Assembly (NCBI GenBank): GCA_965205185.1 | Contig: OZ242043.1 | Location: 661,584-725,583 of the forward strand | DNA: 64,000 bases | Origin: Dehalococcoidia bacterium | Lineage (GTDB): Bacteria > Chloroflexota > Dehalococcoidia > Lucifugimonadales > UBA3495 | Reading direction: 5' to 3' | Shown: piece after piece, positions 1 through 64,000 of the stretch | How positions within the stretch are numbered: position 1 is the first letter of the stretch | Layout: each line of letters starts with the position of its first letter | Notes under the pieces: model-generated | The model's input: only the letters and a program-made list of their open reading frames with translations | Databases searched by the model: none | Told to the model about the DNA's origin: nothing | Program-made: the position numbers and the translations under genes

Positions 1-2117
1 TCATCGTTACCTTGCCGGTCACCGCCACCGAAGCCGGCGGCGAGCGCGGCGTGTATGCTATGTCGGTGCTGGAAAATATCCTCAGCCGGATGCAGGCGGT
101 GACCCAAGTGGCGCAGGCCAGCAACGATGAAGCCTTTGCCGTAGTGCGCCGGCGGCTGTTCCAGGAGGATTGCGACGAGGCGGCCCGGGAGGCGGTCTGC
201 CATGCCTTTTACCGGATCTACCAGCGGGGCGGCGGCGATTACCCGCCCGAAGCCCGCGAAACCCGCTACCTGGACCGCCTGCGCCAGTGCTACCCGATCC
301 ACCCCGAGATCTTTGACCGGCTTTATGACGACTGGTCGTTATATCACCAGTTCCAGCGCACCCGGGGCGTGCTGCGGATGATGGCGCAGACCATCCGGTG
401 GCTTTGCGCCAACGGCGACCAATCGCCGCTGATTATGCCGGGGAATCTGCCGTTCAGCGAGGGGTCGATCAGCGAGGAGTTCCTGCGGCTGCTGGGGCCG
501 CAGTGGAGCGCGGTGATGGGCGAGGTGGACGGCGACAATTCGCGGACTCACGTGATAGACCGGCAGAAACCGGAGCGGTTCGGCTCGGTGGGCGGCGCCG
601 CCCGCCGGGTGGCCCGCGCCGCGTTCTTGGGCAGCTCCACCCAGAAAGCGGTTCGCGGCCTCACCGCCCGGCAAATCAACCTCGCGGTGGCCGCCCCGGG
701 GCACGGCGTCGCGGCCTATGCCGAGGCGCTCCAAATTATGGACGGGGAGTTGTATCATTTCTATCGGGGCAACGATCACCGCTATTATTTCGATTCCGAC
801 GAAAATCTCAACAAGGTTGCCAACGACCGGGCCGCCGAACTGGGCAGCGAGGAACTGGACGCCGAAATCGTGCGCCGCCTCAACGAGTACACCCGGCGGG
901 ATCCCAACCGGGCGGTCATCGCCTGCCCGCCGTCGCCGGCCGAGGTGCGCGATGACGATTTCGCCCGCCTGATCATCCTACCCCCGGCCCAATCCAAGAA
1001 CAGCCGCGCCGCCGAGCGCGATTACGCCTCCGAAGCCGCCAAAGCAATGCTGGCGGTCTGCGGCCCCGACGTCCGCCGCACCCGGCCCAACACCCTGCTG
1101 TTCTTGGCGGCCTCCAGCGACGGCGTGCGCGAGATGCGGGCCGCGGCGCGGCGGTTCCTGGCTTGGGATTCGATGATCAACGGCAGCCGCCGGGTGGCCG
1201 GACTGTCCGGCGACCGGCTGACCCAATGCCGCGGCCAGTCGCAAGAGGCCGCCGACGCGCTCCACAACGCCCTGTCCAACGCCTACCGCTGGGCGATGGC
1301 CCCCGCCCAGCCCGACCCGCAAAAGGCCGAGTATGACACCACCGGCTGGCGGCAGATCGCCGGCGCCCAACCCGACATCGCCGACAATGCGCTGCAACGG
1401 TTCCTCGCCGATGAGTTGCTGGTGGACGCCCTGTCGCCGGCCGCCCTGGCCCGGCGGCTGCAAGAAAGCATCTGGAACGGCGCCAACCCCCGCTACCACC
1501 TCACCGTGGACGAACTCTGGGATCTGCTGACCCGCAACATCCATCTGGGGCTGCGGCTGCGCCACCGGGAAGTGCTGGAGCAATGCCTGGCCGCGGCGCT
1601 CCAATCCGGCGCCCTCGCCCGCGCCGACGGCTACGACGCCGGCACCGGCGAATACCGCAACCTCTCCCGCAGCATCGGCGAAAGCCCCCGCCCCTACCTG
1701 ACCGGCGCCACCCTGCTGGTGGAGCCGGATCTGGCGCAACTGCTGCTGGACGAATCCCGCGCCGCCGCCGCCGACGACGAAAGCGCCGCCCCCGCCGCCG
1801 ATACTGACCGCGGCGCAAGGGGCGCCCCCGCCCCCCCGCCGCCGCCCGAACCCCATCCCCCCCGCCCCCGCCGCATCATCGCCCGCAAGACGGTGGCGCG
1901 CCAAGAAGCGGTTTCCTACGATTTCAACACCACCATCCGCGACGAAATCGCCCGGGTGATGGCTAACGCCGGTTGCGCGGTCACCGTGGAAGTGATTGTC
2001 ACCGGCAACCATGACGCCGGAATCTCCGAAAACGCGGTTCGCAGCCTGCGCCTCAACAGTGATATGCTGGGCATTGCCCTGGACGATTCCACCGCCGACG
2101 GCCCCGCCGCCGGGTAG
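1..2117 (+). CDS. DUF499-family ATPase, C-terminal ~700 aa (5' end outside window)
   Basis: The frame is open to the window edge (track ORF 12..2117). The block YPIHPEIFDRLYDDWS..FQRTRGVLRMMAQT matches my memory of DUF499 proteins. The stop lies 9 nt before a DUF1156 methylase, the usual partner. Confidence 0.65.
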   Translation, partial: IVTLPVTATEAGGERGVYAMSVLENILSRMQAVTQVAQASNDEAFAVVRRRLFQEDCDEAAREAVCHAFYRIYQRGGGDYPPEARETRYLDRLRQCYPIHPEIFDRLYDDWSLYHQFQRTRGVLRMMAQTIRWLCANGDQSPLIMPGNLPFSEGSISEEFLRLLGPQWSAVMGEVDGDNSRTHVIDRQKPERFGSVGGAARRVARAAFLGSSTQKAVRGLTARQINLAVAAPGHGVAAYAEALQIMDGELYHFYRGNDHRYYFDSDENLNKVANDRAAELGSEELDAEIVRRLNEYTRRDPNRAVIACPPSPAEVRDDDFARLIILPPAQSKNSRAAERDYASEAAKAMLAVCGPDVRRTRPNTLLFLAASSDGVREMRAAARRFLAWDSMINGSRRVAGLSGDRLTQCRGQSQEAADALHNALSNAYRWAMAPAQPDPQKAEYDTTGWRQIAGAQPDIADNALQRFLADELLVDALSPAALARRLQESIWNGANPRYHLTVDELWDLLTRNIHLGLRLRHREVLEQCLAAALQSGALARADGYDAGTGEYRNLSRSIGESPRPYLTGATLLVEPDLAQLLLDESRAAAADDESAAPAADTDRGARGAPAPPPPPEPHPPRPRRIIARKTVARQEAVSYDFNTTIRDEIARVMANAGCAVTVEVIVTGNHDAGISENAVRSLRLNSDMLGIALDDSTADGPAAG

Positions 2118-2126
2118 CAAGGCCCA

Positions 2127-4946
2127 ATGCCGATGAACGCCGCCAACGCCGCCCCCCGCCGCAAGCTGATCGAGGTCGACTTGCCCCTGGACGTGATCAA
2201 CGCCGAGTCCGCCCGGGAAAAGTCGATCCGCCACGGCCACCCCTCTACCTTGCACTTGTGGTGGGCGCGGCGCCCCCTGGCCGCCTGCCGCGCCGTGATT
2301 TTCGCCAGCCTGGTAGACGACCCGGCCGATTGCCCGGAGGAGTTTGCCGATCTGGACGCCCAGCGCGCCGAGCGGCAGCGGCTGCACGATTTAATCCAGC
2401 GGCTGGTCAAGTGGGAAAACGGCAACGACGCCCCCCTGCTGGCCGCGGCCCGCTACGAAATCGCCCGCTCCATCGCCCGCGGCCGCGGCGATACCGCCCC
2501 CGCCGATCCCGCCGCAGTGCTGGAGTATCTTAACCGCGAAGCCCAGCCGATTTACGACCCCTTTTGCGGCGGCGGCTCCATTCCGCTGGAGGCGCAGCGC
2601 CTCGGCCTCCGCGCCATCGGCTCCGACCTTAACCCGGTGGCGGTGCTGATTACCAAGGCGCTGATCGAGCTGCCCCCCAAGTTCGCCCACCGCCCCCCGG
2701 TCAACCCCGACGCCGACCCGATGGGCTTGACCGTGGGCCGGGGGCGCAACGCCCAACAAATCCCGTGGCGCGGCGCCGCCGGCTTGGCCGACGATGTCCG
2801 CTACTACGGGCGCAAGATGCGGGAATGGGCGTATCAGCGCATCGGCCACCTCTACCCCCAAGCCCCCCTGCCCGGCGGCGGCGGCGCCACGGTCATCGCC
2901 TGGCTCTGGGCCCGCACCGTGCCTTGCCCCAACCCCGCCTGCGGCGTGGCTATGCCCTTGATGCGGAACTGGCAACTCTCTACCAAGAAAAACAATCTGC
3001 ACTGGATGAAACCCATCATTGACCGGGACAGTCAAAGCGTCTCATTCGTTGTGCAGAACCACAACCGGGACATCCCTAAAAGCGAAACAGTGAACCGGAA
3101 TAGCGCCACCTGCATCGCCTGCAATGGCGCCGTTACCCTGGAATACGTCCGCCAGCAGGCCCGCGGCGGCAATATGAGCGAAATTATGACCTGCGTCGTC
3201 GCCAAAGGCGACCGAAATCGAATTTTTATGTCAATAACCCCGGAAACAAAAAAAATCTTCTCAAGGGCGGCGGCCCCGTGGCGGCCCCAGCAACCTATGC
3301 CCACGACCGCTTACAAGGTAAGCGGTCGTGGGTATGGAATTACCCATTGGCATCAGCTATTCAATGAACGACAGTTGACCGCCTTAACCACTTTCAGCGA
3401 TACGTTGGCGGAAGTGAAACAACTGGTAATACACGATGGCGCGGCCGAGGAATATGCCAACGCGGTCGTTACCTACCTTGCTCTGGCTGTAAGCAAAATG
3501 GCGGATTCCAACAGCAGCTTTTCAACCTACCACTTGCCGCGTGAAAACGTGCGAAGCGTTTTCGCCCGGCAAGCGATCCCAATGGTTTGGGACTATGCTG
3601 AGGGCAATCCTTTCGCCGACGCGGCGGGGACTTGGAATCTGGTATTGGACAAAATCGTTAAAGTTTTGGAATACCTGCCGGATACCAACAACCACGGCCA
3701 AGTCTATCAAGCCGACGCCGCCACAACAATCCACGCCAACAATGGCCCGGTTATCGTTACCGATCCGCCCTATTACGACAATATCAGCTACGCCGAACTT
3801 TCCGACTTTTTCTATATATGGTTGCGCCCGCTACTACGGGAAATCTACCCCGATCTGTTTTCCGGTATAATGGTTCCCATCCAAGAGGAAATGATCGCCG
3901 CGCCGCGCTTTGAGAACGCCGAGGAACGTTTCGAGTCGCTGTTGGGGCAGTCGTTGCGTCTGATACGGGAACGGTGCAGCCCGGAGTTTCCGTCGTCCAT
4001 TTTCTACGCCTACAAGCAGCAGGAACAGGAACGGGATGGCGTAACTTCAACCGGCTGGGAAACGATGCTCACCGCGCTGATCAATGCCGGATTTCAGATT
4101 GTCGGCACTTGGCCGATGCGTACCGAAATGTCTAATAGGGCCAATGCCGTGGCCGCCAACACGTTGGCATCATCGGTCGTCCTGGTTTGCCGCCCGCGGC
4201 CAGAAAACGCGCCGGTTGCCAACCGGGGGGAATTCATCGCGGCGCTGGAACGGGAAATGCCGCCGAAGCTGGATCAGTTGACCCGGGAGGCGCACATCGC
4301 CCCGGTGGATTTGCGCCAAGCCGCCATCGGGATGGGGATGGCGGTCTATTCCCGCTACGGGAGCGTGGCTACGCTATCCGGCGAACCCGTGACGGTGCGC
4401 CAGGCGCTGATGGCGATTAACGATGCGGTAGACGCCTATCTGCGCCAGCAGGCCGGGGAATTGGATTCCGAAAGCCGTTTCTGTCTGGACTGGCTGCAAA
4501 CCCACCCCAAGGGGCAAGGCGATTACGGCACCGCCCTAAACTTGGCCCTCGCCTACAATTTGTCCATCGACGACCGGCTGGCGCAAACCCACCGGCTGCT
4601 CCAGGCCCGACAAGGAACTGTATCGTTATACGGGCTGGACGACTATCACACCGACCGCGCCTATCCGCCGGCGGGCGAGGAAATCACGGCATGGGAATGC
4701 TGCCTGCGGATGGCATGGCAGATGCAGATCGGGGATGACCGGGGCGGGGTAGCGGGCTGCGTGCCGGCGGCCCGCCGCGCCGCCGGCCGGTTGGATAGCG
4801 TCGAGCGCCTAGCCCGCATCCTCTACGACCACCACAACTCCCGCCACGAATCCCAACTAGCGGTAGCGTTCAACAACGTAGTAACGGCGTGGCCGGAAAT
4901 CACCCGCGAAACCGCCCGCCCAGAATCCGGCCGGCTGCTAGAGTAA
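2127..4946 (+). CDS. DUF1156-family N6-adenine DNA methyltransferase
   Basis: 939 aa. The N-terminal block KLIEVDLPLDVINAESAREKSIRHGHPSTLHLWWARRPLAA is typical of DUF1156. Catalytic motif IV is DPPY (TDPPYYDNISYAELSDFFYIWL). Confidence 0.85.
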   Translation: MPMNAANAAPRRKLIEVDLPLDVINAESAREKSIRHGHPSTLHLWWARRPLAACRAVIFASLVDDPADCPEEFADLDAQRAERQRLHDLIQRLVKWENGNDAPLLAAARYEIARSIARGRGDTAPADPAAVLEYLNREAQPIYDPFCGGGSIPLEAQRLGLRAIGSDLNPVAVLITKALIELPPKFAHRPPVNPDADPMGLTVGRGRNAQQIPWRGAAGLADDVRYYGRKMREWAYQRIGHLYPQAPLPGGGGATVIAWLWARTVPCPNPACGVAMPLMRNWQLSTKKNNLHWMKPIIDRDSQSVSFVVQNHNRDIPKSETVNRNSATCIACNGAVTLEYVRQQARGGNMSEIMTCVVAKGDRNRIFMSITPETKKIFSRAAAPWRPQQPMPTTAYKVSGRGYGITHWHQLFNERQLTALTTFSDTLAEVKQLVIHDGAAEEYANAVVTYLALAVSKMADSNSSFSTYHLPRENVRSVFARQAIPMVWDYAEGNPFADAAGTWNLVLDKIVKVLEYLPDTNNHGQVYQADAATTIHANNGPVIVTDPPYYDNISYAELSDFFYIWLRPLLREIYPDLFSGIMVPIQEEMIAAPRFENAEERFESLLGQSLRLIRERCSPEFPSSIFYAYKQQEQERDGVTSTGWETMLTALINAGFQIVGTWPMRTEMSNRANAVAANTLASSVVLVCRPRPENAPVANRGEFIAALEREMPPKLDQLTREAHIAPVDLRQAAIGMGMAVYSRYGSVATLSGEPVTVRQALMAINDAVDAYLRQQAGELDSESRFCLDWLQTHPKGQGDYGTALNLALAYNLSIDDRLAQTHRLLQARQGTVSLYGLDDYHTDRAYPPAGEEITAWECCLRMAWQMQIGDDRGGVAGCVPAARRAAGRLDSVERLARILYDHHNSRHESQLAVAFNNVVTAWPEITRETARPESGRLLE

Positions 4947-4972
4947 CCACCCCGCCGGGGAACGGAGCGGAT

Positions 4973-5338
4973 ATGTACGGCGAACCCACCTACCCCACCG
5001 CCCGCCACCGTCTGGAACACGGGCGGGAAAGCTACCGCCGCGCCACGGTGCGGGCAATGGCAACCGACGGCTGGGGCGTATACGCCCTATGGGTCGGCGA
5101 CTACGAATGCCTCTACATCGGCAAATCGGCGGAGGGCGAAAGCGTCAAAACCCGCCTGATATCGCATTTGTCCTACCAAGAGCGCCGCCGCAACCGCAAG
5201 CTATACGATGCGCTATACCTGAACCGCGACCACGTAGAGTTCGCCATCTGCCTAACCAACAGCCCAGAGTGGGCCACCGAGCTGGAGCAGCGCCTAATCA
5301 AGCACTACCAGCCGGAGTGCAACAACCTGCTGAAGTGA
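4973..5338 (+). CDS. small GIY-YIG domain protein (putative nuclease)
   Basis: ATG at 4973 (alternative ATG at 5057) in the 4889..5338 frame. GVYALWV..LYIGKS followed by RLISH fits the GIY-YIG pattern. Co-directional with the methylase, with a 26-nt gap. Confidence 0.55.
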   Translation: MYGEPTYPTARHRLEHGRESYRRATVRAMATDGWGVYALWVGDYECLYIGKSAEGESVKTRLISHLSYQERRRNRKLYDALYLNRDHVEFAICLTNSPEWATELEQRLIKHYQPECNNLLK

Positions 5339-5368
5339 CGTCGCGGGGGCGGCGGGGGGGCGTTGCCA

Positions 5369-5685
5369 ACCCCGCCCGATCTTATCCCCCGCCCGATCTT
5401 ATCCCCCGCCCGATCTTATCCCCCGCCCGATCTTATCCCCCGCCCGATCTTATCCCCCGCCCGATCTTATCCCCCGCCCGATCTTATCCCCCGCCCGATC
5501 TTATCCCCCGCCCGATCTTATCCCCCGCCCGATCTTATCCCCCGCCCGATCTTATCCCCCGCCCGATCTTATCCCCCGCCCGATCTTATCCCCCGCCCGA
5601 TCTTATCCCCCGCCCGATCTTATCCCCCGCCCGATCTTATCCCCGCCCCCCGATCATATCCCCCCCGGATCTTATCCCCTCCCCC
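5369..5685. repeat. 17-bp tandem array: 16 perfect + 2 degenerate copies of CCCGCCCGATCTTATCC
   Basis: GATC recurs at exact 17-bp steps from 5378 to 5633, with degenerate copies at 5652 and 5668. The period is not a multiple of 3. Track ORFs 5089..5862 and 5363..5701 merely translate the repeat. Confidence 0.95.
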
Positions 5686-6258
5686 TCCGGGGGAGGGTTA
5701 GGGTGGGGGCGTCCCCCCAACTACCCCGCAGAGGACACGCATTCATCCTTCGACAAGCTCAGGATGAATGCGGGGGCGCCGGCTTTAGCGGGGGCGCCGG
5801 GGGCGGCCGGTGTTAGCGGGGGCGCCGGTGTTAGCGGGGGCGCCGGGGGCGGCCGGTGTTAGCGGGGGCGCCGGCTTTAGCGGGGGCGCCGGGGGCAATG
5901 CCAACCCCGCCCCCCGGATCTTATCCCCGCCCCAACTACCCCAACCCCGAAATGCCACCGAAAACCAAAAAATCCCCTCCCCCTCCGGGGGAGGGTTAGG
6001 GTGGGGGCGTCCCCCCCCAAGCCCCGCAGATGACGCGCATTCATCCTGAGCTTGAGGACATTCATTCATCCTGAGCTTGTCGAAGGATGAATGCGGGGGC
6101 GCCGGGGGGCGGGCGGTTTTAGCGGAGGCGCCGGGGGGCAATGCCAACCCCGCGCCCCGACTTATCCCCGCCCCAACTACCCCAACCCCGAAATGCCACC
6201 GAAAACCAAAAATCCCCTCCCCCTCCGGGGGAGGGTTAGGGTGGGGGCGTCCCCCCTT
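5686..6258. repeat. cluster of dispersed palindromic repeat units (family 1 CCCCTCCCC..GGGGAGGG + TTAGGGTGGGGG; family 2 CATCCTTCGACAAGCTCAGGATG)
   Basis: Family 1 copies lie at about 5676-5716, 5975-6012 and 6213-6250. Family 2 copies lie at 5741-5768 and 6037-6095. A ~125-bp direct duplication spans 5893-6020 / 6133-6255, with GGGGGCGCCGG..TTAGC sub-repeats between the copies. Confidence 0.85.
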
Positions 6259-6861
6259 TCAGCCGGGCTGCCGCGCTTCCGCTTCGATTTCGGCGGCGCG
6301 GTGTTCGGCGAAAGCGGCGATGTCGAGCCAGTGTTGCTGCCCGGCGTCGGATACCGCGCCCAAGTAGACGTAGATGTTGTCGTCCAAGTCGGCCAGCCCG
6401 GTGTCGCGCTCCAGGATGCGGGTGGGGTCCGGTATCCGGTCCAGGGGGATGAACACCAAGTCGGGGGAGCTGAATTGCTGGAGCGCCGGGTCGGCGTTTT
6501 CCTAGCCCTGTTCCAGTTCCCGCATCGCGAAAGGATTGCACTCCGGCCAGAGGCCCAGGGAGTCGAGGGTTTCCATATCGGAGGAGGTTTCGCTGCCGTT
6601 GCCTTTGGGGGAGTAGATGGCTATGTGGTCGCCTTCGCTGTCGGTTTGCTCCCAGATATCCGCGTGGGGAGTGCCTTCGGGGTAGGCGGCGATTTCCATC
6701 AGTCCGGCGGCGCAGTACCGCTCCTGCGGGGGCTGTCCGGGTCGGGTTTCGATGGTGTGGAGCAGGGATTTCTGGTAGGCGTTGGGGTCGTCGACTTTTT
6801 CCCTGAGCAGCCGCGCCCAACGGCGCAGGCGGTTGGCTCTTTCCAAGTGGTATTCGTTCAT
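6259..6861 (-). pseudogene. hypothetical protein (199 codons) interrupted by one in-frame TAG
   Basis: Track ORFs 6502..6861 and 6259..6459 are in the same frame (6861 and 6459 are both divisible by 3). The only stop between them is TAG at 6502-6504. The 14 codons after it (ENADPALQQFSSPD) are open and run into the second ORF. Confidence 0.5.
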
Positions 6862-7057
6862 TGTCTTGCTCCCTTACCCGGCGGCTCCGCATACTAGGAT
6901 GGTTTGATGGTTCGGCGTCTTGTTTCGCCGGTTTCAACTATGGCGCAGGTGGTTGCGCCGGCGCTTTCGTCTTGGGACTCGGCGATGCGGGCGGCGGGCA
7001 AATAGCCGGTGATGGCGACGGTGATGGGGGTGGTTTGACCGGGCTGGATCATTGTTG

Positions 7058-7262
7058 ACTGGCCCCTGCGGACAAGGGGCGCTGCCGGGAATCGCCCGGC
7101 CCTTTCGGGCAGGGCGTCAGGAATCGAACCTGCAAATACCGATAACCCGGCTGCTTCGGCCCGCAGGGGCCTTGGGGCATCGTCGATCCCCGCGTGGGCG
7201 GGGGAATGCTTGGCTGGCGATTTGTTATCGCAACCTAAAGCGGTCTAGCCCCGGATGGCGGG
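7058..7262 (-). ncRNA. candidate Y RNA (YrlA-like, tRNA-mimic module) downstream of rsr
   Basis: A ~200-nt non-coding stretch lies directly 3' of rsr on the same strand. It contains a T-arm-like CAGGTTCGATTCCTG (plus strand 7117-7131) and many short GC hairpins: CCCCGC/GCGGGG, GGCCC/GGGCC, GCCC-GAAA-GGGC and GCCGGG/CCCGGC. There is also a long-range CGATAAC/GTTATCG pairing. The ends are uncertain. Confidence 0.4.
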
Positions 7263-7276
7263 GCCGGGGGATTGGG

Positions 7277-8923
7277 CTACTCCGCGTCTGCTCCGTCATC
7301 CTCCGGGGTAGGTTGCTGCTCCGCGCCGGCGAAATCGGCGATGAGGGCGGGCGCCGCCGAATCGAATCCTACCACATCCAGCATACCGCCGTCATCCGGA
7401 TCGGCGATGGAAAATCCGTTGCTCACCATACCGGCCACCACCAGCTTGGCGGGAATGCCCATCTCTTGCCGGTAGCGGCGGAGCGCTTCGGCTGGGTGGA
7501 TCGGGCCGGCCCAAGTTTCGCTGTCGGTCAAGATGATGAAGCAGTCCACCGGGATTTTGTGGTGCAGGGCGTCCAGCATGGGCAGGGCGCAGTCGGTGCC
7601 GCCGAAGGGCAGATCCTGGGTCTTGCGCATGGCGTCGGTCAGGCTGTCGCCGGCGGTTAGGTCCAGGTCGGCCATCTTGACGTCGGACCGGCTTATAGGG
7701 AATCTCGCTCCGCTGTTGCTGCTGAATCCCCGGATGACGTGGTTGGGCTCCCGGCGGGCGATGGCCATCGCCATAGCGCAGGCGGCCATCCGGGGCGTGA
7801 GGCCCGGCGTCCCGGCCACTTCGCCGGCGGACATTGACCCGGAGACGTCCAGCCCCAAGTAGATGCGTTGGCCGGTTTGGGGCGCGGCGTCAAAGGAACG
7901 CTCAAAGGCGGCGTCCAGGGCATCGCAGATTGGGGCTACGGGCGTCCATTCGCCGCGGCCGCGCCGCCCCTTGCCGTGGCGGTAGGTGAGCAGGGCTTTC
8001 AGCACGTTCAGCGGATGGATGCGGGGGCCGCCGTTGCCGATGCGCTCGATGCGTTTCACGGCCCAGTCGGCGTTCATGGGTTCGATGACGCCGACGCGGG
8101 TGAGAGTAGCCAAGTTCCGCACTAGGGCGTTGATGGGCATATTTACGCTGAGGGCCGCCCACACTTCGCGGGCTTTCAGGGCTTCGGCGGGAACCATTTC
8201 CCAGCTCATGCGATGTTGGCGCACCAGTTCGGCGGTTTCCGGGATGCCGGCGGTTTTGGCCTGCTCGAAAGCGCGGGCCAGTTCCAGCTCCGGGTATTCG
8301 TCGCCGGCGTCGCCTTGGGTGATCCAGTTGAACAGCCGCTGCCGCGGCCCTTCGGCCTTGGGGTGGGTTAGGCGCAGCAGATCCCGGTGGCTGTAGCCGC
8401 TGCGTTCCCGGTACTTGACGGTCTGGTAGACCAGATCTGCCAGCGGCCGGTTTTCGTACCAGGCGGCGACGGCCTTGCGCAGGGCGCGCCCCCAGCCGCG
8501 CATGGCGGCGGCGTAGGAGGCGAACTCCAATAGGTGGCTGCCGGTGCGGGCGACTTCGGGCAGTCTTTCCCGCGCCTGCCGCCTTGCGGATTTTTCGCCG
8601 TAGGTCACCGCCAGGGCCAGGGCGAACAGGGCGGGGGTGTTGCGCGGGGCGCGGCCGGACTTGCTGATTTCGCCGATGAGGTCCAGCCCCTTTTCCGTGT
8701 CGCTTTGGAGCAGCCGGAGGACCGCTTGGGCGTTTTCTTGGGTGAGCTGGCGCTCGCCGGCGTAGTAGCTGCCGCCCTCGGAACCCAAGATGAGGAACCG
8801 GGCCAGCCGGGTCTCGTCGGATACCGGGTAGACGTAGCCGCCGGCGCTGTTCGGCGTCTGTCCGGGCAAGGGTTCGGTCTGGGGCGTGGGCGTTTCGATG
8901 TAGCGGTTCAGGTAGGTGGTCAT
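7277..8923 (-). CDS. rsr: Ro60-related protein Rsr (TROVE domain + vWA/MIDAS)
   Basis: Start MTTYLNRY at ATG 8923 with AGAGGA upstream. The TROVE hallmark RFLILGSEGGSYYAGE is present, as is a C-terminal vWA domain with the MIDAS motif DVSGSM. Confidence 0.85.
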   Translation of the reverse strand: MTTYLNRYIETPTPQTEPLPGQTPNSAGGYVYPVSDETRLARFLILGSEGGSYYAGERQLTQENAQAVLRLLQSDTEKGLDLIGEISKSGRAPRNTPALFALALAVTYGEKSARRQARERLPEVARTGSHLLEFASYAAAMRGWGRALRKAVAAWYENRPLADLVYQTVKYRERSGYSHRDLLRLTHPKAEGPRQRLFNWITQGDAGDEYPELELARAFEQAKTAGIPETAELVRQHRMSWEMVPAEALKAREVWAALSVNMPINALVRNLATLTRVGVIEPMNADWAVKRIERIGNGGPRIHPLNVLKALLTYRHGKGRRGRGEWTPVAPICDALDAAFERSFDAAPQTGQRIYLGLDVSGSMSAGEVAGTPGLTPRMAACAMAMAIARREPNHVIRGFSSNSGARFPISRSDVKMADLDLTAGDSLTDAMRKTQDLPFGGTDCALPMLDALHHKIPVDCFIILTDSETWAGPIHPAEALRRYRQEMGIPAKLVVAGMVSNGFSIADPDDGGMLDVVGFDSAAPALIADFAGAEQQPTPEDDGADAE

Positions 8924-9151
8924 GGCGGCGGTTCCTCTTGCCGGAGCGGGCGGGAGGCTGAAAGCCCCCGGCGGACGGGTTGCGCTTCCTGGAAGCATCA
9001 TTAGCAGTGATAACCAGGGAGCATCGGCCCGCCGGGGCTTTAGGCTTTACATATCATTTTACGGATTAGTTCCGTTCCAATCAAGGATGCATGAACGGCG
9101 CAGCGGCAAAGGATCCTCGCGGAAATAATAATCGCAACCGGCAACCCCCGA

Positions 9152-10591
9152 TCATCCCCCCGCCGCGACCGGCAGCCGCAGGATAAAGCGGCTGCCCTGT
9201 CCGGCGGCGCTTTCCGCCTCGATCGTCCCCCCGTGCGCCTCGGTCAAGCGGCGGGCGATGGTCAGCCCCAGCCCGGCGCCGCCCGTGGCCCGCGCCCGGG
9301 ACGGATCGGCGCGGTAAAAACGATCGAAAATCCGCGGCAAATCCTCCAGCGCGATCCCCCGCCCGGTATCCGCTACCACCACCTCGACCCCGCCGCCGGC
9401 CGCCCGCGCCGACACCGTTACCCGCCCCCCCTCCGGCGTATGCGTAATCGCGTTCTCCAGCAGATTGCCCACCACCTGCGCGATGCGGGTGGCGTCCAAC
9501 TCCGCCATCGGCAGCGGCGGATCGACCTCCAGACTCAAGGCCACCCCCTTGCCCTCCGCCCGGGGGCGCACCGCCTCGACCCCCGACTGCAACAACTCGC
9601 CCATCGCCGTCGGCGCCCGCCGCAGCTCCAGCGCCCCGGCGTCCACCTGCGCCAATAGCCGCAAATCCTCCACCAGCCGCGACAGATGCCGCGCCTGCCC
9701 GTGGATCGTGTCGATGGTTTCCGGCGTAGGCTGGATCAGCCCATCCTTGATCGCCTCAAGATAGCCCTGAATGTTGGACAGCGGGGTACGCAGTTCGTGG
9801 GCCACATCGGCGGTCAAATTGCGGCGATGGCGTTCCGCCTCCTCCAGCCCGGCGGCCATCTGATTGAAACTATGCGCCAACTGGCGGATTTCGCCGGGGC
9901 CGGCGGCCTCCGCCCGTTGCGACAAATCCCCCTGCCCCAGCCGCCGCGCCGCCGCGCCCAAGTTTTGCAGCGGCGCCAGCATCCGCCCCGACAGCAGCCA
10001 CACCAGCATAATCCCCAGCGCCGCCGCCCCCACGCCCCCCCACAGCAGCGACCGATCCACCACGTCGGCAATGCGCGACGCCGCCGGATCCAGCGACGCC
10101 GCCGGAAAGCCCGGCGCCGCGGCGAACACCGGCGCAACCGTGAACGCCGCCACCTGCTCCCCATCCCGAAACACCGGGAATTTCTTTATTTCCCGCGGCA
10201 ACCCCGGCCAACCCTTGAAATCCTTGTCCCCGGACGCCGACGCCATCCCCGAATGGGAATCCGCCACCAGAACGCCCTTATAATCGTAAACTTGGATATG
10301 AAACCCCGAAACCGGCCCGGCCCGCTCCAAAATCGCTTGCAGACTGGCATCGCCGTCCCGCCGCCAATCTTTGGCGTAATGTTCATAGTGTTCGGCAACG
10401 AACTCCCGGATCCGCGATACTTGCGCCGAATCCCGGTCGCGCTCAAACCGCTGCGTCTGCGTTTCCGCCACAAATCCGGCGGCCAGCCCCACCAGCGCCA
10501 ACGCCAGCGCCAAAGCGATGGCGAACCCCAGCGCCAGCCGGAACTGCAAACCGGAAAACAGCCCGGAGCGAAAATCAAACATCGCCCTCAC
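9152..10591 (-). CDS. sensor histidine kinase (2 TM, HAMP, HisKA, HATPase_c)
   Basis: H-box VAHELRTPL, G1 box DTGRGI and G2 box GGAGLGL. The GTG start overlaps the regulator stop (GTGA). Confidence 0.9.
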   Translation of the reverse strand: MRAMFDFRSGLFSGLQFRLALGFAIALALALALVGLAAGFVAETQTQRFERDRDSAQVSRIREFVAEHYEHYAKDWRRDGDASLQAILERAGPVSGFHIQVYDYKGVLVADSHSGMASASGDKDFKGWPGLPREIKKFPVFRDGEQVAAFTVAPVFAAAPGFPAASLDPAASRIADVVDRSLLWGGVGAAALGIMLVWLLSGRMLAPLQNLGAAARRLGQGDLSQRAEAAGPGEIRQLAHSFNQMAAGLEEAERHRRNLTADVAHELRTPLSNIQGYLEAIKDGLIQPTPETIDTIHGQARHLSRLVEDLRLLAQVDAGALELRRAPTAMGELLQSGVEAVRPRAEGKGVALSLEVDPPLPMAELDATRIAQVVGNLLENAITHTPEGGRVTVSARAAGGGVEVVVADTGRGIALEDLPRIFDRFYRADPSRARATGGAGLGLTIARRLTEAHGGTIEAESAAGQGSRFILRLPVAAGG

Positions 10592-11343
10592 CCCGGCCCT
10601 TTCCCGGCGGGAGCGGGGGCGTCATAAGCGTAATTCAGCCGGTAGCCGCTGCCGTATACCGTCTGCACCAGTTTGGCGCTGCCGCCGGGCAACGCCGCCA
10701 GCTTGCGCCGCAGCCCGGAAACGTGGGCGTCTACCGTCCGGTCAAACCCGTCAAAATCATCGCCCAATGCCCGGTCTATGATTTCCTCGCGGGTGAAAGT
10801 GCGGCCCGGACGCCGCATCAGCAGCGCCAGCAGCCGGAACTCGGTAGGCGTAAGCCGCGCCTCCGCCCCGCCCACCGTCGCCCGCCGGGCTCCAGTATCC
10901 AACTCCACCGGCCCGGCCGACAGCTTGCCCGAGGCATCATCCCCGCCCCCGTCGCGGGCCGCCCGCCGCAACACCGCCCGCACCCGCGCCGCCAATTCGC
11001 GCGGGCTGAACGGCTTGGTAACATAATCATCCGCCCCCAAATCCAGCCCCGCCAGCCGGTCCTCCTCCTCCACCCGCGCCGTAAGCATAATCACCGGCAT
11101 CGCCTGCGTATCCGGCTCCCGCCGCAGCGACCGGCAAACATCCAACCCGTTCAAGCGGGGCAGCATCAGATCCAGCACCACCAGATGCGGACGCTCCTCC
11201 CGCGCCAACGCCAGCCCGCTGGCCCCGTCCCCGGCCGACAGCACCCGGTAGCCGTCCCGCTCCAGATACATCCGGCTCAAGGCAACCACATTAGGGTCAT
11301 CATCCACAATCAAAACCGTCTGCGCCGCCGCCGGCATACTCAT
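10588..11343 (-). CDS. OmpR-family response regulator
   Basis: Receiver domain (LIVDDDPN, VVLDLMLP) plus a winged-helix output domain (LTPTEFRLLALLM..VYGSGYRL). Confidence 0.9.
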   Translation of the reverse strand: MSMPAAAQTVLIVDDDPNVVALSRMYLERDGYRVLSAGDGASGLALAREERPHLVVLDLMLPRLNGLDVCRSLRREPDTQAMPVIMLTARVEEEDRLAGLDLGADDYVTKPFSPRELAARVRAVLRRAARDGGGDDASGKLSAGPVELDTGARRATVGGAEARLTPTEFRLLALLMRRPGRTFTREEIIDRALGDDFDGFDRTVDAHVSGLRRKLAALPGGSAKLVQTVYGSGYRLNYAYDAPAPAGKGPG

Positions 11344-11480
11344 ATCATTATCCCATCCAAATCGGCGCGATGAAATGAAACCAAAGCCGCCAACCCAATA
11401 TCAAGGGCTAAGCCGGGCCCTCCCCGATTAGGGGAAAGCCCGGCGGGAATTACCTTGCGAGGGGATCACCGGCTTGCGCC

Positions 11481-12215
11481 CTAGCGGCCGCGCCGTCCGT
11501 CCCGGTGGCCCTTGCCGAAACCGTCCCAGTCGCCCGATTCGATTTTGGCGAGGATGGCATCGGCCTTTTCCTGCGTGATTTTACCGCTTTCCACCGCGGC
11601 TTGCAGCTCGCTGACCAGCTCATCGCGGAACGCCTGCTCCACGGCGGCCGACACGCTGTCGCCGTCAACCCCCAAGATGGCGCCCACCCGGTCGGCGAAC
11701 TCCTGATAACCATCGCCGCCCCGATGCCCCTTGCCGCCGGGATGCAGCCCGAAACCCATCCCGATCCATCCGCCGGCCTCGGCCTCATCGCGGATTTCCT
11801 GCGCTTCCTCCTCGGTAATGCGCCCCTGGTCAACGGCCCATTGCAGCTTGCGATCCAAGGCTTCCCTCCCCATTTCCCCGCTGACCTGCGTGATGGCATC
11901 GGCGGTAGCCTCGGCGTCGGTGCCTAGCGTAACCGCGATGCGCCCGGCGAACTCCTGCAACTCGGCGGCGGCGGTTTCCTGGATGACTTCCTTTTCCGCC
12001 CGGACGATCGCATCGGCGGTTTCCTGCGCGTCGGTGCCGAGGATTTCCGCCACCCGGTTAGCCACCGCCGTCCGGTGTTCGCCCCGCCCCCGGTCATCGA
12101 ACCACCCGCCGAAGCCGCCCCACCCGCCGCCGCCCCAAGCCAGGGCCGCGCCGCCGGTAATCCCCACCGCCAGCAGCCCCACCGACAAGGCGATCAGTAT
12201 CCACTTTTTCCGCAT
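11481..12215 (-). CDS. membrane-anchored/secreted hypothetical protein with internal helical repeats
   Basis: ATG at 12215 (MRKKWILIALSVGLLAV) preceded by GGGAGA. Repeated (R/K)ITxE(E/K)A..I...E(A/S)G(G/D)W segments. Lies upstream of the two-component genes on the same strand. Confidence 0.55.
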   Translation of the reverse strand: MRKKWILIALSVGLLAVGITGGAALAWGGGGWGGFGGWFDDRGRGEHRTAVANRVAEILGTDAQETADAIVRAEKEVIQETAAAELQEFAGRIAVTLGTDAEATADAITQVSGEMGREALDRKLQWAVDQGRITEEEAQEIRDEAEAGGWIGMGFGLHPGGKGHRGGDGYQEFADRVGAILGVDGDSVSAAVEQAFRDELVSELQAAVESGKITQEKADAILAKIESGDWDGFGKGHRDGRRGR

Positions 12216-12339
12216 TTCCAATCTCCCGCCAATTCCATACTCGCCGGGCGCCATCACCCGACGGCAATAATCAATTTAGCGGGCAACTTTTAAGGAATTA
12301 TAAAGGAAACCCCGATTTCCCAGGGTTTCCCGAAAATCC

Positions 12340-12652
12340 CCCAAAAACAAAAATCCCCTCCCCACCGACGAGGGTTAAGGCGGGGGCGTCCCCCATCCCC
12401 CGCAGAGGCCGGTTATTCATCCTGAGCTTGTCGAAGGATGAATGACCGCCCCCCCACGGAGGAAATAGCGGAAAACAAAAAATCCCCTCCCATAAGGGGG
12501 AGGGTTAGGGTGGGGGCGTTCCCTATCCCCCGCAGAGGCCGGTTATTCATCCTGAGCTTGTCGAAGGATGAATGACCGCCCCCCCACGGAGGAAATAGCG
12601 GAAAACAAAAAATCCCCTCCCCCTTAGGGGGAGGGTTAGGGTGGGGGTGGGC
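12340..12652. repeat. repeat cluster: two ~125-bp tandem units, each with one family-2 and one family-1 element
   Basis: CCCGCAGAGGCCGGTTATTCATCCTGAGCTTGTCGAAGGATGAATGACCGCCCCCCCACGGAGGAAATAGCGGAAAACAAAAAATCCCCTCCC occurs twice, starting at about 12393 and 12521. Family 1 copies lie at about 12345, 12478 and 12606. Confidence 0.85.
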
Positions 12653-12653
12653 G

Positions 12654-14222
12654 CTACGGATCATCGCTGCGGCAATCCGCGTAGCCTATAAGCAGGTTGG
12701 CCGCCAGCCCATAACGCCGCGCATCCAAGCGGAAGCGGGTTTGCGCCGGATCCGTAGCTACCTGCACGGTGGCCCTTTGGCCGTTGCGCTCCAGCGTGGG
12801 CAAGGCTAGGCCCTGCGTTTCGTAGGCCACATAGCGGCCGTTGCGCCATAGCGACAGGTGCAGCAGGATGGGGCCGTCGTAGCGGCCCAAGTCGAAGGTC
12901 AGCGTGGCCCCCCGGTTGGCGGCGTGGGTTTGGCAGGCGGCCGTCATCCCGTACTCGGCGTTTTGGTAGATTTCGGGATGATCCGCCGCCGGGTCGTAAG
13001 CCCGCTCTCTTTCCGGCGGAATGCTGCGGGGCAGGGCGGGCGGCGCAGTGTCCGTGGTGGTGGCGGTTTCGCCGTTGCCGCCGTTGCCGCCGTTGCCCCC
13101 AGCTCCCGGCTCCGGCGTCGGCTCCGGGGTTGGCGGCGGCTCCGGCGTCGGCTCCGGGGTTGGCGGCGGCTCCGGGGTTGGCGGCGGGGGCGGGGCCGTC
13201 GGCACGCGCTGGGCCGGGGGCTTGATGGTTGGGTAGTCGTTGGCGGCGCCGAAGTGCCATGGGTCGTCCCTGGTATCGCCCGCCCCCAAGGGGATGTTCC
13301 AGTTTTCGTAGATGCCGGCGTAGCCGGTGGGGGCCTGGAGTTGGGCGGTGGTTTGCGCCACGGCGTCAAGGCCGCTGTTGACCGCCGCGCCGACGCACGA
13401 TAGCGACCCGTTGACCGTGGTGTCGCAGTAGCTGACGGCAATGACGTCGGCGCTGCGGACGGATTGCCCCACCAGCCCGCCGATCCGGGAGTTGCCGCCG
13501 CCGCCGCCGGACACCGCGCCGGCGGCGTAGCTGGCGCGGATGGTGCCGGTTCCGAAAGCCAGGGAGCCGATGCTGCCGGCCAGCCCGCCGACGTTGACGC
13601 CCGCATGACCGCCGCCGTCCACCGCCGCGGTGGAGTAGGCGGCCAAAATCGCGCCGGAACTGCCCCGGCCCACCAGCCCCCCGGCCTGCGCGTTGCCGCC
13701 GGTGAGGGCCACCGTGCCGCCCGAGGCGTAGCTGGCGGCGATCATACCATCGTTCACCCCCGCCAGAGTCCCGTAGCCCCGGCCGCCCCCGCCGCCGCGG
13801 ATGTTGGCATCGACCATCCCCACATTGCGGATGACGCCGCGCGGCGCCACCCGGCCGAACAGCCCGGCATCGGTGCTGGTCCGGTTGATGGTCAAGCGGG
13901 CGATGGCGCGGCCGTTGCCGTCGAACACCCCGGAATACCCGGCGACGCCGCCGATGGGCATCCAGTTGGGATAGGCATCGGTGGATGTTACGGCCACCCC
14001 GTCGGCGGCGAAATCCAGCCCGGCGGCTAGTTCGTAGCCGATGCAGAAGGTGGCGCAGCCCATCCGGGGGCCGCCGCTAATGTCGAAATTGCCGCCGGGG
14101 AATGCGCCGGCGTAGGCGACATAATCGCCGGGCGATTCGGGCAGCCCGTCGCCGTTCAGGTCATGCCGGATGGCGTTCAGCTTATGCAAGCTGTCTACGT
14201 CAATCAGGTCGTTCTGTTGCAT
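12654..14222 (-). CDS. GLUG-motif repeat protein with Pro/Thr linker and C-terminal domain
   Basis: Repeated GGLVG/GGLAG blocks (AGGLVGRGSSGAILAAYS, VGGLAGSIG, IGGLVGQS). A PTPEP linker and GNGGNGGNG run follow. No obvious signal peptide. Confidence 0.6.
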   Translation of the reverse strand: MQQNDLIDVDSLHKLNAIRHDLNGDGLPESPGDYVAYAGAFPGGNFDISGGPRMGCATFCIGYELAAGLDFAADGVAVTSTDAYPNWMPIGGVAGYSGVFDGNGRAIARLTINRTSTDAGLFGRVAPRGVIRNVGMVDANIRGGGGGRGYGTLAGVNDGMIAASYASGGTVALTGGNAQAGGLVGRGSSGAILAAYSTAAVDGGGHAGVNVGGLAGSIGSLAFGTGTIRASYAAGAVSGGGGGNSRIGGLVGQSVRSADVIAVSYCDTTVNGSLSCVGAAVNSGLDAVAQTTAQLQAPTGYAGIYENWNIPLGAGDTRDDPWHFGAANDYPTIKPPAQRVPTAPPPPPTPEPPPTPEPTPEPPPTPEPTPEPGAGGNGGNGGNGETATTTDTAPPALPRSIPPERERAYDPAADHPEIYQNAEYGMTAACQTHAANRGATLTFDLGRYDGPILLHLSLWRNGRYVAYETQGLALPTLERNGQRATVQVATDPAQTRFRLDARRYGLAANLLIGYADCRSDDP

Positions 14223-14244
14223 TTTGCTGGGTAGCCTAAGGCGC

Positions 14245-14466
14245 TCAGGATGGCGGCAATTCCGCTAGTCGCCGCGCCATGTCTTCCGCCCCGGCCTTGC
14301 CTTTAGTGAGTGAAGTCGACTTCCCTGAATAGCGCACGCTCCAGACCCATTCACCCTGGCTGTTTTTCGCTACAGCCGCAACCAGGACTCCCTCCCGCCA
14401 CCCTAGATCTCCTCTCCAAATTCTTCGACCGTCCGGTATGGTTTCCTCATGCCATTTAGCCATCAT
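14245..14466 (-). CDS. hypothetical protein (73 aa)
   Basis: The ATGATG start overlaps the TAA stop of the upstream ORF by 11 nt. No recognisable domain. Confidence 0.35.
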   Translation of the reverse strand: MMAKWHEETIPDGRRIWRGDLGWREGVLVAAVAKNSQGEWVWSVRYSGKSTSLTKGKAGAEDMARRLAELPPS

Positions 14467-14872
14467 CGCCTACAGCTACCCAGCAAATGCAACAGAACCC
14501 TTGCCGGTCTGCTAGTTTGTCCGGGTCAATCCCCAACGCATCGCCCAATGCCGCCGCCGCCAAATCCCGGTCGTCGGTTATGGCCGGCGGAATCTTGGTC
14601 TGAAAGTATAGGTCCAGATCATCCCGCGCCGTTGGAAACGGCGTCGCTGTCTGGCGTGGTGTCGCTGTCGGCAGCGGAGTCGCCGTTGGTAAAATTCCTA
14701 TAATCGACCCCGCCTGCGGAATGAGCGTCGCGGCCGCGGTGGGCAGGATTGTCGTCGCGGCCGCGGTGGCCGTGGGATACGGCGTTGACGCCGAGGGCGT
14801 GGCCGTCGGGGTTGCCGTGGCAACCGGCGCGGGCGTAGGGGTGGGCGCGGCACAAGCGACGACCGCCAGCAA
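14456..14872 (-). CDS. hypothetical Thr/Pro/Ala-rich protein
   Basis: The ORF has an alternative (TTG) start only. It has a low-complexity N-terminal half and a structured C-terminal ~50 aa. It straddles the strand-composition switch. Confidence 0.3.
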   Translation of the reverse strand: MLAVVACAAPTPTPAPVATATPTATPSASTPYPTATAAATTILPTAAATLIPQAGSIIGILPTATPLPTATPRQTATPFPTARDDLDLYFQTKIPPAITDDRDLAAAALGDALGIDPDKLADRQGFCCICWVAVGDDG

Positions 14873-14988
14873 ACACCACAGCCAAGAATCCGAACAAACC
14901 GACTTTTATTATGCGCCTTCCCAGACTTGGTTATGGGAAACCCAGCAAGGGCAACAGAACCGGGGAAAGGGATGGCGGGGGCGGCGCG

Positions 14989-15117
14989 GTTTGTGGGTTG
15001 GGGGTAGTAGGGGCGGGCGCTGGGGGTGCCATTGGGTAGTTTGCTGGCAGGCGTGGCTTATATAGGGTGGGTTCGGATAGGCGGGGGACTATTAGTTGCA
15101 TTTCGATTGGTTGGCCT
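14989..15117 (-). pseudogene. decayed duplicate of the last ~40 codons of gatA
   Basis: Region 14989-15117 aligns by eye at about 85% identity to 15551-15680, the gatA 3' end. Shared strings are GGGGGTAGTAGGGGCGGGC, GCCATTGGGT.GTTTGCTGG.AGGCGTGG, GGTTCGGATAGG.GGGGG and CTATTAGTTGCATT.CGAT.GG. Confidence 0.6.
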
Positions 15118-15306
15118 ATTGCTGGATGGCTTCGACTGCTGGCGGAAGTCGGCGCCTTTTGGGTTAGGGCGTATTTGACGGGGGTGGGTTTTTTGGCGTA
15201 TGCGCGGCGTTTTTGCAATTCTTGATTTCTCCAATTCCGGGAGGGGCTAGGATAGGAATGGGTGGGGCATTTCTGTCGGGTATTTGGGTTGCGGCTTTTG
15301 TTGGGG

Positions 15307-15465
15307 CTAGTTGGAGCGTTGGGCGGCGTCCTCCCAAAAGTCGGCGACCCGCTGGTGGCTTTTCTGCTCCTCGCGTTCCGCTTGTTCGTAGATGTTCTCC
15401 CGGGAGGTTTCGGGATCCTTGGCCTCGGTCTGCTCGGTTATCTTGATTGTTATTCGGCGTTCCAT
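15307..15465 (-). CDS. small hypothetical protein (52 aa, below the track cutoff)
   Basis: ATG at 15465 preceded by AGAGGGA at SD distance, with TAG at 15307. Product is MERRITIKITEQTEAKDPETSRENIYEQAEREEQKSHQRVADFWEDAAQRSN. It lies just downstream of gatA. Confidence 0.35.
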   Translation of the reverse strand: MERRITIKITEQTEAKDPETSRENIYEQAEREEQKSHQRVADFWEDAAQRSN

Positions 15466-15548
15466 AGTTGTCCCTCTTTATAGCGTCGGGCTTGGTGCAG
15501 TCTGTCTAGATCCGGCCTTTTCTCGCGCGTTTCTTGGGGCTGATTTTA

Positions 15549-17063
15549 TCAGGTTTGGGGTTCTGGGGGTAGTAGGGGCGGGCTTTGGGTGTGCCATTGG
15601 GTGGTTTGCTGGTAGGCGTGGGCTATTTGTAGTAGGGTTGGTTCGGATAGGTGGGGGCCTATTAGTTGCATTCCGATGGGTAGGGGTGGGGCGGTGGGGG
15701 TTGGGGGGGTGAAGCCGCAGGGTAGGGATAGGGCGGGGAGGCCGGCTACGTTTACGGGGAGGGTGGTGACGTCTAGCAGGTACATTTGGAGGGGGTCGGC
15801 GGTTTTTTCGCCGAGGGGGAAGGCGGGTATGGGGGAGGTGGGGGTGATCAGGGCGTCTACGGTTTGGAATACTTGGGCGAAGTCTTGGCGGATCAGGGTG
15901 CGGGCTTGCTGGGCTTTGCGGTAGTAGGCGTCGTAGTAGCCGGCGGATAGGGCGAAGGCGCCGAGCATTATGCGGCGGGTTACTTCGGGGCCGAAGCCGC
16001 GGCGGCGGGTTTGTTCCATGGCGGTCCAGATGTCGGGGGCGTCTTGGTGGGAGTAGCCGTATTTTACGCCGTCGTAGCGGGCGAGGTTGGCGGAGCATTC
16101 AGAGGGGGCGATGATGTAGTAGCAGGCAAGGGCGTATTTGGTGGAGGGTAGGGATACTTGGCGGGGGGATGCGCCGAGGTCTTGGAGGGTTTTGATGGCT
16201 TGTTCTACGGCCTGGCGAACTTGGGGGTCGGTGCCTGGGGCGAAGTATTCGGCGGGGATGCCGAGTCGGATGCCGCTTAGGTCGGGGGGGGCGTCGGGGG
16301 TTAGGGGCTGGGCGTAGTCGGGGGGCTGGTGGGGTAGGGAGGTGGCGTCTTGGGGGTCGTGGCCGGCGATGGCGGATAGGATTAGGGCGCAGTCGGCGGC
16401 GGTTTGGGCGATGGGGCCGATTTGGTCGAGGGATGAGGCGTAGGCGATTAGTCCGTAGCGGCTGACGAGGCCGTAGGAGGGTTTGAGGCCGGTTACGCCG
16501 CAGAGGGCGGCGGGCTGTCGGACGCTGCCGCCGGTGTCGGAGCCGAGGGCGTAGATGGCTTGTCCGGCGGCTACGGATGCGGCGGCGCCGCCGCTGCTGC
16601 CGCCGGGGACGCGGGCGGTGTCCCAGGGGTTGCGGGTGGGGTGGAAGGCGGAGTTTTCGCAGGAGGAGCCCATGGCGAATTCGTCCATGTTGCCTTTGCC
16701 GAGCATTACGGCGCCTTGCCGGAGGAGGCGTTGGGCGGCGGTGGCGTTGTATGGGGGGATGTAGTCGGCGAGCATCCGGGAGGCGCAGGTGGTTCGGACG
16801 CCCTGGGTGCTGATTACGTCTTTGATTTGCAGGGGGATGCCGGTGAGGGGATGGGCGGGGCCTTGGGCGAGCATTTGGTCGGCGGCATTGGCTTGGGTTA
16901 GGGCTAGTTCGGGGGTTAGGGTGATGAAGGATTGGATGGAGTTTTCGGTGGCTGCTATGCGGTCGAGGCAGGTTTGGGTTAGCTCTTGGGAGCTGATTTG
17001 GCGGGTGGTTAGGAGGTTTTGGGCTTGTTGGATGGTTAGGCGGTTTTGTTGTTGGGGGGGCAT
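15549..17063 (-). CDS. gatA: Glu-tRNA(Gln)/Asp-tRNA(Asn) amidotransferase subunit A
   Basis: 504 aa. It has the amidase signature GGSSGGAAASVAAG, a typical GatA N-terminus and a gatC neighbour. Confidence 0.95.
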   Translation of the reverse strand: MPPQQQNRLTIQQAQNLLTTRQISSQELTQTCLDRIAATENSIQSFITLTPELALTQANAADQMLAQGPAHPLTGIPLQIKDVISTQGVRTTCASRMLADYIPPYNATAAQRLLRQGAVMLGKGNMDEFAMGSSCENSAFHPTRNPWDTARVPGGSSGGAAASVAAGQAIYALGSDTGGSVRQPAALCGVTGLKPSYGLVSRYGLIAYASSLDQIGPIAQTAADCALILSAIAGHDPQDATSLPHQPPDYAQPLTPDAPPDLSGIRLGIPAEYFAPGTDPQVRQAVEQAIKTLQDLGASPRQVSLPSTKYALACYYIIAPSECSANLARYDGVKYGYSHQDAPDIWTAMEQTRRRGFGPEVTRRIMLGAFALSAGYYDAYYRKAQQARTLIRQDFAQVFQTVDALITPTSPIPAFPLGEKTADPLQMYLLDVTTLPVNVAGLPALSLPCGFTPPTPTAPPLPIGMQLIGPHLSEPTLLQIAHAYQQTTQWHTQSPPLLPPEPQT

Positions 17064-17130
17064 GGTTTGCTCGCTTTTGGGGGGTGTCTGGGGTGGATTG
17101 TGCTTCGTTGGTTTTGGGGGTTGGGGTGCG

Positions 17131-17170
17131 CCCCCACCCTAACCCTCCCCCGGAGGGGGAGGGGATTTTT
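17131..17170. repeat. family-1 palindromic element between gatC and gatA
   Basis: Sequence CCCCCACCCTAACCCTCCCCCGGAGGGGGAGGGGATTTTT. Its orientation would terminate plus-strand transcripts, not the minus-strand gatCA transcript. Confidence 0.85.
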
Positions 17171-17182
17171 GGGAGTCGGGGG

Positions 17183-17473
17183 TTATTCGTCTAGGACGGC
17201 TTTTACTCGGAAGTGGGGGCCTTGGCGGTTGGGGGCGTTGCTTAGGGCGGCTTCGGGGGGTAGGGAGGGGGTGGGGGTGTCGGGGCGCATTACGGCGCGG
17301 AGTTCGCCGGCGTGGGCGGTGGGTTCTATGCCGGTGGTGTCGAGTTCGTTCAGGACTTGGAATTGGTCGATGATGCCGGATAGCTGCTGGGCGTAGGCGT
17401 CTATTTCGGCGTCGGGGATGGCTATGCGGGCTAGGGCGGCGATGTGTTTTATTTGGTCGCGGTCTAGGGACAT
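17183..17473 (-). CDS. gatC: amidotransferase subunit C
   Basis: 96 aa from ATG 17473 (MSLDRDQIKHIAALARIAIPDAEIDAYAQQL..). The longer track ORF start at 17599 is unlikely. Confidence 0.9.
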   Translation of the reverse strand: MSLDRDQIKHIAALARIAIPDAEIDAYAQQLSGIIDQFQVLNELDTTGIEPTAHAGELRAVMRPDTPTPSLPPEAALSNAPNRQGPHFRVKAVLDE

Positions 17474-17690
17474 TGCGGTTCCTCCGTAAGGGTTGGCAAA
17501 TACGGCGGCGGCGGAGTTGAAAGGGCATCCGGCCGGTCTGGGGATATTGCGGTTGCTCCGCGGGGGTTGGCGTGGGGATGTTGGGGGGTAATTTATCATA
17601 TTGGGCGGGATTGGGGGGCGGGGGTTGGGGGGGATGTTGTATTATTCGGGGGGAATTTTTGGGGGCGGCGGGGCGGCCGGGTGATCGGGG

Positions 17691-18995
17691 GTGCCGGGTT
17701 TAGTGTTTGAGCGATTGTTGGGGTGGCGTCTGCGGACTCCTTTTTATTATGGGTGGCTGGTGCTGGGGATTACTTCGTTGGCGACTTTTGCGGCTACCGG
17801 GGTTTCGCAGGTGGTTTTGGGGGGGATCCAGGTTTATGTGATGGAGGATACGGGTTGGGGGGCGGGGACTTTGTCGTATGCGGCGACGGCGGGGACTTGG
17901 TGTTCGGGGCTGATTGCGCCGTTGATCGGGCGGCTGGCGGATCGTTATGGGCCGCGGTGGTTGATGCCGGCGGGGTTGGTGATTGCGGGGGTATGCTTTT
18001 TGCTGCTGTCGGGGGTGGGGTCGGTTTGGCAGTTTTATGGGGCTTATGTGGTGGCGCGGGCGGTGTCGAATCCGGTGCTGATCGGGTTGGTGCCGCGGAC
18101 GGCGGCGGTGAATTTTTTCCGGCGGCGGCGGAATATCGCTTTGGCGATGGTGTCTACTTTCCGTCCGATTGCGGGGGCGATCAATATACAGTTGTTTGCG
18201 CTGATTGCGATTGGCGGGAGCTGGCGGGACGGTTTCCGGTATTTGGGGTGGTTCAGTTTGGCGCTGGTTATTCCGGTGGTGTTGCTGATGCGGCGGCGGC
18301 CGGAGGATATTGGGCTGCTGCCGGACGGGGCGGATGGGGGCGAGGGGGCGTCGGCGTCGGGGGGGCGGGCGGCGTCGGTTGCGGCGGCGGAGGTTAGCTG
18401 GACGGTGGGGGAGGCGGTGCGGACGCGGGCGTTTTGGCTGATTGTGGCTACGGCGTCGGTGGGGACGTTGGCGTCGAGCAGCGTGGGGTTCAGTTTGGTG
18501 CCTTATTTGGTGGAGGAGGCGGGGTTGAGCGTTACGGCGGCGGCGGGGGCGCTTAGTTTCGGGACGGCGCTGTCGATCGCGAATGTGGGGTGGGGGTATT
18601 TGTCGGATCGGTTTACGCCGCGGCGTTGTTTGATGGTGACGATGGCGGGTTCGGGGGCGCTGTTGGGGTATTTGATATGGGTGGATTCGCTGGCGGGGGC
18701 GTTGGGGTTTGCGCTGGTGTGGGGGGTGTTTTCGGGGGCGGTGGGGAGTATGGAGAATATGATGCTGGCGCAGTATTACGGGCGGGATTCTTATGGGTCG
18801 CTGCTGGGGATGTTTGCGCCGTTTCAGACGGCGGCGCTGGGGCTGGGGCCGTCATTGGCGTCGTTGTTGCGGGAGTATTCGGGGGGGTATACGACGTTGT
18901 ATTTGGCGATGGTGGGGGCGTATTTGGTTTCGGGGGGGCTGTTGTATTTGGCGCGGGCGCCGGGGCGGCGGGGGGCGCGGCTGGAGCGGGATTAG
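17691..18995 (+). CDS. MFS transporter
   Basis: 434 aa with about 12 hydrophobic segments, an MFS loop motif GRLADRYGPR and a central charged loop. Confidence 0.85.
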   Translation: MPGLVFERLLGWRLRTPFYYGWLVLGITSLATFAATGVSQVVLGGIQVYVMEDTGWGAGTLSYAATAGTWCSGLIAPLIGRLADRYGPRWLMPAGLVIAGVCFLLLSGVGSVWQFYGAYVVARAVSNPVLIGLVPRTAAVNFFRRRRNIALAMVSTFRPIAGAINIQLFALIAIGGSWRDGFRYLGWFSLALVIPVVLLMRRRPEDIGLLPDGADGGEGASASGGRAASVAAAEVSWTVGEAVRTRAFWLIVATASVGTLASSSVGFSLVPYLVEEAGLSVTAAAGALSFGTALSIANVGWGYLSDRFTPRRCLMVTMAGSGALLGYLIWVDSLAGALGFALVWGVFSGAVGSMENMMLAQYYGRDSYGSLLGMFAPFQTAALGLGPSLASLLREYSGGYTTLYLAMVGAYLVSGGLLYLARAPGRRGARLERD

Positions 18996-19090
18996 CGGGG
19001 GGGTTCGGTTTCGTACAGGAATACTTGGCCGGATTGAACTTGGGGGTTAATTACGCGGTCGTAGCGGACGCCGAAGACGGCGGGGCGGGA

Positions 19091-19537
19091 TTAGCGGGGG
19101 GCTTCGATTTCGTACCAGAATACTTGGCCGGATTCGATTAGGGGTTTTATTTCATCATCGGCGCGGATGCCGAGAATGGCGGGTTTGGCGGGCTTGCCGG
19201 TGAATTGGGTGAGGAGAGCGGCGCTGTGGATGGCGCGGTCGGTGTCGCGGTGGTCGAGGGTGCAGGATGCTTCGATGAGTATGTAGCAGATTTGGTCGCC
19301 GTCGGCGGCTTCGATGATGAAGTCGGCGCTGCGGAAAATTTTGAGTTCAGGGGTGAGGGGGTTGCCTTGGGCGGCGTTGACGGCCATTTGGCGGATTTCG
19401 TCGCGGTCCAGGTTTCGGATGTAGGATAGTCCCAGATCCATTGCGATGTTGGGGGCTTCTCTGGTTAGCTTTTGGTACAAAAATGAACTGGTAATTTTGT
19501 TACCCGTGCTTCTGTAACCCATGCTTTGGTTATCCAT
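19091..19537 (-). CDS. PD-(D/E)XK-fold (restriction-endonuclease-like) hypothetical protein
   Basis: ATG at 19537 (alternatives at 19522 and 19441). The core ADFIIEAADG..YILIEASCTLDHRDTDRAIHSAALL resembles D..ExS/K nuclease-fold families. The upstream part of the track ORF is repeat or low-complexity sequence. Confidence 0.45.
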   Translation of the reverse strand: MDNQSMGYRSTGNKITSSFLYQKLTREAPNIAMDLGLSYIRNLDRDEIRQMAVNAAQGNPLTPELKIFRSADFIIEAADGDQICYILIEASCTLDHRDTDRAIHSAALLTQFTGKPAKPAILGIRADDEIKPLIESGQVFWYEIEAPR

Positions 19538-19694
19538 GCTTTGGAATCCAACCTCCAGGGTGATTCGCCACTCAAGGTCAGTATAGCGCGTTTGGGGTTG
19601 GGGTGTAAAGGGGGGACGGGGACTGATTGACCGGGGGGCGGGTTGACCTAGGGGTGGGGTTGGCTTAGTATCGGGTGGGGGTTGGGGTTTTGGG

Positions 19695-22600
19695 ATGGGG
19701 TTGGGATTTTGGTTTGGTTTTGGGGGGGTTATGGTTTTGGGGATTGGGTTGGATGGGGCTAATTTGGTGGCGGTGGAGTATTTGGGGAAGTTGCTGGAGC
19801 GGCATAGTGATGGCGGGTCGGAGAATGATATTCGGACGGCTTGGCGGGATTTTGTGGTGCGGACGGGGATTGTGGGGGATGAGCGGGAGATCAGCACTGA
19901 GGTGCCGCCGGGGGACGGGTCGGTGCGGCGGGTGGATTTGCGGGTGCGGAATACTTATGTGGAGTTCAAGAAGCAGATTTTTGTTAATGGGGCGGTGGAT
20001 GGGAAGTATGTTGAGCAGTTGGACGGGTATTTGCTTAAGGCTTTGCAGTCGGGTTGGGGGATACGGAACGGGATTCTTACGGATGGGAAGAATTATCTGA
20101 AGCGGGATATAGGGGAGCATATTCTGCCGTTGGTGAAGAATGCGCCGCGGGTTTGGCAGTATGCGGCGCAGGGGCCGAATCTGCGGGAGTATCTGCATGA
20201 TATTATTGCGGCGGAGGGGGAGGGGATTGCGCCGTCGGCGGAGACTTTGACTAAGCATTTGGGGATTGGTAGCGATTTGTTTCGGCAGGCGGCGGCGCTG
20301 TTGACGGATGCGCATAACCGGCATCGGGATAATTCGACGGTGGCGGTGAAGCGGAAGTTGTGGCGGGAATTGCTGGAGGTGGCGCTGGGGCAGGATTCGG
20401 CGGGGGATGCGGAAAGCGCGGATTATTTGTTTATCCGGCATACTTATTTGACGACGGTGGTTTCGTTGATCTTGCAGGCGCATTTCGGGATTGATGTGGC
20501 GGAGGAGGCGTACAAGAATCCGGGGGGGCTGCTGAACGGGGATGCTTTGTATGTGAAGACGGGGCTGAAGGGGGTTATTGAGTCGGATTTGTTTCAGTGG
20601 CCGGGGGAGGTTGGGGAATGGGAGTATGTTCGGGTGATTGCGGGGATGGCGATGCGGTTTGATTGGTCGGGGCGGGCGGAGGAGTTGGCGGCGACGTTGT
20701 ATCAGAATACGATCTTGCCGGAGGAGCGGCGGAAGATGGGGGAGTATTATACGCCGAAGTGGCTGGCGCGGGCGATTGTAGATGAGGTTGTGGGGGATCC
20801 GTTGGGTACGGTGGTGATGGATCCGGCTTGCGGGTCGGGGACTTTTATTGAGTGTATGGCGCAGCGGCTGATTGGGGCGGCGGAGGTTGCGGGGCTGGGA
20901 GCGGGGGAGACGCTGGAGCGGCTTTTGGGGAAGATTGTGGGGATAGATTTGCATCCGGTGGCGGTGCAGTTGGCGAAGGCGACTTGGGTTTTGAGTTGCC
21001 GGGAGGTGATTACGGCGGCGCGGGCGGCGGGGCATCGGGATGATATTACGCCGCCGGTGCGTTTGGGGGATTCGTTGCAATTGCGGTATGATCGGCGGAC
21101 GATTTTCAGCGGGGAGTATATTGTTTTGGCGACTAATGAGTTTTTGGATGGGGAGCGGTTGGTGTTTCAGGTGCCGATGTCGCTGGCGCGGCGGGCGGAT
21201 GTGTTCGGGCGGTTGTTGATGGAGTTGGCGCAGGCGGTGCAGCGGGGGCAGGATGGGGGGCGGGTGTTGGATATTTATGGGGCGGCGGAGGGGGCGGAGC
21301 GGGATGGTATGTCGCGGATTGCGGAGCAGATGGGGCGGCTGCATCGGGAGAATCGGGATCATGTTTGGGCTTATTATTTGCGTAATATGGTGCGGCCGGC
21401 GGTGATTGCGGAGGATAAGGCGGGGGCGATTGTGGGGAATCCGCCGTGGCAGACTTATAGCCGGAGCGCGGATATTGTGCGGGAGGAGTTGGAGAATCTA
21501 TGTAAGGATACTTATGGGATTTGGGCGGGGGGACGGCAGGCGCCGCATCAGGATGTGTCGGCGATGTTTTTTGCGCGGGTTGCGGATTTGTATCTGGAGG
21601 ATGGGGGGGTTATCGGGATGGTGTTGCCGCATAGCGCGTTGCGGACGGGGCAGCACTGGAAATGGCGGGGCGGGTATTGGCAGAGTCAACAAAAGAATAA
21701 TAGGACGGCGATTAGCGTCAATTTCCGGGTTAAGACGCCGTGGGATTTGGATCAGCTGGAGCCTAATACGTTTTTTCCGATGCCTTGTTCGGTGGTTTTT
21801 GCGGAACGGGCGGGGAAGTATTCGGATTTGGCGCAGGGGCGGAAGGATGCTCGGGGGCTGGCGCCGGGTTTGGTGGAGGTTTGGCGGGGGCCGACGGGTA
21901 CGGATCTGGTAGCTAGGGATGTTGAGCCGTTGCATCATGATGATGGGGAGTTTCATTCGCCTTATGCGGGGTTGTCGATGCAGGGGCCGTCCATTGTTGA
22001 CCGGCGTCTGTTTTTCGTTACTGCAAAGCCTAATGAAGGGTTGCTGGCGGTGCCGGATACTTATGTAACCAGTCCGCGAATCGGTGGTCAAGATAAGAAG
22101 CAGTACGATGTATCGGCGCTGGATGGGAATATCGTTCACGATGACAACCTTTTTGATGTGTATTTGGGGGAGTGCATTGCGCCTTATGTTGCGCTTACAC
22201 CGGCAAAGGCGGTGTTGCCGGTTAGCAAGGCTACTATGGTTATGCCGCTGGATCATTCCGATTGCCCGGAGGATGCAAAGACGGGGAAGGTCAAGCATAT
22301 CGCTTGCCGAGTCGATACGCTGGAGTTGGATGCGCGGATGCAGTATCGCTGGCCTGTGATGGAATCGCTTTGGGATGCAAACAAAGGGAAAAATGACGAT
22401 AAATCACTGATTCAAAGACTCAACTTTAACCGCAGTCTTACCACTCAATTGCGCTGGATGCGTCGTATGATGTCTAACCTGGATGAGACTCAGGACATCT
22501 TACCTGTTCGTATTGCGTATGCAGCAGCAGGGCGTCCGACGGCGGCACTTATCGAAAACAACCAAGCCATCATAGATTACAAGTGTTTCCAAGTATCATG

Positions 22601-22931
22601 CAAAAACCTGTCGGAGGCGTACTACTTGTTGGCAATAATCAACAGTATTACTTTAGAAACAAGCGCAATACCATTCAGGCCGAAAGGATTGTTCGGGGAA
22701 CGCGATCTCCAAAAGCATCTTTGGAAGTTGCCGATTCCGGGTTTTGACGGGGCGAATGGGTTGCACGTTAGGTTGTCGGAGTTGGGGATGGCGGCGGCGG
22801 GGGAGGCGCGGGAGTGGTTGGGGGAGTTGGGGGCGGGTCGGGAGCGGGCGGCGCTGCGGGGCGGGTGGCAGCGGGAAAGCCCCACGGCTCGGGGGATTGA
22901 GGTGGGGGTGGGGGAGTTGCTGGGAGGGTGA
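19695..22931 (+). CDS. type IIG/IIL restriction-modification enzyme (MmeI-like: N-terminal nuclease + gamma-class N6-adenine methyltransferase + C-terminal specificity region)
   Basis: N-terminal D-X8-E-X-K motif (RRVDLRVRNTYVEFKK), motif I VVMDPACGSGTF and motif IV IVGNPPWQTY. About 1070 aa. ATG at 19695 or 19731. Confidence 0.85.
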   Translation: MGLGFWFGFGGVMVLGIGLDGANLVAVEYLGKLLERHSDGGSENDIRTAWRDFVVRTGIVGDEREISTEVPPGDGSVRRVDLRVRNTYVEFKKQIFVNGAVDGKYVEQLDGYLLKALQSGWGIRNGILTDGKNYLKRDIGEHILPLVKNAPRVWQYAAQGPNLREYLHDIIAAEGEGIAPSAETLTKHLGIGSDLFRQAAALLTDAHNRHRDNSTVAVKRKLWRELLEVALGQDSAGDAESADYLFIRHTYLTTVVSLILQAHFGIDVAEEAYKNPGGLLNGDALYVKTGLKGVIESDLFQWPGEVGEWEYVRVIAGMAMRFDWSGRAEELAATLYQNTILPEERRKMGEYYTPKWLARAIVDEVVGDPLGTVVMDPACGSGTFIECMAQRLIGAAEVAGLGAGETLERLLGKIVGIDLHPVAVQLAKATWVLSCREVITAARAAGHRDDITPPVRLGDSLQLRYDRRTIFSGEYIVLATNEFLDGERLVFQVPMSLARRADVFGRLLMELAQAVQRGQDGGRVLDIYGAAEGAERDGMSRIAEQMGRLHRENRDHVWAYYLRNMVRPAVIAEDKAGAIVGNPPWQTYSRSADIVREELENLCKDTYGIWAGGRQAPHQDVSAMFFARVADLYLEDGGVIGMVLPHSALRTGQHWKWRGGYWQSQQKNNRTAISVNFRVKTPWDLDQLEPNTFFPMPCSVVFAERAGKYSDLAQGRKDARGLAPGLVEVWRGPTGTDLVARDVEPLHHDDGEFHSPYAGLSMQGPSIVDRRLFFVTAKPNEGLLAVPDTYVTSPRIGGQDKKQYDVSALDGNIVHDDNLFDVYLGECIAPYVALTPAKAVLPVSKATMVMPLDHSDCPEDAKTGKVKHIACRVDTLELDARMQYRWPVMESLWDANKGKNDDKSLIQRLNFNRSLTTQLRWMRRMMSNLDETQDILPVRIAYAAAGRPTAALIENNQAIIDYKCFQVSCKNLSEAYYLLAIINSITLETSAIPFRPKGLFGERDLQKHLWKLPIPGFDGANGLHVRLSELGMAAAGEAREWLGELGAGRERAALRGGWQRESPTARGIEVGVGELLGG

Positions 22932-22940
22932 CGCCGGGTG

Positions 22941-23123
22941 CATCCTTCGACAAGCTCAGGATGAATGGGGGGGGACAGGCTCAGGATGAAATGGGGGTTT
23001 ACCCCCACCCTAACCCTCCCCCTTAGGGGGAGGGGATTTTGGGTTCTTGGGGGTGGGGGATTTTGGAGTTGGGAGCGGGATTTGGGGGGCGCCCAATTCA
23101 TCCTGAGCTTGTCGAAGGATGAA
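22941..23123. repeat. repeat cluster (family 2, family 1, family 2) downstream of the R-M gene
   Basis: Family 2 CATCCTTCGACAAGCTCAGGATGAATG at 22941-22967. Family 1 CCCCCACCCTAACCCTCCCCCTTAGGGGGAGGGGATTTT at 23002-23040. Family 2 TTCATCCTGAGCTTGTCGAAGGATGAA at 23097-23123. Confidence 0.9.
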
Positions 23124-23152
23124 TTGGGGTTGGGTTGGGCTGGGCTGGGGGG

Positions 23153-24001
23153 TTAGTTCATTTCGGAGCCGCCGGATACGCTGATGGATAGGCCGGTTAG
23201 GTAGTCGGATTCGGGGGAGGCTAGGTAGGCGGCGGTTTTGGCGATGTCGGTTGGGTCGGCGATGCGGCCTAGGGGGATGCGTAGGGCGCGGTCGGCGACC
23301 ATGCCGGCGCGGTATTCCTCGGGGGATTCGCCTTGGGGGGCGAGGGCGGCGGCGATGAAGTCGACGCGTTCGGTGTCGACCAGGCCGGGGCAGATGGCGT
23401 TTACGTTGATGCGGTGGGGGGCGAGTTCTTGGGCGAGGGCTTGGGTGAAGCCGATGACGGCGAATTTGGAGGCGCAGTAGGCGGCGTAGCGGGCGATGCC
23501 GCGTTTGCCGGCGCCGGAGGAGATGTTGATGATTTTGCCGCCGCCGCCGCGGGTGGTCATGTGTCGGGCGACGGCGCGGGATGCGAGGTAGGTGCCGCGG
23601 ACGTTGACGCGGATGACTTCGTCGAAGGCGGTTTCGTCGAGTTCGATTACGGGGACGCGGTCTTTGCCGGGGCGGGAGCCGGCGTTGTTGACTAGGATGT
23701 CGATGCGTCCGAATTGGTCTAGGGTTTGGGTGATCATTTGGTCGACTTGGGCGGAGTCGGAGACGTCGGAGAAGATGGGGAGGGATTGTTGGCCGAGTTG
23801 CTGGATTTCTTGGGCGACGGAGGTTAGGCCCTGCCAGCCGGTTTGTTGGTCTTGGGGGCGGATGGCGTTGAGGCTTTGGGGGATGTCGGTGATGGCGAGG
23901 TGGGCGCCTTCGGCGGCGAGGCGGAGGGCGATGGCGCGGCCGATGCCGTGGCGTCCGCCGGCGCCGGTGACGAGGGCGATTTTGTCTTGTAGGTGGTACA
24001 T
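23153..24001 (-). CDS. SDR-family oxidoreductase
   Basis: 282 aa from ATG 24001. It has TGAGGRHGIG, NNAG and the YxxxK motif (YCASK). The 693-aa track ORF is an artefactual extension. Confidence 0.9.
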   Translation of the reverse strand: MYHLQDKIALVTGAGGRHGIGRAIALRLAAEGAHLAITDIPQSLNAIRPQDQQTGWQGLTSVAQEIQQLGQQSLPIFSDVSDSAQVDQMITQTLDQFGRIDILVNNAGSRPGKDRVPVIELDETAFDEVIRVNVRGTYLASRAVARHMTTRGGGGKIINISSGAGKRGIARYAAYCASKFAVIGFTQALAQELAPHRINVNAICPGLVDTERVDFIAAALAPQGESPEEYRAGMVADRALRIPLGRIADPTDIAKTAAYLASPESDYLTGLSISVSGGSEMN

Positions 24002-24036
24002 AGTTTGGTCCTTTTGGGTGGTTTTGGGGGTTGGGG

Positions 24037-24900
24037 TTAGGCGGTTTGGCGGCGTTGGGTGATGGTGGTTGTGGTTTGTTTCCAGGCTAGGGTTAGGATG
24101 AATAGGGTGAAGGCGACGAGGGCCATAACGGGGCCGGAGGGTAGGTTGAAGTAGTAGGAAAGATACAGTCCGGCGATGCCGGATGCAACCCCTAGTAGGG
24201 CGGCGGCGATCATAGCGGTGGGGACGCTGCGGGTGATTTGGAGGGCGGCGGCGGCGGGGGTGATGAGGAGGGAGATGACGAGGATGACGCCGATGGCCTG
24301 GAGGGCGATGACGATGACGAGGGCGAGGATGGTGAGGAGGAGGTATTCGAGTTTGTCGGTGGGGAGTCCGGCGACGGAGGCGCCGGTGGGGTCGAAGTTG
24401 GCGAAGATGAGTTCTTTGTGGAGGGCGGCGAGGGTGAGGAGGACGGCGGCGGCGACGGCGAGGGCGGCGTACATTTCGTTTTGGGAGACGCCGAGGATGT
24501 TGCCGAGGAGGATGTCTTCGATATTGACTTGGATGTTGACGCCCTGGTCGGCGGCGATGCTGATCATGATGATGCCGGCGGCGAAGAGGGCGGCGAAGAG
24601 GATGCCGATGGAGGTGTCTTCGGGGAGGTTGGCGCGTTTGATGAGCCAGCCGCCGGTGAGGGCCATGAAGATGGCCATGGGGATGGCGCCGAGGTAGAGG
24701 ACGACGCCGATGATGGCGGCGGCGACGATGCCGGGGAGTACGGAGTGGGCGAGGCCGTCGCTCATGAAGCCTAGTCCGCGGGTTACTACGTAGATGCCGG
24801 CGATGGGGCACATTATGCCGACGGTGATGGCGATGATTAGGGCGCGGATCATGAAGGCGTATTGGAAGGGGGTGGTTAGGGCTTCGGTTAGGGTTTCCAT
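24037..24900 (-). CDS. metal ABC transporter permease (ABC-3 / ZnuB-MntB family)
   Basis: 287 aa, polytopic. It has a typical N-terminus (FMIRALIIAITVGIMCPIAGIYVVTRGLGFMSDGLAHSVLPG). Confidence 0.9.
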   Translation of the reverse strand: METLTEALTTPFQYAFMIRALIIAITVGIMCPIAGIYVVTRGLGFMSDGLAHSVLPGIVAAAIIGVVLYLGAIPMAIFMALTGGWLIKRANLPEDTSIGILFAALFAAGIIMISIAADQGVNIQVNIEDILLGNILGVSQNEMYAALAVAAAVLLTLAALHKELIFANFDPTGASVAGLPTDKLEYLLLTILALVIVIALQAIGVILVISLLITPAAAALQITRSVPTAMIAAALLGVASGIAGLYLSYYFNLPSGPVMALVAFTLFILTLAWKQTTTTITQRRQTA

Positions 24901-25035
24901 TTTTTGGGCGGCCTCCGGGTGGGGGTTTTGGGTTTTGGGTTGGGGGTCTGGGTTTTGGGGGGTTCACCCCCACCCTAACCCTCCCCCTTAGGGGGAGGGA
25001 ATAAGATCGTAGCGGGAATAATACGATGGCGGGGG

Positions 25036-25866
25036 TTAGGATGGGTTGGAGTTGGGGTTGGGGTGGTGGCCGTGTTGGTCGCCGGCTGGGTGGTGGCCGT
25101 GTTGGTCGCCGGCTAGGTTGTGGCCGTGGGTGGGGATGGCGCCGAAGGGGCCGTATAGTTGGGTGATTAGGGCTTCGGTTAGGACTTCGTGGGGGGGGCC
25201 GCAGGCGCAGACGTTGCAGTTGAGGCAGAGGCATTCGTCGCAGTAGTGGGCCATGTGGTTGAGGTCGTGGGAGGACATCATGATGGTGCGGCCGTCGTCA
25301 CGGAGTTCCATTAGGATGGACATTAGGGCGGATTGGGAGGCTAGGTCGACGCCGCTGAAGGCTTCGTCGAGGAGGATGATGTCGGCTTCTTGGGTTAAGG
25401 CGCGGGCGACGAAGATGCGTTGGCGTTGTCCGCCGGATAGTTCGTAGATTAGGGATTTGCGGCGTTCCCACATACCGACGCGGCGGAGGGCTAGTTCGGC
25501 GGCGGCGCGGTCTTGGCGGTTGGGGAGTCGGAGCCAGCCGGTGCGGCGGATGCGGCCTTGCATGACGACGTCTTGGGCGCTCATGGGGAAGCGGCGGTTG
25601 AGTCTTTCGTATTGTGGGACGTAGGCGACGGCGCCGCGGGTTTGGTTGAGGGGTTTGCCGTGGATGAGGATGCGGCCGGAGGTGGGTTGGGTTAGGGCGG
25701 TGATTACGTTGAAGAGGGTGCTTTTGCCGGCGCCGTTGGGGCCGACGACGCCCATTAGGCAGCCGGGGCCGGCGCTGAAGGTTACTTGGTCGAGGATTCG
25801 GACGCCGCCGAATTCGACGGTTAGGGCTTCGGCGGCTAGGGGTGGGGCGGTGGGGGCGGCAGGCAT
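25036..25866 (-). CDS. metal ABC transporter ATP-binding protein with His-rich C-terminal tail
   Basis: Walker A GPNGAGKST, signature LSGGQRQR and Walker B ILLDEA. The tail NLAGDQHGHHPAGDQHGHHPNPN is encoded by a direct DNA duplication. Confidence 0.9.
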   Translation of the reverse strand: MPAAPTAPPLAAEALTVEFGGVRILDQVTFSAGPGCLMGVVGPNGAGKSTLFNVITALTQPTSGRILIHGKPLNQTRGAVAYVPQYERLNRRFPMSAQDVVMQGRIRRTGWLRLPNRQDRAAAELALRRVGMWERRKSLIYELSGGQRQRIFVARALTQEADIILLDEAFSGVDLASQSALMSILMELRDDGRTIMMSSHDLNHMAHYCDECLCLNCNVCACGPPHEVLTEALITQLYGPFGAIPTHGHNLAGDQHGHHPAGDQHGHHPNPNSNPS

Positions 25867-26007
25867 AGTTATGGCAACCCCTTGGTGGTGGTTGGGGGTA
25901 TTTGTGCGCTGGCGGCCGCCGGCAGGGGCGGCGGGGCGGGTGGGTTATGGCGATGTCGGGGTGATGTGGGCGCCGGCCGGGGCTTGCCGGCCGGCGCCGC
26001 CGATGGG

Positions 26008-28275
26008 TTAGCGCAGGGCGCCGACGATGGTATTGGTGTTGCTGCGCATCATATCGATGTAGGTGCCGGCGTCGCTGCCGGGGGAGCCTAGGGAGCCGGT
26101 GTAGAGTCCGCCGACTAGGTTGGCGTTGGTGGCATCGGCGATGAGCTGGGCGAAGCGGGTGCTGTGGGACCTTTCGGTGAATACGGCGGGGGCGTTTTCG
26201 TGTTCGATGGTTTCGATGAGGGATTCGAGGTCTTGGGCGGTGGGTTCGACGTCGGTGGAGATGGAGGGGATGACGGCGCCGACGACTTCGTAGCCGTAGC
26301 GGTTGGCGAAGTATTGGAAGGCGTCGTGGGAGGTTACGAGGAGGCGGCGCTCTTGGGGCAGGGAGTCGGTTTGTTCCTGGATCCAGGTGTGGAGGTTGTC
26401 GAGTTCCTGGTTGTAGGCGTAGGCGTTGTCGCGGTAGAAGTTTTGGTTGGCGGGGTCGAGTTCGGATAGCAGGGTTTCGATGTCGTTGACGGCTTGTTTG
26501 ACGCGGAGGGGGTCGAACCAGAAGTGGGGGTCGAGTTCGCCTTCGTGGGCGTGGGCGTCCTCGGCTTCGGCGGCGTGTTCGTCGTCCTCGGCTTCGGCGG
26601 CGGCGCCGGTGATGCCGACGAAGGCGATGCGGACGGGGGTGCCGGCGATGTCCCATTGGTCGACGACTTCGAGGTCGTGGAAGTCGAGCTGGAGTACTTG
26701 GCCGCCTACGGAGTCGGTGATGAAGATGGCGTCTGGGGCGGTGGCGATGTTGGGGCGGGCCCAGAAGCCGGGTTCGATGGGTTCGGTTAGGAAGCCGGAT
26801 GCGGTGGCTAGGAGGTCGAGGTCGTGGGCGTCGTACATTCGGAGTTCGCCGTCGCTCATTAGGACGAGGAGGTGTTCGCCGTCGTGGCTGAGGGCGGTGC
26901 TGATGGGGTTGAGGGTTTCGGTGGCGGGGATGATTTGTTCCATAACGCCGTCCTCGGGTTCGATGATGTAGAGGCCGACGGATCCGCCGAAGCCGAAGAA
27001 GTGGTGGAGGGCGGGGTGGCCCCAGATGGTGCCGAGGCGGAAGTCGTCGGGGGAGCCGGCGGGGGGTTCGATGAAGCCGCCGGAGTATTGTCCGTCGTGG
27101 GCTTCGAGGTACATTGCGCCGCCGATGCAGCCGAAGACGGCGGTTTCGCCGTTGCCGGCGTCGCCGTGGAGTCCGGGGCAGCGCTCGAGGCTATAGAGGG
27201 ATGTGCCGATGATGTCGACGATTTCGGCGCCGATGGGGAGGATGTAGTCGCGGTTTTCGGTGTCTGGGGTGTAGTCGGGGTGCTGGATGCTGACGGCGAA
27301 GAGGTCGTCGTCCATTGGGACGGCGGCGCCGTGGTGGGGGCCGGCGTTGATGCGGGGTGGGGAGTAGTCGCTGCCTAGTTCCTCGAGTTGGTGTTCGTTG
27401 AGCATCACGATGTCGCCGGAGCCGTCGTAGAAGATGGCGGACCATTCTTTGCCGACGACGAGGTGGACGGGGCGGTCGCCGGAGAGGTCGATGTCCAGTT
27501 GGGATATGGGATCTTCGACGAGGTCGGGGTGTCCTTCGTGATCTTCGAGGTAGATGCCGCCGTCGAAGAGGTGGACGGTGTTGGCGTCGGTGGCTACAGC
27601 GATGGCGTAGCGGCCGGATTTGGTGGGGTAGATGCGACCGGCGCGGGCGCCGAGGTCGAAGGCGTCTTGTTGGACTTCGTGATCTTCGAGGTTGATGACG
27701 GACATTGCGCCGGTTTCGCCGTCGCCGATTAGGAGGCGGCCGTGGAGGGGTGCGGCGGGTTCCTCGAAGATTTCGGCGAATTCGAGGGGGTCGACGGCTT
27801 CGCCGAGGTGGGTTAGGGCGTTGGGGTTTTGGGCGGCGTTGCGGAGGAGGTCGTCGAGCCAGGCGGCTTCGAGGGAGAGGCCGATGCTTAGGACGAGGTC
27901 GGCGTCGGCGACGCGGGCGATGTCTTGGGCGCCGGGCTGGTAGGTATGGGGGTCGGCGTTGGGGGGCAGGAGGGGCAGGACGTCGACCCGGTCTTGGCCG
28001 ACGGCGCGGGCCCAGTCGGCGATGATGTTGGTGGTGGTTACGATGCTGAGTTTTTGCTGGGGTTCGGGTTCGGGGGTGGCGGTGGCGGGCGCGGTGGTGG
28101 GTTGGGCGACGGGGGCGGTGGGGGCGACGGCGGCAGCGGTAGCGGGGGCGGCGGCAGTGGCGGCGGGGGAGGTTTGGGCGGTGGGGGTGGGCGAGTCGCT
28201 GCCGCAAGCGACGGCGAGCATTAGGGTTGCGAGGGTTAGGAGGGCGGCGATGGGGATTAGCAGTTTTCGGGTCAT
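26008..28275 (-). CDS. ZnuA/TroA-type metal-binding lipoprotein with a ~380-aa inserted beta-propeller-like (AztD-like) domain
   Basis: Lipobox LAVAC. The cluster-9 SBP N-lobe (SIVTTTNIIADWARAV..NADPHTYQP) and C-lobe (DPHFWFDP..LVTSHDAFQYFANRYG) are separated by aa ~175-557 (nt 26605-27753). That segment is rich in H/D motifs such as EDHEGHPD and GPHHG. Confidence 0.85.
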   Translation of the reverse strand: MTRKLLIPIAALLTLATLMLAVACGSDSPTPTAQTSPAATAAAPATAAAVAPTAPVAQPTTAPATATPEPEPQQKLSIVTTTNIIADWARAVGQDRVDVLPLLPPNADPHTYQPGAQDIARVADADLVLSIGLSLEAAWLDDLLRNAAQNPNALTHLGEAVDPLEFAEIFEEPAAPLHGRLLIGDGETGAMSVINLEDHEVQQDAFDLGARAGRIYPTKSGRYAIAVATDANTVHLFDGGIYLEDHEGHPDLVEDPISQLDIDLSGDRPVHLVVGKEWSAIFYDGSGDIVMLNEHQLEELGSDYSPPRINAGPHHGAAVPMDDDLFAVSIQHPDYTPDTENRDYILPIGAEIVDIIGTSLYSLERCPGLHGDAGNGETAVFGCIGGAMYLEAHDGQYSGGFIEPPAGSPDDFRLGTIWGHPALHHFFGFGGSVGLYIIEPEDGVMEQIIPATETLNPISTALSHDGEHLLVLMSDGELRMYDAHDLDLLATASGFLTEPIEPGFWARPNIATAPDAIFITDSVGGQVLQLDFHDLEVVDQWDIAGTPVRIAFVGITGAAAEAEDDEHAAEAEDAHAHEGELDPHFWFDPLRVKQAVNDIETLLSELDPANQNFYRDNAYAYNQELDNLHTWIQEQTDSLPQERRLLVTSHDAFQYFANRYGYEVVGAVIPSISTDVEPTAQDLESLIETIEHENAPAVFTERSHSTRFAQLIADATNANLVGGLYTGSLGSPGSDAGTYIDMMRSNTNTIVGALR

Positions 28276-28367
28276 GGCAGGTTCTCTTTTCTCCTTGATT
28301 TGGGTTTTGGGGGCTGGGTATCTTAATCAGGCTGGCAGATTTTGATTTGAGCGCCAGGGGTTTAATT

Positions 28368-28440
28368 AAGATTAGGTATCAATATGGGTTAGATAACGAT
28401 ATTTAGTATCGATATGGGTTGGATAACGATATTTAGTCTC
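28368..28440. promoter_or_regulatory. three 30-bp-phased operator-like boxes upstream of the binding-protein gene
   Basis: A ~30-bp unit is repeated 3 times. Each unit carries a 13-mer: AAGATTAGGTATC (28368-80), GATATTTAGTATC (28398-410) and GATATTTAGTCTC (28428-40). These resemble the palindrome GATACTTTGTATC in the Fur-family gene promoter (28941-53). Confidence 0.4.
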
Positions 28441-28460
28441 AATTTGGGTCAAAAAAGATA

Positions 28461-28913
28461 CTAGGCGGCGGCGGGGGTGGGTTGGGCGCATTGGCGGCAG
28501 CGTCCGTAGACTTCGAGCCAGTGTCCGCTTAGTTCGAAGCCGTGGCGGGCGGAGGTGGTGGTTAGGACGTCTTCGATGTCGCAGCCGGTGAGGTCTTGGG
28601 AGGCGCCGCAGTGGACGCATAGTAGGTGGTGGTGGTGTCCGGGGTGGCTTAGTTGGTAGTGGAGGTCGCCGTCCTCGAGCATTACGCGGCAGAGGACGCC
28701 GGATTCGACGAGGATTTTGAGGGTGCGGTAGACGGTGGCGCGGCCGATGGCGGGGGGTAGCTGGCGGCGGAGGGTTTCGGCGGTGAAGTGTCGTTGCTGG
28801 CTGCCGATGATGGCGGCGAGGGTGCGGCGGGGGGCGGTGGAGCGGTAGCCGCGTTCCTCGAGGGTTTCGAGGATTTGGTCGGCGGCGGATGGGGTTCGTT
28901 TTTTCAGGGGCAT
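28461..28913 (-). CDS. Fur-family metalloregulator (Zur-like by context)
   Basis: 150 aa. It has a winged helix (GRATVYRTLKILVESGVL), an HHHH LLCVHCG motif and a C-terminal CRQC. Confidence 0.85.
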   Translation of the reverse strand: MPLKKRTPSAADQILETLEERGYRSTAPRRTLAAIIGSQQRHFTAETLRRQLPPAIGRATVYRTLKILVESGVLCRVMLEDGDLHYQLSHPGHHHHLLCVHCGASQDLTGCDIEDVLTTTSARHGFELSGHWLEVYGRCRQCAQPTPAAA

Positions 28914-28940
28914 TGTGGTTTCTCTGGGCGGGATAGTTTT

Positions 28941-28990
28941 GATACTTTGTATCTAATGGGTATTATAGGGGGGCGGGATGGGGTTGTCAA
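28941..28990 (-). promoter_or_regulatory. sigma70-type promoter of the Fur-family gene with palindromic operator
   Basis: On the minus strand: TTGACA (28990-28985), a 17-nt spacer, TATAAT (28967-28962), then the palindrome GATAC-AAA-GTATC (28953-28941) before the start codon. Confidence 0.6.
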
Positions 28991-29037
28991 TGGGGTTTTT
29001 TGGGGGATCTTGATTTGGCGGGGGGGTGTTTGGGGGG

Positions 29038-29925
29038 CTAGTGTGCGCCGGCGGGGGGCCAGGGATTGTGGGGGGACAGGACTTGGGAGAGCTGGGTGAA
29101 GGCGCCCATAAATCCGGCGGGGTGGAGCCAGATGCTGTTGAAGTCGGGGTTGGCGTAGTTGGGGGTTTGGCGGGAGGTGGTGAATCGGGCGCCTTGGGCG
29201 GATAGGTGGGCGTCCATGGCGAGGGAGTCGGCGATTTGGTAGATGGTCAGGTAGAGGCCCTCGCCGTAGCGGTGGAGGAATTTTTGGGACGGGGCGTCGG
29301 GGGCGGTGGGCTGGGCGAGTTCGATGAAGGTGTCGCGGGCGGTCAGGGGGATTACGGCGATTTCCAAGCCGGTGAAGCTAGTGTGAAAGCGTTGGGTGGG
29401 TTGCAGGTTGAACATATCGTCCCATTGTTGGATGGCTTGGTCCAGGCTGCGGACTAGGATGGCGATTTGGCGCAGGCGGGGGGTTGCAGGGGGTTGGGTT
29501 TGGGGGCGGGGGGTGTTGTTGTCGGGGGCGCCGTCGGGGGCGGTTTCGATGATGCGGAGTTGCGCTCCGTGGGTTTGGGCGGGGTTGGGGGTGATGGCGC
29601 GGGGGGCGGCGGTGGGGGCTGGGGCGGTGAATTGGATGCCGGTTTGGGTTAGGCGGGACATTACGGGGGTTAGATCGGGGGTTTCGAGGGTTAGCTGGTA
29701 GGGGCCTTGGCCGCGGGTTTGGCGGTAGGGGGCGGATTGGGGGTCGTCGGGGGCGGGCTGCCAGAGTTGTATGGTGGCGCGGTCGCCGGCGGGGAGGATG
29801 GCGCGGGGGCCGTTGGGGGTGTTTTGGATGTGCTGGGTGGGTAGTTTTAGGTGGGTTTGGTAGAGTTGGGTTGCTTGGTTTAGGTTGTTTACTATGAAGG
29901 TGATTTGTTGGATTTGGTTTAGCAT
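29038..29925 (-). CDS. two-domain VOC (glyoxalase/epimerase-like) family protein
   Basis: Two beta-alpha-beta-beta-beta-like halves (QITFIVNNLNQATQLY..; IAILVRSLDQAIQQW..YGEGLYLTIYQI). Confidence 0.65.
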   Translation of the reverse strand: MLNQIQQITFIVNNLNQATQLYQTHLKLPTQHIQNTPNGPRAILPAGDRATIQLWQPAPDDPQSAPYRQTRGQGPYQLTLETPDLTPVMSRLTQTGIQFTAPAPTAAPRAITPNPAQTHGAQLRIIETAPDGAPDNNTPRPQTQPPATPRLRQIAILVRSLDQAIQQWDDMFNLQPTQRFHTSFTGLEIAVIPLTARDTFIELAQPTAPDAPSQKFLHRYGEGLYLTIYQIADSLAMDAHLSAQGARFTTSRQTPNYANPDFNSIWLHPAGFMGAFTQLSQVLSPHNPWPPAGAH

Positions 29926-30180
29926 ATTTGCTCCGGGGCCCCCACCCTAACCCTCCCCCTCGGGGGGAGGGGATTTTGTTGGTTTTGGGGTTCATCCTTC
30001 GACAAGCTCAGGATGAATGCCGGGGGGAGTTCGGGATGAGTGCCGGGGGCAAGTTCGGGATGATTGGGGGGTGGGGATGCGGGATTGGGGTAATGGGTTG
30101 GCGAGGGGGTATGGGCGGGTTGTTGGCGCCTATCCCTTGATGGCAAGGGGGCGGTTTCTACAGTGGCGGGCGGCGTTGCG

Positions 30181-30603
30181 TTATGGGCGGGGGGGTAGGG
30201 AGATGGTGGCTTTGCCGGCGGCGTGGCGCTCGTTTTGGGGGCCTAGCATTAGGATGTCGCATTCGGCTAGGTTTTGGCCGTTTTCTTGGCGTAGGTCGGT
30301 GATGGTGGCTTCGATGGTTAGGGGGCGGTTGTGGGGGATGGGTTGGCGGAATACTACGTCGAGGTCTTGGACGGCGTTGGGGCCGGCCCAGTCGGTTAGG
30401 AGTTGGGCCATCATGGCCAGGGCCATTATGCCGGGGACTATGGGGCCGTCCATGCCGGAGTCGCGGGCGGTTTGGGGGTCGGTGAAGCGGTTGGGGGTCG
30501 GGGGGGACCAGACTTGGCAGAAGCGGGCTACGTTTTCGGTGGTGGCGGTGGTTTGGAGGGGGCCTATTTGGTCGCCTAGTTCGATGTCGTCGAAGTATGG
30601 CAT
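30181..30603 (-). CDS. MaoC-like (R)-hydratase hot-dog protein
   Basis: 140 aa containing FTDPQTARDSGMDGPIVPGIMALAMMAQLL. Confidence 0.8.
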   Translation of the reverse strand: MPYFDDIELGDQIGPLQTTATTENVARFCQVWSPPTPNRFTDPQTARDSGMDGPIVPGIMALAMMAQLLTDWAGPNAVQDLDVVFRQPIPHNRPLTIEATITDLRQENGQNLAECDILMLGPQNERHAAGKATISLPPRP

Positions 30604-30765
30604 TGTTCCTCGCGGGTTGGGGTGGGGTGGGGGGTATGGGCGGCTCGGGTAATTTGGGGGATGGCGATTTTTTCTTGCGGGTTGGGTTGGGTTTTTGCGG
30701 GTTGATGGGCTACTAGAATAATCCCGCGGATGGCATTGTTCCTCGCGGGGCGGGGCGGGTTGGGG

Positions 30766-31215
30766 TTATTGGCGGCGGGCGAAGGATTCTTGGACTTCGG
30801 CGACGGTTTGGCCGTTTTGGTTTTGGAAGGTGGTTTCCCAGACGATGAATATCATGGTGCCGGAGCGGCCGGTTTTGGCGTAGACGTCTTTTAGGCGGGA
30901 GGAGGCGGTTAGGGTGTCGCCGGGGTGGATGGGGGCGATGGGCTGGATGCGCTGGCCGGCGTGCATTTGGGCGCGTCCGAAGTCGAGGCCGATGTCGGGG
31001 AGTTGGACTTCGCGGACGAATAGGGAGCATAGGGTCGGGGGGGCGATTTGACGGGGGAAGCCTTGTTCTTGGGCGGCGGCGTCGGAGTGGAAGGCGGGGT
31101 GGCGCTCGTTGAGGCTGGCGTTGAGGGCGGCGAGGAGGTCGGGGGTGATGGGGAAGGGGCCGGCGCGGTGTTCTTTTTGGTGGAGGGTGCGGTCGTAGTT
31201 CAGTTGCATGGCCAT
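30766..31215 (-). CDS. MaoC N-terminal-like dehydratase hot-dog protein (HadA-like partner)
   Basis: 149 aa. It is adjacent to the MaoC gene and has a hot-dog fold pattern (PGDTL..SSRLKDVYAKTGRSGTMIFIVWETTF). Confidence 0.7.
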   Translation of the reverse strand: MAMQLNYDRTLHQKEHRAGPFPITPDLLAALNASLNERHPAFHSDAAAQEQGFPRQIAPPTLCSLFVREVQLPDIGLDFGRAQMHAGQRIQPIAPIHPGDTLTASSRLKDVYAKTGRSGTMIFIVWETTFQNQNGQTVAEVQESFARRQ

Positions 31216-31258
31216 CGGGCTGCTCCGGTTTTGGCGCTGATTTTTGGGTTTGTGGGGG

Positions 31259-31918
31259 TTAGGCGGTGGGGACTTGGGCGGTTTCCGCTAGGCGGACGGG
31301 GCGGAATTGTTGGTTGAGGAGGGCGTCTACTAGCTGGGTTTCGTTGGTTATGGGGGCGGGGAATTGGGTTAGGCAGGCGGCGATGTGGCTGGTTAGGTGG
31401 GCGTCGCTGCCGCCGATGCCCAGGTAGCCGAATTGTTGGCAGAGTTCCTCGGCTCTTTCGTTTTCGCCGGGGCGTCCGCCGCCGTTGAGGATTTCTACGA
31501 TGCGGATGCCGGGGAAGGTTTCGCCTTGCTGGATGTATTCGGTGAGGCCGATGCCGAAGCGGCCGGGGTGGGCGGGGATGGCGATGGCGTGGTGCTGGCG
31601 GGCGGCCTGGATTAGGTCGCGGGCGTCCATGGTTACGTCGGCGAAGTTTATTTCGCGGGTTAGGGGCGGGGTTACGCCGTAGACTAGGAAGTGGCCGTGG
31701 CGGGTGTCGAGTTCGGAGGCTTTTAGGATTAGGACGTTGTTTTGCTGGGCTAGGGCGGAGTAGTCGTGGTCGATGTCGAATTTGCGGTGTTCGGTGAGGA
31801 CGAAGCCGTCGACGGTGTGGCCGCGTTTGCGGAGGACTTGGATCCATTTGACGTATTGGTCTACGGTGGCGCGGGAGTCGTCGGAGGAAACGGAGTGGGA
31901 GTGGAGGTCTAGAAACAC
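31259..31918 (-). CDS. PHP-domain metal-dependent phosphoesterase
   Basis: GTG start. It has the FLDLHSHS motif, later TEH, and PAHP and GGSDAH motifs. Confidence 0.75.
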   Translation of the reverse strand: MFLDLHSHSVSSDDSRATVDQYVKWIQVLRKRGHTVDGFVLTEHRKFDIDHDYSALAQQNNVLILKASELDTRHGHFLVYGVTPPLTREINFADVTMDARDLIQAARQHHAIAIPAHPGRFGIGLTEYIQQGETFPGIRIVEILNGGGRPGENERAEELCQQFGYLGIGGSDAHLTSHIAACLTQFPAPITNETQLVDALLNQQFRPVRLAETAQVPTA

Positions 31919-32030
31919 TTGGGCGAACTCCTGTATTCGGCGGGGGGATGGGGTTGGGGTTTGGGGGGTATGATATACGGGGATGGTGGATTGGGCAAGC
32001 GTTGGGGGGGAATTGGGCGGCCGGGGGCGG

Positions 32031-32234
32031 TTATTGGGGGGCGTGTTTGGATAGCAGGTCTCTTACGGCGGGGAGTAGGGAGTTGGGGATGGACATTGTG
32101 GTTTGGGATTGGTCTTGCCAAGCGGCGTGGTCGTCTGCGGCGGCTTCGGCTTCGGATTGGTTTTCGTGGTGGTGCAGTAATCGCTTTACGCGGGCTTGGT
32201 TCCATCCGGGAGGGTAGTTGTTGGGGTCTTTCAT
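32031..32234 (-). CDS. putative antitoxin (67 aa)
   Basis: Its ATGA start overlaps the stop of the upstream toxin-like gene. It has an acidic PPGWNQARVKRLLHHHENQSEAEAAADDHAAW segment. Confidence 0.4.
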   Translation of the reverse strand: MKDPNNYPPGWNQARVKRLLHHHENQSEAEAAADDHAAWQDQSQTTMSIPNSLLPAVRDLLSKHAPQ

Positions 32235-32518
32235 CGCTGCCTCCGTCGCATACGCCGCCGGTAGGCGGCTAGGGGGGCACCCCTTAATTCATAGGCGGTT
32301 ATGATGAAAATGGCGCCGGGATCCGAATCCAGGGCGTAGATAATGCGGAGGTATCGCCCGGCAAGGGTTTGCCCGATTGCCATACGGGAAAATTCCCGTT
32401 CCGCCCGGTCCTCGCCGGGGGAGCTCATAACCTCTGCTACTTCGTGTTCCTCTACCCCATGATTATGTATGTGGGGGCGGCCGGTTTCAAGGTCTATGTA
32501 AAATCTTATGCCGGTCAC
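32231..32518 (-). CDS. BrnT/DUF497- or DUF4258-like toxin candidate (95 aa)
   Basis: HNHGVEEHEVAEVM .. GRYLRIIYA .. IFIITAYEL resembles small RNase-type toxins. Gene order is toxin first, as in BrnTA. Confidence 0.4.
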   Translation of the reverse strand: MTGIRFYIDLETGRPHIHNHGVEEHEVAEVMSSPGEDRAEREFSRMAIGQTLAGRYLRIIYALDSDPGAIFIITAYELRGAPLAAYRRRMRRRQR

Positions 32519-32533
32519 GCTAATAGGGGCTTG

Positions 32534-33121
32534 TTATGCGGTTAGGCCGATGCTTTCGGCGAGCCAGCGGTGGAAGCGGTGGTTTAGGGTTACGGGGTCG
32601 TCTAGTAGTAGGGGGGATGGGGTGTTGTGGGGGGTTATTTTCATGTGGATTAGGGTTGGGCCGGGGGTTTGGGCGGCTTCGGTTAGGGCGGATTGGAGGG
32701 ATTCTAGTTCGCTGGCGCGGTAGGTTCGGAGGCCGCAGCTTTCGGCGATGTCGGCTAGGTTTAGGCGGGTGGTGAAGGTGTATTGGCCGCCGGTGGAGGC
32801 GTAGCTTTCGTTGTCGAGGATTATGAGGATTAGGTTTTCGGGTTTTAGGTAGCCTACGGTGGTTAGGGCGTTTAGGTTGGTCAGCATTCCGCCGTCGCCT
32901 TCGACGGCGATTACTTTGCGGTGGGGTTGGGGGGGCATTCCGAGGGCGAGGCCGAGGGCTATGGGGGTTACTATGCCCATGGTGTCGACGATGTAGTAGT
33001 GGTTTTCGCGGCGGTCGGCGGCGGCCATTTCGCGGCAGGTGGCGCCGCAGGTCAAGACTATGGGGTCGTGGGGGAAGGCGCGGGAAATTAGGGCGAGGGA
33101 GTCGTAGCGGGTGGCGGGCAT
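32534..33121 (-). CDS. ThDP-dependent decarboxylase beta subunit (sulfopyruvate/phosphonopyruvate decarboxylase-like)
   Basis: ThDP-binding motif GDGGMLTNLNAL..ILDNESY. It pairs with the adjacent alpha subunit. Confidence 0.8.
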   Translation of the reverse strand: MPATRYDSLALISRAFPHDPIVLTCGATCREMAAADRRENHYYIVDTMGIVTPIALGLALGMPPQPHRKVIAVEGDGGMLTNLNALTTVGYLKPENLILIILDNESYASTGGQYTFTTRLNLADIAESCGLRTYRASELESLQSALTEAAQTPGPTLIHMKITPHNTPSPLLLDDPVTLNHRFHRWLAESIGLTA

Positions 33122-33128
33122 TGGCGGC

Positions 33129-33638
33129 TCACTCTTTGAGGTTGAGGAATAGGATGATGGGGCGGTGGGTCATAAAGGCGTAGTCGAAGGCTTGGGCGAT
33201 GGCGCGGGGCCAAGCGTCGAGGGGGACGCGGTAGTCGAGGACGAAGGCTTTGATGCGCATGGTTTCGACCATTTGGACGGCCATTTCGGAGAATTGGAAG
33301 TTGGCGGCGTTGAATTCGCCGAACCCGCCGCGGCGGACGGCTAGTAGTAGCATGGGGGCGTGGTAGGCCATGGCGTAGGTGGTGAGGGCGCCGATGCTGT
33401 TGCCTAGGCCGGTGTCCTGGTAGAACATTACGCTGCGTTTGCCGGTGAGGGCGAGGCCGGAGGCGATGCCGATGCCTTCCTCCTCGCGGGCGACGGGGAA
33501 GGCGCGGACGTTGGGGGCCTGGTCGAAGTGGGCGATGACCGGGGCGCCGAAGCTGTCGGGGATATGGATGAAGTATTCGATTTTGGCGGTTTCCAGGCCC
33601 TGGATTACGGCGTTGCAGGCGTCTTGGGGGTAGGCCAT
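33129..33638 (-). CDS. ThDP-dependent decarboxylase alpha subunit
   Basis: 169 aa from ATG 33638, with an N-terminal pyrimidine-binding domain (REEEGIGIASGLALTGKRSVMFYQDTGLGN). The track ORF extension to 34253 runs through rnpB and is an artefact. Confidence 0.8.
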   Translation of the reverse strand: MAYPQDACNAVIQGLETAKIEYFIHIPDSFGAPVIAHFDQAPNVRAFPVAREEEGIGIASGLALTGKRSVMFYQDTGLGNSIGALTTYAMAYHAPMLLLAVRRGGFGEFNAANFQFSEMAVQMVETMRIKAFVLDYRVPLDAWPRAIAQAFDYAFMTHRPIILFLNLKE

Positions 33639-33679
33639 TAGGGGTGTTCCTGTTGGGGGGTTGGGTTGGGGGTTTTGGG

Positions 33680-34220
33680 GCGGGAGGCCGGGCGGGCCTG
33701 TAAGCCGGGTTCTGTTCCCGCCATCCTTCGACAAGCTCAGGATGAGTGCGTTCTCGGTCGAGGGCGTGCTCAGGATGAGTACGTTCCTCAATGATGGGTA
33801 TGTTTTCAGTATTGAGGGCGTGCTCGGATGAGTTTGTCGGGGGATGGCGGGCGGTGACCATCTATCTAGCCCCCCGGCGTGGCCGGGGCCCGCGGTTGCG
33901 GGACGGCGTTGCCGCCGTGGTCGAGCGGCCAACCCGGGGACGAGCCGGGCGCTCATAGTCCCTCTATTCGGCCTTGCTCCGGGTGGGGTTTGGCCGCCGG
34001 TGCGTCGCCGCAACGGCCGGGCGCTCTTACCGCCCGATTTCACCCTTGCCCCGATTTCCGTGATGGAACTGGGGCGGTGTGTTTCTGCGCCACTTTCCGT
34101 CTCCTGCGCCGGACTGATCCATTGCGGGAGCCTGGGAGTTACCCAGCACCTTGCCCGGCGGAGCCCGGACTTTCCTCCCCGACGGGGTCGGGGCGGCCAC
34201 CCGGCCCGCTTGGCCTCCGC
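33680..34220 (-). ncRNA. rnpB: RNase P RNA, bacterial type A, with a 135-nt extra helix
   Basis: On the minus strand: the P4 5' strand GGAGGAAAGTCCGGGCTCC (34166-34184), the P4 3' strand ACAGAACCCGGCTTACA (33699-33715), and GGTAAGAGCGC and CCCGGAGCAAGGCC blocks. P1 pairs GCGGAGGCC..GCGGGCC with GGCCCGC..GGCCTCC, and P2 pairs GGTGGCC with GGTCACC. A promoter lies directly upstream. Confidence 0.9.
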
Positions 34221-34224
34221 TTTT

Positions 34225-34253
34225 ACTGTAGCACAGGGGGTTGGGGCGGTCAA
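34225..34253 (-). promoter_or_regulatory. rnpB promoter
   Basis: On the minus strand: TTGACC (34253-34248), a 17-nt spacer and TACAGT (34230-34225). The predicted start lies at about 34220 (GCGGAGG). Confidence 0.6.
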
Positions 34254-34266
34254 GCTGGGGGCGGGT

Positions 34267-34896
34267 TTACCAGATGGTTTGCAGGTTCAGGGTGAAGCCG
34301 GGGAGTTCGGGGTCGGCGGATATGGTGGTGGGGGCGTTTAGTATGGTTATGGGGCGGTGGGGGCGGTAGATGTGTATTTGGCGGTTTTGGGGGTCGATCA
34401 GCCAGCCGAGGCGGGCGCCGTTGGTTAGGTATTCGGCCATTTTTGCCTGGATTATGGGTAGGTCGTCGGAGGGGGAGCGGAGTTCGATTACGAAGTCGGG
34501 GCAGATGGGGGCGAATTTGGCTTGCTGGTCGGGGGTTAGGGTTTGCCAGCGGGATAGCAGTACCCAGGATGCGTCGGGGGCGCGGACGGCTCCGTTGGGG
34601 AGGGTGAATCCGGTGCTGGAATCGAAGGATATGCCGGTTCCGTCGCGGTAGGACCAGTGGGTTAGTTGGTAGTTCAGATCGCTGTTGCGGCGGCCGGTTG
34701 TTGAACCTGTTGGGGGCATAATGATCAACTCTCTGTCGGCGGTTAGCTCCAGGCGGAGGGCGTGGTTGTCGGCGCATAGCTGGAGGAATTGGGCGGGGGT
34801 TATTTTGACGGCGCGGAGGTTTAGCGCCAGGCGGTCGGGCGGTGTTGCTGGCGCTGTTTCTGGTGGGGCTATGGTTAGTGGTTGGGCGGTGGTCAT
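34267..34896 (-). CDS. Uma2-family (DUF820) endonuclease, copy 1
   Basis: 209 aa containing ELIIMPPTG..NS, APDASW and PDFVIELRSPSD, which gives the PD-(D/E)XK D..ExR pattern typical of Uma2. Confidence 0.85.
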   Translation of the reverse strand: MTTAQPLTIAPPETAPATPPDRLALNLRAVKITPAQFLQLCADNHALRLELTADRELIIMPPTGSTTGRRNSDLNYQLTHWSYRDGTGISFDSSTGFTLPNGAVRAPDASWVLLSRWQTLTPDQQAKFAPICPDFVIELRSPSDDLPIIQAKMAEYLTNGARLGWLIDPQNRQIHIYRPHRPITILNAPTTISADPELPGFTLNLQTIW

Positions 34897-34929
34897 TGTT
34901 GCGTTTCCTGGGGGTGGGTTGGGGTTGGT

Positions 34930-35562
34930 TTACCAGATGGTTTGCAGGTTCAGGGTGAAGCCGGGGAGTTCGGGGTCGGCGGATATGGTGGTGGGGGCGT
35001 TCAGTATGGTTATAGGTTGGTGAGGGCGGTAGATGTATACTTGGCGGTTTTGGGGGTCGATCAGCCAGCCGAGGCGGGCGCCGTTGTCGATGTATTCGGC
35101 CATTTTTGTTTGGATTATGGGTAGGTCGTCGGAGGGGGAGCGGAGTTCGATTACGAAGTCGGGGCAGATGGGGGCGAATTTGGCTTGCTGGTCGGGGGTT
35201 AGGGTTTGCCAGCGGGATAGCAGTAGCCAGGAGGCGTCGGGGGCGCGGACGGCGCCGTTGGGGAGGGTGAAGGCGCCGTTGGAATCGAAGGCTATGCCGG
35301 TTCCGTCGAGGTCGGACCAGTTGGCTAGTTGCTGATTCAGTTTGCTGTTGCGGTTGCTGGTTGTTAATCCTGTTGGGGGCATGATGATCAACTCGCTGTC
35401 GGCGGTTAGCTCCAGGCGTAGGATGTCGTTGTCGGCGCATAGTTGGAGGAATTGGTCGGGGGTTATTTTGACGGCGCGGAGGTTTAGCGCCAGGCGGTCG
35501 GGCGGCGTTGCTGTTGGCGTGGGTTTTGTGGGGGTTTTGACGGGTAGGTTGGCGGTGGTCAT
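34930..35562 (-). CDS. Uma2-family (DUF820) endonuclease, copy 2 (tandem paralogue)
   Basis: 210 aa, about 80% identical by eye to copy 1, with the same motifs. Confidence 0.85.
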   Translation of the reverse strand: MTTANLPVKTPTKPTPTATPPDRLALNLRAVKITPDQFLQLCADNDILRLELTADSELIIMPPTGLTTSNRNSKLNQQLANWSDLDGTGIAFDSNGAFTLPNGAVRAPDASWLLLSRWQTLTPDQQAKFAPICPDFVIELRSPSDDLPIIQTKMAEYIDNGARLGWLIDPQNRQVYIYRPHQPITILNAPTTISADPELPGFTLNLQTIW

Positions 35563-35584
35563 TGTTGCGTTTCCTGGGGGCGGG

Positions 35585-35641
35585 TTGGGGTTAGTTTACC
35601 AGATGGTTTGCAGGTTCAGGGTGAAGCCGGGCGGCGGGGCG
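35585..35641 (-). pseudogene. remnant of a third Uma2 copy (3' terminal ~45 bp only)
   Basis: TTACCAGATGGTTTGCAGGTTCAGGGTGAAGCCGGG is identical to the 3' ends at 34267 and 34930. Similarity then stops. Confidence 0.6.
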
Positions 35642-35709
35642 GGTTTGGCGGTGGAAGCGCTGGATGGCAGGCGGTGGATTTTCCGGGTTGGGGGCTTCCG
35701 GGATAACGG

Positions 35710-37635
35710 TTAATGGTTGGCCCTGAGGTAGCGGATGATTTCCATCATTACCTTGCAGTCAACTTCGTTGTATCGGGCTATTTCAGCCATTAGGGGCAAC
35801 TGGGTCATTGGCAGGCCCTTTTGCCGGGCCTCTTGGTCGCAACGCCATGCGCCTACCATTGCGCCCAAGCCGTCAAGGGGGCTGTCGGCCCAGTTGGTTT
35901 TGATGATGCCGTGGCGATGCATGGCATTGGCTACCGCCTTTAAGCCGAAGCCTAGAGCGCCTCTAACTGCTACAGGCTCCTCACGCATTACTTTCGACAG
36001 GAAATCGTACCAGCCCAGTTCCGGCCAATCGGAGTGGGGTTGGTGCCTTATTCTCGCCGAATTGTAGGCTTTCTCCAGAACGGTTGGCTCGGCGTGAGAC
36101 CAGTGGAAAATGCGGGGCTGGGCGTTGGACGGGTCGAGACGATCCCGGACTTGGGACATATAGTCCACCCATTCTTGGATGATGCGAAGCTCCTCCTTTT
36201 CATCCAGTCGGGGGACGGTGAATGATTGGAACTTCCATTCTCCTTGTTCCAGGTGGCCGCAGCCAATCATAAAGATGAGGGGTTGGCCTCCTTTTTCCGG
36301 GAGTTTGGTAAAGTCGTCGTTGAGGTCGCTGCAAAACTCGAAGTCTACATAGAACTCGGCGGCGGCGGCGTTGCGCCATTCGTTTCCGATTTTTTCGATT
36401 TTCCGGGGCAACACCGGCGGGCCGTTGTTGGCGGTATTGACCGCTAATATGCTGTCTAGGGTGGGGCCGGTTTTCCCGCCCTTCACTCTTACCGCGGCCG
36501 CGATAAGTCCGGGGGTGTCCCATCTGTATATGCCGGACTCGTGGGCTTGTTGGCGTTTGGCAAAGCCTACCTGCCATAGCTGGGTAAGCTCTTTTAGCTC
36601 GTCGGCCAGCCATTTTTTGACGCTCATCCAATGATCGTTCGGCGCTGCTTCATCGGAGTCCGGTTCGAGTTCGGCGGCTCTGATTTGCAACATCAGATCG
36701 CTGTCGTCAGCGTTACTCATGTTCGGATAAAGCTCAGGCACCGATGGTTCAGGCAGTAGCTGCCAGTGGTGGCCGTGGGTGCGAACCCGGGTGATCCAGT
36801 CTAGGGCTTTGGTAACGGCGTCGGCGATGGGGATGTTGCGGGCGATGGTTCCGGTTTGGGGAATCGGCGCCAGTCGTTCCAGGGCACTGGAGCCGCGGTA
36901 GGTTACTCTATTTTGCTCTCGTTGCCAGCCGCGCCCCAGCAGGTATGAATTGGGGGGCAGGAAACCTTGTAGGCGGCCCAGCATACGGTTGTAGATGTAT
37001 AGTTGCGCTTTGTAGGCCGGGTTGCTGTTGTCGTTGTTAAGGATGGCGCTGGCGTTCAGATGCAGGGTGGTGAATTTGGTATCTACTACCAGGTAGTGCC
37101 AGGCATGGTTTCCCAAGTCGGGGGCGGAGATTGCCGCTTCCTGTTCCGAAATTTCATTCGGGAACAGTTGACGTAGGATATCGCTTCGTATTAGGAAATC
37201 GGGGGAGCCGTAGTTCAGGTTGTGGGCGTCCCATAGTACGGCTTGGTAGATTACAGGCACGCCATGGCGCATCGTCTCGAAGGTTTGTTCGGCTTTGGCT
37301 TGGCTGGTTATTTCGCGATAGTCTTGGGCAATGGTGGTTACTTGATAACATTCTTGAAACAACCGGAGGATGCCTGCTTCGAATTCTTTGCCTTTCTCGA
37401 AAATGAAAGCCAGGAAATCGAGTTCTTTGACGTAATCGGCTGATTCCTGCTTTGGCAGGTAATCATGGTTTTTGCCGTAGAGGTTTAGCCAGTCCAGAAG
37501 GGGGTCGCCCATCATCCAGTTGCGGGTTTTGCCGGCGCTGATCCATTGTTGCCAATCTTGGCCGGTTATTGGAATTGCGACTTTAGATCCATCGTCCCGG
37601 TGGGTTATCGCAGCTATGCTCATAGGATACTCCAT
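35710..37635 (-). CDS. RecB-family nuclease (TM0106/COG2251-like): N-terminal PD-(D/E)XK + C-terminal RNase H-like exonuclease domain
   Basis: 641 aa. GSPDFLIR..YLVVDTKF gives the D..D-x-K pattern. The C-terminal FYVDFEF and YNEVDCKVMMEIIRYL resemble the exo I/III motifs of this family. GC content and skew are clearly lower than in the flanks. Confidence 0.65.
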   Translation of the reverse strand: MEYPMSIAAITHRDDGSKVAIPITGQDWQQWISAGKTRNWMMGDPLLDWLNLYGKNHDYLPKQESADYVKELDFLAFIFEKGKEFEAGILRLFQECYQVTTIAQDYREITSQAKAEQTFETMRHGVPVIYQAVLWDAHNLNYGSPDFLIRSDILRQLFPNEISEQEAAISAPDLGNHAWHYLVVDTKFTTLHLNASAILNNDNSNPAYKAQLYIYNRMLGRLQGFLPPNSYLLGRGWQREQNRVTYRGSSALERLAPIPQTGTIARNIPIADAVTKALDWITRVRTHGHHWQLLPEPSVPELYPNMSNADDSDLMLQIRAAELEPDSDEAAPNDHWMSVKKWLADELKELTQLWQVGFAKRQQAHESGIYRWDTPGLIAAAVRVKGGKTGPTLDSILAVNTANNGPPVLPRKIEKIGNEWRNAAAAEFYVDFEFCSDLNDDFTKLPEKGGQPLIFMIGCGHLEQGEWKFQSFTVPRLDEKEELRIIQEWVDYMSQVRDRLDPSNAQPRIFHWSHAEPTVLEKAYNSARIRHQPHSDWPELGWYDFLSKVMREEPVAVRGALGFGLKAVANAMHRHGIIKTNWADSPLDGLGAMVGAWRCDQEARQKGLPMTQLPLMAEIARYNEVDCKVMMEIIRYLRANH

Positions 37636-37654
37636 ATTAGTCGGGATTGGGGGG

Positions 37655-38356
37655 TTATTCGGCGAATAGCATTCGGCCGCAGCTGGTGCAGGTTACGGTT
37701 TGGCGGGCGCTTCTTACTCGCTGGCGTAGTTGGGTGGGTAGGGACATTCGGCAGCCTTGGCATAGGTCGCGCTCTACTTTGGCTACGGCGCGGCCATTTT
37801 TGGCGCGGCGGAGGGTTTCGTAGCGCTGGAGGGTGGGTTGGTCTATTTGGGCGGCCAGGGTTTGGCGGCGGGTTTGGCAGTCTTGTTGCTGGGCGCGTAG
37901 TTGGTTGACGGTTTGGGTTAGTTCTTGGCGGCGGGTTTCCCATTGGGCTTTGGCATCGGATAGCTGTTGGGAGAGGGCGGCGTAGCGGGTTTGGGATTCC
38001 TCGATTTCGATGGATAGGTCGAGGGACAGGGCTTCGTTTTGTTCGAGCAGGCGGCGGACGCTGGCGGCTTCCTGTTGGAGGGGTTCGAGGTCGCGGGCGT
38101 TTACCATGGAGCCGTCGTATAGCCGGGCTTCGAGGGATTCCGAGCGTTCGCGGCGGACGGCGGTTTCCATGCGGTTGTCGTATTGACGGGTTTCGGCGTC
38201 TTTGAGGCGGGCTTCCTCGGCTTGGAGGGCGGCTTCGAGGTTGTCGATGGGGATTTCGGTTTTCAGTTTTTCCTCGGCTTCGGTTAGCTCCCGGTTGACG
38301 CGGGCCAGGGTTAGGTCGACTTCCTGGAGGGCGTATAGCTGTTTGACGGTGGTCAT
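37655..38356 (-). CDS. coiled-coil C4 zinc-ribbon protein (COG1579/DUF164-like)
   Basis: 233 aa, with a long coiled coil and C-terminal CQGC..CTSC. Confidence 0.8.
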   Translation of the reverse strand: MTTVKQLYALQEVDLTLARVNRELTEAEEKLKTEIPIDNLEAALQAEEARLKDAETRQYDNRMETAVRRERSESLEARLYDGSMVNARDLEPLQQEAASVRRLLEQNEALSLDLSIEIEESQTRYAALSQQLSDAKAQWETRRQELTQTVNQLRAQQQDCQTRRQTLAAQIDQPTLQRYETLRRAKNGRAVAKVERDLCQGCRMSLPTQLRQRVRSARQTVTCTSCGRMLFAE

Positions 38357-38401
38357 ATAGTATCGTCCCGCCGGATTGCTTTGTTTGGTGCGCTTTGGGG
38401 G

Positions 38402-38430
38402 ATTCTAGGAATGCTTGCCGCCGTTGTCAA
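38402..38430 (-). promoter_or_regulatory. promoter of the zinc-ribbon gene
   Basis: On the minus strand: TTGACA (38430-38425), a 17-nt spacer and TAGAAT (38407-38402). Confidence 0.55.
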
Positions 38431-38446
38431 CTTTGCCGGGGGCGGG

Positions 38447-38475
38447 GTGACAGATGGGGGCGGCGTTGTTAGAAT
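38447..38475 (+). promoter_or_regulatory. promoter of the Rieske oxygenase gene
   Basis: GTGACA (38447-52), a 17-nt spacer and TAGAAT (38470-75). It is divergent from the previous promoter. Confidence 0.5.
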
Positions 38476-38542
38476 GGGGGGATATTTCGCCTTGCGCGTT
38501 GGGGCGGGGGTTGGGTTGGGTAAAGGGCGATTTTGGGAGGAG

Positions 38543-39832
38543 ATGGCGATGGTTTTGTCGCGGATGGATAACGAGAGGCTTACGCTGGTGGGGGCGGGGA
38601 CGGCGATGGGGGAGACGATGCGGCGTTATTGGCTGCCGGCGCTGCTGTCGGATGAATTGCCGGAGCCGGATTGCCCGCCGGTGCGGGTGCGGCTTTTGGG
38701 GGAGGATTTGGTGGCTTTCCGGGATAGCGGCGGGCGGCTGGGGCTGCTGGAGGAGTTTTGTCCGCATCGGCGGACTTCGCTGTTTTTGGGGCGGAATGAG
38801 GAGGGCGGGCTGCGCTGCGTTTATCACGGGTGGAAGTTCGATGCGGCGGGGAATTGTCTGGATATGATGAACGAGCCGGAGGGGAGCGATTATCATACGA
38901 AGGTGAAGGCGGTTTCGTATCCGGCGGCGGAGATGGGCGGGGTGGTTTGGGCTTATATGGGGCCGGCGGGGCGGCGTCCGCCGTTGCCGCGCTTTGAGTG
39001 GACGCAGGTTCCCGATAGTCACCGGCTGGTGAGCAAGAACCGGCAGGAGTGTAATTGGTTGCAAGCGCTGGAGGGCGGGATCGATACGGCTCATGCGCCG
39101 ATTTTGCACCGGCGGATCACCAAGAACACCAGCCGGCCGGGGTTTGGGGTGGATACGGATTTTGTTACGGGGAAGGCGCCGAAGGTGGAGGTGGACCGGA
39201 CGGATTACGGGTATCGGTATGCGGGGATTCGGGCTTTGGAGGGGCAGGGCAAGAATTTTGTCCGGGCTTATCATTTCGTGCTGCCGTTTCACCAGATGCG
39301 GCCTTCGCAGTTCGGGCTGACCGGGGAGGCGCCGCGCACTTTGATTGCGGGGCATTGCTGGGTGCCTACGGATGATGCGAATTGCATGGTTTTCAATTGG
39401 ATTTACAGTTACGGGGAGGAGGCGCTGTCGGAGGCGGATCGGGATTTGGAGCGGCAATTGGGGCGGGGGCCGGAGGATTTGGATGCTAATTACCGGGCGG
39501 TGCGGAACCGGGATAATGACTGGATGATTGACCGCCGGGTGCAGAAGTATGAGACTTTTACCGGGATTGAGGGGATCAATACGCAGGATCAGGCGGTGCA
39601 GGAAAGCATGGGGGCGATTGTGGATCGTAGCAGGGAGCGTTTGGCGGCCAGCGATATGGCGATTGTGGCGGCCCGGCGGATGCTGCTGGGGGCGGCGGAT
39701 ATTGTGTCGGACGGGGGGGATCCGCCGGGTTTGTCGGAGAGTTATTACCGGCTGCGGGCGATTGACAGTATTTTGCCGGCGGAGGCGGTTTGGCAGGAGG
39801 CGCTGGCGGGGGAGATGTATCCGGGGGGGTAG
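38543..39832 (+). CDS. Rieske [2Fe-2S] non-heme iron oxygenase, alpha subunit type
   Basis: ATG at 38543 after GGGAGG. The Rieske motif is CPHRRTSL..CVYHGWKF. The catalytic domain carries the His motif (DTAHAPILH). Confidence 0.85.
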   Translation: MAMVLSRMDNERLTLVGAGTAMGETMRRYWLPALLSDELPEPDCPPVRVRLLGEDLVAFRDSGGRLGLLEEFCPHRRTSLFLGRNEEGGLRCVYHGWKFDAAGNCLDMMNEPEGSDYHTKVKAVSYPAAEMGGVVWAYMGPAGRRPPLPRFEWTQVPDSHRLVSKNRQECNWLQALEGGIDTAHAPILHRRITKNTSRPGFGVDTDFVTGKAPKVEVDRTDYGYRYAGIRALEGQGKNFVRAYHFVLPFHQMRPSQFGLTGEAPRTLIAGHCWVPTDDANCMVFNWIYSYGEEALSEADRDLERQLGRGPEDLDANYRAVRNRDNDWMIDRRVQKYETFTGIEGINTQDQAVQESMGAIVDRSRERLAASDMAIVAARRMLLGAADIVSDGGDPPGLSESYYRLRAIDSILPAEAVWQEALAGEMYPGG

Positions 39833-39851
39833 TGGGGTTGGGGGGATTGGC

Positions 39852-39879
39852 GGGCGGCGCTTTATACCAGCGCCGCCCT
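39852..39879 (+). terminator. intrinsic terminator hairpin of the oxygenase gene, separated from its T-tract by an IS insertion
   Basis: GGGCGGCGC-tttatacca-GCGCCGCCC. The matching T-tract TTTTTGTT resumes at 40570, right after the IS and its duplicated 8-mer. Confidence 0.55.
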
Positions 39880-40562
39880 GGTTCTGTAAAATTTGCTGGG
39901 TCATTTAGCTCAGGAAAGCCCCCCAAGTGTTCGGGTTTCGCGATAAACCTTCACTGCTGGCGGGTTAGATAAATAAGCCTATAGCTTTTCTCGATATGCG
40001 GGGGCATCTAATCTCCGTAAGTTAGAATTGAAAGAGTTGGAAAGCACCTCGCGAATTTCCCTTGTTAGGTGGTCATGGTCTAGGCACTAGTCATCAGATG
40101 TCCGGCTTTTACTGGGGCTGTGCCGCAGATAGCACACCCGCCCTTAGCATTTCAGTAAAAACTGGCGTTTCCTACGGTTTTCAATAGTTATAATGCGTAA
40201 CCAGCCCGTCGACATAGGCTTGTCCGGTTTCCCTAGCATTCAGACCCTTAGTGTCTTATCTCTATCCCTACCCTTGATTGTGCCTTGCAGACGCTCGCTT
40301 AGGTTGTTGCTGATTTCCGCCCGTATGCCTTGACTGGCGACGGGTTTCACCGGGCGGGTTGGAAAGGCCCGCGGCATGGTATTCCTATATGAACGCAGTC
40401 CATCGGTTTTAATCTGCCGGGGCGGATTTTCCGCCTTTTCCCTTGCCAATTCCAACGCCGTTGCCGCCGCCCTAGCAGTTTGCACCGGGGATAGATACGC
40501 CGCCAATAGGAATTTGCTATCCGACCTTGTATGATATACTACCCGGCAAATTTTACAGAACC
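39880..40562. mobile_element. decayed small DDE insertion sequence (IS6/IS240-like; family not certain), 683 bp
   Basis: 23-bp terminal inverted repeats: GGTTCTGTAAAATTTGCTGGGTC (39880-39902) and its complement at 40540-40562 (21/23 match). A perfect 8-bp direct target duplication GCCGCCCT lies at 39872-39879 and 40563-40570. The internal transposase is a fragment. Confidence 0.8.
40090..40506 (-). pseudogene. DDE transposase remnant (C-terminal part, frameshifted and stop-interrupted)
   Basis: Track ORF 40240..40506 reads IKTDGLRSYRN..ISNNLSERLQGTIKGRDRD. After its stop, another frame continues as GLNARETGQAYVDGLVTHYNY and is then broken by stops. The N-terminal half is absent. Confidence 0.6.
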
Positions 40563-40575
40563 GCCGCCCTTTTTG

Positions 40576-41073
40576 TTATTGCATTAGTTCGGGGCAAAGG
40601 AAGGTTATGGTTATGCCGTGCTGTTGGAGGGCGGCGCGGTGTTGCCACCAGTCGGTGTCGGCGGCGTTGAGGATTTGGGGGGCGGTTTGGGCGGCTAGGG
40701 CGACGGCTACGAATTTGCGGTCGCTGCGGTCGAAGGTTGCTAGGGTAGGGTCGTTGGGGAATTCGTTGAATTCGCGGTCGGGGTTGGGGGTTATGGGGAT
40801 TATGCGGCAGTGCTGCTCATCCCCCTGGTTTAATAATAGCCAATTGAAGAATCTGTCGCCGGGGCCCGGTTTGCCGGATGGGTTGAGGTAGGTATCATAT
40901 TCTTGAAAAATCAGATATTTGTCGTCCAGCAGCAAAATGCCTGCATCTTGTATTTGCTCCAGATGGTCTACGCAGGCCAGCACACACTCCAGGCCGGCTT
41001 GGGGTGTTTGGTTAGCGTTGGCTATGATGGGGACGTTGGTGTCTACTATGTATTCCGGCTTGTCGTGGTTCAT
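40576..41073 (-). CDS. PIN-like nuclease domain protein (165 aa)
   Basis: IVDTNVPI at the N-terminus, then acidic positions QEY, FDRSDRKF and NAADTDW spaced as in PIN folds. The ATG overlaps the upstream ATPase stop (ATGA). Confidence 0.55.
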   Translation of the reverse strand: MNHDKPEYIVDTNVPIIANANQTPQAGLECVLACVDHLEQIQDAGILLLDDKYLIFQEYDTYLNPSGKPGPGDRFFNWLLLNQGDEQHCRIIPITPNPDREFNEFPNDPTLATFDRSDRKFVAVALAAQTAPQILNAADTDWWQHRAALQQHGITITFLCPELMQ

Positions 41074-42275
41074 TCAGTGCCTAATCGCCTTTTTATTGCG
41101 GCCCGGGTCATTGCCGCTACTTCCCCGAATTGGTTGCCGAAGAAGTTTTTGGGCCAGTTTTTTATGTTTCCGTATTCGTCGAGATTCAGGGGTTCGAGAT
41201 GGCAGTGAGCGTCTTTGGGTTGGCAGTAGATTAGGCTGATGTCGTCGGCGGTTATTTTTTGTTCGGCTATGCGGCGTTGGAGGCGGTTCAGTAGGTGTTC
41301 GCTGTGGGTTTCGATCAGGATTTGGATTTGGCGGGTTTGGTGGGCGTCTATGATGATGTCGGCTAGGGCGGATTGGGCGTTGGGGTGCAGGTGGGTTTCG
41401 GGCTGGTTTAGTATTACGGCGGAGCCGGGCGGGGCGTGGTGGCATAGGGTTAGGGTTGGGAGTATTTGGGCGATGCCGGAGCCGGCGTCGGTTAGGGGTA
41501 TTTGGGTTCCGTTTTGGTGTTGGATTACCCGGACTTCAAATAGGTCTGGGTCTTGGGGGGTGGGGGTTATTTGGAAGTTTTGGGCTAGGCCGGTTTGCTT
41601 TAGCCAGTGGGCGATGCGGTGTTCCAAGTCGGGGTTTTGGGCTGCTTCGTTGGGGAGGGTGCGGGAGGACAGGATGGCGTCAATGGCTGATTCGCCGGAG
41701 GGGCCTATGGAGGTTGGGGGGGCTTTGGGGCGGGGGTAGGTTCGTTGAGGGTTGGCTCTTTGGGGGCTTAGGTAGTGGATGCTGGTTAGGCGCTTTTCCA
41801 GGGCTAGGTCAAAATTGGCGGCTATACCTTCTAATTGGGATGGGCCGGTTAGTTGGGATGGGCCGGCGCGGTAGTTCCTTTGGGCTACAGGCGGTTGGGG
41901 GGGCGAGTGGTGGTCTTGGCGTAGGGATAGGTCGAAGCCGATGTGATCGGTTTCGATGGTGGTTTTGTTCCTTTGGGTTATGGTGAACGGTTGCGGGGTT
42001 TTCCAGTCTAGGGATATTTTGAGCGGGTTGCGGGGGTTGCGGTGGTGGGCGATGCTGTTGAAGTCGCCTATGTCGGTTGGGGTGTCGGGGGCGCCGAAGT
42101 CCAGTACCGGGCCGGGGTTTGGGGATGCGGCGGTTTGCTTTAGTAGCAGGATGGCCTGGAGCAGGGCGGTTTTGCCGGAGCCGTTGGGGCCGAAAAGGGC
42201 GGTGATGGGTTTTAGGGGGATGGGGCCGGTGTCTGGCCAGCCTTTGAAGTTTTGCAGGCGCAGTTGGGTCAGCAT
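41070..42275 (-). CDS. ABC/SMC-type AAA ATPase (AAA_15/21-like with DUF3696-like C-terminus)
   Basis: LRLQNFKGW, Walker A GPNGSGKT, Walker B/D-loop ILNQPETHLHP, ETHSEHLL, and a C-terminal GNIKNWPKNFFGNQF. Confidence 0.8.
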   Translation of the reverse strand: MLTQLRLQNFKGWPDTGPIPLKPITALFGPNGSGKTALLQAILLLKQTAASPNPGPVLDFGAPDTPTDIGDFNSIAHHRNPRNPLKISLDWKTPQPFTITQRNKTTIETDHIGFDLSLRQDHHSPPQPPVAQRNYRAGPSQLTGPSQLEGIAANFDLALEKRLTSIHYLSPQRANPQRTYPRPKAPPTSIGPSGESAIDAILSSRTLPNEAAQNPDLEHRIAHWLKQTGLAQNFQITPTPQDPDLFEVRVIQHQNGTQIPLTDAGSGIAQILPTLTLCHHAPPGSAVILNQPETHLHPNAQSALADIIIDAHQTRQIQILIETHSEHLLNRLQRRIAEQKITADDISLIYCQPKDAHCHLEPLNLDEYGNIKNWPKNFFGNQFGEVAAMTRAAIKRRLGTE

Positions 42276-42287
42276 TGGGGTCCTCGC

Positions 42288-42470
42288 CTATGCCGGGGGG
42301 AGGATTATGGGGAGCGGTTCTACGGATTCCAGGCCCGGGGGGTTGATGGCGTCGAGGGATTCGAGGAGGGCGTTCAGGCTGTGCATTACTTCGGTTAGTT
42401 CGGGTTCCTGGATGTCGAGGCCGACGGCGCGGCCCAAGGATTGGATGTCGTCTTTGGACAGGTCGGGCAT
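42288..42470 (-). CDS. GatC-like small protein (60 aa), possible amidase accessory subunit
   Basis: ATG at 42470. MPDLSKDDIQSLGRAVGLDIQEPELTEVMHSLNALLESLDAINPPGLESVEP aligns by eye with this window's GatC (LDRDQIKHIAALARIAIPDAEIDAYAQQLSGIIDQFQVLNELDTTGIEP). The 706-aa track ORF is an artefact. Confidence 0.5.
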   Translation of the reverse strand: MPDLSKDDIQSLGRAVGLDIQEPELTEVMHSLNALLESLDAINPPGLESVEPLPIILPPA

Positions 42471-42626
42471 TTTGGGCTCCTTATACGGGATGGGTGGTTG
42501 TATAGTGCTGGATATTGGGTTGGGCGTCAAGGGGTTTCGTTGCGGGGGGCGGTTTGGGGTATACTTGGGGGGCTTCGGCTGAATTGTTGCCGGCCGGGGT
42601 TTTGGGGTTAGGCAGGATGGCAGGGT

Positions 42627-42944
42627 ATGGCGGATTATAAGGAAGTTCGGGTTGATCTTGGGGCGGAGTCGGATTTTGGGAAGCTGCCGGCGGCGGTGGA
42701 TGTTCGGGGGTGGTCTTACTTTTTGGCGCGGAGCCGGAAGGGGGTTTATCAGTTGCTTTCTACGGTTTGTCCGCATCAGATGGGGGAGGTGGTGGATTGG
42801 GGCGGGGTGTTTATGTGTCCGGATCATGGTTGGCGGTTTGAGTATTCCGAGGGGGTGTGCGTCAATGGGCCTAATTCGCGGATGACGGCGTTTCCGGTGA
42901 CGGTGGAGGGGGGGCGGCTGATTGCGGCGGTGCCGGAGGATTAG
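42627..42944 (+). CDS. Rieske [2Fe-2S] ferredoxin-like protein
   Basis: 105 aa with CPHQMG..CPDHGW. Confidence 0.75.
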   Translation: MADYKEVRVDLGAESDFGKLPAAVDVRGWSYFLARSRKGVYQLLSTVCPHQMGEVVDWGGVFMCPDHGWRFEYSEGVCVNGPNSRMTAFPVTVEGGRLIAAVPED

Positions 42945-43040
42945 GGCGGGACGGGGGGATGGCTGATTGCGGCGGTGCCGGAGGATTAGGGGGTTGGTTG
43001 GGGGGATGGCTGATTTGTAGCGCGATTGCGGGGGTTGGTT

Positions 43041-44456
43041 ATGGACCAGAGGGATCTTCCTTTTTTGAGCGCGGCGGAGTTGGGGCGGTTGATTGAGTTG
43101 CGGGAGGTGTCGCCGGTGGCGGCGGCGGAGGCGTATCTGGAGCGGATTGCGGCGGTGGATGGGCGGCTTTGTTCGTATATCACGGTTACGGGGGATTATG
43201 CGCTGGCGGAGGCGCGGGAGGCGGAGGCGGAAATCGCGGGCGGGGTTTACCGGGGGCCGTTGCATGGGGTGCCGGTGGCGGTGAAGGATCAGTTTTATAC
43301 CGCGGGGATTCGCACTACCGGGGGTTCGGCGATTCTGCGGGATTTCGTGCCGGGGGAGGATGCTACGGTGATGGCGCGGCTGAAAGCGGCGGGGGCGGTT
43401 TTGCTGGGCAAGCTGAATATGAGCGAGTTCGCGATGGCGGACATTTATGATCATGCTTACGGGACGCCGCGCAATCCGTGGGATTTGGCGCGGAATCCGG
43501 GGACTTCCAGCAGCGGTTGCGGGGCGGCGACGGCGGCGTTTTTGTGCGCGACTTCGCTGGGGGAGGATACGGGGGGGTCGATTCGGGGGCCGGCTAATTT
43601 CAGCGGGCTGGTGGGGCTGCGGCCTACTTATGGGCGGGTCAGCCGGTATGGGGTGATGGGGGGTTCGTGGTCGATGGATACGGTGGGGCCGATTGCGCGG
43701 ACGGTGGAGGATGCGGCGATCACTTTGCAGGCGATCGCGGGTTACGATGCCAAGGATCCGTATACGCGGGATGTGCCGGTTCCCGATTACCGGGCGGCAC
43801 TGGGGGGCGATTTGGCCGGGCTGCGGGTGGGGGTGGTGCGGGAGCGGATGGATGCGCCGAATCTGGATCCGGAGATGCGGGATGCAGTGGGGGCGGCGGC
43901 GGGGCTGCTGGGGGAGTTGGGGGCGGAGGTGCGGGAGGTGTCGATTCCGCTGGCGCCGGCGGCGGGGGCGGTTACGATGGCGATTATCGGGGTGGAGTGG
44001 GCCGGGCTGCATCGGGAGGTGTTTGAGGCTAATTGGGGGTTGATGGATCATAATAACCGGATCCGGTTTCTTACCGGGGGGGTGATTCCGGCGCAGGCGT
44101 ATGCCAAGGCGCAGAAGCTGCGGGCGTTGTTGCGGGGGCAGGTTTTGAGGGCGCTGGAGGAGGTGGATGCGCTGGTGTTGCCCAGCGGGGTGGGGCCGGC
44201 GCCGTTGGTGGAAAGCGCTCCGGGGGTGGCGAGTAAGGAGGCGGCTTTGGCGGGGTTGAATGCCCGGATCAGTTTTACGGGGGCGTTTAATTTGGCGGGG
44301 GTGCCGGCGGTGTCGGTGCCTTGCGGGTTTACGGGGTCGGGGCTGCCGTTGGGGTTGCAGGTGGCGGGGCGGCCGTTCGGGGAGGAGACTTTGCTGCGGG
44401 TGGGGCACGCTTACGAGCGGGCGGCGGGGTGGTATGCTAGGCGGCCTGATGTATAA
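43041..44456 (+). CDS. amidase-signature family amidase
   Basis: ATG at 43041 (MDQRDLPF). It has GVPVAVKD and GTSSSGCGAATAAF..GEDTGGSIRGPA. Confidence 0.9.
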   Translation: MDQRDLPFLSAAELGRLIELREVSPVAAAEAYLERIAAVDGRLCSYITVTGDYALAEAREAEAEIAGGVYRGPLHGVPVAVKDQFYTAGIRTTGGSAILRDFVPGEDATVMARLKAAGAVLLGKLNMSEFAMADIYDHAYGTPRNPWDLARNPGTSSSGCGAATAAFLCATSLGEDTGGSIRGPANFSGLVGLRPTYGRVSRYGVMGGSWSMDTVGPIARTVEDAAITLQAIAGYDAKDPYTRDVPVPDYRAALGGDLAGLRVGVVRERMDAPNLDPEMRDAVGAAAGLLGELGAEVREVSIPLAPAAGAVTMAIIGVEWAGLHREVFEANWGLMDHNNRIRFLTGGVIPAQAYAKAQKLRALLRGQVLRALEEVDALVLPSGVGPAPLVESAPGVASKEAALAGLNARISFTGAFNLAGVPAVSVPCGFTGSGLPLGLQVAGRPFGEETLLRVGHAYERAAGWYARRPDV

Positions 44457-44597
44457 TGGCGGCGCGGGAGTTCTGAATGGATATTTTGCTGGCGCATTTC
44501 ACACTGGCAATGGTCTCGGATGACTACGGGCATTCGTTGACTGACTGGCAAGAACAGGCATTGGAGACGGTTATCGTTGCGAAGGAGGAAGGATAGT

Positions 44598-44954
44598 ATG
44601 ACACCCGGCAAGTATTTTCGTGCCTGGGAAATTTGGCCCATCCTTGTTGACAGGGCGTTAAGGCGGGAGACCATTACATACGGGGAATTGGCGGGATCAA
44701 TTGGCATTCCCGGGGCGGCTCATGGTATGGGAGAGTATCTTAATCCCATCATGTGGTATTGCGCCAACCATGGATTGCCTCCCCTTACGGCGGTCGTGGT
44801 CAACCAAGATACTGGCCGGCCCGGCGAGGGATTGATCACAGTCAATCAAGAAAACATTGATGCAGAGTGGGAATCTGTTTTTCGATATGACTGGCGCGGT
44901 GTATATCAACCTACACCGGAAGAGTTAAAGCGAGAGGAAGATCGTTTTAGCTGA
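44598..44954 (+). CDS. hypothetical protein (118 aa), lower GC
   Basis: ATG at 44598 after AAGGAGGAAGG. TYGELAGSIG..GLPPLTAVVVNQDTGRPG faintly resembles MGMT/Atl-type winged-helix proteins, but I could not confirm this. Confidence 0.45.
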   Translation: MTPGKYFRAWEIWPILVDRALRRETITYGELAGSIGIPGAAHGMGEYLNPIMWYCANHGLPPLTAVVVNQDTGRPGEGLITVNQENIDAEWESVFRYDWRGVYQPTPEELKREEDRFS

Positions 44955-45008
44955 AAATCCCCAGCGGATTATCCCAGATCGCCTGTTTGGTGTTGGTTGG
45001 TGGGGGTT

Positions 45009-45048
45009 CACCCCCACCCTAACCTTCCCCCTTAGGGGGAGGGGATTA
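45009..45048. repeat. family-1 palindromic element
   Basis: CACCCCCACCCTAACCTTCCCCCTTAGGGGGAGGGGATTA, in terminator orientation for the upstream plus-strand gene. Confidence 0.85.
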
Positions 45049-45116
45049 TGGAGCGAAATGGACGAAGCCCCCGGTGTTATCCGCCGGGGGCTTGCCGTTG
45101 GGTTCCGTTGCGGGGG

Positions 45117-46343
45117 TTAGGCGTTGGTGGTTATGGGCATTTGTTTTATGGAGCGGAAGGTTATGCTGGGTTCGTAGTCCATTTCGGTTTGGGTTAGTTC
45201 CATGTCGGGGTAGCGTTGGGCTAGTTCGCGGAAGACTTCTTGGCCTTCGACGCGGGCGATGGTGGCGCCGAGGCAGTGGTGGATGCCGGCGCCGAAGGCT
45301 ACGTGGGGGTTGGGCCAGCGGGTGATGTCCATTTCGTCGGGGCGGTCGAATTTTTGGGGGTCGCGGTTGGCGGAGGGGATGAACCAGCGGATGCGGTCTT
45401 TTTCGCGGATTAGTTTGCCGCGCATTTCGATGTCTTGGGAGGCGAGGCGCTGGATCGATTTTACCGGGGGGTCGTAGCGGAGGGCTTCCTCGGTGGCGCG
45501 GACCATCATACCTTGGGGGTCGGCTTTGAGGATTTCCCATTGGTCGGGGTTGCGCATAAAGGACAGGGTGCCGTTGCAGATTAGGTTGATGGTGGTTTCG
45601 TGGCCGGCGAGGAGGAGGAGGGAGGTGTTGACTAGGACTTGCTCGCGGGTGAATACGCCGGCTTTTTCGCCGCCGGCGAGGACGGAGATGAAGTCGTCGC
45701 CGGGGTTGACGATGCGCTCGTCGACCATGGGGTTGACGTACTCGAGCATTCCTTCCATGCCTTCGACCAGTTTGGGGAGGCGGTCGGCTTCGCCGCGGGC
45801 GATGTTGAGGAGTTTTTCGGCGAGCATCCGGATGTGGGGGCGGTCGGCTTTGGGGACGCCCATCATTTCGGCGATGACGAGGACGGGGAGGGGGGTGGCG
45901 AGGTCGCGCATCAGGTCGAAGTCGGGTTTTTGTTCGGCGGCGTCGAGGAGTTCGTTGATGGCGTTTTGGACTAGGGGGCGCCATTCCTCCATAGATTTGG
46001 GGGTGAAGTAGGCGTGGACGACTTTGCGCATTTGGAGGTGGTCGGGGCGGTCGTATTGGATGAATTGTTTGCCTTGGTAGTTGCGGACGAATTCGTAGAG
46101 TTCGTTATCGGATTCGTTGACGGCGGGGTAAGGGCCGCGGGGGTCGTTGAGCCAGACGGCGCTGGAGAAGAGTTCGTGGTTGCGGGTGAGCCAGACGAGG
46201 TCGTCGTGGCGAGTGATGACCCAGAGTTCGTAGAGTTCGTTCCAGTGGACGGGGTCTTGGTCGCGGAGGTTGCCGTAGTAGGTGTAGGGGTCGTGCATGA
46301 TTTCGGGGGCGAACATATTGTCGTTGAAGGTGGTCGTTACCAT
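45117..46343 (-). CDS. cytochrome P450
   Basis: 408 aa with the heme loop FGAGIHHCLGATIA, the I-helix LLLAGHETT and ExxR. Confidence 0.9.
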   Translation of the reverse strand: MVTTTFNDNMFAPEIMHDPYTYYGNLRDQDPVHWNELYELWVITRHDDLVWLTRNHELFSSAVWLNDPRGPYPAVNESDNELYEFVRNYQGKQFIQYDRPDHLQMRKVVHAYFTPKSMEEWRPLVQNAINELLDAAEQKPDFDLMRDLATPLPVLVIAEMMGVPKADRPHIRMLAEKLLNIARGEADRLPKLVEGMEGMLEYVNPMVDERIVNPGDDFISVLAGGEKAGVFTREQVLVNTSLLLLAGHETTINLICNGTLSFMRNPDQWEILKADPQGMMVRATEEALRYDPPVKSIQRLASQDIEMRGKLIREKDRIRWFIPSANRDPQKFDRPDEMDITRWPNPHVAFGAGIHHCLGATIARVEGQEVFRELAQRYPDMELTQTEMDYEPSITFRSIKQMPITTNA

Positions 46344-46373
46344 AGTTTCACCTGCGCGGTGGGATTTTGAGGG

Positions 46374-46402
46374 AATTTAGGGGAATGGGGCGGGGTTGTC
46401 AA
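46374..46402 (-). promoter_or_regulatory. P450 promoter
   Basis: On the minus strand: TTGACA (46402-46397), a 17-nt spacer and TAAATT (46379-46374). Confidence 0.5.
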
Positions 46403-46797
46403 GGGGTTGGGGGCGGGTTGTTGTTGCCGTGGCCGTAGCCGTTGCGCTCGAGTTCCTCGATGCGGCGGCGGAGTTCCTGGTTTTCGCGGCGGTAGTCGTC
46501 GGCTTCGCGGCGGGACTCATTGGCTTCGCGGCGGGACTCGTCGGCTTCGCGGCGGTAGCCGTCGGCTTCGCGGCGGGACTCATAGGCTTCGCGCTCTTTT
46601 TCCTGGAGTTTGCGTTCCATTCCTTTTTTGTCGAACAGTTCGAGGATCATTTTGGAACCTCCGAAGGTGGGTATGGCCAGGGCGGCGAGGCGGGACAGGA
46701 AGGGGTCGGGGATCATGGTGTCGGCCGCGGCGGTGGCGGTTATCGTGGCGGCGGCGAATAGGGCGTATTTCCACCATTGGGTGATCCATTGTAGCAT
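46399..46797 (-). CDS. small membrane-anchored coiled-coil protein with 7-aa (21-bp) tandem repeats
   Basis: N-terminal hydrophobic segment. ESRREAD-type heptads are repeated about 5 times (EAYESRREADGYRREADESRREANESRREADDYRRE). Confidence 0.5.
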   Translation of the reverse strand: MLQWITQWWKYALFAAATITATAAADTMIPDPFLSRLAALAIPTFGGSKMILELFDKKGMERKLQEKEREAYESRREADGYRREADESRREANESRREADDYRRENQELRRRIEELERNGYGHGNNNPPPTP

Positions 46798-46886
46798 TTT
46801 CTTTCGCTTGCGTTGTTATTTTAGCATTTTTTGCGGGGGTGGGGGGTTGTATCCGGCGGCTACGGGGTGGGGGCGGCGGGTTTTGC

Positions 46887-48569
46887 TTAGGAACCGGACG
46901 CCAACGTCCGCCACATTTCATAGTCGGCTTGGGCTTTTTCGCGATTGCCGATGGCGGCGTGGGATATGCTGCGAGATTGGTAGGCCCTGGCGTAGTTTGG
47001 GTTGAGGGTTAGGGCCTGGTCGAGGTCGGCGATGGCGTTGCGGTGCTGGCCGCGGTGCTGGTGGATGCGGCCGCGGTCGCACCACGCGAGGTGGTCGCTG
47101 GGGTTGATGTTGATGGTTCGGGTGTAGTCGGCGTCGGCGGCTAGGTAGTCGCCGAGGGCGAAGTGGGCGCGGGCGCGGTCGTAGGGGATTTCTGGGTTGT
47201 CGGGGGTTAGGGCGAGGGCTTGGGTTAGGTCGGCTAAAGCGCGGTCGTAGTCTTGGCGGTCGTCCAGGTAGTGGAGGCCGCGAGTGTGCCAGACGTCCGG
47301 GTCTTGGGGGTTTTCCTCGATGGCTTGGTCGTATTCGGTGGTGGTGTCGCGGAGGCGGGTGGCGGTTTCGAGCTTTTCGCGGGCATCCGTGTCGTCCGGG
47401 TTTAGTTCTAGAGCTTTAGAATAATCGGCGATGGCATGGTCATATTCCTCTTTGTTGGCGTAGACGTTGCCGCGGTTGTTGTAGGCAATCGCAAAGTTCT
47501 GGTCGAGTTCCAGGGTTTTGGTGTAATCGGCGATGGCCTGGTCATACTCCCCTTTGTCGTCGTAGGCGACGCCACGGTTGTTGTAGGCAGCCGCATAGTC
47601 CGGGTCGAGTTCCAGGGCTTTGGAGTAATCGGCGATGGCCTGGTCATACTCCCCTTTTCCGGCGTAGGCATTGCCACGGTTGTTGTAGGCCGCTGCATCG
47701 TCCGGGTTTAGCTCCAAGGCTTTGGAGTAATCGGCGATGGCCTGGTCATACTCCCCTTTTCCGGCGTATGCGTTGCCACGGTTGTTGTAGGCAGCCGCAT
47801 CGTCCGGGTTTAGTTCCAGGGCTTTGGAGTAATCGGCGATGGCTTGGTCATACTCCCCTTTTTCGGCGTAGGCGTAGCCCCGCAATGCGTAGGCCACCGC
47901 ATCGTCCGGGTTTAGTTTCAGGGCTTTGGCGTAATCGGCGATGGCTTGGTCATACTCCCCTTTTCTGGCGTAGGCGAGGCCACGGTTGAAGTAGGCCACC
48001 GCATCGTCCGGGTTTAGTTCCAAGGCTTTGGTGTAATCAGCGATGGCTTGGGCATACTCCCCTTTTCTGGCGTAGGCGAGGCCACGGTTGTGGTAGGCAT
48101 CCACATAGTCTGGGTTTAGTTCCAGGGCTTTGGAGTAATCGGCGATGGCCTGGTCATACTCCCCTTTTCTGGCGTAGGCGAGGCCACGGTTGAAGTAGGC
48201 CGCCGCATCGTCCGGGTCGAGTTTCAGGGCTTTGGTGTAATCGTCGATGGCCTGGTCATACTCCCCTTTGTTATGGTAGGCGATGCCCCGGCCTGCGTAG
48301 GCAGCCGCATAGTCCGGGTTTAGTTCCAAGGCTTTGGCGAAATCGGCGATGGCTTGGTCATACCCCCCTTTGTTATGGTAGGCGATGCCCCGGCTTGCGT
48401 AGGCAGACGCATTGTCTGGGTTTAGTTCCAAGGCTTTGGCGAAATCGGCGATGGCTTGGTCATACTCCTCTTTGTTACGGTAGGCGATGCCACGGCTGAC
48501 GTAGGCTTCTGGCGCAATGTCCTGGTCTAGTTCCAGGGGCTTTGGTGTAATCGGCGATGGCTTGGCCAT
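46887..48569 (-). CDS. TPR-repeat protein segment (3' part of a frameshifted HEPN-TPR gene)
   Basis: 560 aa consisting almost entirely of 34-aa TPR units (AYxNRGxAYxxKGEYDQAIADYxKALELNPDD). Its 5' end overlaps the upstream ORF in another frame. Confidence 0.8.
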   Translation of the reverse strand: MAKPSPITPKPLELDQDIAPEAYVSRGIAYRNKEEYDQAIADFAKALELNPDNASAYASRGIAYHNKGGYDQAIADFAKALELNPDYAAAYAGRGIAYHNKGEYDQAIDDYTKALKLDPDDAAAYFNRGLAYARKGEYDQAIADYSKALELNPDYVDAYHNRGLAYARKGEYAQAIADYTKALELNPDDAVAYFNRGLAYARKGEYDQAIADYAKALKLNPDDAVAYALRGYAYAEKGEYDQAIADYSKALELNPDDAAAYNNRGNAYAGKGEYDQAIADYSKALELNPDDAAAYNNRGNAYAGKGEYDQAIADYSKALELDPDYAAAYNNRGVAYDDKGEYDQAIADYTKTLELDQNFAIAYNNRGNVYANKEEYDHAIADYSKALELNPDDTDAREKLETATRLRDTTTEYDQAIEENPQDPDVWHTRGLHYLDDRQDYDRALADLTQALALTPDNPEIPYDRARAHFALGDYLAADADYTRTININPSDHLAWCDRGRIHQHRGQHRNAIADLDQALTLNPNYARAYQSRSISHAAIGNREKAQADYEMWRTLASGS

Positions 48570-49947
48570 ACTCTCCTTTGTCGGCGTAGACGTTGCCCCG
48601 CAATGCGTAGGCTACCGCATTGTCTGGGTTTAGTTCCAAGGCTTTGGCGAAATCGGCGATGGCCTGGTCATACTCTCCTTTGTCGGCGTAGACGTTGCCC
48701 CGCAATGCGTAGGCTGCCGCATTGTCCGGGTTTAGTTCCAAGGCTTTGGAGCAGTCGGACATGGCCTGGTCATACTCCCTTTTTGCGGCGTAGGCAGCAC
48801 CACGGTTGTTGTAGAAGACCGTAGCATCGTCCGGGTTTAGTTCCAAGACTTTGGAGAAATCAGCGATGGCTTGGTCATACTCCCTTTTTCCGGCATAGGA
48901 GATGCCACGGCTATTGTAGGCATCCACATCGTCCGGGTTTAGTTCCAGGGCTTTGGAGAAATCAGCGATGGCTTGGTCATACTCCCTTTTGTTTCCATAG
49001 ACATTGCCCCGGTTGTAGTAGGCATCTGCATATTCAGGGTTTAGTTCCAAGGTTTTGGAGAAATCGGCGATGGCCTGGTCATACTCCCCTTTTCTGGCAT
49101 AGGCTTTGCCCCGGTTATTGTAGGCAACTACCAAGGAAGGATTCATTTCCGCAGAAATGTTGGGGCTAAGTTCCAAAGCCTGGCTGTAATAATATATAGA
49201 CTGGTCAAAGTCGCTTTCGTCAAAAGCGGCATTGCCCAAGTTCACGAAATATTCCGGTTGCCTGATGTTCAGGTCGAAGGGTGTGGTGGTGTCTGTATTG
49301 GCGGGAGCGGCGGATGCAGGGGTGGTGATATTGGGTTGGGGGGCAGGCGACGGGGGTGTAGCGGGGGCGAGCGGGGGGATTTCCGGCTGGGCACTGGGGT
49401 GTGGGATTAGGAGTTCAGACAACTGGCGACGCTCTGTTTCAAGTTTCTGGAACTGCTGTAGTAGTTCGGCGTATACGTTGGTGGGTTGTTGGCGTACCGG
49501 TGTACCAAGAGCGCCAATCAGCGGGAGGAGTTTGTCATACATTTGTTGGACTGAATCCGCTTGTGCAGGAGCAGAAATGGCTCTGAGCAATTCCACGATT
49601 CTGTACAAGTTTTGGAGGACGTCGTTGTCGTTGTATCCCTCAAGGCTCTGGTGCGCCCATGCGTTGCGGAACTTGCGGAGTTGATTTACCAATCCCCGAC
49701 CGTCGTGGTCTAGCTCGGCTTGAAAATAACTATCCCAAATTCCGCGTTTCCGAAGGCCGCCTTCCAGAGGGCCACGTTCCAGCATTTTTGACAGGATGGT
49801 AGAGACGTCGCGGGTTTCCTTTAGCGAATCGTCGTTGATTTTACCGGCTACATAAGGGCCCAACTCCTCGCCCAAGCGGCGCCAGGCACGGTTTATGTAG
49901 AATTCGGATTCCAGCAGTTGGGGTTCCTTTCGTTCAGGGGTGGGCAT
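48475..49947 (-). CDS. Swt1-like HEPN domain + TPR repeats (5' part of the frameshifted gene)
   Basis: N-terminal LVNQLRKFRNAWAHQS (the R-x4-H HEPN motif in Swt1-like context). A linker and identical-type TPR units follow, up to the frameshift at 48536-48539. Confidence 0.75.
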   Translation of the reverse strand: MPTPERKEPQLLESEFYINRAWRRLGEELGPYVAGKINDDSLKETRDVSTILSKMLERGPLEGGLRKRGIWDSYFQAELDHDGRGLVNQLRKFRNAWAHQSLEGYNDNDVLQNLYRIVELLRAISAPAQADSVQQMYDKLLPLIGALGTPVRQQPTNVYAELLQQFQKLETERRQLSELLIPHPSAQPEIPPLAPATPPSPAPQPNITTPASAAPANTDTTTPFDLNIRQPEYFVNLGNAAFDESDFDQSIYYYSQALELSPNISAEMNPSLVVAYNNRGKAYARKGEYDQAIADFSKTLELNPEYADAYYNRGNVYGNKREYDQAIADFSKALELNPDDVDAYNSRGISYAGKREYDQAIADFSKVLELNPDDATVFYNNRGAAYAAKREYDQAMSDCSKALELNPDNAAAYALRGNVYADKGEYDQAIADFAKALELNPDNAVAYALRGNVYADKGEYGQAIADYTKAPGTRPGHCARSLRQPWHRLP

Positions 49948-50163
49948 ATTGGCTCTCCTCTGTTGCGGTCTTGGGGTAGCGGGCGGAGATTGAGGCTATT
50001 GTAGCATGGGGGGGTGGGGAGGCGCAAGAGGTTGGGCGCACGGCTGTGCGCCCCTACGGGGTGGGGGGTGAGGCAGCGTTGGGGTTTGCGGTTTGGGGTG
50101 GGGTGGGGCATAATGGGGGCGTTGGGGGGTTGGGGGTTGGGATTTTTTGTTGGGGGTTTGGTT

Positions 50164-51465
50164 ATGCGGGTTTTGTTGGTGGCTACTAACCGGCAGGGGC
50201 GGATGAATGAGCGGATGAATGCGCAGCCTTTGCCGCTGGGGTTGGCGTATATTGCGGGGTATTTGGATCGGGAGCGGCATTCGGTGCGGGTGGTTGATTT
50301 GATGTTTGCGGAGGATTATCTGGGGGAGATCGAGGGGGTGGTGCGGGATTTCCGGCCGGAGGTGGTGGGGATTTCGTTGCGGAATTTGAGTAATCACAGT
50401 TTGCTTAATACGGAGTGGGCGCTGCCGGTTACGCGGGAGGTGATTGGGCGGATCCGGGAACATAGCGGGGCGACGATCATTGTGGGGGGGCCGGCTTTCA
50501 GTCTGTTGCCGAAGCAGTGTTTTGAGTTTTTGGGGCCGGATTTGGGGGTGGCCGGGGATGCAGGGGAGACTTTCGCGGAGATTTGCGACCGGCTGGAGGA
50601 CGGGGAGCGGGGGGTGTCGGATTTGCCGGGGGTGGTGCATCGGGGGCGGGACGGGGCGGTGGCGCTGAATGAGGGGCTTTGTTTGTCGGCTTTCGCCAGC
50701 CGTCCGCGGCTGGAGGATTTGGAGATGGATAAGTACCGGAATGCGGGGTTCGGGGTGGGGGTGCTGACGAAGCTGGGGAGTTTTTCGTATCCGACGCCGG
50801 CGTCGGCGGCGGGGATGACGGAGGGGGATTACCGGGTGATTCGTCCGGTGGATGAGGTGGTGTCGGAGGTGCGGGAGGTTTGGGAGCGGTATGGGCTGCG
50901 GAAGGTGTTTTTTGTGGATAACGGGTTTAATTTGCCGCTGGATCAGGCGAAGTCGCTGTGCCGCGCTTTGATTGAGGCGGATTTGGGGGTGCGGTGGAAT
51001 ACCTGCTTGGCGTCTTTCGGGTGCGATGCGGAGTTGGTGCGGTTGATGCGGGAGGCGGGTTGCGCGTTGGTGTTGCTGGGGAATCGGGGCGGGGATCCGC
51101 ATGACGGGCTGGGGGGGTTGGGGGATGGGCTGGAGGCGCAGTTGGAGGTGCCGCGGCTGTGCGAGGAGGGGGGGCTGCATTATACGGTGGCGCGGACTTT
51201 CGGGGAGCCGGGGGAGACGCGGGAGTCGGTGGAGGGGAAGCTGGAGTTTTTGCGGCGGATTCGGCCGGCGCTGGCGAATTTGCGGGTGGGGGTTAGCGTG
51301 ATGCCGGGGACGAGGGAGGCGGGGCTGGCGCTGGAGGAGGGGCTGATTGCGGATGAGAGCGAGCTGATTTCGCCTACTTTTTATGTGGCGGAGGGGGTGC
51401 GGGATTGGATTGTTCCTTATCTGCGGGAGCAGGCGGCGGGGAATCCGCGCTGGAATTTGTGGTAG
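50164..51465 (+). CDS. B12-binding-domain / radical-SAM-like protein lacking the CxxxCxxC cluster motif
   Basis: ATG at 50164 (MRVLLVATN..PLGLAYIAGYLD..VRVVDL), a B12-binding-like N-domain. The TIM-barrel-like remainder has LTKLGSFSYPTP where RGCxxxCxFC is expected. Confidence 0.65.
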   Translation: MRVLLVATNRQGRMNERMNAQPLPLGLAYIAGYLDRERHSVRVVDLMFAEDYLGEIEGVVRDFRPEVVGISLRNLSNHSLLNTEWALPVTREVIGRIREHSGATIIVGGPAFSLLPKQCFEFLGPDLGVAGDAGETFAEICDRLEDGERGVSDLPGVVHRGRDGAVALNEGLCLSAFASRPRLEDLEMDKYRNAGFGVGVLTKLGSFSYPTPASAAGMTEGDYRVIRPVDEVVSEVREVWERYGLRKVFFVDNGFNLPLDQAKSLCRALIEADLGVRWNTCLASFGCDAELVRLMREAGCALVLLGNRGGDPHDGLGGLGDGLEAQLEVPRLCEEGGLHYTVARTFGEPGETRESVEGKLEFLRRIRPALANLRVGVSVMPGTREAGLALEEGLIADESELISPTFYVAEGVRDWIVPYLREQAAGNPRWNLW

Positions 51466-51536
51466 GCGGGGCGGGGCGGCGGGGTTTCGTTGGGGGCGCT
51501 TGAGTTTCACCGGGGGCGCGGTTTTTGCGCCCCTTT

Positions 51537-52454
51537 TTAGTTGGGGGGTTCGGCGTTGGCATCGGCGGCTAGGGCGGTTTGCATGGCTTGGATGGCTACT
51601 TCGATTTGGGCGTCGTCGGGCTGGCGGGTGGTTAGGCGCTGGAGCCATAGTCCGGGGGCGGCGAGGGTTTTGCCGATGATGGCGGTTTGATGACGGCCGC
51701 TGAAGCGGATGATTTCGTAGCTTAGGGCGGCTATGGCGGGGAGGAGTAGGATGCGGGAGGCGATGCGCCACCACCAGGATAGGTCGAGGAGGGAAAAGGC
51801 GATGAATACGGCGATGGATACTACGATTACGGTTAGGAGGAAGGCGGTGCCGCAACGGGGGTGGGGGGTGCCGAAGCGGCGGACGTTGGGGATGTTAAGG
51901 GGGAGGCCGGCTTCGTGGGCGTGGACGGTCATGTGTTCGGCGCCGTGGTAGGCGTAGACGCGGCGGATGTCGGGCATTAGGCCGATGGCGGTGATGTAGG
52001 CGATGAGGATGGTTAGGCGTAGGAGGCCCTCGATGGTTTCGCTGAGGAGGCCGGCGCCGATGATCGGCTCTAGCAGGCGGACTATGCCTATGGGGAGGAG
52101 GAAGAATAGGCCGATGCCGAATATCAGGGAAAAGGCTAGGGTGGAGGCGAGGATCCAGCCGGGGATGTTTTGGCCGTCGGGTTTGTTTTGCTGGGGGTCG
52201 GCGGCGGCGAGGTCGGCGGATATTTGGAGGGTTTTTATGCCGAGGATGAGGGTTTCGAGGAGGGTTAGGACGCCGCGGGTTAGGGGGATGCGGCGCAGGG
52301 GGCCGTTGTAGAGGGGGTTGAGGGGTTCTTGGCGGCGTTCTATGGTGCCGTCCTGGCGGCGGACGGCGAGGCTGAAGTGGCTCCGGCCGCGGATCATTAC
52401 TCCTTCGATTACGGCTTGTCCGCCGTATAGGTGGGGGGGCGGCTGGTTTGGCAA
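51537..52454 (-). CDS. DUF1385 (YqhQ-like) membrane protein
   Basis: YGGQAVIEGVMIRG at the N-terminus and YHGAEHM. Polytopic. The rpmE neighbourhood is typical for this family. Confidence 0.85.
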   Translation of the reverse strand: MPNQPPPHLYGGQAVIEGVMIRGRSHFSLAVRRQDGTIERRQEPLNPLYNGPLRRIPLTRGVLTLLETLILGIKTLQISADLAAADPQQNKPDGQNIPGWILASTLAFSLIFGIGLFFLLPIGIVRLLEPIIGAGLLSETIEGLLRLTILIAYITAIGLMPDIRRVYAYHGAEHMTVHAHEAGLPLNIPNVRRFGTPHPRCGTAFLLTVIVVSIAVFIAFSLLDLSWWWRIASRILLLPAIAALSYEIIRFSGRHQTAIIGKTLAAPGLWLQRLTTRQPDDAQIEVAIQAMQTALAADANAEPPN

Positions 52455-52542
52455 GGGCGCCTCGGGGGTGGAGGATTGAGGGGATGGGCGGGTTGGGGTT
52501 GCGCCTTTACCCGGCCCTATCCCGTGGGAGAGAGGGTTTTTT

Positions 52543-52743
52543 TTAGCGGCGGTTGAAGCGGCGGTTGAACCTTTCGATGCGGCCTTGGGTGTCTACGATG
52601 CGCTGTTCGCCGGTGTAGAAGGGGTGGCATTGGCTGCATATTTCGACGCGGAGGGCGGGTTTGGTGGCGCCGGTTTGGAAGGTGTGGCCGCAGGAGCAGG
52701 TTACGGTGGCGTTGTAGAAGCGGGGGTGGATGTCGGTTTTCAT
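52543..52743 (-). CDS. rpmE: 50S ribosomal protein L31
   Basis: [27 protein letters not shown]. Confidence 0.95.
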
Positions 52744-52822
52744 GGCGAGGGCGGCTTCCTTATTGGAGTTGGGGCGGTATTTGAGTCGGGCAATATTTTG
52801 AGTTGGGGCAACGGGGTTTGCT

Positions 52823-53086
52823 TTAGGCTGGGGTGATGGGGTATACGCTGACGCGGCGGCGGCCTTTGGCGGCCCATTCGTATTTGACTTCGCCGTCGGT
52901 TAGGGCGAACAGGGTGTAGTCGCGGCCGAGGCCGACGTTATTGCCGGGGCGGATGCGGGTGCCGCGTTGGCGGACTAGGATGGAGCCGCCGGTTACGCGC
53001 TGTCCGCCGTAGCGTTTTACGCCGAGGCGTTTGGGGTTGCTGTCGCGTCCGTTGTTGGTGCTGCCGCCGGCTTTTTTGTGCGCCAT
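52823..53086 (-). CDS. rpmA: 50S ribosomal protein L27
   Basis: [24 protein letters not shown].. Confidence 0.95.
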
Positions 53087-53129
53087 TTTTTACCTGCCTT
53101 GGGGCCGTCCCCGGTTGGGGGGCGGCGGG

Positions 53130-53447
53130 TTAGGGGGTTAGGATGTCCTGGATGGTGATGCGGGTGTAGGATTGGCGGTGTCCGCGCTTGCGGCGGTAGC
53201 GGGTTTTGGCTTTGTATTTGTAGACCATTAGTTTGCGGTCTTGGTAGTGGGAGTTTATTTGGGCGCGGACGGCGGCGCCGGGGACGGTGGGGTTGCCCAG
53301 GGTTAGCTGGCCGTCTTGGGATACGGCGAGGACTTCGCCGAATACGGCTAGGGAGTCGGCGGGGTTGGGGAGGAGTTCGACGTCGAGGGTGTCGCCGGGC
53401 TGGACCCGGTATTGTTTGCCGCCGGTTTTGATGATTGCGTAGTTCAT
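53130..53447 (-). CDS. rplU: 50S ribosomal protein L21
   Basis: MNYAIIKTGGKQYRVQPGD.. Confidence 0.95.
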   Translation of the reverse strand: MNYAIIKTGGKQYRVQPGDTLDVELLPNPADSLAVFGEVLAVSQDGQLTLGNPTVPGAAVRAQINSHYQDRKLMVYKYKAKTRYRRKRGHRQSYTRITIQDILTP

Positions 53448-53467
53448 TGCTCAAACCTCGGTTGGGT

Positions 53468-53496
53468 ATTTTAGGGTAGGTTTGGGGGGTTGTCAA
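53468..53496 (-). promoter_or_regulatory. rplU-rpmA promoter
   Basis: On the minus strand: TTGACA (53496-53491), a 17-nt spacer and TAAAAT (53473-53468). Confidence 0.6.
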
Positions 53497-53707
53497 GGGG
53501 GTTGGGGGGGCAGTTGCGTTGGTGGCGCGGCGGCTTGGGTTGCGGGGGGGGGGGGGCGGCGCGACGTTCAGATCCAGGGTGCGGATTTGTTGCCGAAAGT
53601 TTATTATCGGCTCGTCAGGCATAGGGGTTGGGCTGGGATAGGGGTGACGGAGGGGGCGCGGGTGGGCGTCTGAATTCTCTCAGGGCATCTTGGGTTGCAG
53701 TTGCGGC

Positions 53708-54379
53708 CTATTTATTTCTTGTAGGCATACCTTTTGCTACTAGGAAACCTCCGGCTAGTATGCTCAGTCCGCCAAAGGTGAGTAGGTATTCGGGGATCTC
53801 CGACCCGGTCGCGGCGATGATCAGCATAGGAGCCGATGGGACTGCGATCAAGGTTATCCCCAGTTCCATTGCCCGGTTGCTCTTTTTTGGTCTTGCGTGT
53901 TGCCGTTCTTTTCTCATGGGTTGCTGTTGCCTCTGGCTTTCTCTCCGGGGATTGGTCGGTTGTGGTCTCGTTTGCTGGGGCTTGTTTGTGGTTTGTTGCT
54001 TGGGTCGTTCCGGTTTTGTTTGCTGGGGTTTGTTCGGGTTTGCCCGGTTTATTTTAGTGAACGCTTCTTTCAGCTCGTAGATGATGGAGGCATCCCGGTG
54101 GCTTTTTGAGTCTATTGCTACTTCGGGGTCCCAGTGCGACGAGTCGTTTCTGACCCTCCTGGCTGACTTCAGCTTCCTAAGGGTGATCCCATGAGGCTCC
54201 AGATCGCTTCTTACTTGTCCCCAGTTTTTTATGCAGTATTTGATTACCATGGCAGGGTCTGTTTGTATCCGGTATCTGTTCCCGGTTATTTTCTTGAGCG
54301 CGGGGTTGGCAGCGTCGATCATTTCCCCTAATGCTTTGTCTATGTGTACTTTGTTTTTGGTCGTTTTTTTCGCTGACAA
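53708..54379 (-). CDS. Swt1-like HEPN domain protein with basic linker and C-terminal TM helices
   Basis: LRKLKSARRVRNDSSHWD carries the RN-x3-H motif in the same context as the HEPN-TPR protein. A Q/P/K/R-rich linker is followed by two hydrophobic segments at the C-terminus. Lower GC. Confidence 0.5.
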   Translation of the reverse strand: MSAKKTTKNKVHIDKALGEMIDAANPALKKITGNRYRIQTDPAMVIKYCIKNWGQVRSDLEPHGITLRKLKSARRVRNDSSHWDPEVAIDSKSHRDASIIYELKEAFTKINRANPNKPQQTKPERPKQQTTNKPQQTRPQPTNPRRESQRQQQPMRKERQHARPKKSNRAMELGITLIAVPSAPMLIIAATGSEIPEYLLTFGGLSILAGGFLVAKGMPTRNK

Positions 54380-54458
54380 TTGAACCGCTCCGTGCGCTCG
54401 TATTGGGGTTGATATGCATCTTATGGAAGATGCATATCTTTTTCCGGGGAGGCGTCTC

Positions 54459-54650
54459 TTAGTGGCGGTGATGGTGCGAATGGCTGTGGTGGTGGGAGTG
54501 GCCTTGGCCTTTGTTCCGGTTCCCGTTTCCTGAGCGGTTGCCTTGGCGCTTTCGGTTCCGGTTGTTCTTTGGCTTGGGCTTCGCGGGGCCGAATATGTCC
54601 ATTTCGCCGTATTTCCTTGGCCCGAATATCTCGTTCCTTAGCCAGTTCAT
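54459..54650 (-). CDS. small basic, His-rich protein (63 aa)
   Basis: The ORF lies directly upstream of the HEPN-TM gene on the same strand. It has a low-complexity tail (GHSHHHSHSHHHRH). Coding status is uncertain. Confidence 0.25.
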   Translation of the reverse strand: MNWLRNEIFGPRKYGEMDIFGPAKPKPKNNRNRKRQGNRSGNGNRNKGQGHSHHHSHSHHHRH

Positions 54651-55201
54651 TTTGCCTCCTTTACTCCATTTCCTGTAGTCTTGGCATTTTAAGCGTATGA
54701 TAGATAATTTGTCTAGCCTTTTCGCAGGAATTTCGGAAATTCGATCTACCCGGGAAGTGATGCAGATCCCCGGCCGGTGAATAGAGGCTGGCGGGTTTTT
54801 GACTGTTCCGGCCTCTGATGGGGCTTGGTTCTACCGTTTTCCATCCGTAATGGGGTCACACGTTCTATCCGGTCGTCCCGTCTCTGCTTGTGGCGGACCG
54901 CAGGGCTGGAGTGCGGCTCGTGGTCCACGTGAGCATCGTGAACGCTGATGTTGCTTCCCCATTGTCTTACTACCGCCTGCTGAACAACATTGCCTGGACG
55001 GTAAGGCGGTTCTCGGTCGTTTTGCTGCCGGGCAGGGGGGATTACCGGGTCCAGACGGTTTTCGTGGGGGCTTTTGCCCGGATGGTGGTTGCCGTGGCTG
55101 ACGGGGACGTGGTGACGGAGTTGGACGTGGTTGGGCCGGAGGTGTTCGGTTACCGGGATTTGGTCTGCCGGGTGAGGGCGGCGACGGGGGCGAAGTGCGC
55201 G

Positions 55202-55940
55202 ATGTGGCCGGCGCCGCGGCGGGTTGCCTGGCTTGCGGCGGCGGCTTTGGGGCTGGTTTGGCGGGAAAATCTGTTGCCGGGGATTGAACTGGTGAATGGC
55301 GATTGCGTTGCGGTGTTGCCGGGGTTGCCGCCCGCGGACTTAATCCTCATCTCGCCGCCCTATGACAATCTGCGGGAATTTGGCGGATACAACGATGCCT
55401 TTGACTTTGACGCTATCGCCGCGGCTTGTGTTGGCAACCTTGCGCCGGGTGGGGTGCTGGTCTGGATTGTGGGTGACCAGATTATTGACGGCGGCGAAAC
55501 CGGGACATATTTCCGGCAGGCGTTGGGCTTTATGGGGTTGGGGTTGACGCTGCTCCGGACGATGATTTTCGAGCTTAATAAGTCCCGGCATGAAGTCCAT
55601 TCAGGGTATAACAAATCGTTCACATATATGTTCGTGCTATCCAATGGCAAGCCTAAAACGACGTATCCGCTGGCTGACCGCCCCAACAAATCAGCCGGAA
55701 TGTATCGCCCGAATGATCACAATTTGGGTAGAACCTTAGACCAGGAAGTGGGGCGGCGAACCGGGCGCAGTTTCGTGGTATCGGATTATGATATGCAAAC
55801 AGACATTTGGCGGTATCGCGGCGGCGGACATACAGACCCGGATTTTAAGGGCGCACATACGCATCCTGCGATATTTCCCTTGTGTCTTGCCCGTGACCAC
55901 ACCCTAAGCCGGACAGCCCCCAGCGGTTTAGTGATTGACC
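55202..55940 (+). pseudogene. beta-class DNA methyltransferase (SPPY motif), 3'-truncated; 5' part fused to an unrelated gene remnant
   Basis: GDCVAVLPGLPPADLILISPPYDN..HPAIFPLCLARD. The frame then ends at LVIDRFG exactly where an IS-type inverted repeat begins (55941). The AdoMet motif (DPFxGSGT) is missing. The upstream part of the frame (VVGPEVFGYRDLVCRVRAATG) looks like an epimerase C-terminal remnant. Confidence 0.55.
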
Positions 55941-56136
55941 GGTTCGGTTAAATTTGCTGGGTCGCTGGGGCAAACCGATTTGAGGATGCGCGACTATGGA
56001 TTGGATCTGCATCGCCAGCATTGTAGCGGCAGCGTACGTAGTGGACTTGACCATTGCCGGAGCGATGGTTTTCCTGTATTCCTTCCGTAGCCGGCAAAGG
56101 TTAGGCGATGGGCTACCCAGTAAGTTTAACGGAACC
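55941..56136. mobile_element. MITE-like element (196 bp) bounded by the same inverted repeats as the IS at 39880
   Basis: GGTTCGGTTAAATTTGCTGGGTC (55941-63) matches the IS left end at 21/23 positions. The inverted copy TACCCAGTAAGTTTAACGGAACC lies at 56114-36 (19/23). No clear target duplication. Confidence 0.5.
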
Positions 56137-56271
56137 CGCTCATCCTAGCGGGTTTACGCTAGATAAGCTCAGGGATGAATGGGTTTGCTATGGCGTTCTT
56201 TGCGTATTCTATGCCGGGCGAGGGGCGCGTGGGTGGGCGCCCCTGCGGTTGGGTGAGTGGGTTGCGGTTGC

Positions 56272-57786
56272 TTATAGGCCGGTTAGCTCCAGGGTTGCTA
56301 CTTGGCCGGTTTCTGGGTTGGTGGTGCGGATGGCGTGGTTGTTGGTGTCGGCGATGTAGATTTGGTTGTGGGCTATGCTTAGGCCGCTGGGTTCGGAGAA
56401 TTGGGCTTGGGTTGGGGGGCCGTCGGCGTGGCCGGGGGCGCCGTTGCCGGCCAGGGTGAAGGCGGAGCGGGTGCGGGGTAGGATGCGCTTGATTTTGTGG
56501 TTGTAGGTGTCGGCGATGTAGAGGATGCCGTCGTGGTGGGTTATGCCTATGGGGTGCTGTAGCCGGACGCGGAAATCGTCGCCGTCTACGTCGCCGAACT
56601 CGAACAGGCCGAGGCCGATTAGGGTGCGGACGGAGCCGTCGTTGCCGCCGCCTTGATGGGGGGGCAGGTCGGCGCTGCGGACGGCGCTGGTTTCGCTGTC
56701 GGCGAAGTAGAGGCGGGGGCCGTTGCCGCTGTCGCCTACGATGATGCCGCTGGGTTGGGCCAGGGCGGCGGTGGCTAGGGGGCCGTCGGTGATGGCTTCG
56801 CGGCCGCTGCCGGCGTAGGGGGCTACTTGGCCGGTTTTGAGTTCCAGGGCCCAAAGCTGGTGGATGCCGGCCATGGCGATGTATAGGGATCCTTGGTGCA
56901 GGGCTAGATCCCAGGGGGAGCTTAGGGCGGTGGCGCGTCCGGGGCCGCCGCGGCGCTCGTAGCCTTGCTGTCCGGTGCCGGCGAGGGTTGCCACTTGGCC
57001 GGATGGCAGGTCTACGCGGCGGATGGCGTGGTTTTCGGTGTCGGCTATGTAGAGGATATCGCCGTCGACCGCCATTCCTTGGGGGTGGTTGAAGGCGGCT
57101 TGCGACAGTGGGCCGTCGGCTAGGGCTTCCTCGCCGCTGCCGATTATTTGCCGGACGTCGCCGTCAAGGGATGCGACGATGATGCGGTTGTGGTTGGTGT
57201 CGGCGATGAACAGCCGTCCGCGCGGTGCGTCGGCCAGGACTTTGCCGGGGAAGCTGAGGGCGCTTTCGGGGGCCGGGGGCGGGGCGGTGGGCAGGGGGGA
57301 GCGGCGCAGGATGCCGGCGGCGTCGAATTCGGCTACCATTCCCGACAGCAGGTTGTCGAATTGGTCAAAGGTGAGTTCGCCCTCGTGTTTGCCGATGACC
57401 TTGCCCAAGGGGTCGATGAACATCAGGGTGGGCCAGGCGCGGCAGGAGTACTGTTGCCAGACGCGGAAATCGGCGTCGTTGATTACCGGGTGCTCCAGTT
57501 CGTAGCGGCGCACGGCGGCGGTGAGGCCGGCGGTTTCTTTTTCGGCGGGGAATTTGGCGGAGTGAACGCCGATGACTACCAGCTCGCTGGCGTATTGGCG
57601 CTCCAGTTTCCGCAACTGCGGAAATAGATGCATACAGTTGACTCAACAGTAGGTCCAGAAGTCGAGGATGACGATTTTGCCTTTCAGCTCGTCCATGGTT
57701 AGGGGGCGGTCGGTGTTGACCCATTCGAGGCCGGCGGGGAATTCGGGGGCGGCGGTTTGGCCGGCGTAGGAGCGGCTGGTGGTCAT
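56272..57786 (-). CDS. thioredoxin-like + NHL-repeat protein (NHLRC2-like) with in-frame TGA at the CxxC position (Sec candidate or pseudogene)
   Basis: ATG at 57786 after GGAGG. The N-terminal 47 codons are [23 protein letters not shown], followed by TGA (57645-57643) and then [14 protein letters not shown]. The frame continues into track ORF 56272..57633, which has NHL repeats ([16 protein letters not shown]). Confidence 0.8.
57607..57624 (-). promoter_or_regulatory. hairpin 18 nt downstream of the in-frame UGA (bacterial SECIS candidate)
   Basis: The RNA is UUUCCGC-AGUU-GCGGAAA, a perfect 7-bp stem. Its apical loop contains GU and starts 25 nt after the UGA. Confidence 0.45.
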
Positions 57787-57859
57787 TGGAACCTCCGGGT
57801 GGCCCTCGCCCTGGCCCTCTACTAGAGGGCCAGGGGATTTTATGGGGGCGGTTGGGGTT

Positions 57860-58585
57860 TTAGGGGGCGGGGGGTTGCAGGGTTTCGGCGAGGAAATCGC
57901 GGGTTCGGGCCCAGGCCATTTCGGCGGAGGGGCGGTGGTAGCGCTGGGGCATATAGCGGTTCATAAAGGCGTGGTCGGCACCGGGGTAGGCGTAGAATTG
58001 GTGGGGTTTGCCTAGACGGGTCAGCTCGTCGTCCAGGCGGCGCATATCGTCGGGGGAGGGGTTGGCGTCGATTTCGCCGAAGTGGAAAAGGATGGGGCAG
58101 TTGATGTTGGCGGTCAACTGGAAGGGGGATGTTTCGGCGTGGCCCCACGGGACGAATATATTGCCGCCGTAGTGGGGTACGGCGGCCTTGAAATGGGGGT
58201 TGGTGGCGGCGGCGAGCCAGACTACCCGCCCGCCCATGCAGAAGCCGGTGATGCCCAGCCGCCCGCGGTCTACCCGCTCGTGGGAGCGCAGGTAGTCGGT
58301 GGCGGCGTTTACGTCGGCGATGATGTCCGGGTCGCTGAGCTGGTCGCGCTTGCTGCGGCCGGTCTGCTCCACCATTTGGTCGGTGATGCGGTGAAAGAGG
58401 TCGGGGGCGGCGGCGGCGTAGCCCTCGGCGGCGAGGCGGTCGGCGTATTCCTGGACGAATTGGTCAACGCCGGGGGCGTGGTGAATGACGATCACCGCGG
58501 GGAAGGGGCCGTTTCCGTCGGGGAGGCTCAGGTAGAGGGGCATTTCCGAAGCGCCTACGGGTAGCTTGGGCCGGGATGCGGGCAT
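57860..58585 (-). CDS. dienelactone hydrolase family protein (copy 1)
   Basis: 241 aa with nucleophile elbow GFCMGG and the C-terminal GADHAF motif. Confidence 0.85.
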
Positions 58586-58606
58586 TGGTTTTCTCCGTCG
58601 GGGCGG

Positions 58607-59470
58607 TTATTTTTCGTACCAGCCGGAGCCGATGATGAGGTTGTCGCGGCGGACTACCCAGGAATGTTTTTGTTCCTCGTTTCCGGTGGCGGGGTTGCGG
58701 TACATATAGCTGACCCATTGGCCGTAGGGGTCGGCGGCGTCGAAGTCGGCGCCGTAGTGGTAGCCGTTGATGTCGATCAGCTCGGCGTAGGTTAGGCCGA
58801 TGCGCTCGGGGCGGGTGGCGTGGGATACGATGCCTTCATCGTCGTCGATGATGAATATGTACCATTCGCCGTAGACGCTGTCTTGGGTGTTGTAGTATTC
58901 GACCACGGCGTCGCGGCCGATGGCGTCGTAGCGGCGGGCGGCTTCGGCGACGAATGCCTGGGTGTAGGCGGGGGATGCGTCGGGGCCTTCGTACCAGCCG
59001 GAGCCGAAAACCAGCCCGTCGTGGCGCATTACCCAGGAATGCTTGCGTTCCTCTTGGCCGGTGTCGGGGTTGCGGTAGGTGTAGACGACCCAGTCGCCGG
59101 CTTCGGGGGCGTTGGCGATGTCGGCGCCGTAGTTGTGTCCGTCCTCGCCGGTCAGGCCGGGGAGTTGGGCGACGGGTTGGCCCAGGTTTTCGGGGCGGGG
59201 GGCGCTGGCGATGACGATGCCGTTTTCGTCGATGATGAACACGTACCAGGGGCCGTCGGTGGATTCTTGGCTGTTGTAGCGGGCGATGGCGGCGTCGCGG
59301 CCTTGCTGCTGGTAGAGGAAAATGGCGTCGGCGACGCGGGATTGGGCTTCGACGGCGGGGCTTTGCGGGGTTTCCCACATTAGTTCGGGGCCGGCCATTC
59401 CCATCATTCCCGGCCCGGCAAAGGCCGACAGGAGTAGCCCGATCAGGGATAGAAACAGTCCGATGATCAT
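58607..59470 (-). CDS. secreted/membrane-anchored protein with two tandem single-Cache (sCache_2-like) domains, no output domain
   Basis: N-terminal TM segment. Two repeats follow the pattern WYVFIID..G..I......P...G......D..G..YG......G.WV.Y.YRNP.TG.EE.KHSWV...D.L..GSGWYE. Confidence 0.6.
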   Translation of the reverse strand: MIIGLFLSLIGLLLSAFAGPGMMGMAGPELMWETPQSPAVEAQSRVADAIFLYQQQGRDAAIARYNSQESTDGPWYVFIIDENGIVIASAPRPENLGQPVAQLPGLTGEDGHNYGADIANAPEAGDWVVYTYRNPDTGQEERKHSWVMRHDGLVFGSGWYEGPDASPAYTQAFVAEAARRYDAIGRDAVVEYYNTQDSVYGEWYIFIIDDDEGIVSHATRPERIGLTYAELIDINGYHYGADFDAADPYGQWVSYMYRNPATGNEEQKHSWVVRRDNLIIGSGWYEK

Positions 59471-59524
59471 TCTGATGCATCCTTTTCGGAAATTCGCGGG
59501 GGTTTGCGGATCCTGAGTTTTTGG

Positions 59525-59565
59525 CCCATCCCCCGAATCGGATGGTGCGCGGTTCGGGGGATGGG
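59525..59565 (-). terminator. 13-bp inverted repeat downstream of dienelactone hydrolase copy 2
   Basis: CCCATCCCCCGAA..15 nt..TTCGGGGGATGGG. There is no clear U-tract on the minus strand. Confidence 0.35.
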
Positions 59566-59589
59566 ATCTATGGATTTCCCGGTTTCTTG

Positions 59590-60324
59590 TTAGGCGGCTA
59601 CCGGGGCGGCCTTGAGGTGGCGGTCAAAGAATTCGATGGTGCGGGGCCAAGCGGCGGCGGCGGCTTCGGGGTGGTAGCGGTCGGGGTTGTTGAAGTCCAT
59701 AAAGGCGTGGTTGGCGCCTTCGTAGGTATGGAATTCGTGGGGTTTGCCCAAGCGGGTTAGCTCGGCGGCCAGCTTGTCGCGGTCGGCGAGGGAGGGGTTG
59801 GCGTCGATGGAGCCGAAATGGAACAGCATAGGGCAGTTGATGTTGGCGGTCAGGTCAAAGGGGGTCTGCTGGCCGCTACCCCAGATGCCCATAATGTTGC
59901 CGCCGTAGAAGGGGGCGGTGGCCTTGAATATGGGGTTGACGGCGGCCATCAGCCAGGCGATGCGCCCGCCCATACAGAAGCCGGTTACGCCGATGCGGTC
60001 GCGGTCGACGTGGGGGTTGGCGACTAGGAAATCGACGGCGGCGTTCATATCGGCGATGATGTCGGGGTCGTTGAGGTGGTTGAGACGGTCCAGGCGGGGG
60101 CCGTCCAGCACTTCCTGCGGGAAACGGTGGAACAGGTCGGGAACTACGGCGACGTAGCCGGCTTCGGCGAGGCGGTCGGCCATAGTCTTATCGAATTCGT
60201 CCAGCCCGCCGACGTGAAAGGCGATTACTATGGCGGGGTGGGGGGCGGAGCCGCCGCTGGGGACTGCGGCGTACAGATCCATTTCCGAACCGTTGACGGT
60301 TAGCTTGTCGGTGAAGGATGGCAT
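59590..60324 (-). CDS. dienelactone hydrolase family protein (copy 2)
   Basis: ATG at 60324 (MPSFTDKLTVNG). It has GFCMGG and GANHAF and is a paralogue of copy 1. Confidence 0.85.
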   Translation of the reverse strand: MPSFTDKLTVNGSEMDLYAAVPSGGSAPHPAIVIAFHVGGLDEFDKTMADRLAEAGYVAVVPDLFHRFPQEVLDGPRLDRLNHLNDPDIIADMNAAVDFLVANPHVDRDRIGVTGFCMGGRIAWLMAAVNPIFKATAPFYGGNIMGIWGSGQQTPFDLTANINCPMLFHFGSIDANPSLADRDKLAAELTRLGKPHEFHTYEGANHAFMDFNNPDRYHPEAAAAAWPRTIEFFDRHLKAAPVAA

Positions 60325-60451
60325 ATCAAACGCTCCGTGGGGTTGTTTCGCGCTGCGGGGTCGTTCTTGGTACGAGGGCAGGCGATGGGTGTATTTTAAC
60401 AGATATGGGGCGGGCGCGGGGCGCGGCGTTGGCGGTTGGGGGGATCCGGCC

Positions 60452-60650
60452 ATCCTTCGACAAGCTCAGGATGAGTATGGGGCGAGATCGGGATGAGTAT
60501 GGGGCAAGATCGGGATGAGTATGGGGCAAGATCGGGATGAATATGGGGCGGGCGGGGGAATCCCGGCCATCCTTCGACAAGCTCAGGATGAATATAGGGC
60601 AAGATCGGGATGAATATGGGGCAAGCTCAGGGTGAATATAGGGCGGCCGG
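60452..60650. repeat. family-2 elements plus ~7 copies of a 22-bp tandem unit GATGAGTATGGGGCAAGATCGG
   Basis: Tandem units start at 60470, 60492, 60514 and 60536. After a family-2 element (60567-60595), further units start at 60587, 60609 and 60631 and become increasingly degenerate. Confidence 0.8.
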
Positions 60651-60703
60651 GGGGATCCCCCCCGGCGGCGTGGGTGCGGGTTTATGGCGGCGCGGGTGGG
60701 GGG

Positions 60704-62038
60704 TTAGATTAGGCCCTCGGCGCGGACGGCGGACATTGTGTTGCCGAAGGTTTCGATGGTTTGGTCGATGTCGGCTTCGGTGTGGGTAGCGGATACTAGG
60801 AAAGCGTCGCGGCCCATAATGTCGACGCCGCGGTTTTGGAGGCCGCGTTTCATGGCGGTTACGGCGGGGGATGCGGTGATGTCGGCGATTTCGGAGTGGG
60901 CCATAGTGCAGATTTCGCGGTCGCAGTCGCAGTCGGCGAGGACGATGTGGATCATAGAGGCGATGCCGTGGGCGTGGCCGGGGATTTCGAGGCGGCCCAA
61001 GATTTCGTTGATGCCGGACTTGAGGCGGGCGGCCATGGCGTCGGCCTGCTGGTTGATGGGCTGGGCGGCGATCAGTTCCAGGGCGGCGGCGCCGGCGGCG
61101 GCGGATAGGGGGTTGGCGTTGAAGGTGCCGGGGTGGTAGACGCGATGGGAGTTGTCCCATTCGGGGTCGCCGCGGTGGGCGATCAGATCGATGATGTCGG
61201 CTTTGCCGCCGACGGCGCCGCCGGGGAGTCCGCCGGCGACGATTTTCGCCATCGTGGTGAGGTCGGGGTCGATGCCGTAGCGCACTTGCGCCCCGCCGGG
61301 GGAGGCGCGGAATCCGGTTACTACTTCATCGAAAATGAGGATGACTTCGTAGTGGGCGGTTATCTGGCGCAGTCCGCTCAGGTAGGCGGGGATGTCGTAG
61401 GTTAGCTGGCCGTAGTGGGCGCCGGTGGGTTCGAGGATCAAGGCGGCGATGTTGTGGTTTTTGGATAGCACGTCCTCTACGGCGGCTAGGTCGCCGGGGG
61501 GGACTACCACCATCGTGCCCATGGCGGCTTCGGGGATGCCGGGGGCGGAGCGGTCGGAGCCGGCCATGGCGTAGTCGTGCCAGCCGTGGAAGTGGTCCTG
61601 GAGTTTGATTACCTGGTCTTTGCCGGTGTAGGCGCGGGCGAGGCGCATCGCCATTAGGGTGGCTTCGGTGCCGGAGCTGTGGAAGCGGAGTTTTTCGATG
61701 GAGGGCATCAGGGCTTTGATGGCTTTGGCCCAGCGGAGTTCCTCGTCGGTGGAGGCGCCCAGGTGGGTGCCGCGTTGGATTTGGCGGGCGACGGCGTCGG
61801 CGATGGCGGGGTGGGAATGGCCCAGCAATAGGGCGCCGTGGCCGGAGACGTAGTCGACATATTCGTTGCCGTCGACATCCCATTTGCGGGGGCCTTGGCC
61901 GTGGGTCATATATAGGGGGAAGGGGGTGGCGTAGCGGGTGTCGTGGGTGACGCCGCCGGGGAATATGGCGATGCTTTCGCGGTAGCGTTGGGCGGAGCCG
62001 GGATGTTTGGCGGCGTATTCCTCAATAATGGTGGGCAT
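60704..62038 (-). CDS. class-III aminotransferase (glutamate-1-semialdehyde 2,1-aminomutase-like)
   Basis: ATG at 62038 after AGGAGG. It has FHSSGTEATLMAMRLARAYTG, DEVVTGFR and a Lys region (TMAKIVAGGLPGGA). Confidence 0.85.
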   Translation of the reverse strand: MPTIIEEYAAKHPGSAQRYRESIAIFPGGVTHDTRYATPFPLYMTHGQGPRKWDVDGNEYVDYVSGHGALLLGHSHPAIADAVARQIQRGTHLGASTDEELRWAKAIKALMPSIEKLRFHSSGTEATLMAMRLARAYTGKDQVIKLQDHFHGWHDYAMAGSDRSAPGIPEAAMGTMVVVPPGDLAAVEDVLSKNHNIAALILEPTGAHYGQLTYDIPAYLSGLRQITAHYEVILIFDEVVTGFRASPGGAQVRYGIDPDLTTMAKIVAGGLPGGAVGGKADIIDLIAHRGDPEWDNSHRVYHPGTFNANPLSAAAGAAALELIAAQPINQQADAMAARLKSGINEILGRLEIPGHAHGIASMIHIVLADCDCDREICTMAHSEIADITASPAVTAMKRGLQNRGVDIMGRDAFLVSATHTEADIDQTIETFGNTMSAVRAEGLI

Positions 62039-62208
62039 AATGCCTCCTGGCGGTTTGCGCGTCTTGTTCAGGTTGGGGGTACGGGTTGCCATTGTAGCGG
62101 GCGGCGGCGGGTTGCGCTACGGCCGCGGCGGGGTTGGCGGGGTTTCCGCGGGGGATGGATCGCGGAAAGGGGCGCTATCCGGTGATTGGGCGTTGGTGAC
62201 CGGGGCGG

Positions 62209-63384
62209 GTGGGCGGGCTACAATGGGGGTATCCGATTCCCGCGGGGCGGTTAGGGGCGGGGATAGCGTTGCGCCATATTATTCACGCCGATTTGGATGC
62301 GTTTTACGCCGCGGTCGAGCAGTTGGATCGCCCGGAACTGCGGGGCAAGCCGGTGCTGGTGGGCGGGCGGCCGGAAAACCGGGGGGTGGTGGCTACGGCG
62401 TCTTATGAGGCGCGGCCTTTCGGGGTGCGGTCGGCGATGCCGATGCGGACGGCGGCGCGGTTGTGTCCGCAGGGGATTATCGTGGCGCCGCGGTTCACGC
62501 GCTACCGGGAGATGTCGCGGCGGGTGATGGACATTTTCCGCAGCTATACCGAGATCGTGGAGCCGCTGTCTTTGGATGAGGCGTATTTGGACATTAGCGC
62601 GGCGGTGAATGAGGGGGAGGGGCGGTGGCCGCTGGGGGTGGCGCTGGGGCTGAAGCGGCGGGTGAAAGAGGAGACCGGGTTGACGGTATCGGTGGGGGTT
62701 AGCGTCAGCAAGTCGGTTGCCAAGATCGCGTCGGATTGGGACAAGCCGGACGGGCTGGTGGTGGTGCCGCCGGGGGAGGAGGCGGGGTTTTTGGCGCCGC
62801 TGGCGGTGGGCAAGCTGTGGGGGATTGGCCCCAAGACGGCGGAGCGGCTGCTGGCGGAGGGGGTGGATACCATCGGGGCGCTGGCGGCGCAACCGGCGGA
62901 GTGGTTTGTCCGCAATTTCGGGCAGCGGGGGGAAAGCGTGCGGCGGCGGGCGATGGGGGAGGATGATGAGCCGGTGCATACGGAGCGGGCGACTAAGTCG
63001 GTGTCGTCGGAGACTACGTTTCCCAACGACATCAGCGACCGGGGGGAGTTGCGGCGGACGCTGGAGGAGCTGGCCGGGGGGGTGGCGGGGAGTCTGGAGC
63101 GCAAGGGGCTGCGGGGGCGGACGGTGACGGTGAAGATGCGGCTGGCGGATTTCGTCACGTTCAGCCGGCAGACGACGCTGGCGGCGCCGTCTAATGATGC
63201 GGGGCCGATCCGGGACACGGCCTGGCGGTTGCTGTCGGCGGAGTTGACGCGCGGGCGGTCGTTCCGGCTGCTGGGGGTGGGGGTGAGCAATTTCGCGGAG
63301 GCGGATGCGGTGCGGCAGCTTTCGCTTTGGGAGTGGGGGTTGGGGCGTGGGCTGGAGGGTGTTGGGGGGAACTTTGGGGAGTAG
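62209..63384 (+). CDS. dinB: DNA polymerase IV (Y-family)
   Basis: IIHADLDAFYAAVEQ, SYEARPFGV, SLDEAYLD and the HhH motif LWGIGPKTAERL. The more likely start is TTG at 62269 (MRHIIHADLDAFY). Confidence 0.9.
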   Translation: MGGLQWGYPIPAGRLGAGIALRHIIHADLDAFYAAVEQLDRPELRGKPVLVGGRPENRGVVATASYEARPFGVRSAMPMRTAARLCPQGIIVAPRFTRYREMSRRVMDIFRSYTEIVEPLSLDEAYLDISAAVNEGEGRWPLGVALGLKRRVKEETGLTVSVGVSVSKSVAKIASDWDKPDGLVVVPPGEEAGFLAPLAVGKLWGIGPKTAERLLAEGVDTIGALAAQPAEWFVRNFGQRGESVRRRAMGEDDEPVHTERATKSVSSETTFPNDISDRGELRRTLEELAGGVAGSLERKGLRGRTVTVKMRLADFVTFSRQTTLAAPSNDAGPIRDTAWRLLSAELTRGRSFRLLGVGVSNFAEADAVRQLSLWEWGLGRGLEGVGGNFGE

Positions 63385-63389
63385 CGCGA

Positions 63390-63428
63390 AAGCCCGTTGC
63401 GGGGCGTCTTGCTGGCCGCAACGGGCTT
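63390..63428 (+). terminator. hairpin after dinB
   Basis: AAGCCCGTTGCGG-13 nt-CCGCAACGGGCTT starts 6 nt after the stop. A weak T-run (CTCTTTTCC) lies about 10 nt downstream. Confidence 0.5.
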
Positions 63429-63699
63429 GGCGCATCTCTTTTCCACCGCTTGACGCGCGGGGCGTTAGCGATTGGCGGTTTGGGATGCTGGTATTGCCCG
63501 GTTGCCTGGGCTGGGCCAGGCTACGGGGCGATTTTGGTATCCGGTGGTTTCCATACGTTTAGGGCGGCATTATATGCTCCTTGGGGTTAATCGGGTTTGG
63601 CCCCGGTTGGGGTTTCCCGTTGGATGGGTTTTCGGGGTTTCCTTATCGGGGTTTCTGGTTTGGGTTGCCATTGGTTTCCTCTTTGGTTGAATTTTTAAG

Positions 63700-64000
63700 C
63701 AAGCCGCCGCCGGCTGCGGCTTACCCCCGTTCGTCGCCACACCACACCACACCCCCCACGCACACCCCCCACATCCGCCCCGCCTGTCATCCCTTATGTG
63801 ACCGCGCTGGGGATGGAGCCCCGGGAGCCTCCCCCCCGCGGGACATCCTTTGACACGGTCAGGATTCGGGCGGTTCCGCAGGTCATCCTTCGACACGCCC
63901 GGGATGGATCCCCGGAGGCCACCCCCCCGCGGGACATCCTTTGAGCAGGCTCGGGACTAATGCGGGGCGGCCACACCACACCACCACAAGTCCGGACACA
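63700..64000. repeat. C-rich repeat cluster with degenerate family-2-like units
   Basis: CACACCACACCACAC runs are followed by three units of the type GGGACATCCTTTGA..CAGG / CATCCTTCGACACGCCCGGGATGGA. No credible ORF. Confidence 0.6.

Follow-up and report, generated by a model that had tools for sequence, protein, structure and literature searches.

The window, i.e., the whole analyzed stretch of 64,000 nucleotides from a Dehalococcoidia bacterium, contains a putative metal-uptake locus whose genes all lie on the reverse strand (Table 1). The central gene is a single open reading frame with a stop-free translation, and its product is matched in two stretches by Pfam ZnuA (271 bits) as well as by the NCBIfam models for AztC and AztD. 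An earlier note, made from the sequence alone, had reported in this gene a domain inserted into a ZnuA-type binding protein at positions 26605-27753, and translation of the frame indeed places these positions at aa 175-557 of the 755-aa product. The motifs that it had pointed out were all found, including LIGDGETGAMSVINL (aa 182-196), IYLEDHEGHPDL (aa 241-252), GPHHG (aa 312-316), and EAHDG (aa 391-395) in the insert, as well as AEAEDDEHAAEAEDAHAHEGE (aa 560-580) and DPHFWFDP (aa 582-589) behind it.

Table 1. Genes and features of the fused-gene locus, with positions in the window.
Feature	Positions	Strand	Evidence or remarks
ABC transporter permease, AztB best model	24037..24900	-	NF040871
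ABC transporter ATPase, His-rich C-terminal tail (GDQHGHHP x2)	25036..25866	-	MntA, AztA, and anchored-repeat ATPase models
Whole gene, AztC-type substrate-binding lipoprotein with nested AztD domain, 755 aa	26008..28275	-	Single ORF
Binding-protein C-lobe, aa 580-755	26011..26538	-	Pfam ZnuA positions 86-262; TroA alignment; conservation
Linker 2, aa 557-579, acidic/His D-loop remnant	26539..26607	-	pLDDT <50
AztD-type eight-bladed beta-propeller, aa 178-556	26608..27744	-	NF038015, PDB, Foldseek, ligand mapping, conservation
Linker 1, aa 166-177	27745..27780	-	pLDDT <50
Binding-protein N-lobe, aa 75-165, first metal ligand His110 (NADPH)	27781..28053	-	Pfam ZnuA positions 1-85
Pro/Thr/Ala-rich spacer, aa 25-74	28054..28203	-	Low complexity; length varies among homologues
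Signal peptide and lipobox, aa 1-24, ...LMLAVAC, Cys24	28204..28275	-	Read from sequence
Three tandem 30-bp AT-rich repeats, candidate operator	28371..28460		Between regulator and binding-protein genes
Fur-family metalloregulator, candidate Zur, directly upstream	28461..28913	-	Fur/PerR/Zur models

The lipobox residues Ala23 and Cys24 are kept in at least 90% of the homologues (n = 30), and the following spacer is presumed to be a stalk joining the lipid anchor to the folded domains. The lobes on both sides of the insert are those of a normal cluster A-I binding protein, as the earlier note had described them. Pfam ZnuA (PF01297; cut-off 29 bits) is interrupted only once, at 85/86, and in Foldseek the two predicted lobes fit onto holo AztC (PDB 5W57) with a TM-score of 0.86. 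The NCBIfam AztC model (NF040870) gives 271 bits, which is below its cut-off of 350, and is nearly equaled by the Deinococcus manganese MntC model with 229 bits. By these profile matches, the binding protein is AztC-like and not an AztC equivalog.

Conservation was counted for 69 members of the family, drawn from 68 genomes at 40-65% identity. The binding-protein ligands His110, His584 (DPHFW), and His650 (TSHD) are invariant in all 69. His110 aligns with His68 of TroA, and the reference ligands are H68/H133/H199/D279 in TroA and H138, H204, and D279 in AztC. The fourth of these, Asp279, is replaced here by Gly727, leaving the His/His/His/Asp set incomplete; at this position 54 relatives have Gly and 6 have Asp, while the other 9 have a 4-aa deletion. 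In the published model, Asp279 pulls zinc off AztD (PMC6689063; PMC7463823). Since this residue is Gly in the fused protein, the final transfer step cannot equal the published one.

Three independent estimates of the insert boundaries are concordant: aa 185-553 by the NCBIfam AztD model (NF038015, profile positions 3-354 of 356), aa 179-577 by phmmer against AztD chains of the PDB, and aa 178-556 by HMMs built in this analysis. The match to NF038015, a narrow model of the "exception" type, has an E-value of 3.4e-34 and, with 118 bits, lies below the curated cut-off of 400; the matches to the PDB chains 6CMK and 6CK1 have E-values of about 1e-30, and the domain is 25-28% identical to the crystallized AztD proteins. 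In the AlphaFold model, pLDDT is mostly above 90 across aa 178-556, and the fold matches 6CMK, 6N01, and 6CK1 with TM-scores of 0.83-0.87 (Foldseek, E 1e-28 to 1e-30). E-values of this order are far from anything that chance would give. The pTM of the full protein is 0.59, a value at which the orientation of the domains and the placement of site 2 relative to the cleft should not be over-read. A generic propeller of the PQQ, WD40, or YVTN type was rejected, as the nine best matches in Foldseek are all structures of AztD and the next propeller, 1L0Q, has a TM-score of 0.51; retention of every AztD ligand also speaks against it.

The zinc ligands were mapped with the list published for Paracoccus denitrificans AztD, herein PdAztD (PMC6689063). 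Site 2 residues H246, H249, and D251 align with PdAztD H99, H102, and D104 and are invariant in 69/69 members. Site 1, formed by His residues of the central pore, comprises H271, H315, and H370 (PdAztD H124, H167, and H218), conserved in 69, 66, and 66 of the 69 members, respectively. The disulfide pair C366/C383 aligns with PdAztD C214/C231, and both Cys are invariant. Site 2 lacks a free C-terminus here, and a His of linker 2 (H567; H562 or H565 in relatives) is a candidate for its fourth ligand. Sequence, predicted fold, and conserved ligands and disulfide thus support the insert being a complete AztD-type propeller. The resemblance to AztD that the earlier note had pointed to is supported along the whole domain by the profile search and structure prediction that it had proposed.

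The propeller is inserted at the His-rich loop, named the D-loop in AztC. The acidic/His stretch that had been described behind the insert is present (AEAEDDEHAAEAEDAHAHEGE), but the loop does not simply lie downstream of the propeller: in most relatives it is divided by the propeller into two His/Asp/Glu tracts. The first tract is almost lost in the copy from the window, where linker 1 reads EIFEEPAAPL and is followed by His178; across the family, linker 1 has a median length of 24 aa and 57% D/E/H. The D/E/H content of both linkers is 57-66% across the family, and both are disordered in the AlphaFold model. Linker 2 contains H567 as well as H575-x-H577-x-G579 ahead of DPH584, with H575, H577, and G579 invariant in 69/69 members. 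The same HxHG-x-DPH motif was found in the unfused AztC of Dehalococcoidia.

The survey of its spread that the earlier note had suggested identified the single-frame architecture in 74 public genome loci, almost all from Dehalococcoidia/SAR202 and 40-65% identical. The homologue search gave more than 120 full-length proteins of 690-815 aa among 855 matches. Of 401 Dehalococcoidia genomes sampled, 55, belonging to 13 of 223 genera, have an AztD match; the matches number 64, of which about 55 fall in frames of 760-870 aa. An unfused pair is also present in this class: an aztC gene for a 308-aa protein with the HxHG-x-DPH loop and with the Asp retained, followed on its own strand, after about 1 kb, by an aztD gene. 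This pair is likely to represent the ancestral state. Further variants carry a double AztD or ZinT plus AztD, both in the same binding-protein loop, and in the eukaryote Diplonema five AztD propellers precede a ZIP transporter. A second fused lineage (P0164, P0174, P0179, P0191, and P0209) is known from metagenome contigs only.

A single origin of the fusion is unsupported, as the 89-row AztD tree requires the fused label to change at least 5 times and the 150-row tree at least 11 times. Nested inside the fused clade are the stand-alone AztDs of the Dehalococcoidia family f24 and of L087, and two Binatia proteins. The count of changes is an upper estimate, since some metagenomic "stand-alone" AztDs may be incomplete fragments. 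In these trees, insertion into the transfer-essential loop arose in several separate AztD lineages.

All scores of the ATPase (MntA, AztA, and anchored-repeat models) are under the curated cut-offs, as is that of the permease with the AztB model (E 3.5e-58, 197 bits, cut-off 280). The scores of the regulator are likewise below the cut-offs for all Fur, PerR, and Zur models, with Fur and PerR fitting better than Zur. Of 90 related loci, about half have a gene of the Fur family on the upstream side of the fused gene, and about 40 have no transporter genes within 6 kb. A cobW/COG0523 gene adjoins another fused binding protein, in a relative. A search of the organism's own genome gave no second AztD and no second His-loop binding protein; the one further cluster A-I protein is an ordinary protein of 334 aa without a His-rich loop.

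The closest known system is AztABCD of P. denitrificans, in which AztC (PDB 5W56/5W57) is served by the separate periplasmic metallochaperone AztD (PDB 6CK1); structures of Citrobacter koseri AztD are also available (6CMK/6N01). Common to both systems are the two folds, both AztD zinc sites, the disulfide, the three binding-protein His, the D-loop His by the DPH ligand, and an AztB-like permease, an ATPase, and a Fur-family regulator at the locus. AztC and AztD are two chains, whereas here AztD is nested in the D-loop of a single chain, which is a lipoprotein of a bacterium thought to be without an outer membrane. Gly takes the place of Asp279, the fourth ligand of AztC, and a continuing His/acidic linker that of the free C-terminal His408 of PdAztD site 2. 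As judged from its sequence, the fused protein is a variant of the known Azt system with a putative function.

Other relatives share parts of this design. Streptococcus pneumoniae AdcA (PDB 7JJ9) is likewise a zinc lipoprotein with a covalent zinc-recruiting domain and a His-rich loop (PMC7858048), but its accessory domain is a lipocalin-like ZinT, placed C-terminally after an 11-aa linker and not inside the loop. With NF033605, the model for AdcA, the score is 87 bits (cut-off 700) and comes from the binding-protein part only, and a profile search for ZinT gave no match in the fused protein. In ZnuA, the same position is taken by a flexible loop of His and acidic residues, for which contact with the zinc site inside its free partner ZinT has been proposed (PMC6689063), but ZnuA has the loop alone, without an inserted domain; the score with its equivalog model is 81 bits (cut-off 268). 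The curated TIGR03772 "anchored repeat" binding proteins of Actinobacteria also have an extra stretch between cluster A-I lobes, of about 185 profile positions (about 121-305). A surface-protein domain of the choice-of-anchor-M/TIGR03769 type, unrelated to AztD, matches this stretch, and the profile coordinates suggest the same site.

We propose, with a probability of about 0.75, that the protein is a membrane-anchored zinc receptor on the outer face of the cell, serving an ABC importer, in which chaperone and client form one chain, the AztD propeller sits inside the D-loop, and zinc is presumably passed between them. Fusion by domain insertion had been put forward in the earlier note and was corroborated by the lobes, the propeller, and the single frame. 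Zn2+ would be captured by the propeller at site 2, by H246, H249, D251, and a linker-2 His replacing PdAztD His408, while pore site 1 may be a second site for tuning or storage. In crystal structures, the AztD termini form the site 2 extension; AztD zinc is released to AztC from site 2 only, the D-loop of AztC is needed for the transfer, and complex formation is rate limiting (PMC6689063; PMC7463823). Because the terminal strands build this extension, splicing both termini into the loop beside the metal cleft would keep site 2 near H110/H584/H650. Intramolecular zinc transfer would then replace the rate-limiting bimolecular association of the separate Paracoccus proteins. In a cell without an outer membrane, the fusion would prevent loss of the chaperone by diffusion, and the flexible linkers may allow the propeller to swing away and leave the loaded binding protein free to dock on the permease.

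To be set against the hand-off are the 380-aa propeller beside the cleft, which might obstruct docking on the permease, the AztC, AztD, AztA, and AztB scores, all under the curated equivalog cut-offs, and the loci in which transporter genes are missing inside 6 kb.

The long frame could be an artefact in which two or three distinct genes (the N-terminal part of aztC, aztD, and the C-terminal part of aztC) were joined by a sequencing or assembly frameshift. Two-frame splits in a few relatives (L040, L051, L053, L059, and L069) indicate that frameshifts or pseudogenes do happen in such long-read assemblies. The probability of this explanation is negligible: a frameshift fusion of this kind, named in the earlier note as what would undo the finding, is excluded by the sharing of one frame by N-lobe, AztD, and C-lobe in the 74 independent loci. 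The many full-length homologues also speak against it, as do the single split point of the ZnuA profile and the predicted normal AztC fold of the lobes, since half a binding protein would be unable to fold alone. It is rather improbable that the substrate is a different metal (manganese, iron, or some other divalent cation) to which the propeller has become adapted. The Deinococcus MntC/MntA models, which score near or above the Azt models, would agree with such a substrate, as would the better fit of the regulator to Fur and PerR, and TroA, the closest solved binding protein, takes several metals. Manganese-specific cluster A-I proteins such as PsaA have a His/His/Glu/Asp site, unlike the His/His/His site here. 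Moreover, every AztD zinc ligand is kept, and His/Asp/Glu-rich loops mark the zinc-specific members (PMC7858048). Relatives pair AztD with ZinT or a ZIP zinc transporter or adjoin cobW/COG0523, and the independent AztD fusions (ZinT plus AztD and five AztD with ZIP) support a zinc context.

It is also unlikely that the propeller was retained with no hand-off, as a surface zinc store or buffer, an enlarged His-loop gating the docking on the permease in response to zinc, or a module serving other zinc proteins. Such roles would fit the loss of the hand-off Asp in 54 of the 69 members, the many fused genes apart from any transporter, the pTM, which suggests no fixed interface, and site 1, a proposed storage or tuning site without a known role in transfer (PMC6689063). 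The invariance of the site 2 residues, of the D-loop HxH remnant, and of the three binding-protein His in 69/69 members argues for the hand-off instead. The insertion is always in the transfer-essential loop, in several separate AztD lineages, and the topology is predicted to set site 2 where the cleft opens.

In the searchable literature mentioning AztD, no fusion of AztD to a binding protein is described, so that within this literature the earlier claim of an undescribed architecture is borne out. In the databases, the fused proteins go by no other names than "ZnuA" or "hypothetical protein"; a model for AztD is missing from Pfam, which explains why hundreds of them are labeled in this way. 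Direct protein-to-protein transfer of zinc outside the cytoplasm is known for very few systems, and the AztD-AztC transfer complex is known only as a docking model. The hand-off receptor would be a natural single-chain form of this complex with stoichiometry and proximity fixed, and a stable object for crystallography, cryo-EM, or hand-off kinetics. Its insertion point independently supports the published geometry, in which site 2 lies at the cleft together with the termini of AztD and the D-loop takes part.

More tentatively, the His-rich loop may be a general socket for zinc-capture domains, with AztD as a portable one, and a covalent partner could supply the lost fourth ligand. This possibility draws on the occurrence of one AztD, two AztD, or ZinT plus AztD in the same loop, as well as on the choice-of-anchor-M-like domain of TIGR03772 and the Diplonema fusion of five AztD with ZIP. 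If true, the fourth ligand in the main Dehalococcoidia clade would be a His of site 2 or of the linker; this would make the binding-protein site complete and trap a shared-ligand hand-off state, an intermediate so far uncaught for the separate proteins. For bacteria thought to be without an outer membrane, the fusion would be a way to keep the chaperone at the surface, and it points to strong zinc-scavenging pressure in marine and sponge-associated SAR202/Dehalococcoidia.

P0001, the zinc-binding lipoprotein under study, was described in the earlier note as a ZnuA-type protein with an AztD-like insert at aa 175-557; these coordinates and every motif quoted with them are correct in the translation. 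In the Pfam scan, ZnuA (PF01297) was the sole match (271 bits, two stretches). A whole-genome search with this profile showed it broken once: the insert follows positions 1-85 and precedes positions 86-262. The best binding-protein model in NCBIfam is AztC, likewise matched in two stretches. The NCBIfam model for zinc metallochaperone AztD, a family absent from Pfam, spans the insert nearly whole (aa 185-553, model positions 3-354 of 356, E 3.4e-34). Among PDB sequences, the insert matched only AztD chains (Citrobacter koseri 6CMK and 6N01, Paracoccus denitrificans 6CK1; E ~1e-30). The proposed likeness to AztD is thus borne out.

Coordinates of the features discussed (window positions unless another frame is given)
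Feature	Location	Strand	Details
P0001 ORF	26008-28275	-	single open frame, 755 codons
P0001 signal peptide and lipobox	N-terminus		...LAVAC24
P0001 spacer	aa 25-74		Pro/Thr/Ala-rich
P0001 N-lobe	aa 75-165		ligand His110
P0001 linker 1			short, from N-lobe to propeller
P0001 AztD propeller	aa 178-556		
P0001 linker 2	aa 557-579		acidic/His
P0001 C-lobe	aa 580-755		ligands His584 (DPHFW), His650
Gly727 codon	26095-26097		fourth-ligand position of P0001
Three tandem 30-bp AT-rich repeats	28371-28460		between Fur-family and binding-protein genes
Second cluster A-I gene	L094 2632-3636 = G000:C1:580131-581135	-	source genome, outside window
P0151 ZIP domain	aa 2114-2422		PF02535

The predicted structure agrees with these assignments. 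The AlphaFold2 model of the full protein (121 homologues) has a mean pLDDT of 86, with the propeller and both lobes confident; pLDDT is below 50 only in the linkers (aa 168-175 and 558-579) and a C-lobe loop (aa 670-676). In Foldseek, AztD crystal chains were the top nine matches (TM 0.83-0.87), and holo AztC 5W57 aligned over both lobes (TM 0.86). At a pTM of 0.59, the model does not determine how the propeller is oriented against the binding protein. The residues listed for Paracoccus AztD (PMC6689063) were transferred to P0001 by HMMER alignment, and all are present: site 2 H99/H102/D104 as H246/H249/D251, site 1 H124/H167/H218 as H271/H315/H370, and the disulfide C214-C231 as C366-C383.

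A long ORF of this kind could originate from a sequencing frameshift joining two genes. Purpose-built HMMs for the N-lobe, AztD, and C-lobe were used to sort the loci from a scan covering a single genome of each species: among 80 loci, nearly all labelled Dehalococcoidia, SAR202, or Chloroflexota and several from sponge-symbiont bins, 74 carry the three parts in one frame, one has a tandem pair of AztD domains, and five are split by frameshifts. The single-frame architecture shared by 74 loci led us to reject the artefact, and the fusion of chaperone and receptor in one chain stands. Of 5.8 billion proteins searched, 855 matched, and every one of the best 120 has a length of 687-815 aa and an identity of 58-96%. 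An AztD match was found in 55 of 401 Dehalococcoidia genomes sampled evenly from the class (13 of 223 genera), and about 55 of the 64 matches sit in open frames of 760-870 aa. An even phylum-wide sample, class members included, gave an AztD match in seven genomes; three are outside the class, at least one of them with a fusion.

The fused proteins are named "ZnuA" or "hypothetical protein" in their sources, a 2019 survey covered just two Chloroflexi sequences, and no fusion is described in the literature mentioning AztD, as far as it could be searched. The fused architecture is real, widespread, and, as far as found, undescribed. The principle of fusing a binding protein to a zinc chaperone is already known from AdcA, in which ZinT follows ZnuA at the C-terminus (PMC7858048), and in the curated family TIGR03772 an unrelated domain sits, judging by profile coordinates, in this same loop.

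Conservation was assessed in P0001 and 68 relatives of 40-65% identity (n = 69). All 69 share the three His ligands of the binding protein, AztD site 2, H271, both Cys residues, and the linker motif H575-x-H577-x-G579; H315 and H370 are each present in 66. This conservation argues that both metal centers and the loop remnant are under strong purifying selection. The fourth ligand of TroA/AztC, Asp279, aligns without gaps to Gly727 of P0001 (LYTGSLG vs. LFSDAMG). At this position, 54 of the 69 proteins have Gly and 6 have Asp, and in 9 a deletion of 4 aa removes it. Asp is kept in unfused Dehalococcoidia AztC; in a second fused lineage (P0164, P0174, P0179, P0191, and P0209), four proteins have Asp and P0191 has Glu. 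In the published model, Asp279 triggers release by binding and so displacing the last ligands that AztD provides. The absence of this Asp from the main fused clade suggests either that the site has three His, as in ZnuA, or that the propeller or linker supplies a residue to complete it.

The unfused state was found in the same class: one genome (G160) carries separate genes, a 308-aa AztC-like one whose loop is short (...GHRHGEWDPH...) and, ~1 kb downstream and in the same orientation, one for AztD. Stand-alone AztD lipoproteins also occur in several genomes. In the AztD-domain tree, the fused and seven stand-alone proteins form one clade (support 100/98), with the stand-alone ones nested within. 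At E <= 1e-10, 384 of 1.84 billion cluster representatives belong to the AztD family. The best 150 of these 384 include 11 complete fusions, 2 double (or split) AztD, and 11 fusion-consistent fragments, spread over three or more separate regions of the AztD tree; the fused/free label switches no fewer than 11 times. The second fused lineage scores 226-243 bits with the canonical AztD model, well above the main clade. The scattered fusions, label changes, and separate second lineage argue that loop insertion occurred, or was reversed, repeatedly.

Several unusual AztD arrangements were also found. In locus L086 (3683-7336, minus strand, genome G142) and in protein P0141, the loop of a 1218-aa binding protein contains two propellers in tandem; they repeat with a period of 1227 nt, and no fewer than 300 nt are 100% identical. 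This reflects either an in-frame duplication of very recent date or an artefact of long-read assembly. Loci L067 (4807-8139, plus strand) and L080, from MAGs labelled Candidatus Binatia, encode AztD 59-65% identical to the Dehalococcoidia insert, without binding-protein lobes, and in the related protein P0138 AztD is joined to choice-of-anchor M, TIGR03773, and TIGR03769 "anchored repeat" surface-protein domains. These cases suggest that the propeller was transferred laterally, or that the contigs were binned wrongly.

The P0001 gene is preceded by a Fur-family gene and followed by ATPase and AztB-like permease genes. Among ~90 related loci, a Fur-family gene is upstream in about half and transporter genes are downstream in ~40%. 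The AT-rich repeats may be an array of operators. The ABC ATPase has a His-rich repeat at its C-terminus (...GDQHGHHPAGDQHGHHPNPNSNPS; 25036-25120, gene 3' end), which may be a cytoplasmic metal-sensing tail. The plus strand of 22000-32000 has a very strong GC skew of +0.31 to +0.52 (500-nt windows from 22500 on), regardless of gene content. No further AztD was found in the source genome, and the one other cluster A-I protein there is ordinary (334 aa, without a His-rich loop). The gene for this protein has no adjoining ABC genes; after it come three paralogues that are nearly identical and have repeat tails rich in Glu, Ala, and Gln.

We infer that the metal is zinc: the binding site has three His, the AztD sites are kept, the loop is of the His/acidic type, AztD is fused to other zinc machinery in relatives, and another fused gene has a cobW neighbor. 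The 895-aa P0209 (JGI metagenome) has the order N-lobe, ZinT (PF09223), AztD, C-lobe, with two different zinc-chaperone domains sharing one loop. In P0151 (KAJ9458053.1, 2432 aa) of the eukaryote Diplonema papillatum, a ZIP zinc-transporter domain comes after five AztD-like propellers; the source names this protein "Histidine-rich membrane protein KE4-like". A cobW/CobW_C (COG0523-type) gene (L092 4687-5700, plus strand) lies directly upstream of the fused gene P0191. Against zinc, Deinococcus manganese models score almost level with the Azt models, and the regulator fits Fur/PerR models better than Zur. AztD and ZinT without a binding protein were found in P0229 (1077 aa).

In Paracoccus, AztC receives zinc from AztD site 2 only, the AztC D-loop with its His residues is essential for transfer, and AztD-AztC complex formation is the slow, concentration-dependent step; site 2 lies on an extension made of the N- and C-terminal strands (PMC6689063, PMC7463823). 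In the fused protein, both AztD termini are spliced into the D-loop, beside the metal cleft and just ahead of the His of the DPH motif. Because these termini build the extension, site 2 would have to be held at the cleft mouth, in agreement with the docking model of the Paracoccus authors, and we infer that the fusion makes zinc transfer intramolecular. The linkers measure 24 and 25 aa at the median, and 57-66% of their residues are Asp/Glu/His (74 proteins); P0001 is the His-poor extreme, with linker 1 reduced to EIFEEPAAPL and three His in linker 2. Such linkers probably serve as low-affinity zinc antennae and as hinges on which the propeller swings off while the binding protein docks on the permease. 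Chloroflexota are thought to be without an outer membrane, and in such cells the fusion would keep the chaperone of the lipoprotein from loss.

Follow-up and report, generated by a model that had tools for sequence, protein, structure and literature searches.

Rfam found a single family in the window, i.e. the whole 64,000-nt stretch of DNA from a soil Dehalococcoidia bacterium that was analysed: the bacterial type-A RNase P RNA. Its gene, rnpB, lies on the minus strand and was matched by the covariance model RF00010 with 170.6 bits (gathering score 100) over the whole model, positions 1–367. The P4 strands GGAAAGUCCGG and ACAGAACCCGGCUUA and the other conserved regions were aligned at high posterior probability, in agreement with a preliminary description of the locus in which rnpB was a normal type A RNA. 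Only one copy of rnpB was found upon a covariance-model search of its own 3.99-Mb genome. The rnpA gene was intact, with an open frame and a match to PF00825 (E = 1.8e-22), and a profile search of the genome for PIN_9, which we take to be the family containing the protein-only HARP enzyme, gave no match. Since this rnpB is the sole copy, rnpA is intact, PIN_9 gave no match and the conserved regions are well aligned, the RNA must, as judged from its sequence, be functional.

The gene following rnpB encodes a TPP-dependent decarboxylase alpha subunit. It is co-oriented and its start codon lies 46 nt past the rnpB end (window 33638–33685). No obvious terminator was noted in this gap and both genes may be co-transcribed. 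Directly upstream of rnpB are two tandem paralogous genes of 209–210 aa on the minus strand (window 34267–34896 and 34930–35562), which by eye resemble Uma2/DUF820-type putative endonucleases.

The features of rnpB and of its insert are as follows, in window coordinates and in the order of the RNA.

33685–34212, minus strand: rnpB, bacterial type-A RNase P RNA, 528 nt (RF00010 covariance-model match)
33717–33851, minus strand: expanded helix P19, 135 nt (137 nt with two joiner bases), a self-contained branched arm with 44 predicted base pairs (covariance-model alignment, folds, homologous short P19 in relatives)
33842–33851, minus strand: 5' strand of the closing stem, CCCGCCAUCC, in which CCCGCC is the basal P19 stem common to relatives and AUCC the first repeat arm (fold, comparison)
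33829–33846, minus strand: diverged inverted copy of the unit, CATCCccCGACAAaCTCA, which pairs with the complete unit and extends the closing stem (23-nt inverted repeat, 87% complementary)
33778–33830, minus strand: partial units 2 and 3, CATCC-GAGCACGCCCTC… and CATCA-TTGAGG… (fold, sequence)
33786–33818, minus strand: inner hairpin CCCUCAAU…AUUGAGG within partial units 2 and 3 (fold)
33745–33777, minus strand: partial unit 4, CATCC-TGAGCACGCCCTCGACCGAGAACGCACT, consisting of 5' arm, truncated loop and spacer with a 33-nt period (unique to rnpB)
33722–33744, minus strand: sole complete canonical hairpin unit, CATCC-TGAGCTTGTCGAA-GGATG (191 exact genomic copies of the 23-mer)
33717–33726, minus strand: 3' strand of the closing stem, GGAUGGCGGG (fold)

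Position and folding of the extra sequence

One large unaligned block was present in the covariance-model alignment, between model positions 335 and 336, which separate the P2 3' strand from the P4 3' strand. It is flanked by the P2 3' strand GAUGGUCACC and the P4 3' strand ACAGAACCCGGCUUA and covers 135 nt (33717–33851), so the placement of the extra sequence between P2 and P4 in the preliminary description was confirmed. The P2/P4 junction is the defined position of helix P19, and RNAs without P19 carry a 4-nt linker there (PMC9945441). Every type B RNA has this helix, whereas among type A RNAs it is sporadic and found, for example, in the PVC group (PMC9945441); it is among the helices normally left unaligned because their sequence is not conserved (PMC4264200). 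By alignment and fold, the block is a hairpin between the P2 3' strand and the P4 3' strand, and is thus P19. It shares with a typical P19 this position, the replacement of the 4-nt linker, a variable sequence and an outward-pointing direction. A typical P19 measures about 15–40 nt, whereas the one described here has 135 nt, is branched and is built of a genomic repeat.

In the RNA the insert reads CCCGCCAUCC, 115 nt and GGAUGGCGGG. In the fold of the whole 528-nt RNA the two flanks form the 10-bp closing stem that had been proposed around about 115 nt, each of the ten pairs having a probability of at least 0.99. The basal P19 stem is kept as CCCGCC/GGCGGG. The base of the arm is predicted to consist of 10 bp, a 2×2 internal loop, 6 bp, a bulge and 4 bp. 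The isolated block folded at −55.2 kcal/mol (z = −6.6 against 200 shuffles). In the fold of the whole RNA 88 insert positions were paired (44 pairs), with all partners inside the insert and 0 outside.

The insert is made up of four partial units and one complete unit. Five CATC(C/A) arms start at insert positions 6, 22, 56, 75 and 108, of which only the last opens a complete hairpin. Three repeat units had been described earlier. Three direct copies of ACUCAUCC(U)GAGC are indeed present, but only the 3'-most (CATCCTGAGCTTGTCGAAGGATG) is complete, the other two (…GAGCACGCCCTC…) occur nowhere else in the genome, and the arms number five in all. The proposed derivation from a genomic repeat family holds, as the complete unit CATCCTGAGCTTGTCGAAGGATG has 191 exact genomic copies. 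The 23-nt inverted repeat arises because the 5' end of the insert is a diverged inverted copy of the unit. No other copy of the inner 94 nt, and thus no donor locus, was found anywhere in the genome, which suggests growth of the array on site rather than its insertion as a whole.

The hairpin repeat in the genome and in P19 of relatives

The repeat is the most frequent small hairpin repeat of this genome. Its 17-nt core was found in 351 copies at up to two mismatches and in 410 copies at up to three in the whole genome, against 0 in the control; twelve copies lie in the 64-kb window. Arrays of the family are one-sided. The 5' arm recurs within 115 nt upstream of 41% of the genomic hairpins, mostly with periods of 16–27 nt, and the 3' arm recurs downstream of only 8%. 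Such arrays have the form (5' arm + truncated loop + spacer)n and close with one full hairpin. The rnpB insert has this design, which matches more than 130 other genomic loci.

Conserved primer sites placed the rRNA genes of this genome at unlinked positions and apparently in single copy (16S near 299.3–300.8 kb, 23S near 3.645 Mb and 5S near 2.520 Mb); no copy of the hairpin repeat was found in any of the three. The hairpins show a 177:233 strand split; a reading of this split by replication strand was dropped, as the origin and terminus derived from cumulative GC skew (40 kb and 3.13 Mb) were implausible. The hairpin translates to PELVEG, FDKLR and LSLSKDE peptides, which are presumably common in hypothetical proteins, and neither the motif nor these peptides turned up in a search of the literature. 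A second abundant repeat family, CCCCACCCTAACCCTCCCCC, often forms GGGGAGGG…CCCTCCCC palindromes and has about 412 genomic copies at up to two mismatches. It is located in the window at 5689, 5987, 6227, 12496, 12627, 17132, 23003, 24968, 29940 and 45012, and often adjoins the hairpin studied here.

For comparison, rnpB was collected from 38 other species of the same genus (those with a detected rnpB) and from order-level relatives. A P19 hairpin was present in all 38 species and in five order-level relatives. The usual P19 of the genus has a 6–7-bp stem and a 3–5-nt loop, as in the hairpin GUCCCGAUUCUUUCGGGAU of one relative. The sizes of P19 were distributed as follows.

17–20 nt: short hairpin, e.g. 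GUCCCGA-UUCU-UUCGGGAU, 25 species
32–33 nt: P19 of other sequence, 3 species
37–39 nt: P19 with one copy of CCUGAGCUUGUCGAAGG, 9 species
57 nt: P19 with one partial and one complete unit (1.5 units), 1 species (G062)
137 nt including two joiner bases: P19 of this genome, 1 species

Compensatory changes in the P19 stem were seen in the genus alignment at pair 2 (T-A/C-G), pair 4 (C-G/T-A) and pair 7 (A-T/C-G). Since a hairpin is found here in every same-genus relative with a detected rnpB and in five order-level relatives, and since its stem bears compensatory changes, the repeat opened no new site by the catalytic core. What it colonised, and then lengthened, is the tip of a pre-existing outward-pointing hairpin, P19. 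The preliminary description had a repeat invading the ribozyme next to its catalytic core; the repeat origin stands, and the new insertion site does not. By the RF00010 alignment and the P19 of the relatives, the site is a known variable helix and is conserved in the lineage. As nine related species have a one-unit P19, what sets this genome apart is only the expansion and not the initial arrival of the repeat. The rnpB-core tree is poorly resolved and gives no firm count of repeat gains in P19, so that a figure of at least 5 gains or losses is soft.

Among the best 150 full-length matches listed from 300 other genomes of the class, rnpB spans about 338–461 nt. Helix P18 is also elaborated in the genus, with two extra side hairpins and a 31-nt insert relative to RF00010; the homologous part lies at 33860–33905 of the window. 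The repeat motif (ctgagcctgtcgaaggg) occurs in one P18 side hairpin of at least two relatives, L047 (= G060) and L043/L067 (= G006), hence P19 is not the sole site in rnpB that was colonised.

Taken as a whole, we put at about 0.78 the probability that the 135 nt represent a P19 helix which a hairpin repeat of the genome has enlarged. In the ground state P19 would be an optional outward hairpin between the P2 and P4 3' strands. Its tip would then have been taken by the small palindromic repeat CATCC-TGAGCTTGTCGAA-GGATG, which has a gene-flanking arrangement like that of Ssn-type hairpin repeats (see below). Growth in place may have followed by one-sided tandem duplication of the 5' half of the unit, as is typical of the family, leading to four partial units and one complete unit. 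The transcribed insert would form an independent arm and, as a neutral extension, remain part of the mature ribozyme, with P1–P4 and the conserved regions working as usual.

Tolerance as a peripheral helix had been one of two outcomes considered before and is the better supported, as the arm pairs only with itself and is located at P19. Retention is the most likely fate since the arm folds alone, at a site where other bacteria have hairpins of varied size; the predicted arm would thus quite probably persist as a peripheral extension. It looks like a tolerated add-on and not like a break in the catalytic core. The other outcome is that of an intervening sequence, in which the arm would be cut out post-transcriptionally, for instance by RNase III at the ~20-bp interrupted basal rod. 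Excision would give a religated-looking RNA of ~400 nt or, which is more plausible, a ribozyme in two pieces that P1–P4 pairing keeps together. In the predicted fold the interrupted rod spans about two helical turns, and RNase III cuts such stems in 23S rRNA intervening sequences and so excises them. Like the arm, these sequences add a stem-loop to the tip of a helix in an essential structural RNA. Nothing, however, points to an excision of the arm, and the repeat is absent from the rRNA genes of this genome. Moreover, the basal stem is interrupted and not perfect, and the one-unit and 1.5-unit versions of the relatives are far too short for RNase III and surely retained. Nor are we aware of a bacterial RNase P RNA that naturally occurs in fragments split at P19, which also counts against excision. 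Removal of the arm is considered unlikely.

The sequence could also be an artefact, either a long-read assembly error in a repeat-rich MAG or a decayed rnpB pseudogene. The genome, a MAG in one contig, has an estimated contamination of 6%, and the RF00010 score of its rnpB is the lowest in the genus (170 versus 190–232 bits). An exact look-up of the neighbouring TPP-decarboxylase subunit, for a second assembly, returned no other contig. Against an artefact or decay, the insert is coherent, with compensated stems and the array design seen at more than 130 other loci, and G062 has an intermediate P19 of 57 nt. The well-aligned conserved regions of the sole rnpB, the intact rnpA and the lack of a HARP-type match in the genome argue in the same direction, and an error or pseudogene is hardly credible. 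Fast covariance-model filters cut the rnpB match to model positions 20–304. Inserts of this kind can therefore make rnpB appear partial or missing in annotations.

An expanded P19 as proposed here means that an essential ribozyme apparently carries a length increase of one-third at a single site, and would confirm P19 as permissive for natural or engineered insertions. The P19 series of about 18, 38, 57 and 137 nt illustrates the stepwise building of RNA expansion segments by a repeat family. Variability of P19 as such is textbook knowledge, and the expansion of a peripheral rnpB helix by repeats has a precedent. STRR repeats were reportedly found by Vioque in 1997 inside rnpB of heterocyst-forming cyanobacteria, as tandem heptamers in helix P12 of the specificity domain. 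In both cases a short genome-wide repeat enlarges a peripheral helix of an essential ribozyme gene without destroying it. The likeness is one of analogy only: in contrast to heptamers in P12, the repeat described here is a 23-nt palindromic hairpin with periods of 16–55 nt and one-sided partial duplications, located in P19 of the catalytic domain. New are the size and one-sided build of the P19 array and the graded size series within one genus.

The repeat also resembles REP, BIME and REPIN elements, which are abundant short palindromes in clusters, presumably handled as single-stranded hairpins. It differs from the REP/RAYT system in that the conserved part is the loop and not a 5' GTAG box, that the arrays are one-sided and that no Y1/RAYT transposase gene was found in the genome (PF01797, no match).

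The motif in P19 of other phyla

A pattern scan with one genome per species was performed for CTGAGCTTG located 8–38 nt upstream of the P4 3' strand. It returned 23 records, 17 of which contain the full 15-mer CTGAGCTTGTCGAAG. Besides the genus, matches were found, among others, in Chitinophagaceae (including the cultured genera Niabella and Ginsengibacter), Prolixibacteraceae, Flavobacteriales, Ca. Aquilonibacter, Bdellovibrionales, Sphingomonas, Dojkabacteria and Moraniibacteriota. When 12 of the motif loci were checked with Rfam, an RNase P RNA gene was recovered at 11 of them; ten of these genes are full length, and one is truncated by the end of its contig. The Dojkabacteria locus was the one that Rfam did not confirm. 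Lineages with the 15-nt motif in the P19 of their rnpB include Bacteroidota, Sphingomonas, Eremiobacterota, Bdellovibrionales and Moraniibacteriota. Several species carry it within both Chitinophagaceae and Prolixibacteraceae, and the cultured Niabella and Ginsengibacter share the same motif in their P19. In nine of 11 scanned genomes the motif had 4–63 copies, with 1 and 0 in the other two (reversed control 0–1). To our knowledge, it is new that a single 15-nt hairpin recurs in P19 of several phyla and that it is linked to Ssn-like nuclease genes.

The motif was found in sense orientation in 23 matches from the genome collection, versus one antisense match from the metagenome collection, a bias that is uncontrolled since the pattern lengths also differed. 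The only antisense motif found inside a P19 of rnpB lies on the metagenome contig Ga0308175_100000291 (L084:2143–2191).

This distribution bears on the idea that the hairpin CUGAGCUUGUCGAAG, in one orientation, is a functional RNA module selected in P19 as a protein-binding, structural or stabilising element, of which the array would add copies. The same 15-nt motif in P19 of distant lineages, and in several species within families, agrees with such a role, and so does the ratio of 23 sense to 1 antisense match, obtained in different collections with different pattern lengths. However, 28 of 39 genus members have no unit in P19, and the partial units described here have no conserved loop. Occupancy of P19 furthermore tracks genomic copy number, as passive colonisation predicts. 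At up to one mismatch the 15-mer has 335 copies in this genome, the highest number among 40 genus genomes (1–276 in the others). A unit was found in P19 of seven of the 11 genomes with at least 100 copies, versus four of the 28 with fewer (Fisher p = 0.004, without correction for phylogeny), and genomes with a unit in P19 have more copies (Mann-Whitney p = 0.006, likewise uncorrected). A selected module is considered very unlikely.

Single-domain GIY-YIG genes flanked by the hairpin

In Ssn systems the ssnA gene is placed between two NTS hairpins, in a hairpin-gene-hairpin layout (Chenal et al. 2025, PMC11893778). In three Bacteroidota genomes (L073–L075) the motif directly flanks a single-domain GIY-YIG gene of 92–103 aa. 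Close homologues of this gene were found in four species of the genus (L078–L081; E = 1e-37 to 1e-40), with a hairpin within 200 nt downstream in all four and, in three, also some 50 nt ahead of the start codon. A degraded copy of the GIY-YIG gene in a fifth genus relative (G013) is also flanked by hairpins. The distribution of the gene in the genus is patchy. The Ssn-like proteins, predicted nucleases, match PF01541, and their nearest solved structures are those of UPF0213.

The repeat is a multicopy hairpin of 20–50 nt, like the NTS/SRM elements of Ssn (PMC11893778), and the hairpin-gene-hairpin layout around single-domain GIY-YIG genes is shared by the relatives and the Bacteroidota. Copies of the repeat in Bacteroidota have an oriented 5' box, GTCAT, comparable to CGTCAT of the NTS. 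The loop sequence differs from that of NTS/SRM, and the published SRM consensus HGTCWYN(0-2)YYVSBRHN(0-5)WNVSBRGN(0-2)RNCYNB overlapped none of the 410 hairpins of this genome and had no match at the hairpins beside the ssn-like genes. Unlike Ssn systems, this genome has the most hairpins in the genus, yet no Ssn-like gene was found in it by PF01541, tblastn or profile search. RNase P is not mentioned in the Ssn study (PMC11893778). For a widespread hairpin motif, the Ssn-like GIY-YIG nuclease, whose genes are flanked in two phyla, is a candidate enzyme partner.

P19 might even be a preferred, orientation-specific landing site for the cross-phylum hairpin CUGAGCUUGUCGAAG of Ssn-type ssDNA nucleases. 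Entry could take place via the single-stranded non-template strand of the heavily transcribed rnpB, or the hairpin could be retained as an RNA hairpin that is bound or used. If so, the rnpB arrays would record ongoing nuclease-driven hairpin duplication inside an essential ribozyme. This is conceivable but rather doubtful.

Matches to PF01541 in this genome were limited to UvrC and two GIY-YIG genes of restriction type beside methylases. One of these pairs is located in the window at 2127–5338 and consists of a DNA methylase-like gene of 939 aa and, after it, a small GIY-YIG gene that is of restriction type and not of Ssn type; the other methylase and GIY-YIG pair (L071) is found at 2.42 Mb of the genome. 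In the window, the GIY-YIG gene is closely followed by a tandem array (5370–5679) of 18.2 copies of the 17-nt CCCCGCCCGATCTTATC with 96% matches, with further short arrays and hairpin copies beyond it up to about 6100.

Follow-up and report, generated by a model that had tools for sequence, protein, structure and literature searches.

Two overlapping genes, encoding an ABC-type ATPase and a small protein with PIN-like acidic residues, lie among metabolic genes in the 64,000-nucleotide stretch of a Dehalococcoidia contig analysed here (hereafter, the window). An earlier note on this DNA had taken them for a candidate two-gene defence module that looked like an inserted islet and was not recognised as any named system. 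The locus thus raises the questions of whether the pair is indeed a module of the defence type, to which system it belongs, how long it has resided in this genome, and whether it is likely to be at work there.

The gene pair and its family

Both open reading frames were recovered as the earlier note gave them, with lengths of 401 aa and 165 aa and an ATGA overlap on the coding strand (Table 1). This stop/start overlap suggests translational coupling of the ATPase and PIN genes, which we consider probable. All motifs quoted previously were found (GPNGSGKT and AVILNQPETHLHP in the ATPase; EYIVDTNV, FDRSDRKF and NAADTDW in the small protein), and the flanks are as described, with a Rieske oxygenase on one side and a Rieske ferredoxin and an amidase on the other. 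A scan of 39800-42700 for promoters and terminators gave counts at or below shuffle expectation and was uninformative.

Table 1. Features of the gene pair and its surroundings, with positions in the window
Feature	Position	Strand	Remarks
HmaC and HmaB	12-4946		nearest Hma genes
LigXa-type Rieske oxygenase	38381-39832	+	flank of the pair
Indel of about 710 bp with IS6/IS240-like transposase fragment	39860..40571	.	absent from sister contig L085
88-aa ORF within the indel	40240-40506	-
HEC-03 PIN-like effector, 165 aa	40576..41073	-
Candidate D-E-D-D residues of the PIN-like protein	D11 41041-41043; E58 40900-40902; D118 40720-40722; D139 40657-40659	-
ATGA stop/start overlap of the ATPase and PIN genes, 4 bases	41070..41073	-
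HEC-03 ABC-type ATPase, 401 aa	41070..42275	-	NsnB/OLD/PtuA-like head and C-terminal DUF3696 helix
DUF3696 C-terminal region, residues 341-386	41118..41255	-	Pfam DUF3696, 1.4e-8
Walker B region AVILNQPETHLHP, residues 286-298	41382..41420	-	mapped on Thermus OLD VIIEEPEMYLHP and Rad50 'IILDEPTVYLD'
N290 of the ATPase	41406-41408	-	stands where the HEC-03 family has the Walker B Glu
Deletion junction (about 55 residues of ATPase insert 1), between G138 and P139	41820..41882	-	from the family alignment
9-bp indel relative to sister contig L001	41830-41838		within the insert 1 junction
Walker A GPNGSGKT, residues 29-36	42168..42191	-	G29, N31, S33, G34 and K35 invariant in the family alignment
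60-aa ORF	42288..42470	-	ends 13 bp upstream of the ATPase start; strongly conserved, dN/dS 0-0.08
Rieske ferredoxin	42627-42944	+	flank of the pair
Amidase	43026-44456	+	flank of the pair

We found that both proteins match profiles of HEC-03 in PADLOC-DB v2. The ATPase matches PDLC04148 (4.1e-101, 337 bits) on either side of a deleted segment, the second stretch beginning at position 190 of the 458 in the profile, and residues 8-162 of the small protein match positions 3-153 of 159 in PDLC04147 (3.7e-36), which is its sole match in PADLOC. Weaker matches of the ATPase are to NsnB (4.3e-62) and AriA (2.5e-25). HEC-03, Hma-embedded candidate 03, consists of an ABC ATPase and a PIN protein; one representative lowers phage plaquing in E. 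coli, for which both genes are needed, the system is toxic upon IPTG induction, and its ATPase is stated to be unrelated to VapB (Payne et al. 2024, bioRxiv 10.1101/2024.01.29.577857).

The two genes are conserved as neighbours: the ATPase gene lies directly upstream of the PIN gene, on the same strand, in all 80 of the 80 related loci, which come from Latescibacterota, Chloroflexota, Acidobacteriota, Planctomycetota, Cyanobacteria, Pseudomonadota and other phyla. On plasmids, the PIN gene adjoins a gene annotated as 'DUF3696 domain-containing protein', and the pair had no match among 50,697 phage records. In a set of species-representative genomes no relative came closer than 60% identity. 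The window pair and HEC-03 have the same two proteins, a DUF3696-bearing ABC ATPase and, at about 165 aa, a PIN protein, in the same order and on the same strand, encoded in an operon that is overlapping or tightly spaced. The window pair differs in that its ATPase is shorter, at 401 aa against about 453 aa, through the deletion in insert 1, in that its Walker B region reads N-Q rather than the E-Q of the family, in that many conserved residues are changed, and in that it stands outside Hma or any other defence system. A Walker B Glu and a full insert 1 are traits typical of the family, not criteria by which PADLOC defines HEC-03. We conclude that the pair is almost certainly a member of the HEC-03 family.

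Structure of the two proteins

Pfam matched the ATPase to AAA_21 (1.5e-26), AAA_15 (9.8e-24) and, at its C-terminal end, DUF3696 (Table 1), and its best sequence match in the PDB is Thermus OLD (6p74, 1.9e-13). According to its AF2 model (pLDDT 87.7, pTM 0.88) the ATPase has an ABC fold; Foldseek placed the model with Rad50, SMC, OLD and PtuA at E of about 1e-12, PtuA structures being among the top fold matches. In addition to Walker A, the protein keeps a signature-like GxG (DAGSGIAQ) and an H-loop (ETHSE).

The Walker B region is a different matter. Instead of a Walker B acid followed by the catalytic Glu (D-E or E-E), the window ATPase reads N-Q. Gln occupies the catalytic-Glu position throughout the HEC-03 family, and E293 of the QPE motif is kept in the window ATPase. 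Of the roughly 190 relatives compared, the clade of the window ATPase is the only one with Asn in place of the Walker B acid: the seven sequences of this short clade alone read 'NQ', and the other relatives have EQ, EH, DQ or EE. An Asn in Walker B together with a Gln at the catalytic-Glu position makes canonical ATP hydrolysis doubtful, and the variant offers a ready test of the need for hydrolysis in HEC-03 and Menshen-type ATPases. The deletion in insert 1 is likewise specific to this clade. At its junction there is a duplication of GPSQLTGPSQLEG whose length differs among strains, and the pLDDT of the model dips there.

The small protein is confidently predicted to adopt a divergent PIN-like fold. 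Its AF2 model (pLDDT 95.2, pTM 0.90) comprises five strands alternating with helices, and 17 of its 20 top fold matches in the PDB are PIN or PIN-like proteins, mostly PIN domains of VapC, SMG6, HARP and Rrp44. The best of these matches is VapC (3zvk_C, prob 1.00, E = 2.4e-3); none reached E <= 1e-3, and TM values range from 0.4 to 0.55. The candidate residues D11, E58, D118 and D139 show little or no variation across 56 homologues and are placed in the model at strand ends and helix starts, as expected. The assignment rests on predicted fold and conserved residues because searches at the sequence level gave nothing: no Pfam family, PIN families included, matched at E <= 1, NCBIfam was also empty, there were no precomputed Pfam domains in the 120 homologues among the matches listed, and a profile search of the PDB returned chance SH3 matches only. 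The ATPase and PIN-like nuclease form the kind of two-gene defence module that the earlier note had proposed.

Residence, erosion and selection

The pair holds the same chromosomal position, among metabolic genes, in all sister strains, and its GC skew (-0.30 to -0.44) matches the extreme strand skew of the host. Since its position is fixed and it has acquired this strand bias, the pair is an old resident, and a recently inserted islet is not supported; what the window carries is a stand-alone HEC-03 allele that is old and has been inherited vertically. Strand-specific mutation bias can in this way serve as a clock for the residence time of a gene in this genome. The sole compositionally foreign part beside the pair is the indel of about 710 bp, which arrived recently, as its composition is unskewed (GC skew +0.06, against the values given above for the pair). 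The ORF within it matches DDE_Tnp_IS240 at E = 0.0056 with 17.3 bits, where 27 is the cut-off, and this sub-threshold match points to a degenerate remnant. Of the insertion sequence reported beside the pair there is therefore a transposase trace in an indel, not an intact element.

We found no sign of a defence island within about 18 kb of the pair, the Rieske, amidase, P450 and CT398 neighbours being without PADLOC matches, and one has to go about 36 kb to reach the nearest Hma genes. In other genomes HEC-03 often has Hma, type I R-M or helicase defence genes beside it. The 60-aa ORF upstream of the ATPase gene had no match in Pfam, NCBIfam or PADLOC; it was considered as a third component and rejected, as it was seen only in the sister-strain loci and is absent from 80 other HEC-03 loci.

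The ATPases of the window clade have lost 15-19 of 114 near-invariant positions, whereas losses across the family have a median of 1 and never exceed 14, and 15.5 of the 20 base changes inferred at the lost positions run from G/T to A/C, which is the direction of host bias. In a comparison with neighbouring genes that leaves out the LigXa gene, dN/dS is higher for the ATPase (0.43-0.61) and the PIN gene (0.44-0.57) than for all neighbours (0-0.24; P450 <=0.03). Every one of these closely related strains shows hyper-variability in the sensor half of its ATPase. In three sister assemblies (L082, L083 and L086) the PIN gene has been replaced by an insert with a 500-aa orphan ORF, and the dN/dS of the ATPase between these PIN-less strains is unchanged at 0.50. 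Taken with the Walker B Glu->Asn change found in this clade alone and the loss of about 55 residues from insert 1, these observations would fit a decaying relic, i.e. a descendant of HEC-03 whose defence no longer works, with an ATPase eroding under strand mutation pressure and a dispensable effector. The open frames are weak evidence of function, because stop codons are rare on the C+A-rich strand.

A relic would not, however, readily account for the pattern of changes within the clade, where replacements avoid conserved columns: 10% of the columns with at least 95% conservation vary, compared with 28-37% of the others (P = 1.2e-5, Mann-Whitney test). All indels in the pair are of whole codons across five strains, the small protein retains every family-invariant residue, the ATPase models as an intact ABC fold, and a recombination tract has recently carried the PIN-bearing allele between strains. 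With dN/dS below 1, conserved columns avoided and indels in frame, comparison of the sequences indicates that the pair is still under constraint, and we regard decay to a non-working relic as somewhat unlikely. The short insert 1, the Walker B Asn and the weak purifying selection mean, nevertheless, that the activity of the window copy may be altered or attenuated.

In one further sister contig (L001) the ATPase is split into 195 and 185 aa; the split was considered as a sign of pseudogenisation but not used as such, being due to a single extra A in a metagenome contig of 5x coverage. The 500-aa ORF that replaces the PIN gene has a dN/dS of 0.80, is represented by only two near-identical clusters in 5.8 billion proteins, and had no match in Pfam, PADLOC or NCBIfam. 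The sister strains provide a natural experiment, in which the same defence module occurs with its PIN gene either intact or replaced, and the locus may be useful for following what becomes of defence systems, by erosion or remodelling, after chromosomal fixation. It is conceivable, if very doubtful, that the short-ATPase clade represents a functionally distinct HEC-03 subtype whose sensor no longer hydrolyses ATP canonically and tolerates an exchange of its partner; if true, this would be a naturally occurring swap of effectors with a DUF3696 ATPase as the scaffold, like the effector polymorphism described for Menshen.

Proposed action and relation to other systems

The reading that we favour, with moderate confidence, is that the pair is a two-gene anti-phage system of the HEC-03 family that works in this organism as follows. 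An oligomer of the ATPase would keep the PIN protein inactive by means of its paired DUF3696 tails, by analogy with Menshen, in which two NsnB DUF3696 tails are predicted to clamp the PIN-like domain of the partner (PMC12065111); this would be the same sort of ATPase-effector arrangement as has been reported for PARIS and Septu. Sensing of a phage cue would fall to the variable ATPase inserts, whereupon the PIN RNase, once set free or activated, would cut host or phage RNA. Such cleavage would arrest growth, resulting in abortive infection.

Menshen (NsnABC) resembles the window pair in its ABC head with a DUF3696 tail, its altered Walker B, an Arg for the Q motif, a GxG for SGG and a PIN-like partner, and the ATPase matches NsnB as given above. 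The pair, however, is without an NsnA (ParB-DUF262) sensor gene, with no neighbouring ORF matched by PADLOC, and its PIN protein stands alone at 165 aa, keeping the D-E-D-D candidates and having no C-terminal effector domain, whereas in NsnC a PIN adaptor that is itself inactive is joined to a C-terminal nuclease. In PARIS (AriA/AriB) and Septu (PtuA/PtuB), too, an ABC ATPase has a separate nuclease effector that it sequesters or controls, but that effector is a Toprim (AriB) or HNH (PtuB) protein rather than PIN-like, and the profile matches are far weaker than those to HEC-03; for PARIS, we found only the AriA match and none to AriB. OLD and Gabija GajA share with the window ATPase a head of the AAA_15/AAA_21 class; the window pair lacks a fused Toprim and a GajB helicase, and the match of the ATPase to the GajA profile is confined to its N-terminal P-loop region.

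The comparison with VapBC bears on a second alternative, namely that the pair is a toxin-antitoxin-like or housekeeping module in which a PIN RNase toxin or RNA-processing enzyme is restrained by the ATPase and serves genome stabilisation or stress regulation. Among solved structures, VapC toxins (3zvk, 6sd6, 3tnd, 5sv2) come closest to the small protein, HEC-03 is toxic when induced, Pfam labels AAA_21 'putative AbiEii toxin, Type IV TA system', the window pair has a fixed position among metabolic genes with no adjacent defence genes, and the plasmid copy sits among toxin-antitoxin genes such as Hok/Gef and AbiEii. The resemblance to VapC is distant, however, at about 10% identity and without a Pfam PIN match, and what precedes the PIN gene is a 401-aa ATPase and not a VapB-like antitoxin. 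The HEC-03 member that was tested defends against phage and requires both genes to do so, relatives frequently lie within Hma or type I R-M systems, and fast evolution with gene loss among strains is typical of accessory defence genes, not of housekeeping genes. We consider this alternative highly improbable.

That the pair is a previously unrecognised ATPase-PIN system distinct from all named ones, as might be supposed from the lack of a specific name in Pfam and NCBIfam and from the RefSeq label 'hypothetical protein' for the PIN partner, has next to no probability, given the match of both proteins to HEC-03 and the experiments of Payne et al. 2024 on that system. In annotation, the pair is to be labelled HEC-03 and not flagged as a new system. 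The naming of the two components is reversed between sources: Payne et al. use A for the ATPase and B for the PIN protein, and in the PADLOC HMMs the ATPase is HEC-03B and the PIN protein HEC-03A.

Identity and distribution of the gene pair

Both open reading frames described in the earlier note, a 401-aa ABC-type ATPase and a 165-aa protein, were recovered in the ORF listing, and a check of the sequence confirmed their ATGA overlap and the motifs reported for the ATPase (GPNGSGKT and (N)QPETHLHP) and the small protein (DTNV, FDRSDRKF and DTDW). The ATPase has Pfam matches to AAA_21, AAA_15 and, at its C-terminus, DUF3696; the small protein has no Pfam assignment, and a scan of the pair against NCBIfam returned no above-threshold model. 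Against PADLOC-DB v2, the best match of the ATPase is HEC-03B (4.1e-101), ahead of Menshen NsnB (4.3e-62), PDC-M55A (2.7e-59) and AriA (2.5e-25), and the sole match of the small protein is HEC-03A (3.7e-36). Payne et al. 2024 (bioRxiv 10.1101/2024.01.29.577857) list HEC-03 among nine "Hma-embedded candidates" and describe an ABC ATPase and a VapC-like PIN protein that lowered plaque formation in E. coli by orders of magnitude for two or more phages; both genes are needed for defence, and induction is toxic. In that paper A denotes the ATPase and B the PIN protein, and the PADLOC HMM names are reversed. The pair in the window adds a divergent new member to HEC-03. Its two-gene sensor-effector architecture and logic had been correctly recognised in the earlier note; the suggestion that the pair could be an uncharacterised system fails, as it matches the profiles of a system already named and validated.

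The PIN-like fold proposed for the small protein is upheld by structure prediction and fold search. An AlphaFold2 model (56 homologues; pLDDT 95.2, pTM 0.90) has five strands alternating with helices, and 17 of the 20 top matches in the PDB are PIN or PIN-like (VapC, SMG6, EST1A, PAE0151, Rrp44 and HARP/PRORP), with modest scores (best E = 2.4e-3, TM 0.43-0.55, identity about 10%). Conservation of D11, E58, D118 and D139 among homologues is complete or almost so, and in the model these residues lie at strand ends and helix starts, as do the D-E-D-D residues of PIN domains. On the basis of the predicted fold, the fold matches and these acidic residues, the protein is a divergent PIN-like nuclease, probably with an active site still in place.

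Relatives of the small protein number 439 in a scan with a single genome for each species. The pair is conserved as neighbours, with a full-length HEC-03-type ATPase directly upstream on the same strand in all 80 fetched loci, which span at least ten phyla. The PIN gene is present on 11 plasmids, in most of which it adjoins a "DUF3696 domain-containing protein", and no phage record carries a match. A sensitive profile search yielded 1,621 representatives of clusters formed at 50% identity, almost all of them stand-alone proteins of about 160-180 aa. In other genomes HEC-03 frequently lies beside Hma, type I R-M or DISARM/BREX-like helicase genes, consistent with the way in which HEC-03 was discovered.

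The ATPase and a candidate mechanism

The ATPase is modelled as an ABC head (pLDDT 87.7); among solved structures, the closest folds are those of Rad50/SMC heads, the OLD nuclease and PtuA (E about 1e-12). It belongs to a small clade (85-91% identity) of 387-401 aa, against about 453 aa in the remaining family. This clade lacks about 55 residues of a variable segment (insert 1), the conserved KCYGFPxQVR among them. When aligned to Thermus OLD (VIIEEPE) and Rad50 (IILDEP), the whole family already has Gln at the catalytic-Glu position, and the clade, which reads ILNQPE where the family reads ILEQPE, has additionally lost the Walker B acid; among 120 close relatives and 80 genome loci, N-Q is limited to this clade. 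Its members mismatch 15-19 of the 114 columns conserved at 95% or more (family median 1, maximum 14), and the base changes inferred at these columns favour G/T->A/C on the coding strand by 15.5 to 3.0, in line with the mutational bias of the host.

Menshen NsnB, an ABC ATPase with DUF3696, has an altered Walker B dyad, Arg replacing the Q motif and GxG replacing SGG (PMC12065111), and the HEC-03 ATPase departs from the ABC consensus in the same way. In AlphaFold 3 models, an NsnB dimer has the PIN-like N-domain of NsnC between its two DUF3696 tails, and comparable arrangements of ATPase dimer and effector have been reported for PARIS and Septu (PMC12065111). By homology, HEC-03 most likely combines a sensing ATPase with a restrained PIN RNase: an ATPase oligomer would keep a catalytically competent nuclease in check, infection would be sensed through the variable inserts, and the nuclease would then be released or activated, leading to growth arrest. 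An RNA target would fit the 'RNA ligase family protein' gene found 4 bp 3' of the pair on a conjugative Aeromonas veronii plasmid (NZ_AP022291.1; L087:5599-8227), an arrangement that may be a three-gene variant, a hint that RNA is targeted or repaired. The pair on this plasmid is surrounded by AbiEii, Hok/Gef and GTPase-associated-system (GASH) genes.

Age, selection and variation among sister strains

From 16000 to 64000 the window has a GC skew of +0.14 to +0.48 and an AT skew of -0.12 to -0.38 across about 48 kb, independent of gene direction; fourfold-degenerate sites are 61-89% C in minus-strand genes (50% in a 641-aa ORF) and 76-82% G in plus-strand genes. The first 14 kb (1-14000) are unskewed. 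The skew is real, since metagenome contigs at 94-97% identity have the same composition, and it yields long spurious minus-strand ORFs (e.g. 42288-44408). We know of no bacterial chromosome with so strong a skew. The pair carries it on the coding strand (GC skew -0.44 in the ATPase and -0.30 in the PIN gene) in a somewhat weaker form, with 0.66 C at fourfold-degenerate sites vs 0.78-0.89 in same-strand core genes, and occupies the same slot in all sister strains, between the 60-aa ORF, Rieske ferredoxin and amidase on one side and the LigXa oxygenase and CT398 zinc-ribbon gene on the other. It is therefore an old acquisition and not a recent islet, although the earlier note had read it as an inserted islet from its flanks. 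The flanking genes are as described there, a Rieske oxygenase (of LigXa type) and a Rieske ferredoxin with an amidase. The adjoining IS insertion stands as an indel of about 710 bp, but contains only a sub-threshold IS240-like fragment; it is unskewed and thus a recent arrival.

In pairwise comparisons of five syntenic strains, dN/dS ranges over 0.43-0.61 in the ATPase gene and 0.44-0.57 in the PIN gene; among neighbours it is 0.00-0.03 for P450 and 0-0.24 for CT398, amidase, ferredoxin and the 60-aa ORF. Within the clade, ATPase substitutions avoid family-conserved columns (10% variable vs 28-37%, P = 1.2e-5) and indels across strains are all whole-codon, so constraint has not vanished; that the window copy is attenuated or in slow decay is possible, if rather doubtful. 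Three sister assemblies, among them a complete 3.97 Mb genome, keep only fragments of the two ends of the PIN gene, separated by a compositionally foreign, unskewed insert of about 1.65 kb. The insert encodes a 500-aa orphan ORF (dN/dS 0.80) with no family match in any library searched, whose relatives form only two clusters (88-91% identity) in the same lineage. Upstream of it the ATPase is intact and its evolutionary rate unchanged. That the window locus is a subtype with a function of its own, able to exchange its partner, seems improbable.

Within the HEC-03 locus, the window and sister contig L001 do not differ over about 1.3 kb (40000-41300: IS remnant, PIN gene and 3' end of the ATPase gene), in a 4.66-kb syntenic block with 130 differences (binomial P = 7e-9 for the PIN/3'-ATPase part). 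Divergence within the block is highest in the 5' half of the ATPase gene (5-8%). This juxtaposition points to recent recombination at the locus, and the divergence of the 5' half to a hyper-variable putative sensor region.

Neighbouring features

Features of the window and of sister contigs (positions refer to the window unless a contig is named)
Feature	Position	Strand	Match or remark
HmaC	12-2117	+	PADLOC 1.4e-128; N-terminus cut by window edge
HmaB, DUF1156 methylase	2127-4946	+	PADLOC 3.1e-266
Ro60/TROVE (Rsr-like) protein	7277-9001	-	Ro60 vWA domain 2.2e-58
Type IIG restriction-methyltransferase-like protein, 1078 aa	19695-22931	+	PADLOC REase_MTase_IIG 1.3e-53; Pfam N6_Mtase, Eco57I
Bacterial RNase P RNA class A	33685-34212	-	170.6 bits
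641-aa ORF	35710-37635	-	no Pfam, NCBIfam or PADLOC match
PIN-like protein, 165 aa	40576-41073	-	HEC-03A
ABC-type ATPase, 401 aa	41070-42275	-	HEC-03B
60-aa ORF	42288-42470	-	ends 13 bp upstream of ATPase start
PIN-replacing insert/ORF	L082:8540-10195, L083:2965-4467, L086:11345-12847		500-aa ORF

No neighbour within about 18 kb of the pair matches a defence profile. Strong purifying selection acts on the 60-aa ORF (0-1 nonsynonymous vs 4-8 synonymous changes), which has no family match and is found in the window's lineage only; it may resemble small GatC/AtzG-like amidase partners. At the left edge of the window lies an Hma system, of which HmaA would fall outside; the lack of skew in this region suggests recent acquisition. 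Y-RNA genes usually lie near bacterial Ro60 genes; none in the window reached Rfam's gathering threshold. The RNase P RNA, at 528 nt against a 367-position model, has sizeable insertions, and is overlapped by a spurious 374-aa ORF (33129-34253). The 641-aa ORF, present in sister contigs L084, L085 and L086 and missing from L001 and L082, has a skew below that of its neighbours (fourfold C 0.50) and is probably a variable accessory gene. Near its place, sister contigs carry several Uma2-family paralogues.

Follow-up and report, generated by a model that had tools for sequence, protein, structure and literature searches.

Plant SOQ1, which carries lumenal thioredoxin-like and NHL domains, and human NHLRC2 share an architecture in which a thioredoxin-like domain is joined to a six-bladed NHL propeller. 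In SOQ1 the C431-C434 pair is redox-active (Em = -274 mV), and the thioredoxin domain hands electrons to the C-terminal domain of the same protein. The closest single-domain sequence relatives of the thioredoxin-like domain are oxidoreductases of the ResA, TlpA and DipZ type, which are extracytoplasmic, carry WCxxC motifs and lack both a propeller and selenocysteine (Sec). Sec is found in the N-terminal position of the CxxC motif (UxxC) in other bacterial selenoproteins with a thioredoxin fold, including thioredoxin, glutaredoxin, Prx-like thiol:disulfide oxidoreductase, DsbA-like and Redoxin families. Cys homologues of these proteins are widespread, and their SECIS elements lie within the coding sequence just 3' of the UGA. 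Catalogues have listed UxxC selenoproteins of the thioredoxin subtype pfam13905/cd02966 since 2005, first from the Sargasso Sea, and the "thiol-disulfide isomerase-like protein" selenoprotein family combines this subtype (PF13905) with Sec in the same UxxC position.

The gene described here lies on the minus strand (57786-56272) of a 64-kb stretch of DNA (the window) and brings these two groups of proteins together. We propose that it is very probably a single gene for a 504-residue cytoplasmic selenoprotein, in which an in-frame TGA is read as Sec. Like the other UxxC proteins, its product would place Sec N-terminally in CxxC, with widespread Cys homologues and a candidate SECIS just 3' of the UGA; those proteins, however, are single-domain and belong to other thioredoxin subfamilies, whereas in this product a putative substrate-binding propeller is joined to the redox domain. 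The original prediction of a selenoprotein at this site is supported by the conserved TGA/Cys pairing, by selection on both sides of the TGA and by a conserved, covarying hairpin, as set out below.

Gene layout, homology and annotation

A GGAGG-ATG start at 57786, an uninterrupted frame into a 453-aa NHL-repeat ORF and a mechanically listed start of that ORF at a Met four codons after the TGA had all been noted, and each is present on the minus strand (Table 1). Past the TGA the frame meets no further stop until the TAA at 56274-56272, giving 504 sense positions with Sec at position 48. The Met at which the listed 453-aa ORF begins (57633) is the fourth codon past the TGA; inspection of the sequence shows no Shine-Dalgarno motif in front of it, and 16 of the 47 Sec forms have Ala, Leu or Val in place of this Met.

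Table 1. Features of the predicted selenoprotein gene, in window coordinates
Feature	Position	Strand	Basis or remark
Predicted Sec-type thioredoxin-NHL coding sequence	56272..57786	minus	Translation; tblastn matches to residues 1-504 in relatives
Shine-Dalgarno motif GGAGG	57792..57796	minus	Read from sequence; 5-nt spacer to ATG
Start codon ATG	57786-57784	minus	Opens the frame containing DFWTYC-TGA-VNC
Codons 1-47	57646..57786	minus	Strand leading into the active site; separate 47-aa ORF or skipped by gene finders
In-frame UGA, predicted Sec (U48), motif C-U-V-N-C	57643..57645	minus	Cys-aligned in homologues
Internal ATG, false start for gene callers (453-aa truncated call)	57631..57633	minus	ORF list
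Thioredoxin-like domain (Thioredoxin_8 / TlpA-like), residues ~11-150	57337..57756	minus	Pfam, PDB alignment
NHL-repeat beta-propeller, residues ~175-503	56278..57264	minus	Pfam NHL, PDB alignment
SECIS-type hairpin, 7-bp stem UUUCCGC/GCGGAAA	57607..57624	minus	Fold and comparison; starts 18 nt past the UGA
Apical loop AGUU	57617-57614	minus	Fold
Invariant 12-nt core CCGCAGUUGCGG, codons Pro-Gln-Leu-Arg	57610..57621	minus	Four G-C pairs and AGUU loop

PF13905 is the best thioredoxin-type Pfam match to the N-terminal domain (48.5 bits against a cutoff of 27), which also matches Redoxin and AhpC-TSA and contains the CUVNC active site together with a WPT cis-Pro loop, while Pfam NHL matches the remainder with E = 6e-27. 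The product aligns across residues 11-503 with SOQ1 (7djj, E = 3e-126) and human NHLRC2 (6gc1, E = 1e-115), and DFWTYCCINCMH falls on the active-site motif in the PDB alignment. The propeller structures 7djm and 6g7w align end to end over residues 175-503 (E = 4e-77 and 6e-70). As in NHLRC2 and SOQ1, a Thioredoxin_8-type domain stands at the N-terminus and carries the CC(I/V)NC motif, the sole difference being the predicted Sec in its second position; a propeller, with six blades as judged from the alignment, follows straight after. Around the active site the sequence, DFWTYC[C/U](I/V)NCMH, is unchanged, and the cis-Pro loop is retained. On these alignments we regard the product as a two-domain bacterial orthologue of SOQ1 and NHLRC2.

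It differs from both proteins in the predicted Sec at the first Cys of the redox pair and in lacking a C-terminal domain, an HAD domain and a membrane anchor. The gene ends (..TLELTGL*) directly after the propeller, without the C-terminal extension of its relatives; most Cys-form bacterial homologues continue for ~140 residues beyond this point. The electron transfer that SOQ1 makes to its C-terminal domain is thus a step that this protein could not perform. A signal peptide is absent, so the protein is probably cytoplasmic, unlike the ResA, TlpA and DipZ-type enzymes. Membership of those families was rejected on NCBIfam scores far under the curated cutoffs (ResA 57.6 bits against 170, StoA 38.4 against 210, TlpA 22.4 against 230).

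The gene is split or truncated by gene callers in every close relative examined. All of the best 120 database homologues are truncated and start with MH[IL]FPQLR, and 28 members of a database cluster, at identities of at least 90%, share the same 453-aa call. An orthologue of 77% identity shows a 47-aa ORF next to a 444-aa ORF, in conserved gene order, in each of three independent ENA assemblies. The matches of a database search with residues 1-113, which drew on a small candidate set, were all short fragments of the Cys type, with no full-length form annotated as containing Sec among them, and our literature searches found no paper linking NHL, NHLRC2 or SOQ1 with selenocysteine or selenoproteins. 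The published "thiol-disulfide isomerase-like" entries (representatives MAK15852.1 and MGB1650493.1), compared here by their descriptions, are described with a thioredoxin domain alone and make no mention of an NHL propeller, NHLRC2 or SOQ1; the window product has in common with them a Thioredoxin_8/TlpA-like domain with predicted Sec in UxxC. The suggestion that the selenoprotein was previously unannotated therefore holds for the assemblies and not for the kind: given that UxxC selenoproteins of the same thioredoxin subtype were catalogued in 2005, the window gene is a new, unannotated member of an already known type. No NCBIfam model reaches its cutoff with the window protein, and automated pipelines, having no dedicated model, probably keep mis-calling the gene. 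This mis-annotation matters for soil and marine Dehalococcoidia, a large group that is rich in selenoproteins.

Conservation around codon 48 and the downstream hairpin

Whether orthologues have Cys or TGA at this codon was examined in 80 fetched species-level loci: 47 carry TGA at codon 48 and the remaining 33 carry TGC or TGT. Apart from the window, 46 species-level genomes share the TGA at this codon, at protein identities of 50-80%. Its carriers are mostly Dehalococcoidia, with further cases in SAR202, other Chloroflexota, Ardenticatenia, Rokubacteria and Ca. Fervidibacter, and the 33 Cys-codon homologues come from other lineages. The TGA also stands opposite Cys in SOQ1 and NHLRC2, where its partner is the second Cys of CCINC; this residue is C431 of SOQ1 and, by the published motif numbering (residues 89-93), C90 of human NHLRC2. 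Homologues with DFWTYCCINC at this position had been predicted and are seen in the alignments, and the TGA falls, as proposed, on the first Cys of the redox CxxC in the Cys-containing homologues. We are highly confident that, as this alignment indicates, Sec48 stands in for the attacking Cys, the N-terminal one of the CC(I/V)NC redox pair.

A single coding frame is conserved before and after the UGA, start codon and C-terminus included. The 45 codons upstream of the TGA contain no stops and no gaps in 46 orthologues, and differences there number 483/376/980 at codon positions 1, 2 and 3; nearly all Sec-form orthologues have a start codon 45-47 codons 5' of the TGA. In 13 Sec-form orthologues TGA also serves as the terminal stop at the conserved C-terminus, on which ground a genome-wide reassignment of TGA was rejected. 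One TGA-carrying locus (L077) nests among the Cys forms.

The predicted hairpin UUUCCGC-AGUU-GCGGAAA lies at 57624-57607, exactly 18 nt after the UGA. Considered in the window sequence alone it is unremarkable: the z score of a 76-nt fold is -1.15, and folds at least as good arise in 33 of 200 shuffled sequences. It is comparison with relatives alone that gives the hairpin significance. An Rfam scan of 57400-57900 gave only sub-threshold chance matches and no matching family. The hairpin is present in the window sequence and in 46 of the 47 fetched TGA loci, the exception being L077. Its core, CCGCAGTTGCGG, is identical in 47/47 Sec forms despite covering four degenerate codons, and all 14 other third-codon positions of the 57-nt stretch vary among these forms. 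In the rest of these genes, CCG, CAG, TTG and CGG account for only 0.38, 0.71, 0.15 and 0.30 of their respective codon families.

Pairing along the helix is kept in nearly all cells across 45 distinct sequences. Stem pair 22-39 is UA in 34, CG in 7 and UG in 3, and pair 24-37 is UA in 42, GC in 1 and UG in 1. The flanking pairs thus include compensatory changes (UA to CG seven times, UA to GC once), and the covariation score exceeds 500 of 500 shuffles and every slid control. Cys forms encode IPDLKK at this site and have no hairpin, in contrast to the FPQLRK of the Sec forms. Given a core that is invariant at synonymous sites, flanking pairs that covary and the absence of the hairpin from Cys forms, the hairpin behaves, by sequence comparison, as a conserved RNA element. 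It has a small apical loop with a G and lies shortly 3' of the UGA, in keeping with the published description of bacterial SECIS elements (PMC1088965).

Alternative readings of the TGA and the Sec machinery

A single base change would suffice to turn TGC or TGT into TGA, and inactivation of a Cys-type thioredoxin-NHL gene by such a nonsense mutation was named as an alternative in the original prediction; L077, which has TGA and no hairpin among Cys forms, suggests that events of this sort may occur. Against a pseudogene stand the sharing of the TGA with the 46 other genomes, the absence of additional stops or frameshifts, the bias of substitutions towards third positions on either side of the TGA and the dedicated RNA hairpin that accompanies it. 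With the codon conserved and purifying selection acting on both sides, we consider the nonsense mutation excluded for practical purposes and a decayed gene highly improbable. The other alternative raised there, a sequencing or assembly error in the window, draws on nothing specific beyond the fact that single-base errors occur in long-read assemblies. It is excluded by the 28 near-identical cluster members and by the identical split in the three ENA assemblies, and the TGA stands in 47 fetched loci besides, so that we give it practically no weight. The reading produced by every gene caller is that of two products, a 47-aa peptide ending at the TGA and a functional 453-aa protein that starts at ATG 57633 without the first active-site residue. 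An internal ATG that is neither preceded by a Shine-Dalgarno motif nor conserved speaks against it, as does protein-level selection on the upstream 45 codons in the same frame. The 453-aa form would, moreover, be missing the beta-strand and attacking residue that align continuously with SOQ1 and NHLRC2; like the pseudogene, this reading has very little probability.

Conservation of this kind reports recoding and not the identity of the inserted residue, which bears on the remaining alternative. The UGA could be read as Trp or Cys by a near-cognate or suppressor tRNA, or a SelB-like factor could act with a Cys-charged tRNA bearing a UCA anticodon. Cys-charged tRNAs with this anticodon have been described in some bacteria. 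Genes for selA, selB, selD and tRNA-Sec are absent from the 64-kb window and from ~0.6 Mb in total of sequence flanking TGA-carrying loci, a result that favours such recoding. With ARAGORN, likewise, the window gave no tRNA at all and the 47 Sec-form loci no tRNA-Sec. The tblastn searches of the window and of every locus with the E. coli proteins SelA, SelB and SelD gave two matches only, both to SelB, which were rejected as LepA and EF-Tu. Other observations point to Sec: codon 48 corresponds to the catalytic Cys at which Sec and Cys classically interchange in UxxC thioredoxin folds, and the hairpin shows the published bacterial SECIS features. In addition, Dehalococcoidia bacterium UBA1141 (contig DCAE01000079.1), the source of one TGA-carrying locus (L008), is listed in BSepDB with 49 selenoprotein genes, and entry into that database requires at least two Sec-pathway genes (PMC13326102); this relative is documented as a Sec user. 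We judge insertion of a residue other than Sec unlikely, though less so than the three readings above.

Searches for further selenoprotein genes covered the window and the flanks of the Sec-form loci. A scan of the window for coding-like sequence flanking a TGA gave no other plausible gene, with one match at 3032-3034 set aside as apparently spurious, and codon-usage scans of the flanks were noisy and yielded no convincing candidate.

Predicted decoding, redox chemistry and wider relevance

We propose that TGA 48 is decoded as Sec by a SelB-dependent route. A ribosome arriving at the UGA (57645-57643) would meet the downstream hairpin acting as a bacterial SECIS, whose core, CCGC-AGUU-GCGG with a G in the small apical loop, would recruit SelB-GTP-Sec-tRNA(Sec); Sec would then be inserted in place of chain termination by release factor 2. 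In the finished protein the thioredoxin-like domain is predicted to pack against the six-bladed NHL propeller. Sec48 and Cys51 may cycle between the selenol/thiol and selenenylsulfide states and in doing so reduce a substrate held by the propeller, which, by analogy with SOQ1, could be an oxidised protein thiol or methionine sulfoxide. The decoding route, the redox chemistry and the substrate are what we infer from the gene and its relatives.

Natural Sec/Cys pairs are a recognised marker of catalytic redox cysteines, and the pair described here argues for real redox catalysis by CC(I/V)NC in the NHLRC2/SOQ1 family. It bears on the biochemical function of human NHLRC2, mutations of which cause FINCA disease and which failed the classical insulin-reduction assay, and it supports recent redox and Msr-type proposals for SOQ1. 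More broadly, and tentatively, with a confidence that stops a little short of even, we suggest that the gene represents a widespread, unrecognised Sec-containing NHLRC2/SOQ1 subfamily in Dehalococcoidia, other Chloroflexota, Rokubacteria and Ca. Fervidibacter, in which a nucleotide-conserved SECIS core dictates the local peptide and the natural pairing of Sec with Cys singles out the second Cys of CC(I/V)NC as the redox nucleophile in catalysis. The locus may then illustrate cleanly how an RNA element can fix a protein sequence, the putative SECIS forcing Pro-Gln-Leu-Arg with fixed codons. The Sec form is also found in Ca. Fervidibacter sacchari PD1 (locus L039), an apparently cultured organism that offers an experimental handle.

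Reading frame and active site of the Trx-NHL gene

The gene under study reads on the minus strand as a single frame, in which an ATG 5 bases behind a GGAGG opens 47 residues, followed by TGA at codon 48 and further sense codons, unbroken to TAA at 56274-56272 (504 sense positions). In the mechanical ORF list it is split into a 47-aa ORF (57786-57643) and a 453-aa NHL ORF beginning at an ATG four codons past the TGA. The start, the continuous frame into the 453-aa ORF and the perfect hairpin of the original prediction are all present in the sequence.

Features of the Trx-NHL gene in the window
Feature	Coordinates	Strand	Remark
Shine-Dalgarno GGAGG	57796-57792	-	direct reading
Probable selenoprotein frame, ATG to TAA	57786-56272	-	direct reading
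In-frame TGA	57645-57643	-	direct reading
Hairpin UUUCCGC-AGUU-GCGGAAA	57624-57607	-	18 nt past UGA

Profile searches were run on the protein with Cys placed at position 48. Pfam returned NHL repeats (E = 6e-27) and Thioredoxin_8 at residues 36-130 (48.5 bits vs cutoff 27), with AhpC-TSA and Redoxin also matched; no NCBIfam family reached its cutoff, the top match being ResA (57.6 bits vs 170). Among solved structures, residues 11-503 match the lumenal Trx-NHL region of Arabidopsis SOQ1 (7djj; E = 3e-126) and residues 11-500 human NHLRC2 (6gc1; E = 1e-115), both orthologous to the window protein. The printed SOQ1 alignment sets DFWTYCCINCMH opposite DFWTYC-U-VNCMH; the SOQ1 redox pair is C431-C434, within CCINC, and the NHLRC2 motif comprises residues 89-93. 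Given this alignment and the published motif positions, the TGA takes the place of the attacking Cys, the first in the CxxC pair, in line with the prediction. Direct reading reveals no signal peptide or membrane segment at the N-terminus, and the protein is probably cytoplasmic.

Conservation of the TGA and its hairpin

The best 120 database matches to the full-length protein (75-100% identity, 444-476 aa) cover just 90% of the query, and all of them start MH[IL]FPQLR, at the Met past the TGA. A one-genome-per-species scan for relatives yielded 80 loci, which were translated at the homologous codon to establish whether orthologues carry Cys or TGA there. TGA was found in 47 (Sec forms: Dehalococcoidia, SAR202, unclassified Chloroflexota, Ardenticatenia, two Rokubacteria, Ca. 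Fervidibacter sacchari PD1 and one unclassified MAG) and TGC/TGT in 33 (Cys forms: Acidobacteriota, Latescibacterota, anammox Planctomycetota, Armatimonadota, Verrucomicrobiota, Binatia, Chloroflexia, Thermobaculum and others).

Sequencing error and nonsense mutation were the alternatives named at the outset, and the comparative results exclude both, together with a reading as two genes. An error in the window is ruled out by the 47 TGA loci, by the members of its own 90% cluster (28, nearly all called at 453 aa) and by independent assemblies: a 77%-identical orthologue in three ENA contigs has a 47-aa ORF abutting a 444-aa ORF, within a gene order common to these contigs and the window (aminotransferase, DLH, x, DLH, Trx-NHL). 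Over the 45 codons 5' of the TGA, every TGA locus is free of stops and indels, and differences from the window fall at codon positions 1/2/3 as 483/376/980, or 1/1/17 in the closest relative, L017. This third-position bias and the TGA at the same codon in 47 loci rule out a recent nonsense mutation. Two separate genes are ruled out by the same upstream coding selection and by the unconserved internal start, where 31 Sec forms have Met and 16 have Ala/Leu/Val; nearly all Sec forms have a start codon 45-47 codons 5' of the TGA. General reassignment of TGA is ruled out by 13 Sec-form orthologues, the UBA1141 copy among them, in which TGA is the true stop at a conserved ..TLELTGL C-terminus.

Taken alone, the fold of the hairpin region in the window is unremarkable (z = -1.15; 33 of 200 shuffles as stable or more) and insufficient to decide recoding. 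The window shares an identical 12-nt core inside the hairpin, CCGCAGTTGCGG, at exactly equal distance from the TGA, with 46 of the 47 TGA loci. Across a 57-nt stretch, all 14 third-codon positions outside the core vary and the four inside, within codons for Pro-Gln-Leu-Arg, never do; at the codon-family shares seen in the remaining parts of these 47 genes (CCG 0.38, CAG 0.71, TTG 0.15, CGG 0.30), exactly these codons would be expected for ~1% of PQLR peptides. Over 45 distinct sequences, four G-C pairs of the stem are invariant, pair 22-39 is UA in 34, CG in 7 and UG in 3, and pair 24-37 is UA in 42, GC in 1 and UG in 1. The covariation score (0.100 vs shuffle mean 0.063) was reached by none of 500 shuffles and exceeds all slid registers. 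One covarying change is a Phe-to-Leu replacement with a synonymous Lys change on the paired side, and RNA constraint therefore extends into the protein sequence. At this site Cys-type homologues read I-P-D-L-K-K, with no comparable fold. By the bSECISearch rule, the loop is expected to start 16-37 nt after the UGA; in the window it starts 25 nt past it. A small, G-containing apical loop (here AGUU) is described as a hallmark of SECIS elements in bacteria (PMC1088965). By these alignments, the hairpin is conserved as an RNA element. The TGA/Cys pairing, upstream selection and covarying hairpin strongly support the selenoprotein proposed from the in-frame TGA; the observation is confirmed, and this is very probably a real, mis-annotated selenoprotein gene of the UxxC thioredoxin-fold kind.

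Selenocysteine machinery, origin and known families

Within the 64-kb window there are no tRNA genes of any kind and no matches to E. coli SelA, SelB or SelD; the flanks of the Sec-form loci hold no tRNA-Sec, and their only SelB-like matches are LepA and EF-Tu. The BSepDB paper lends indirect support for Sec use: it counts species as Sec-utilising only with at least two Sec-pathway genes, and reports 49 selenoprotein genes in Dehalococcoidia bacterium UBA1141 and 46 in a second Dehalococcoidia MAG with a like-styled isolate name (PMC13326102). A UBA1141 contig (L008) carries the same TGA and hairpin as the window. A window scan for TGA with coding-like composition on both sides returned the gene's own site and 3032-3034 (minus strand), flanked by 92 and 59 coding-like codons; the latter peptide looks low-complexity and was judged spurious.

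In an approximate neighbour-joining tree, Sec forms fall into a few coherent groups, largely apart from Cys forms. Because the SECIS core is identical across Chloroflexota, Rokubacteria and Fervidibacter, the sequences suggest a single origin of the Sec form, then vertical descent with some transfer. L077 (4438-4520; MAG 'bacterium Bin_57_9') has TGA at the same codon in a G-U-V-N-C context, with Cys-type IPDLKRLE sequence and without the CCGCAGTTGCGG hairpin, and nests among Cys forms in the same approximate tree; the candidate explanations are a pseudogene, an error, and a Sec gain of its own that relies on a different SECIS.

[quoted passage not shown] This family is of the same thioredoxin subtype as the window protein, so the kind is already known at the domain level, and the window gene may be a member. 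The papers describing the family do not mention an NHL propeller, and our literature search found none tying NHL, NHLRC2 or SOQ1 to selenocysteine; the link between a UxxC selenoprotein and the NHLRC2/SOQ1 family is apparently undescribed so far. The NHLRC2 structure paper reported inactivity in an insulin-reduction assay and questioned a role in thiol-disulfide exchange; natural Sec at the corresponding Cys argues for that role.

Proposed mechanism and gene neighbourhood

We propose that SelB-GTP-Sec-tRNA(Sec) binds the hairpin, leading to Sec insertion at codon 48. Sec48 and Cys51 would cycle between selenol/thiol and selenenylsulfide states in the cleft that faces the NHL propeller, where they could reduce a propeller-bound substrate. 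According to a preprint, electrons travel from the SOQ1 Trx-like pair (Em = -274 mV) to a Cys pair of its C-terminal domain; the SOQ1 lumenal domains have methionine-sulfoxide-reductase activity on LCNP. Sec forms stop right after the propeller (..TLELTGL; window 56272-56300), whereas most bacterial Cys forms run ~140 residues longer (3' ends of L001-L080), an extension that corresponds to the C-terminal domain of NHLRC2/SOQ1 and is absent from the window gene. As read from these 3' ends, Sec use correlates with loss of the C-terminal domain. Since Sec forms end there, the SOQ1 relay is impossible in them, and we speculate that the Sec centre probably acts on its substrate directly. There are also a few Sec forms (L062, L053) that seem to be long at the C-terminus.

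Upstream of the gene, the order class-III aminotransferase, DLH hydrolase, small/Cache-domain protein, second DLH hydrolase, Trx-NHL gene is kept between the window (57860-62116) and the orthologous loci L083-L085 (6110-9695), at 77% protein identity; these conserved upstream genes include neither a redox partner nor a sel gene. Between the upstream dienelactone-hydrolase stop (57860) and the ribosome-binding site lies a perfect 12-bp palindrome, CCCTGGCCCTCT-AGT-AGAGGGCCAGGG (57809-57835), unique within the window and terminator-like in look, without a T-run. Just 3' of the gene, 53708-55951 contains two ORFs whose GC by codon position is unusual, one weakly matching DUF6548 (minus strand), the other an N6/N4 DNA methylase (plus strand), and is probably acquired DNA; L083-L085 have an amidohydrolase gene in their place.
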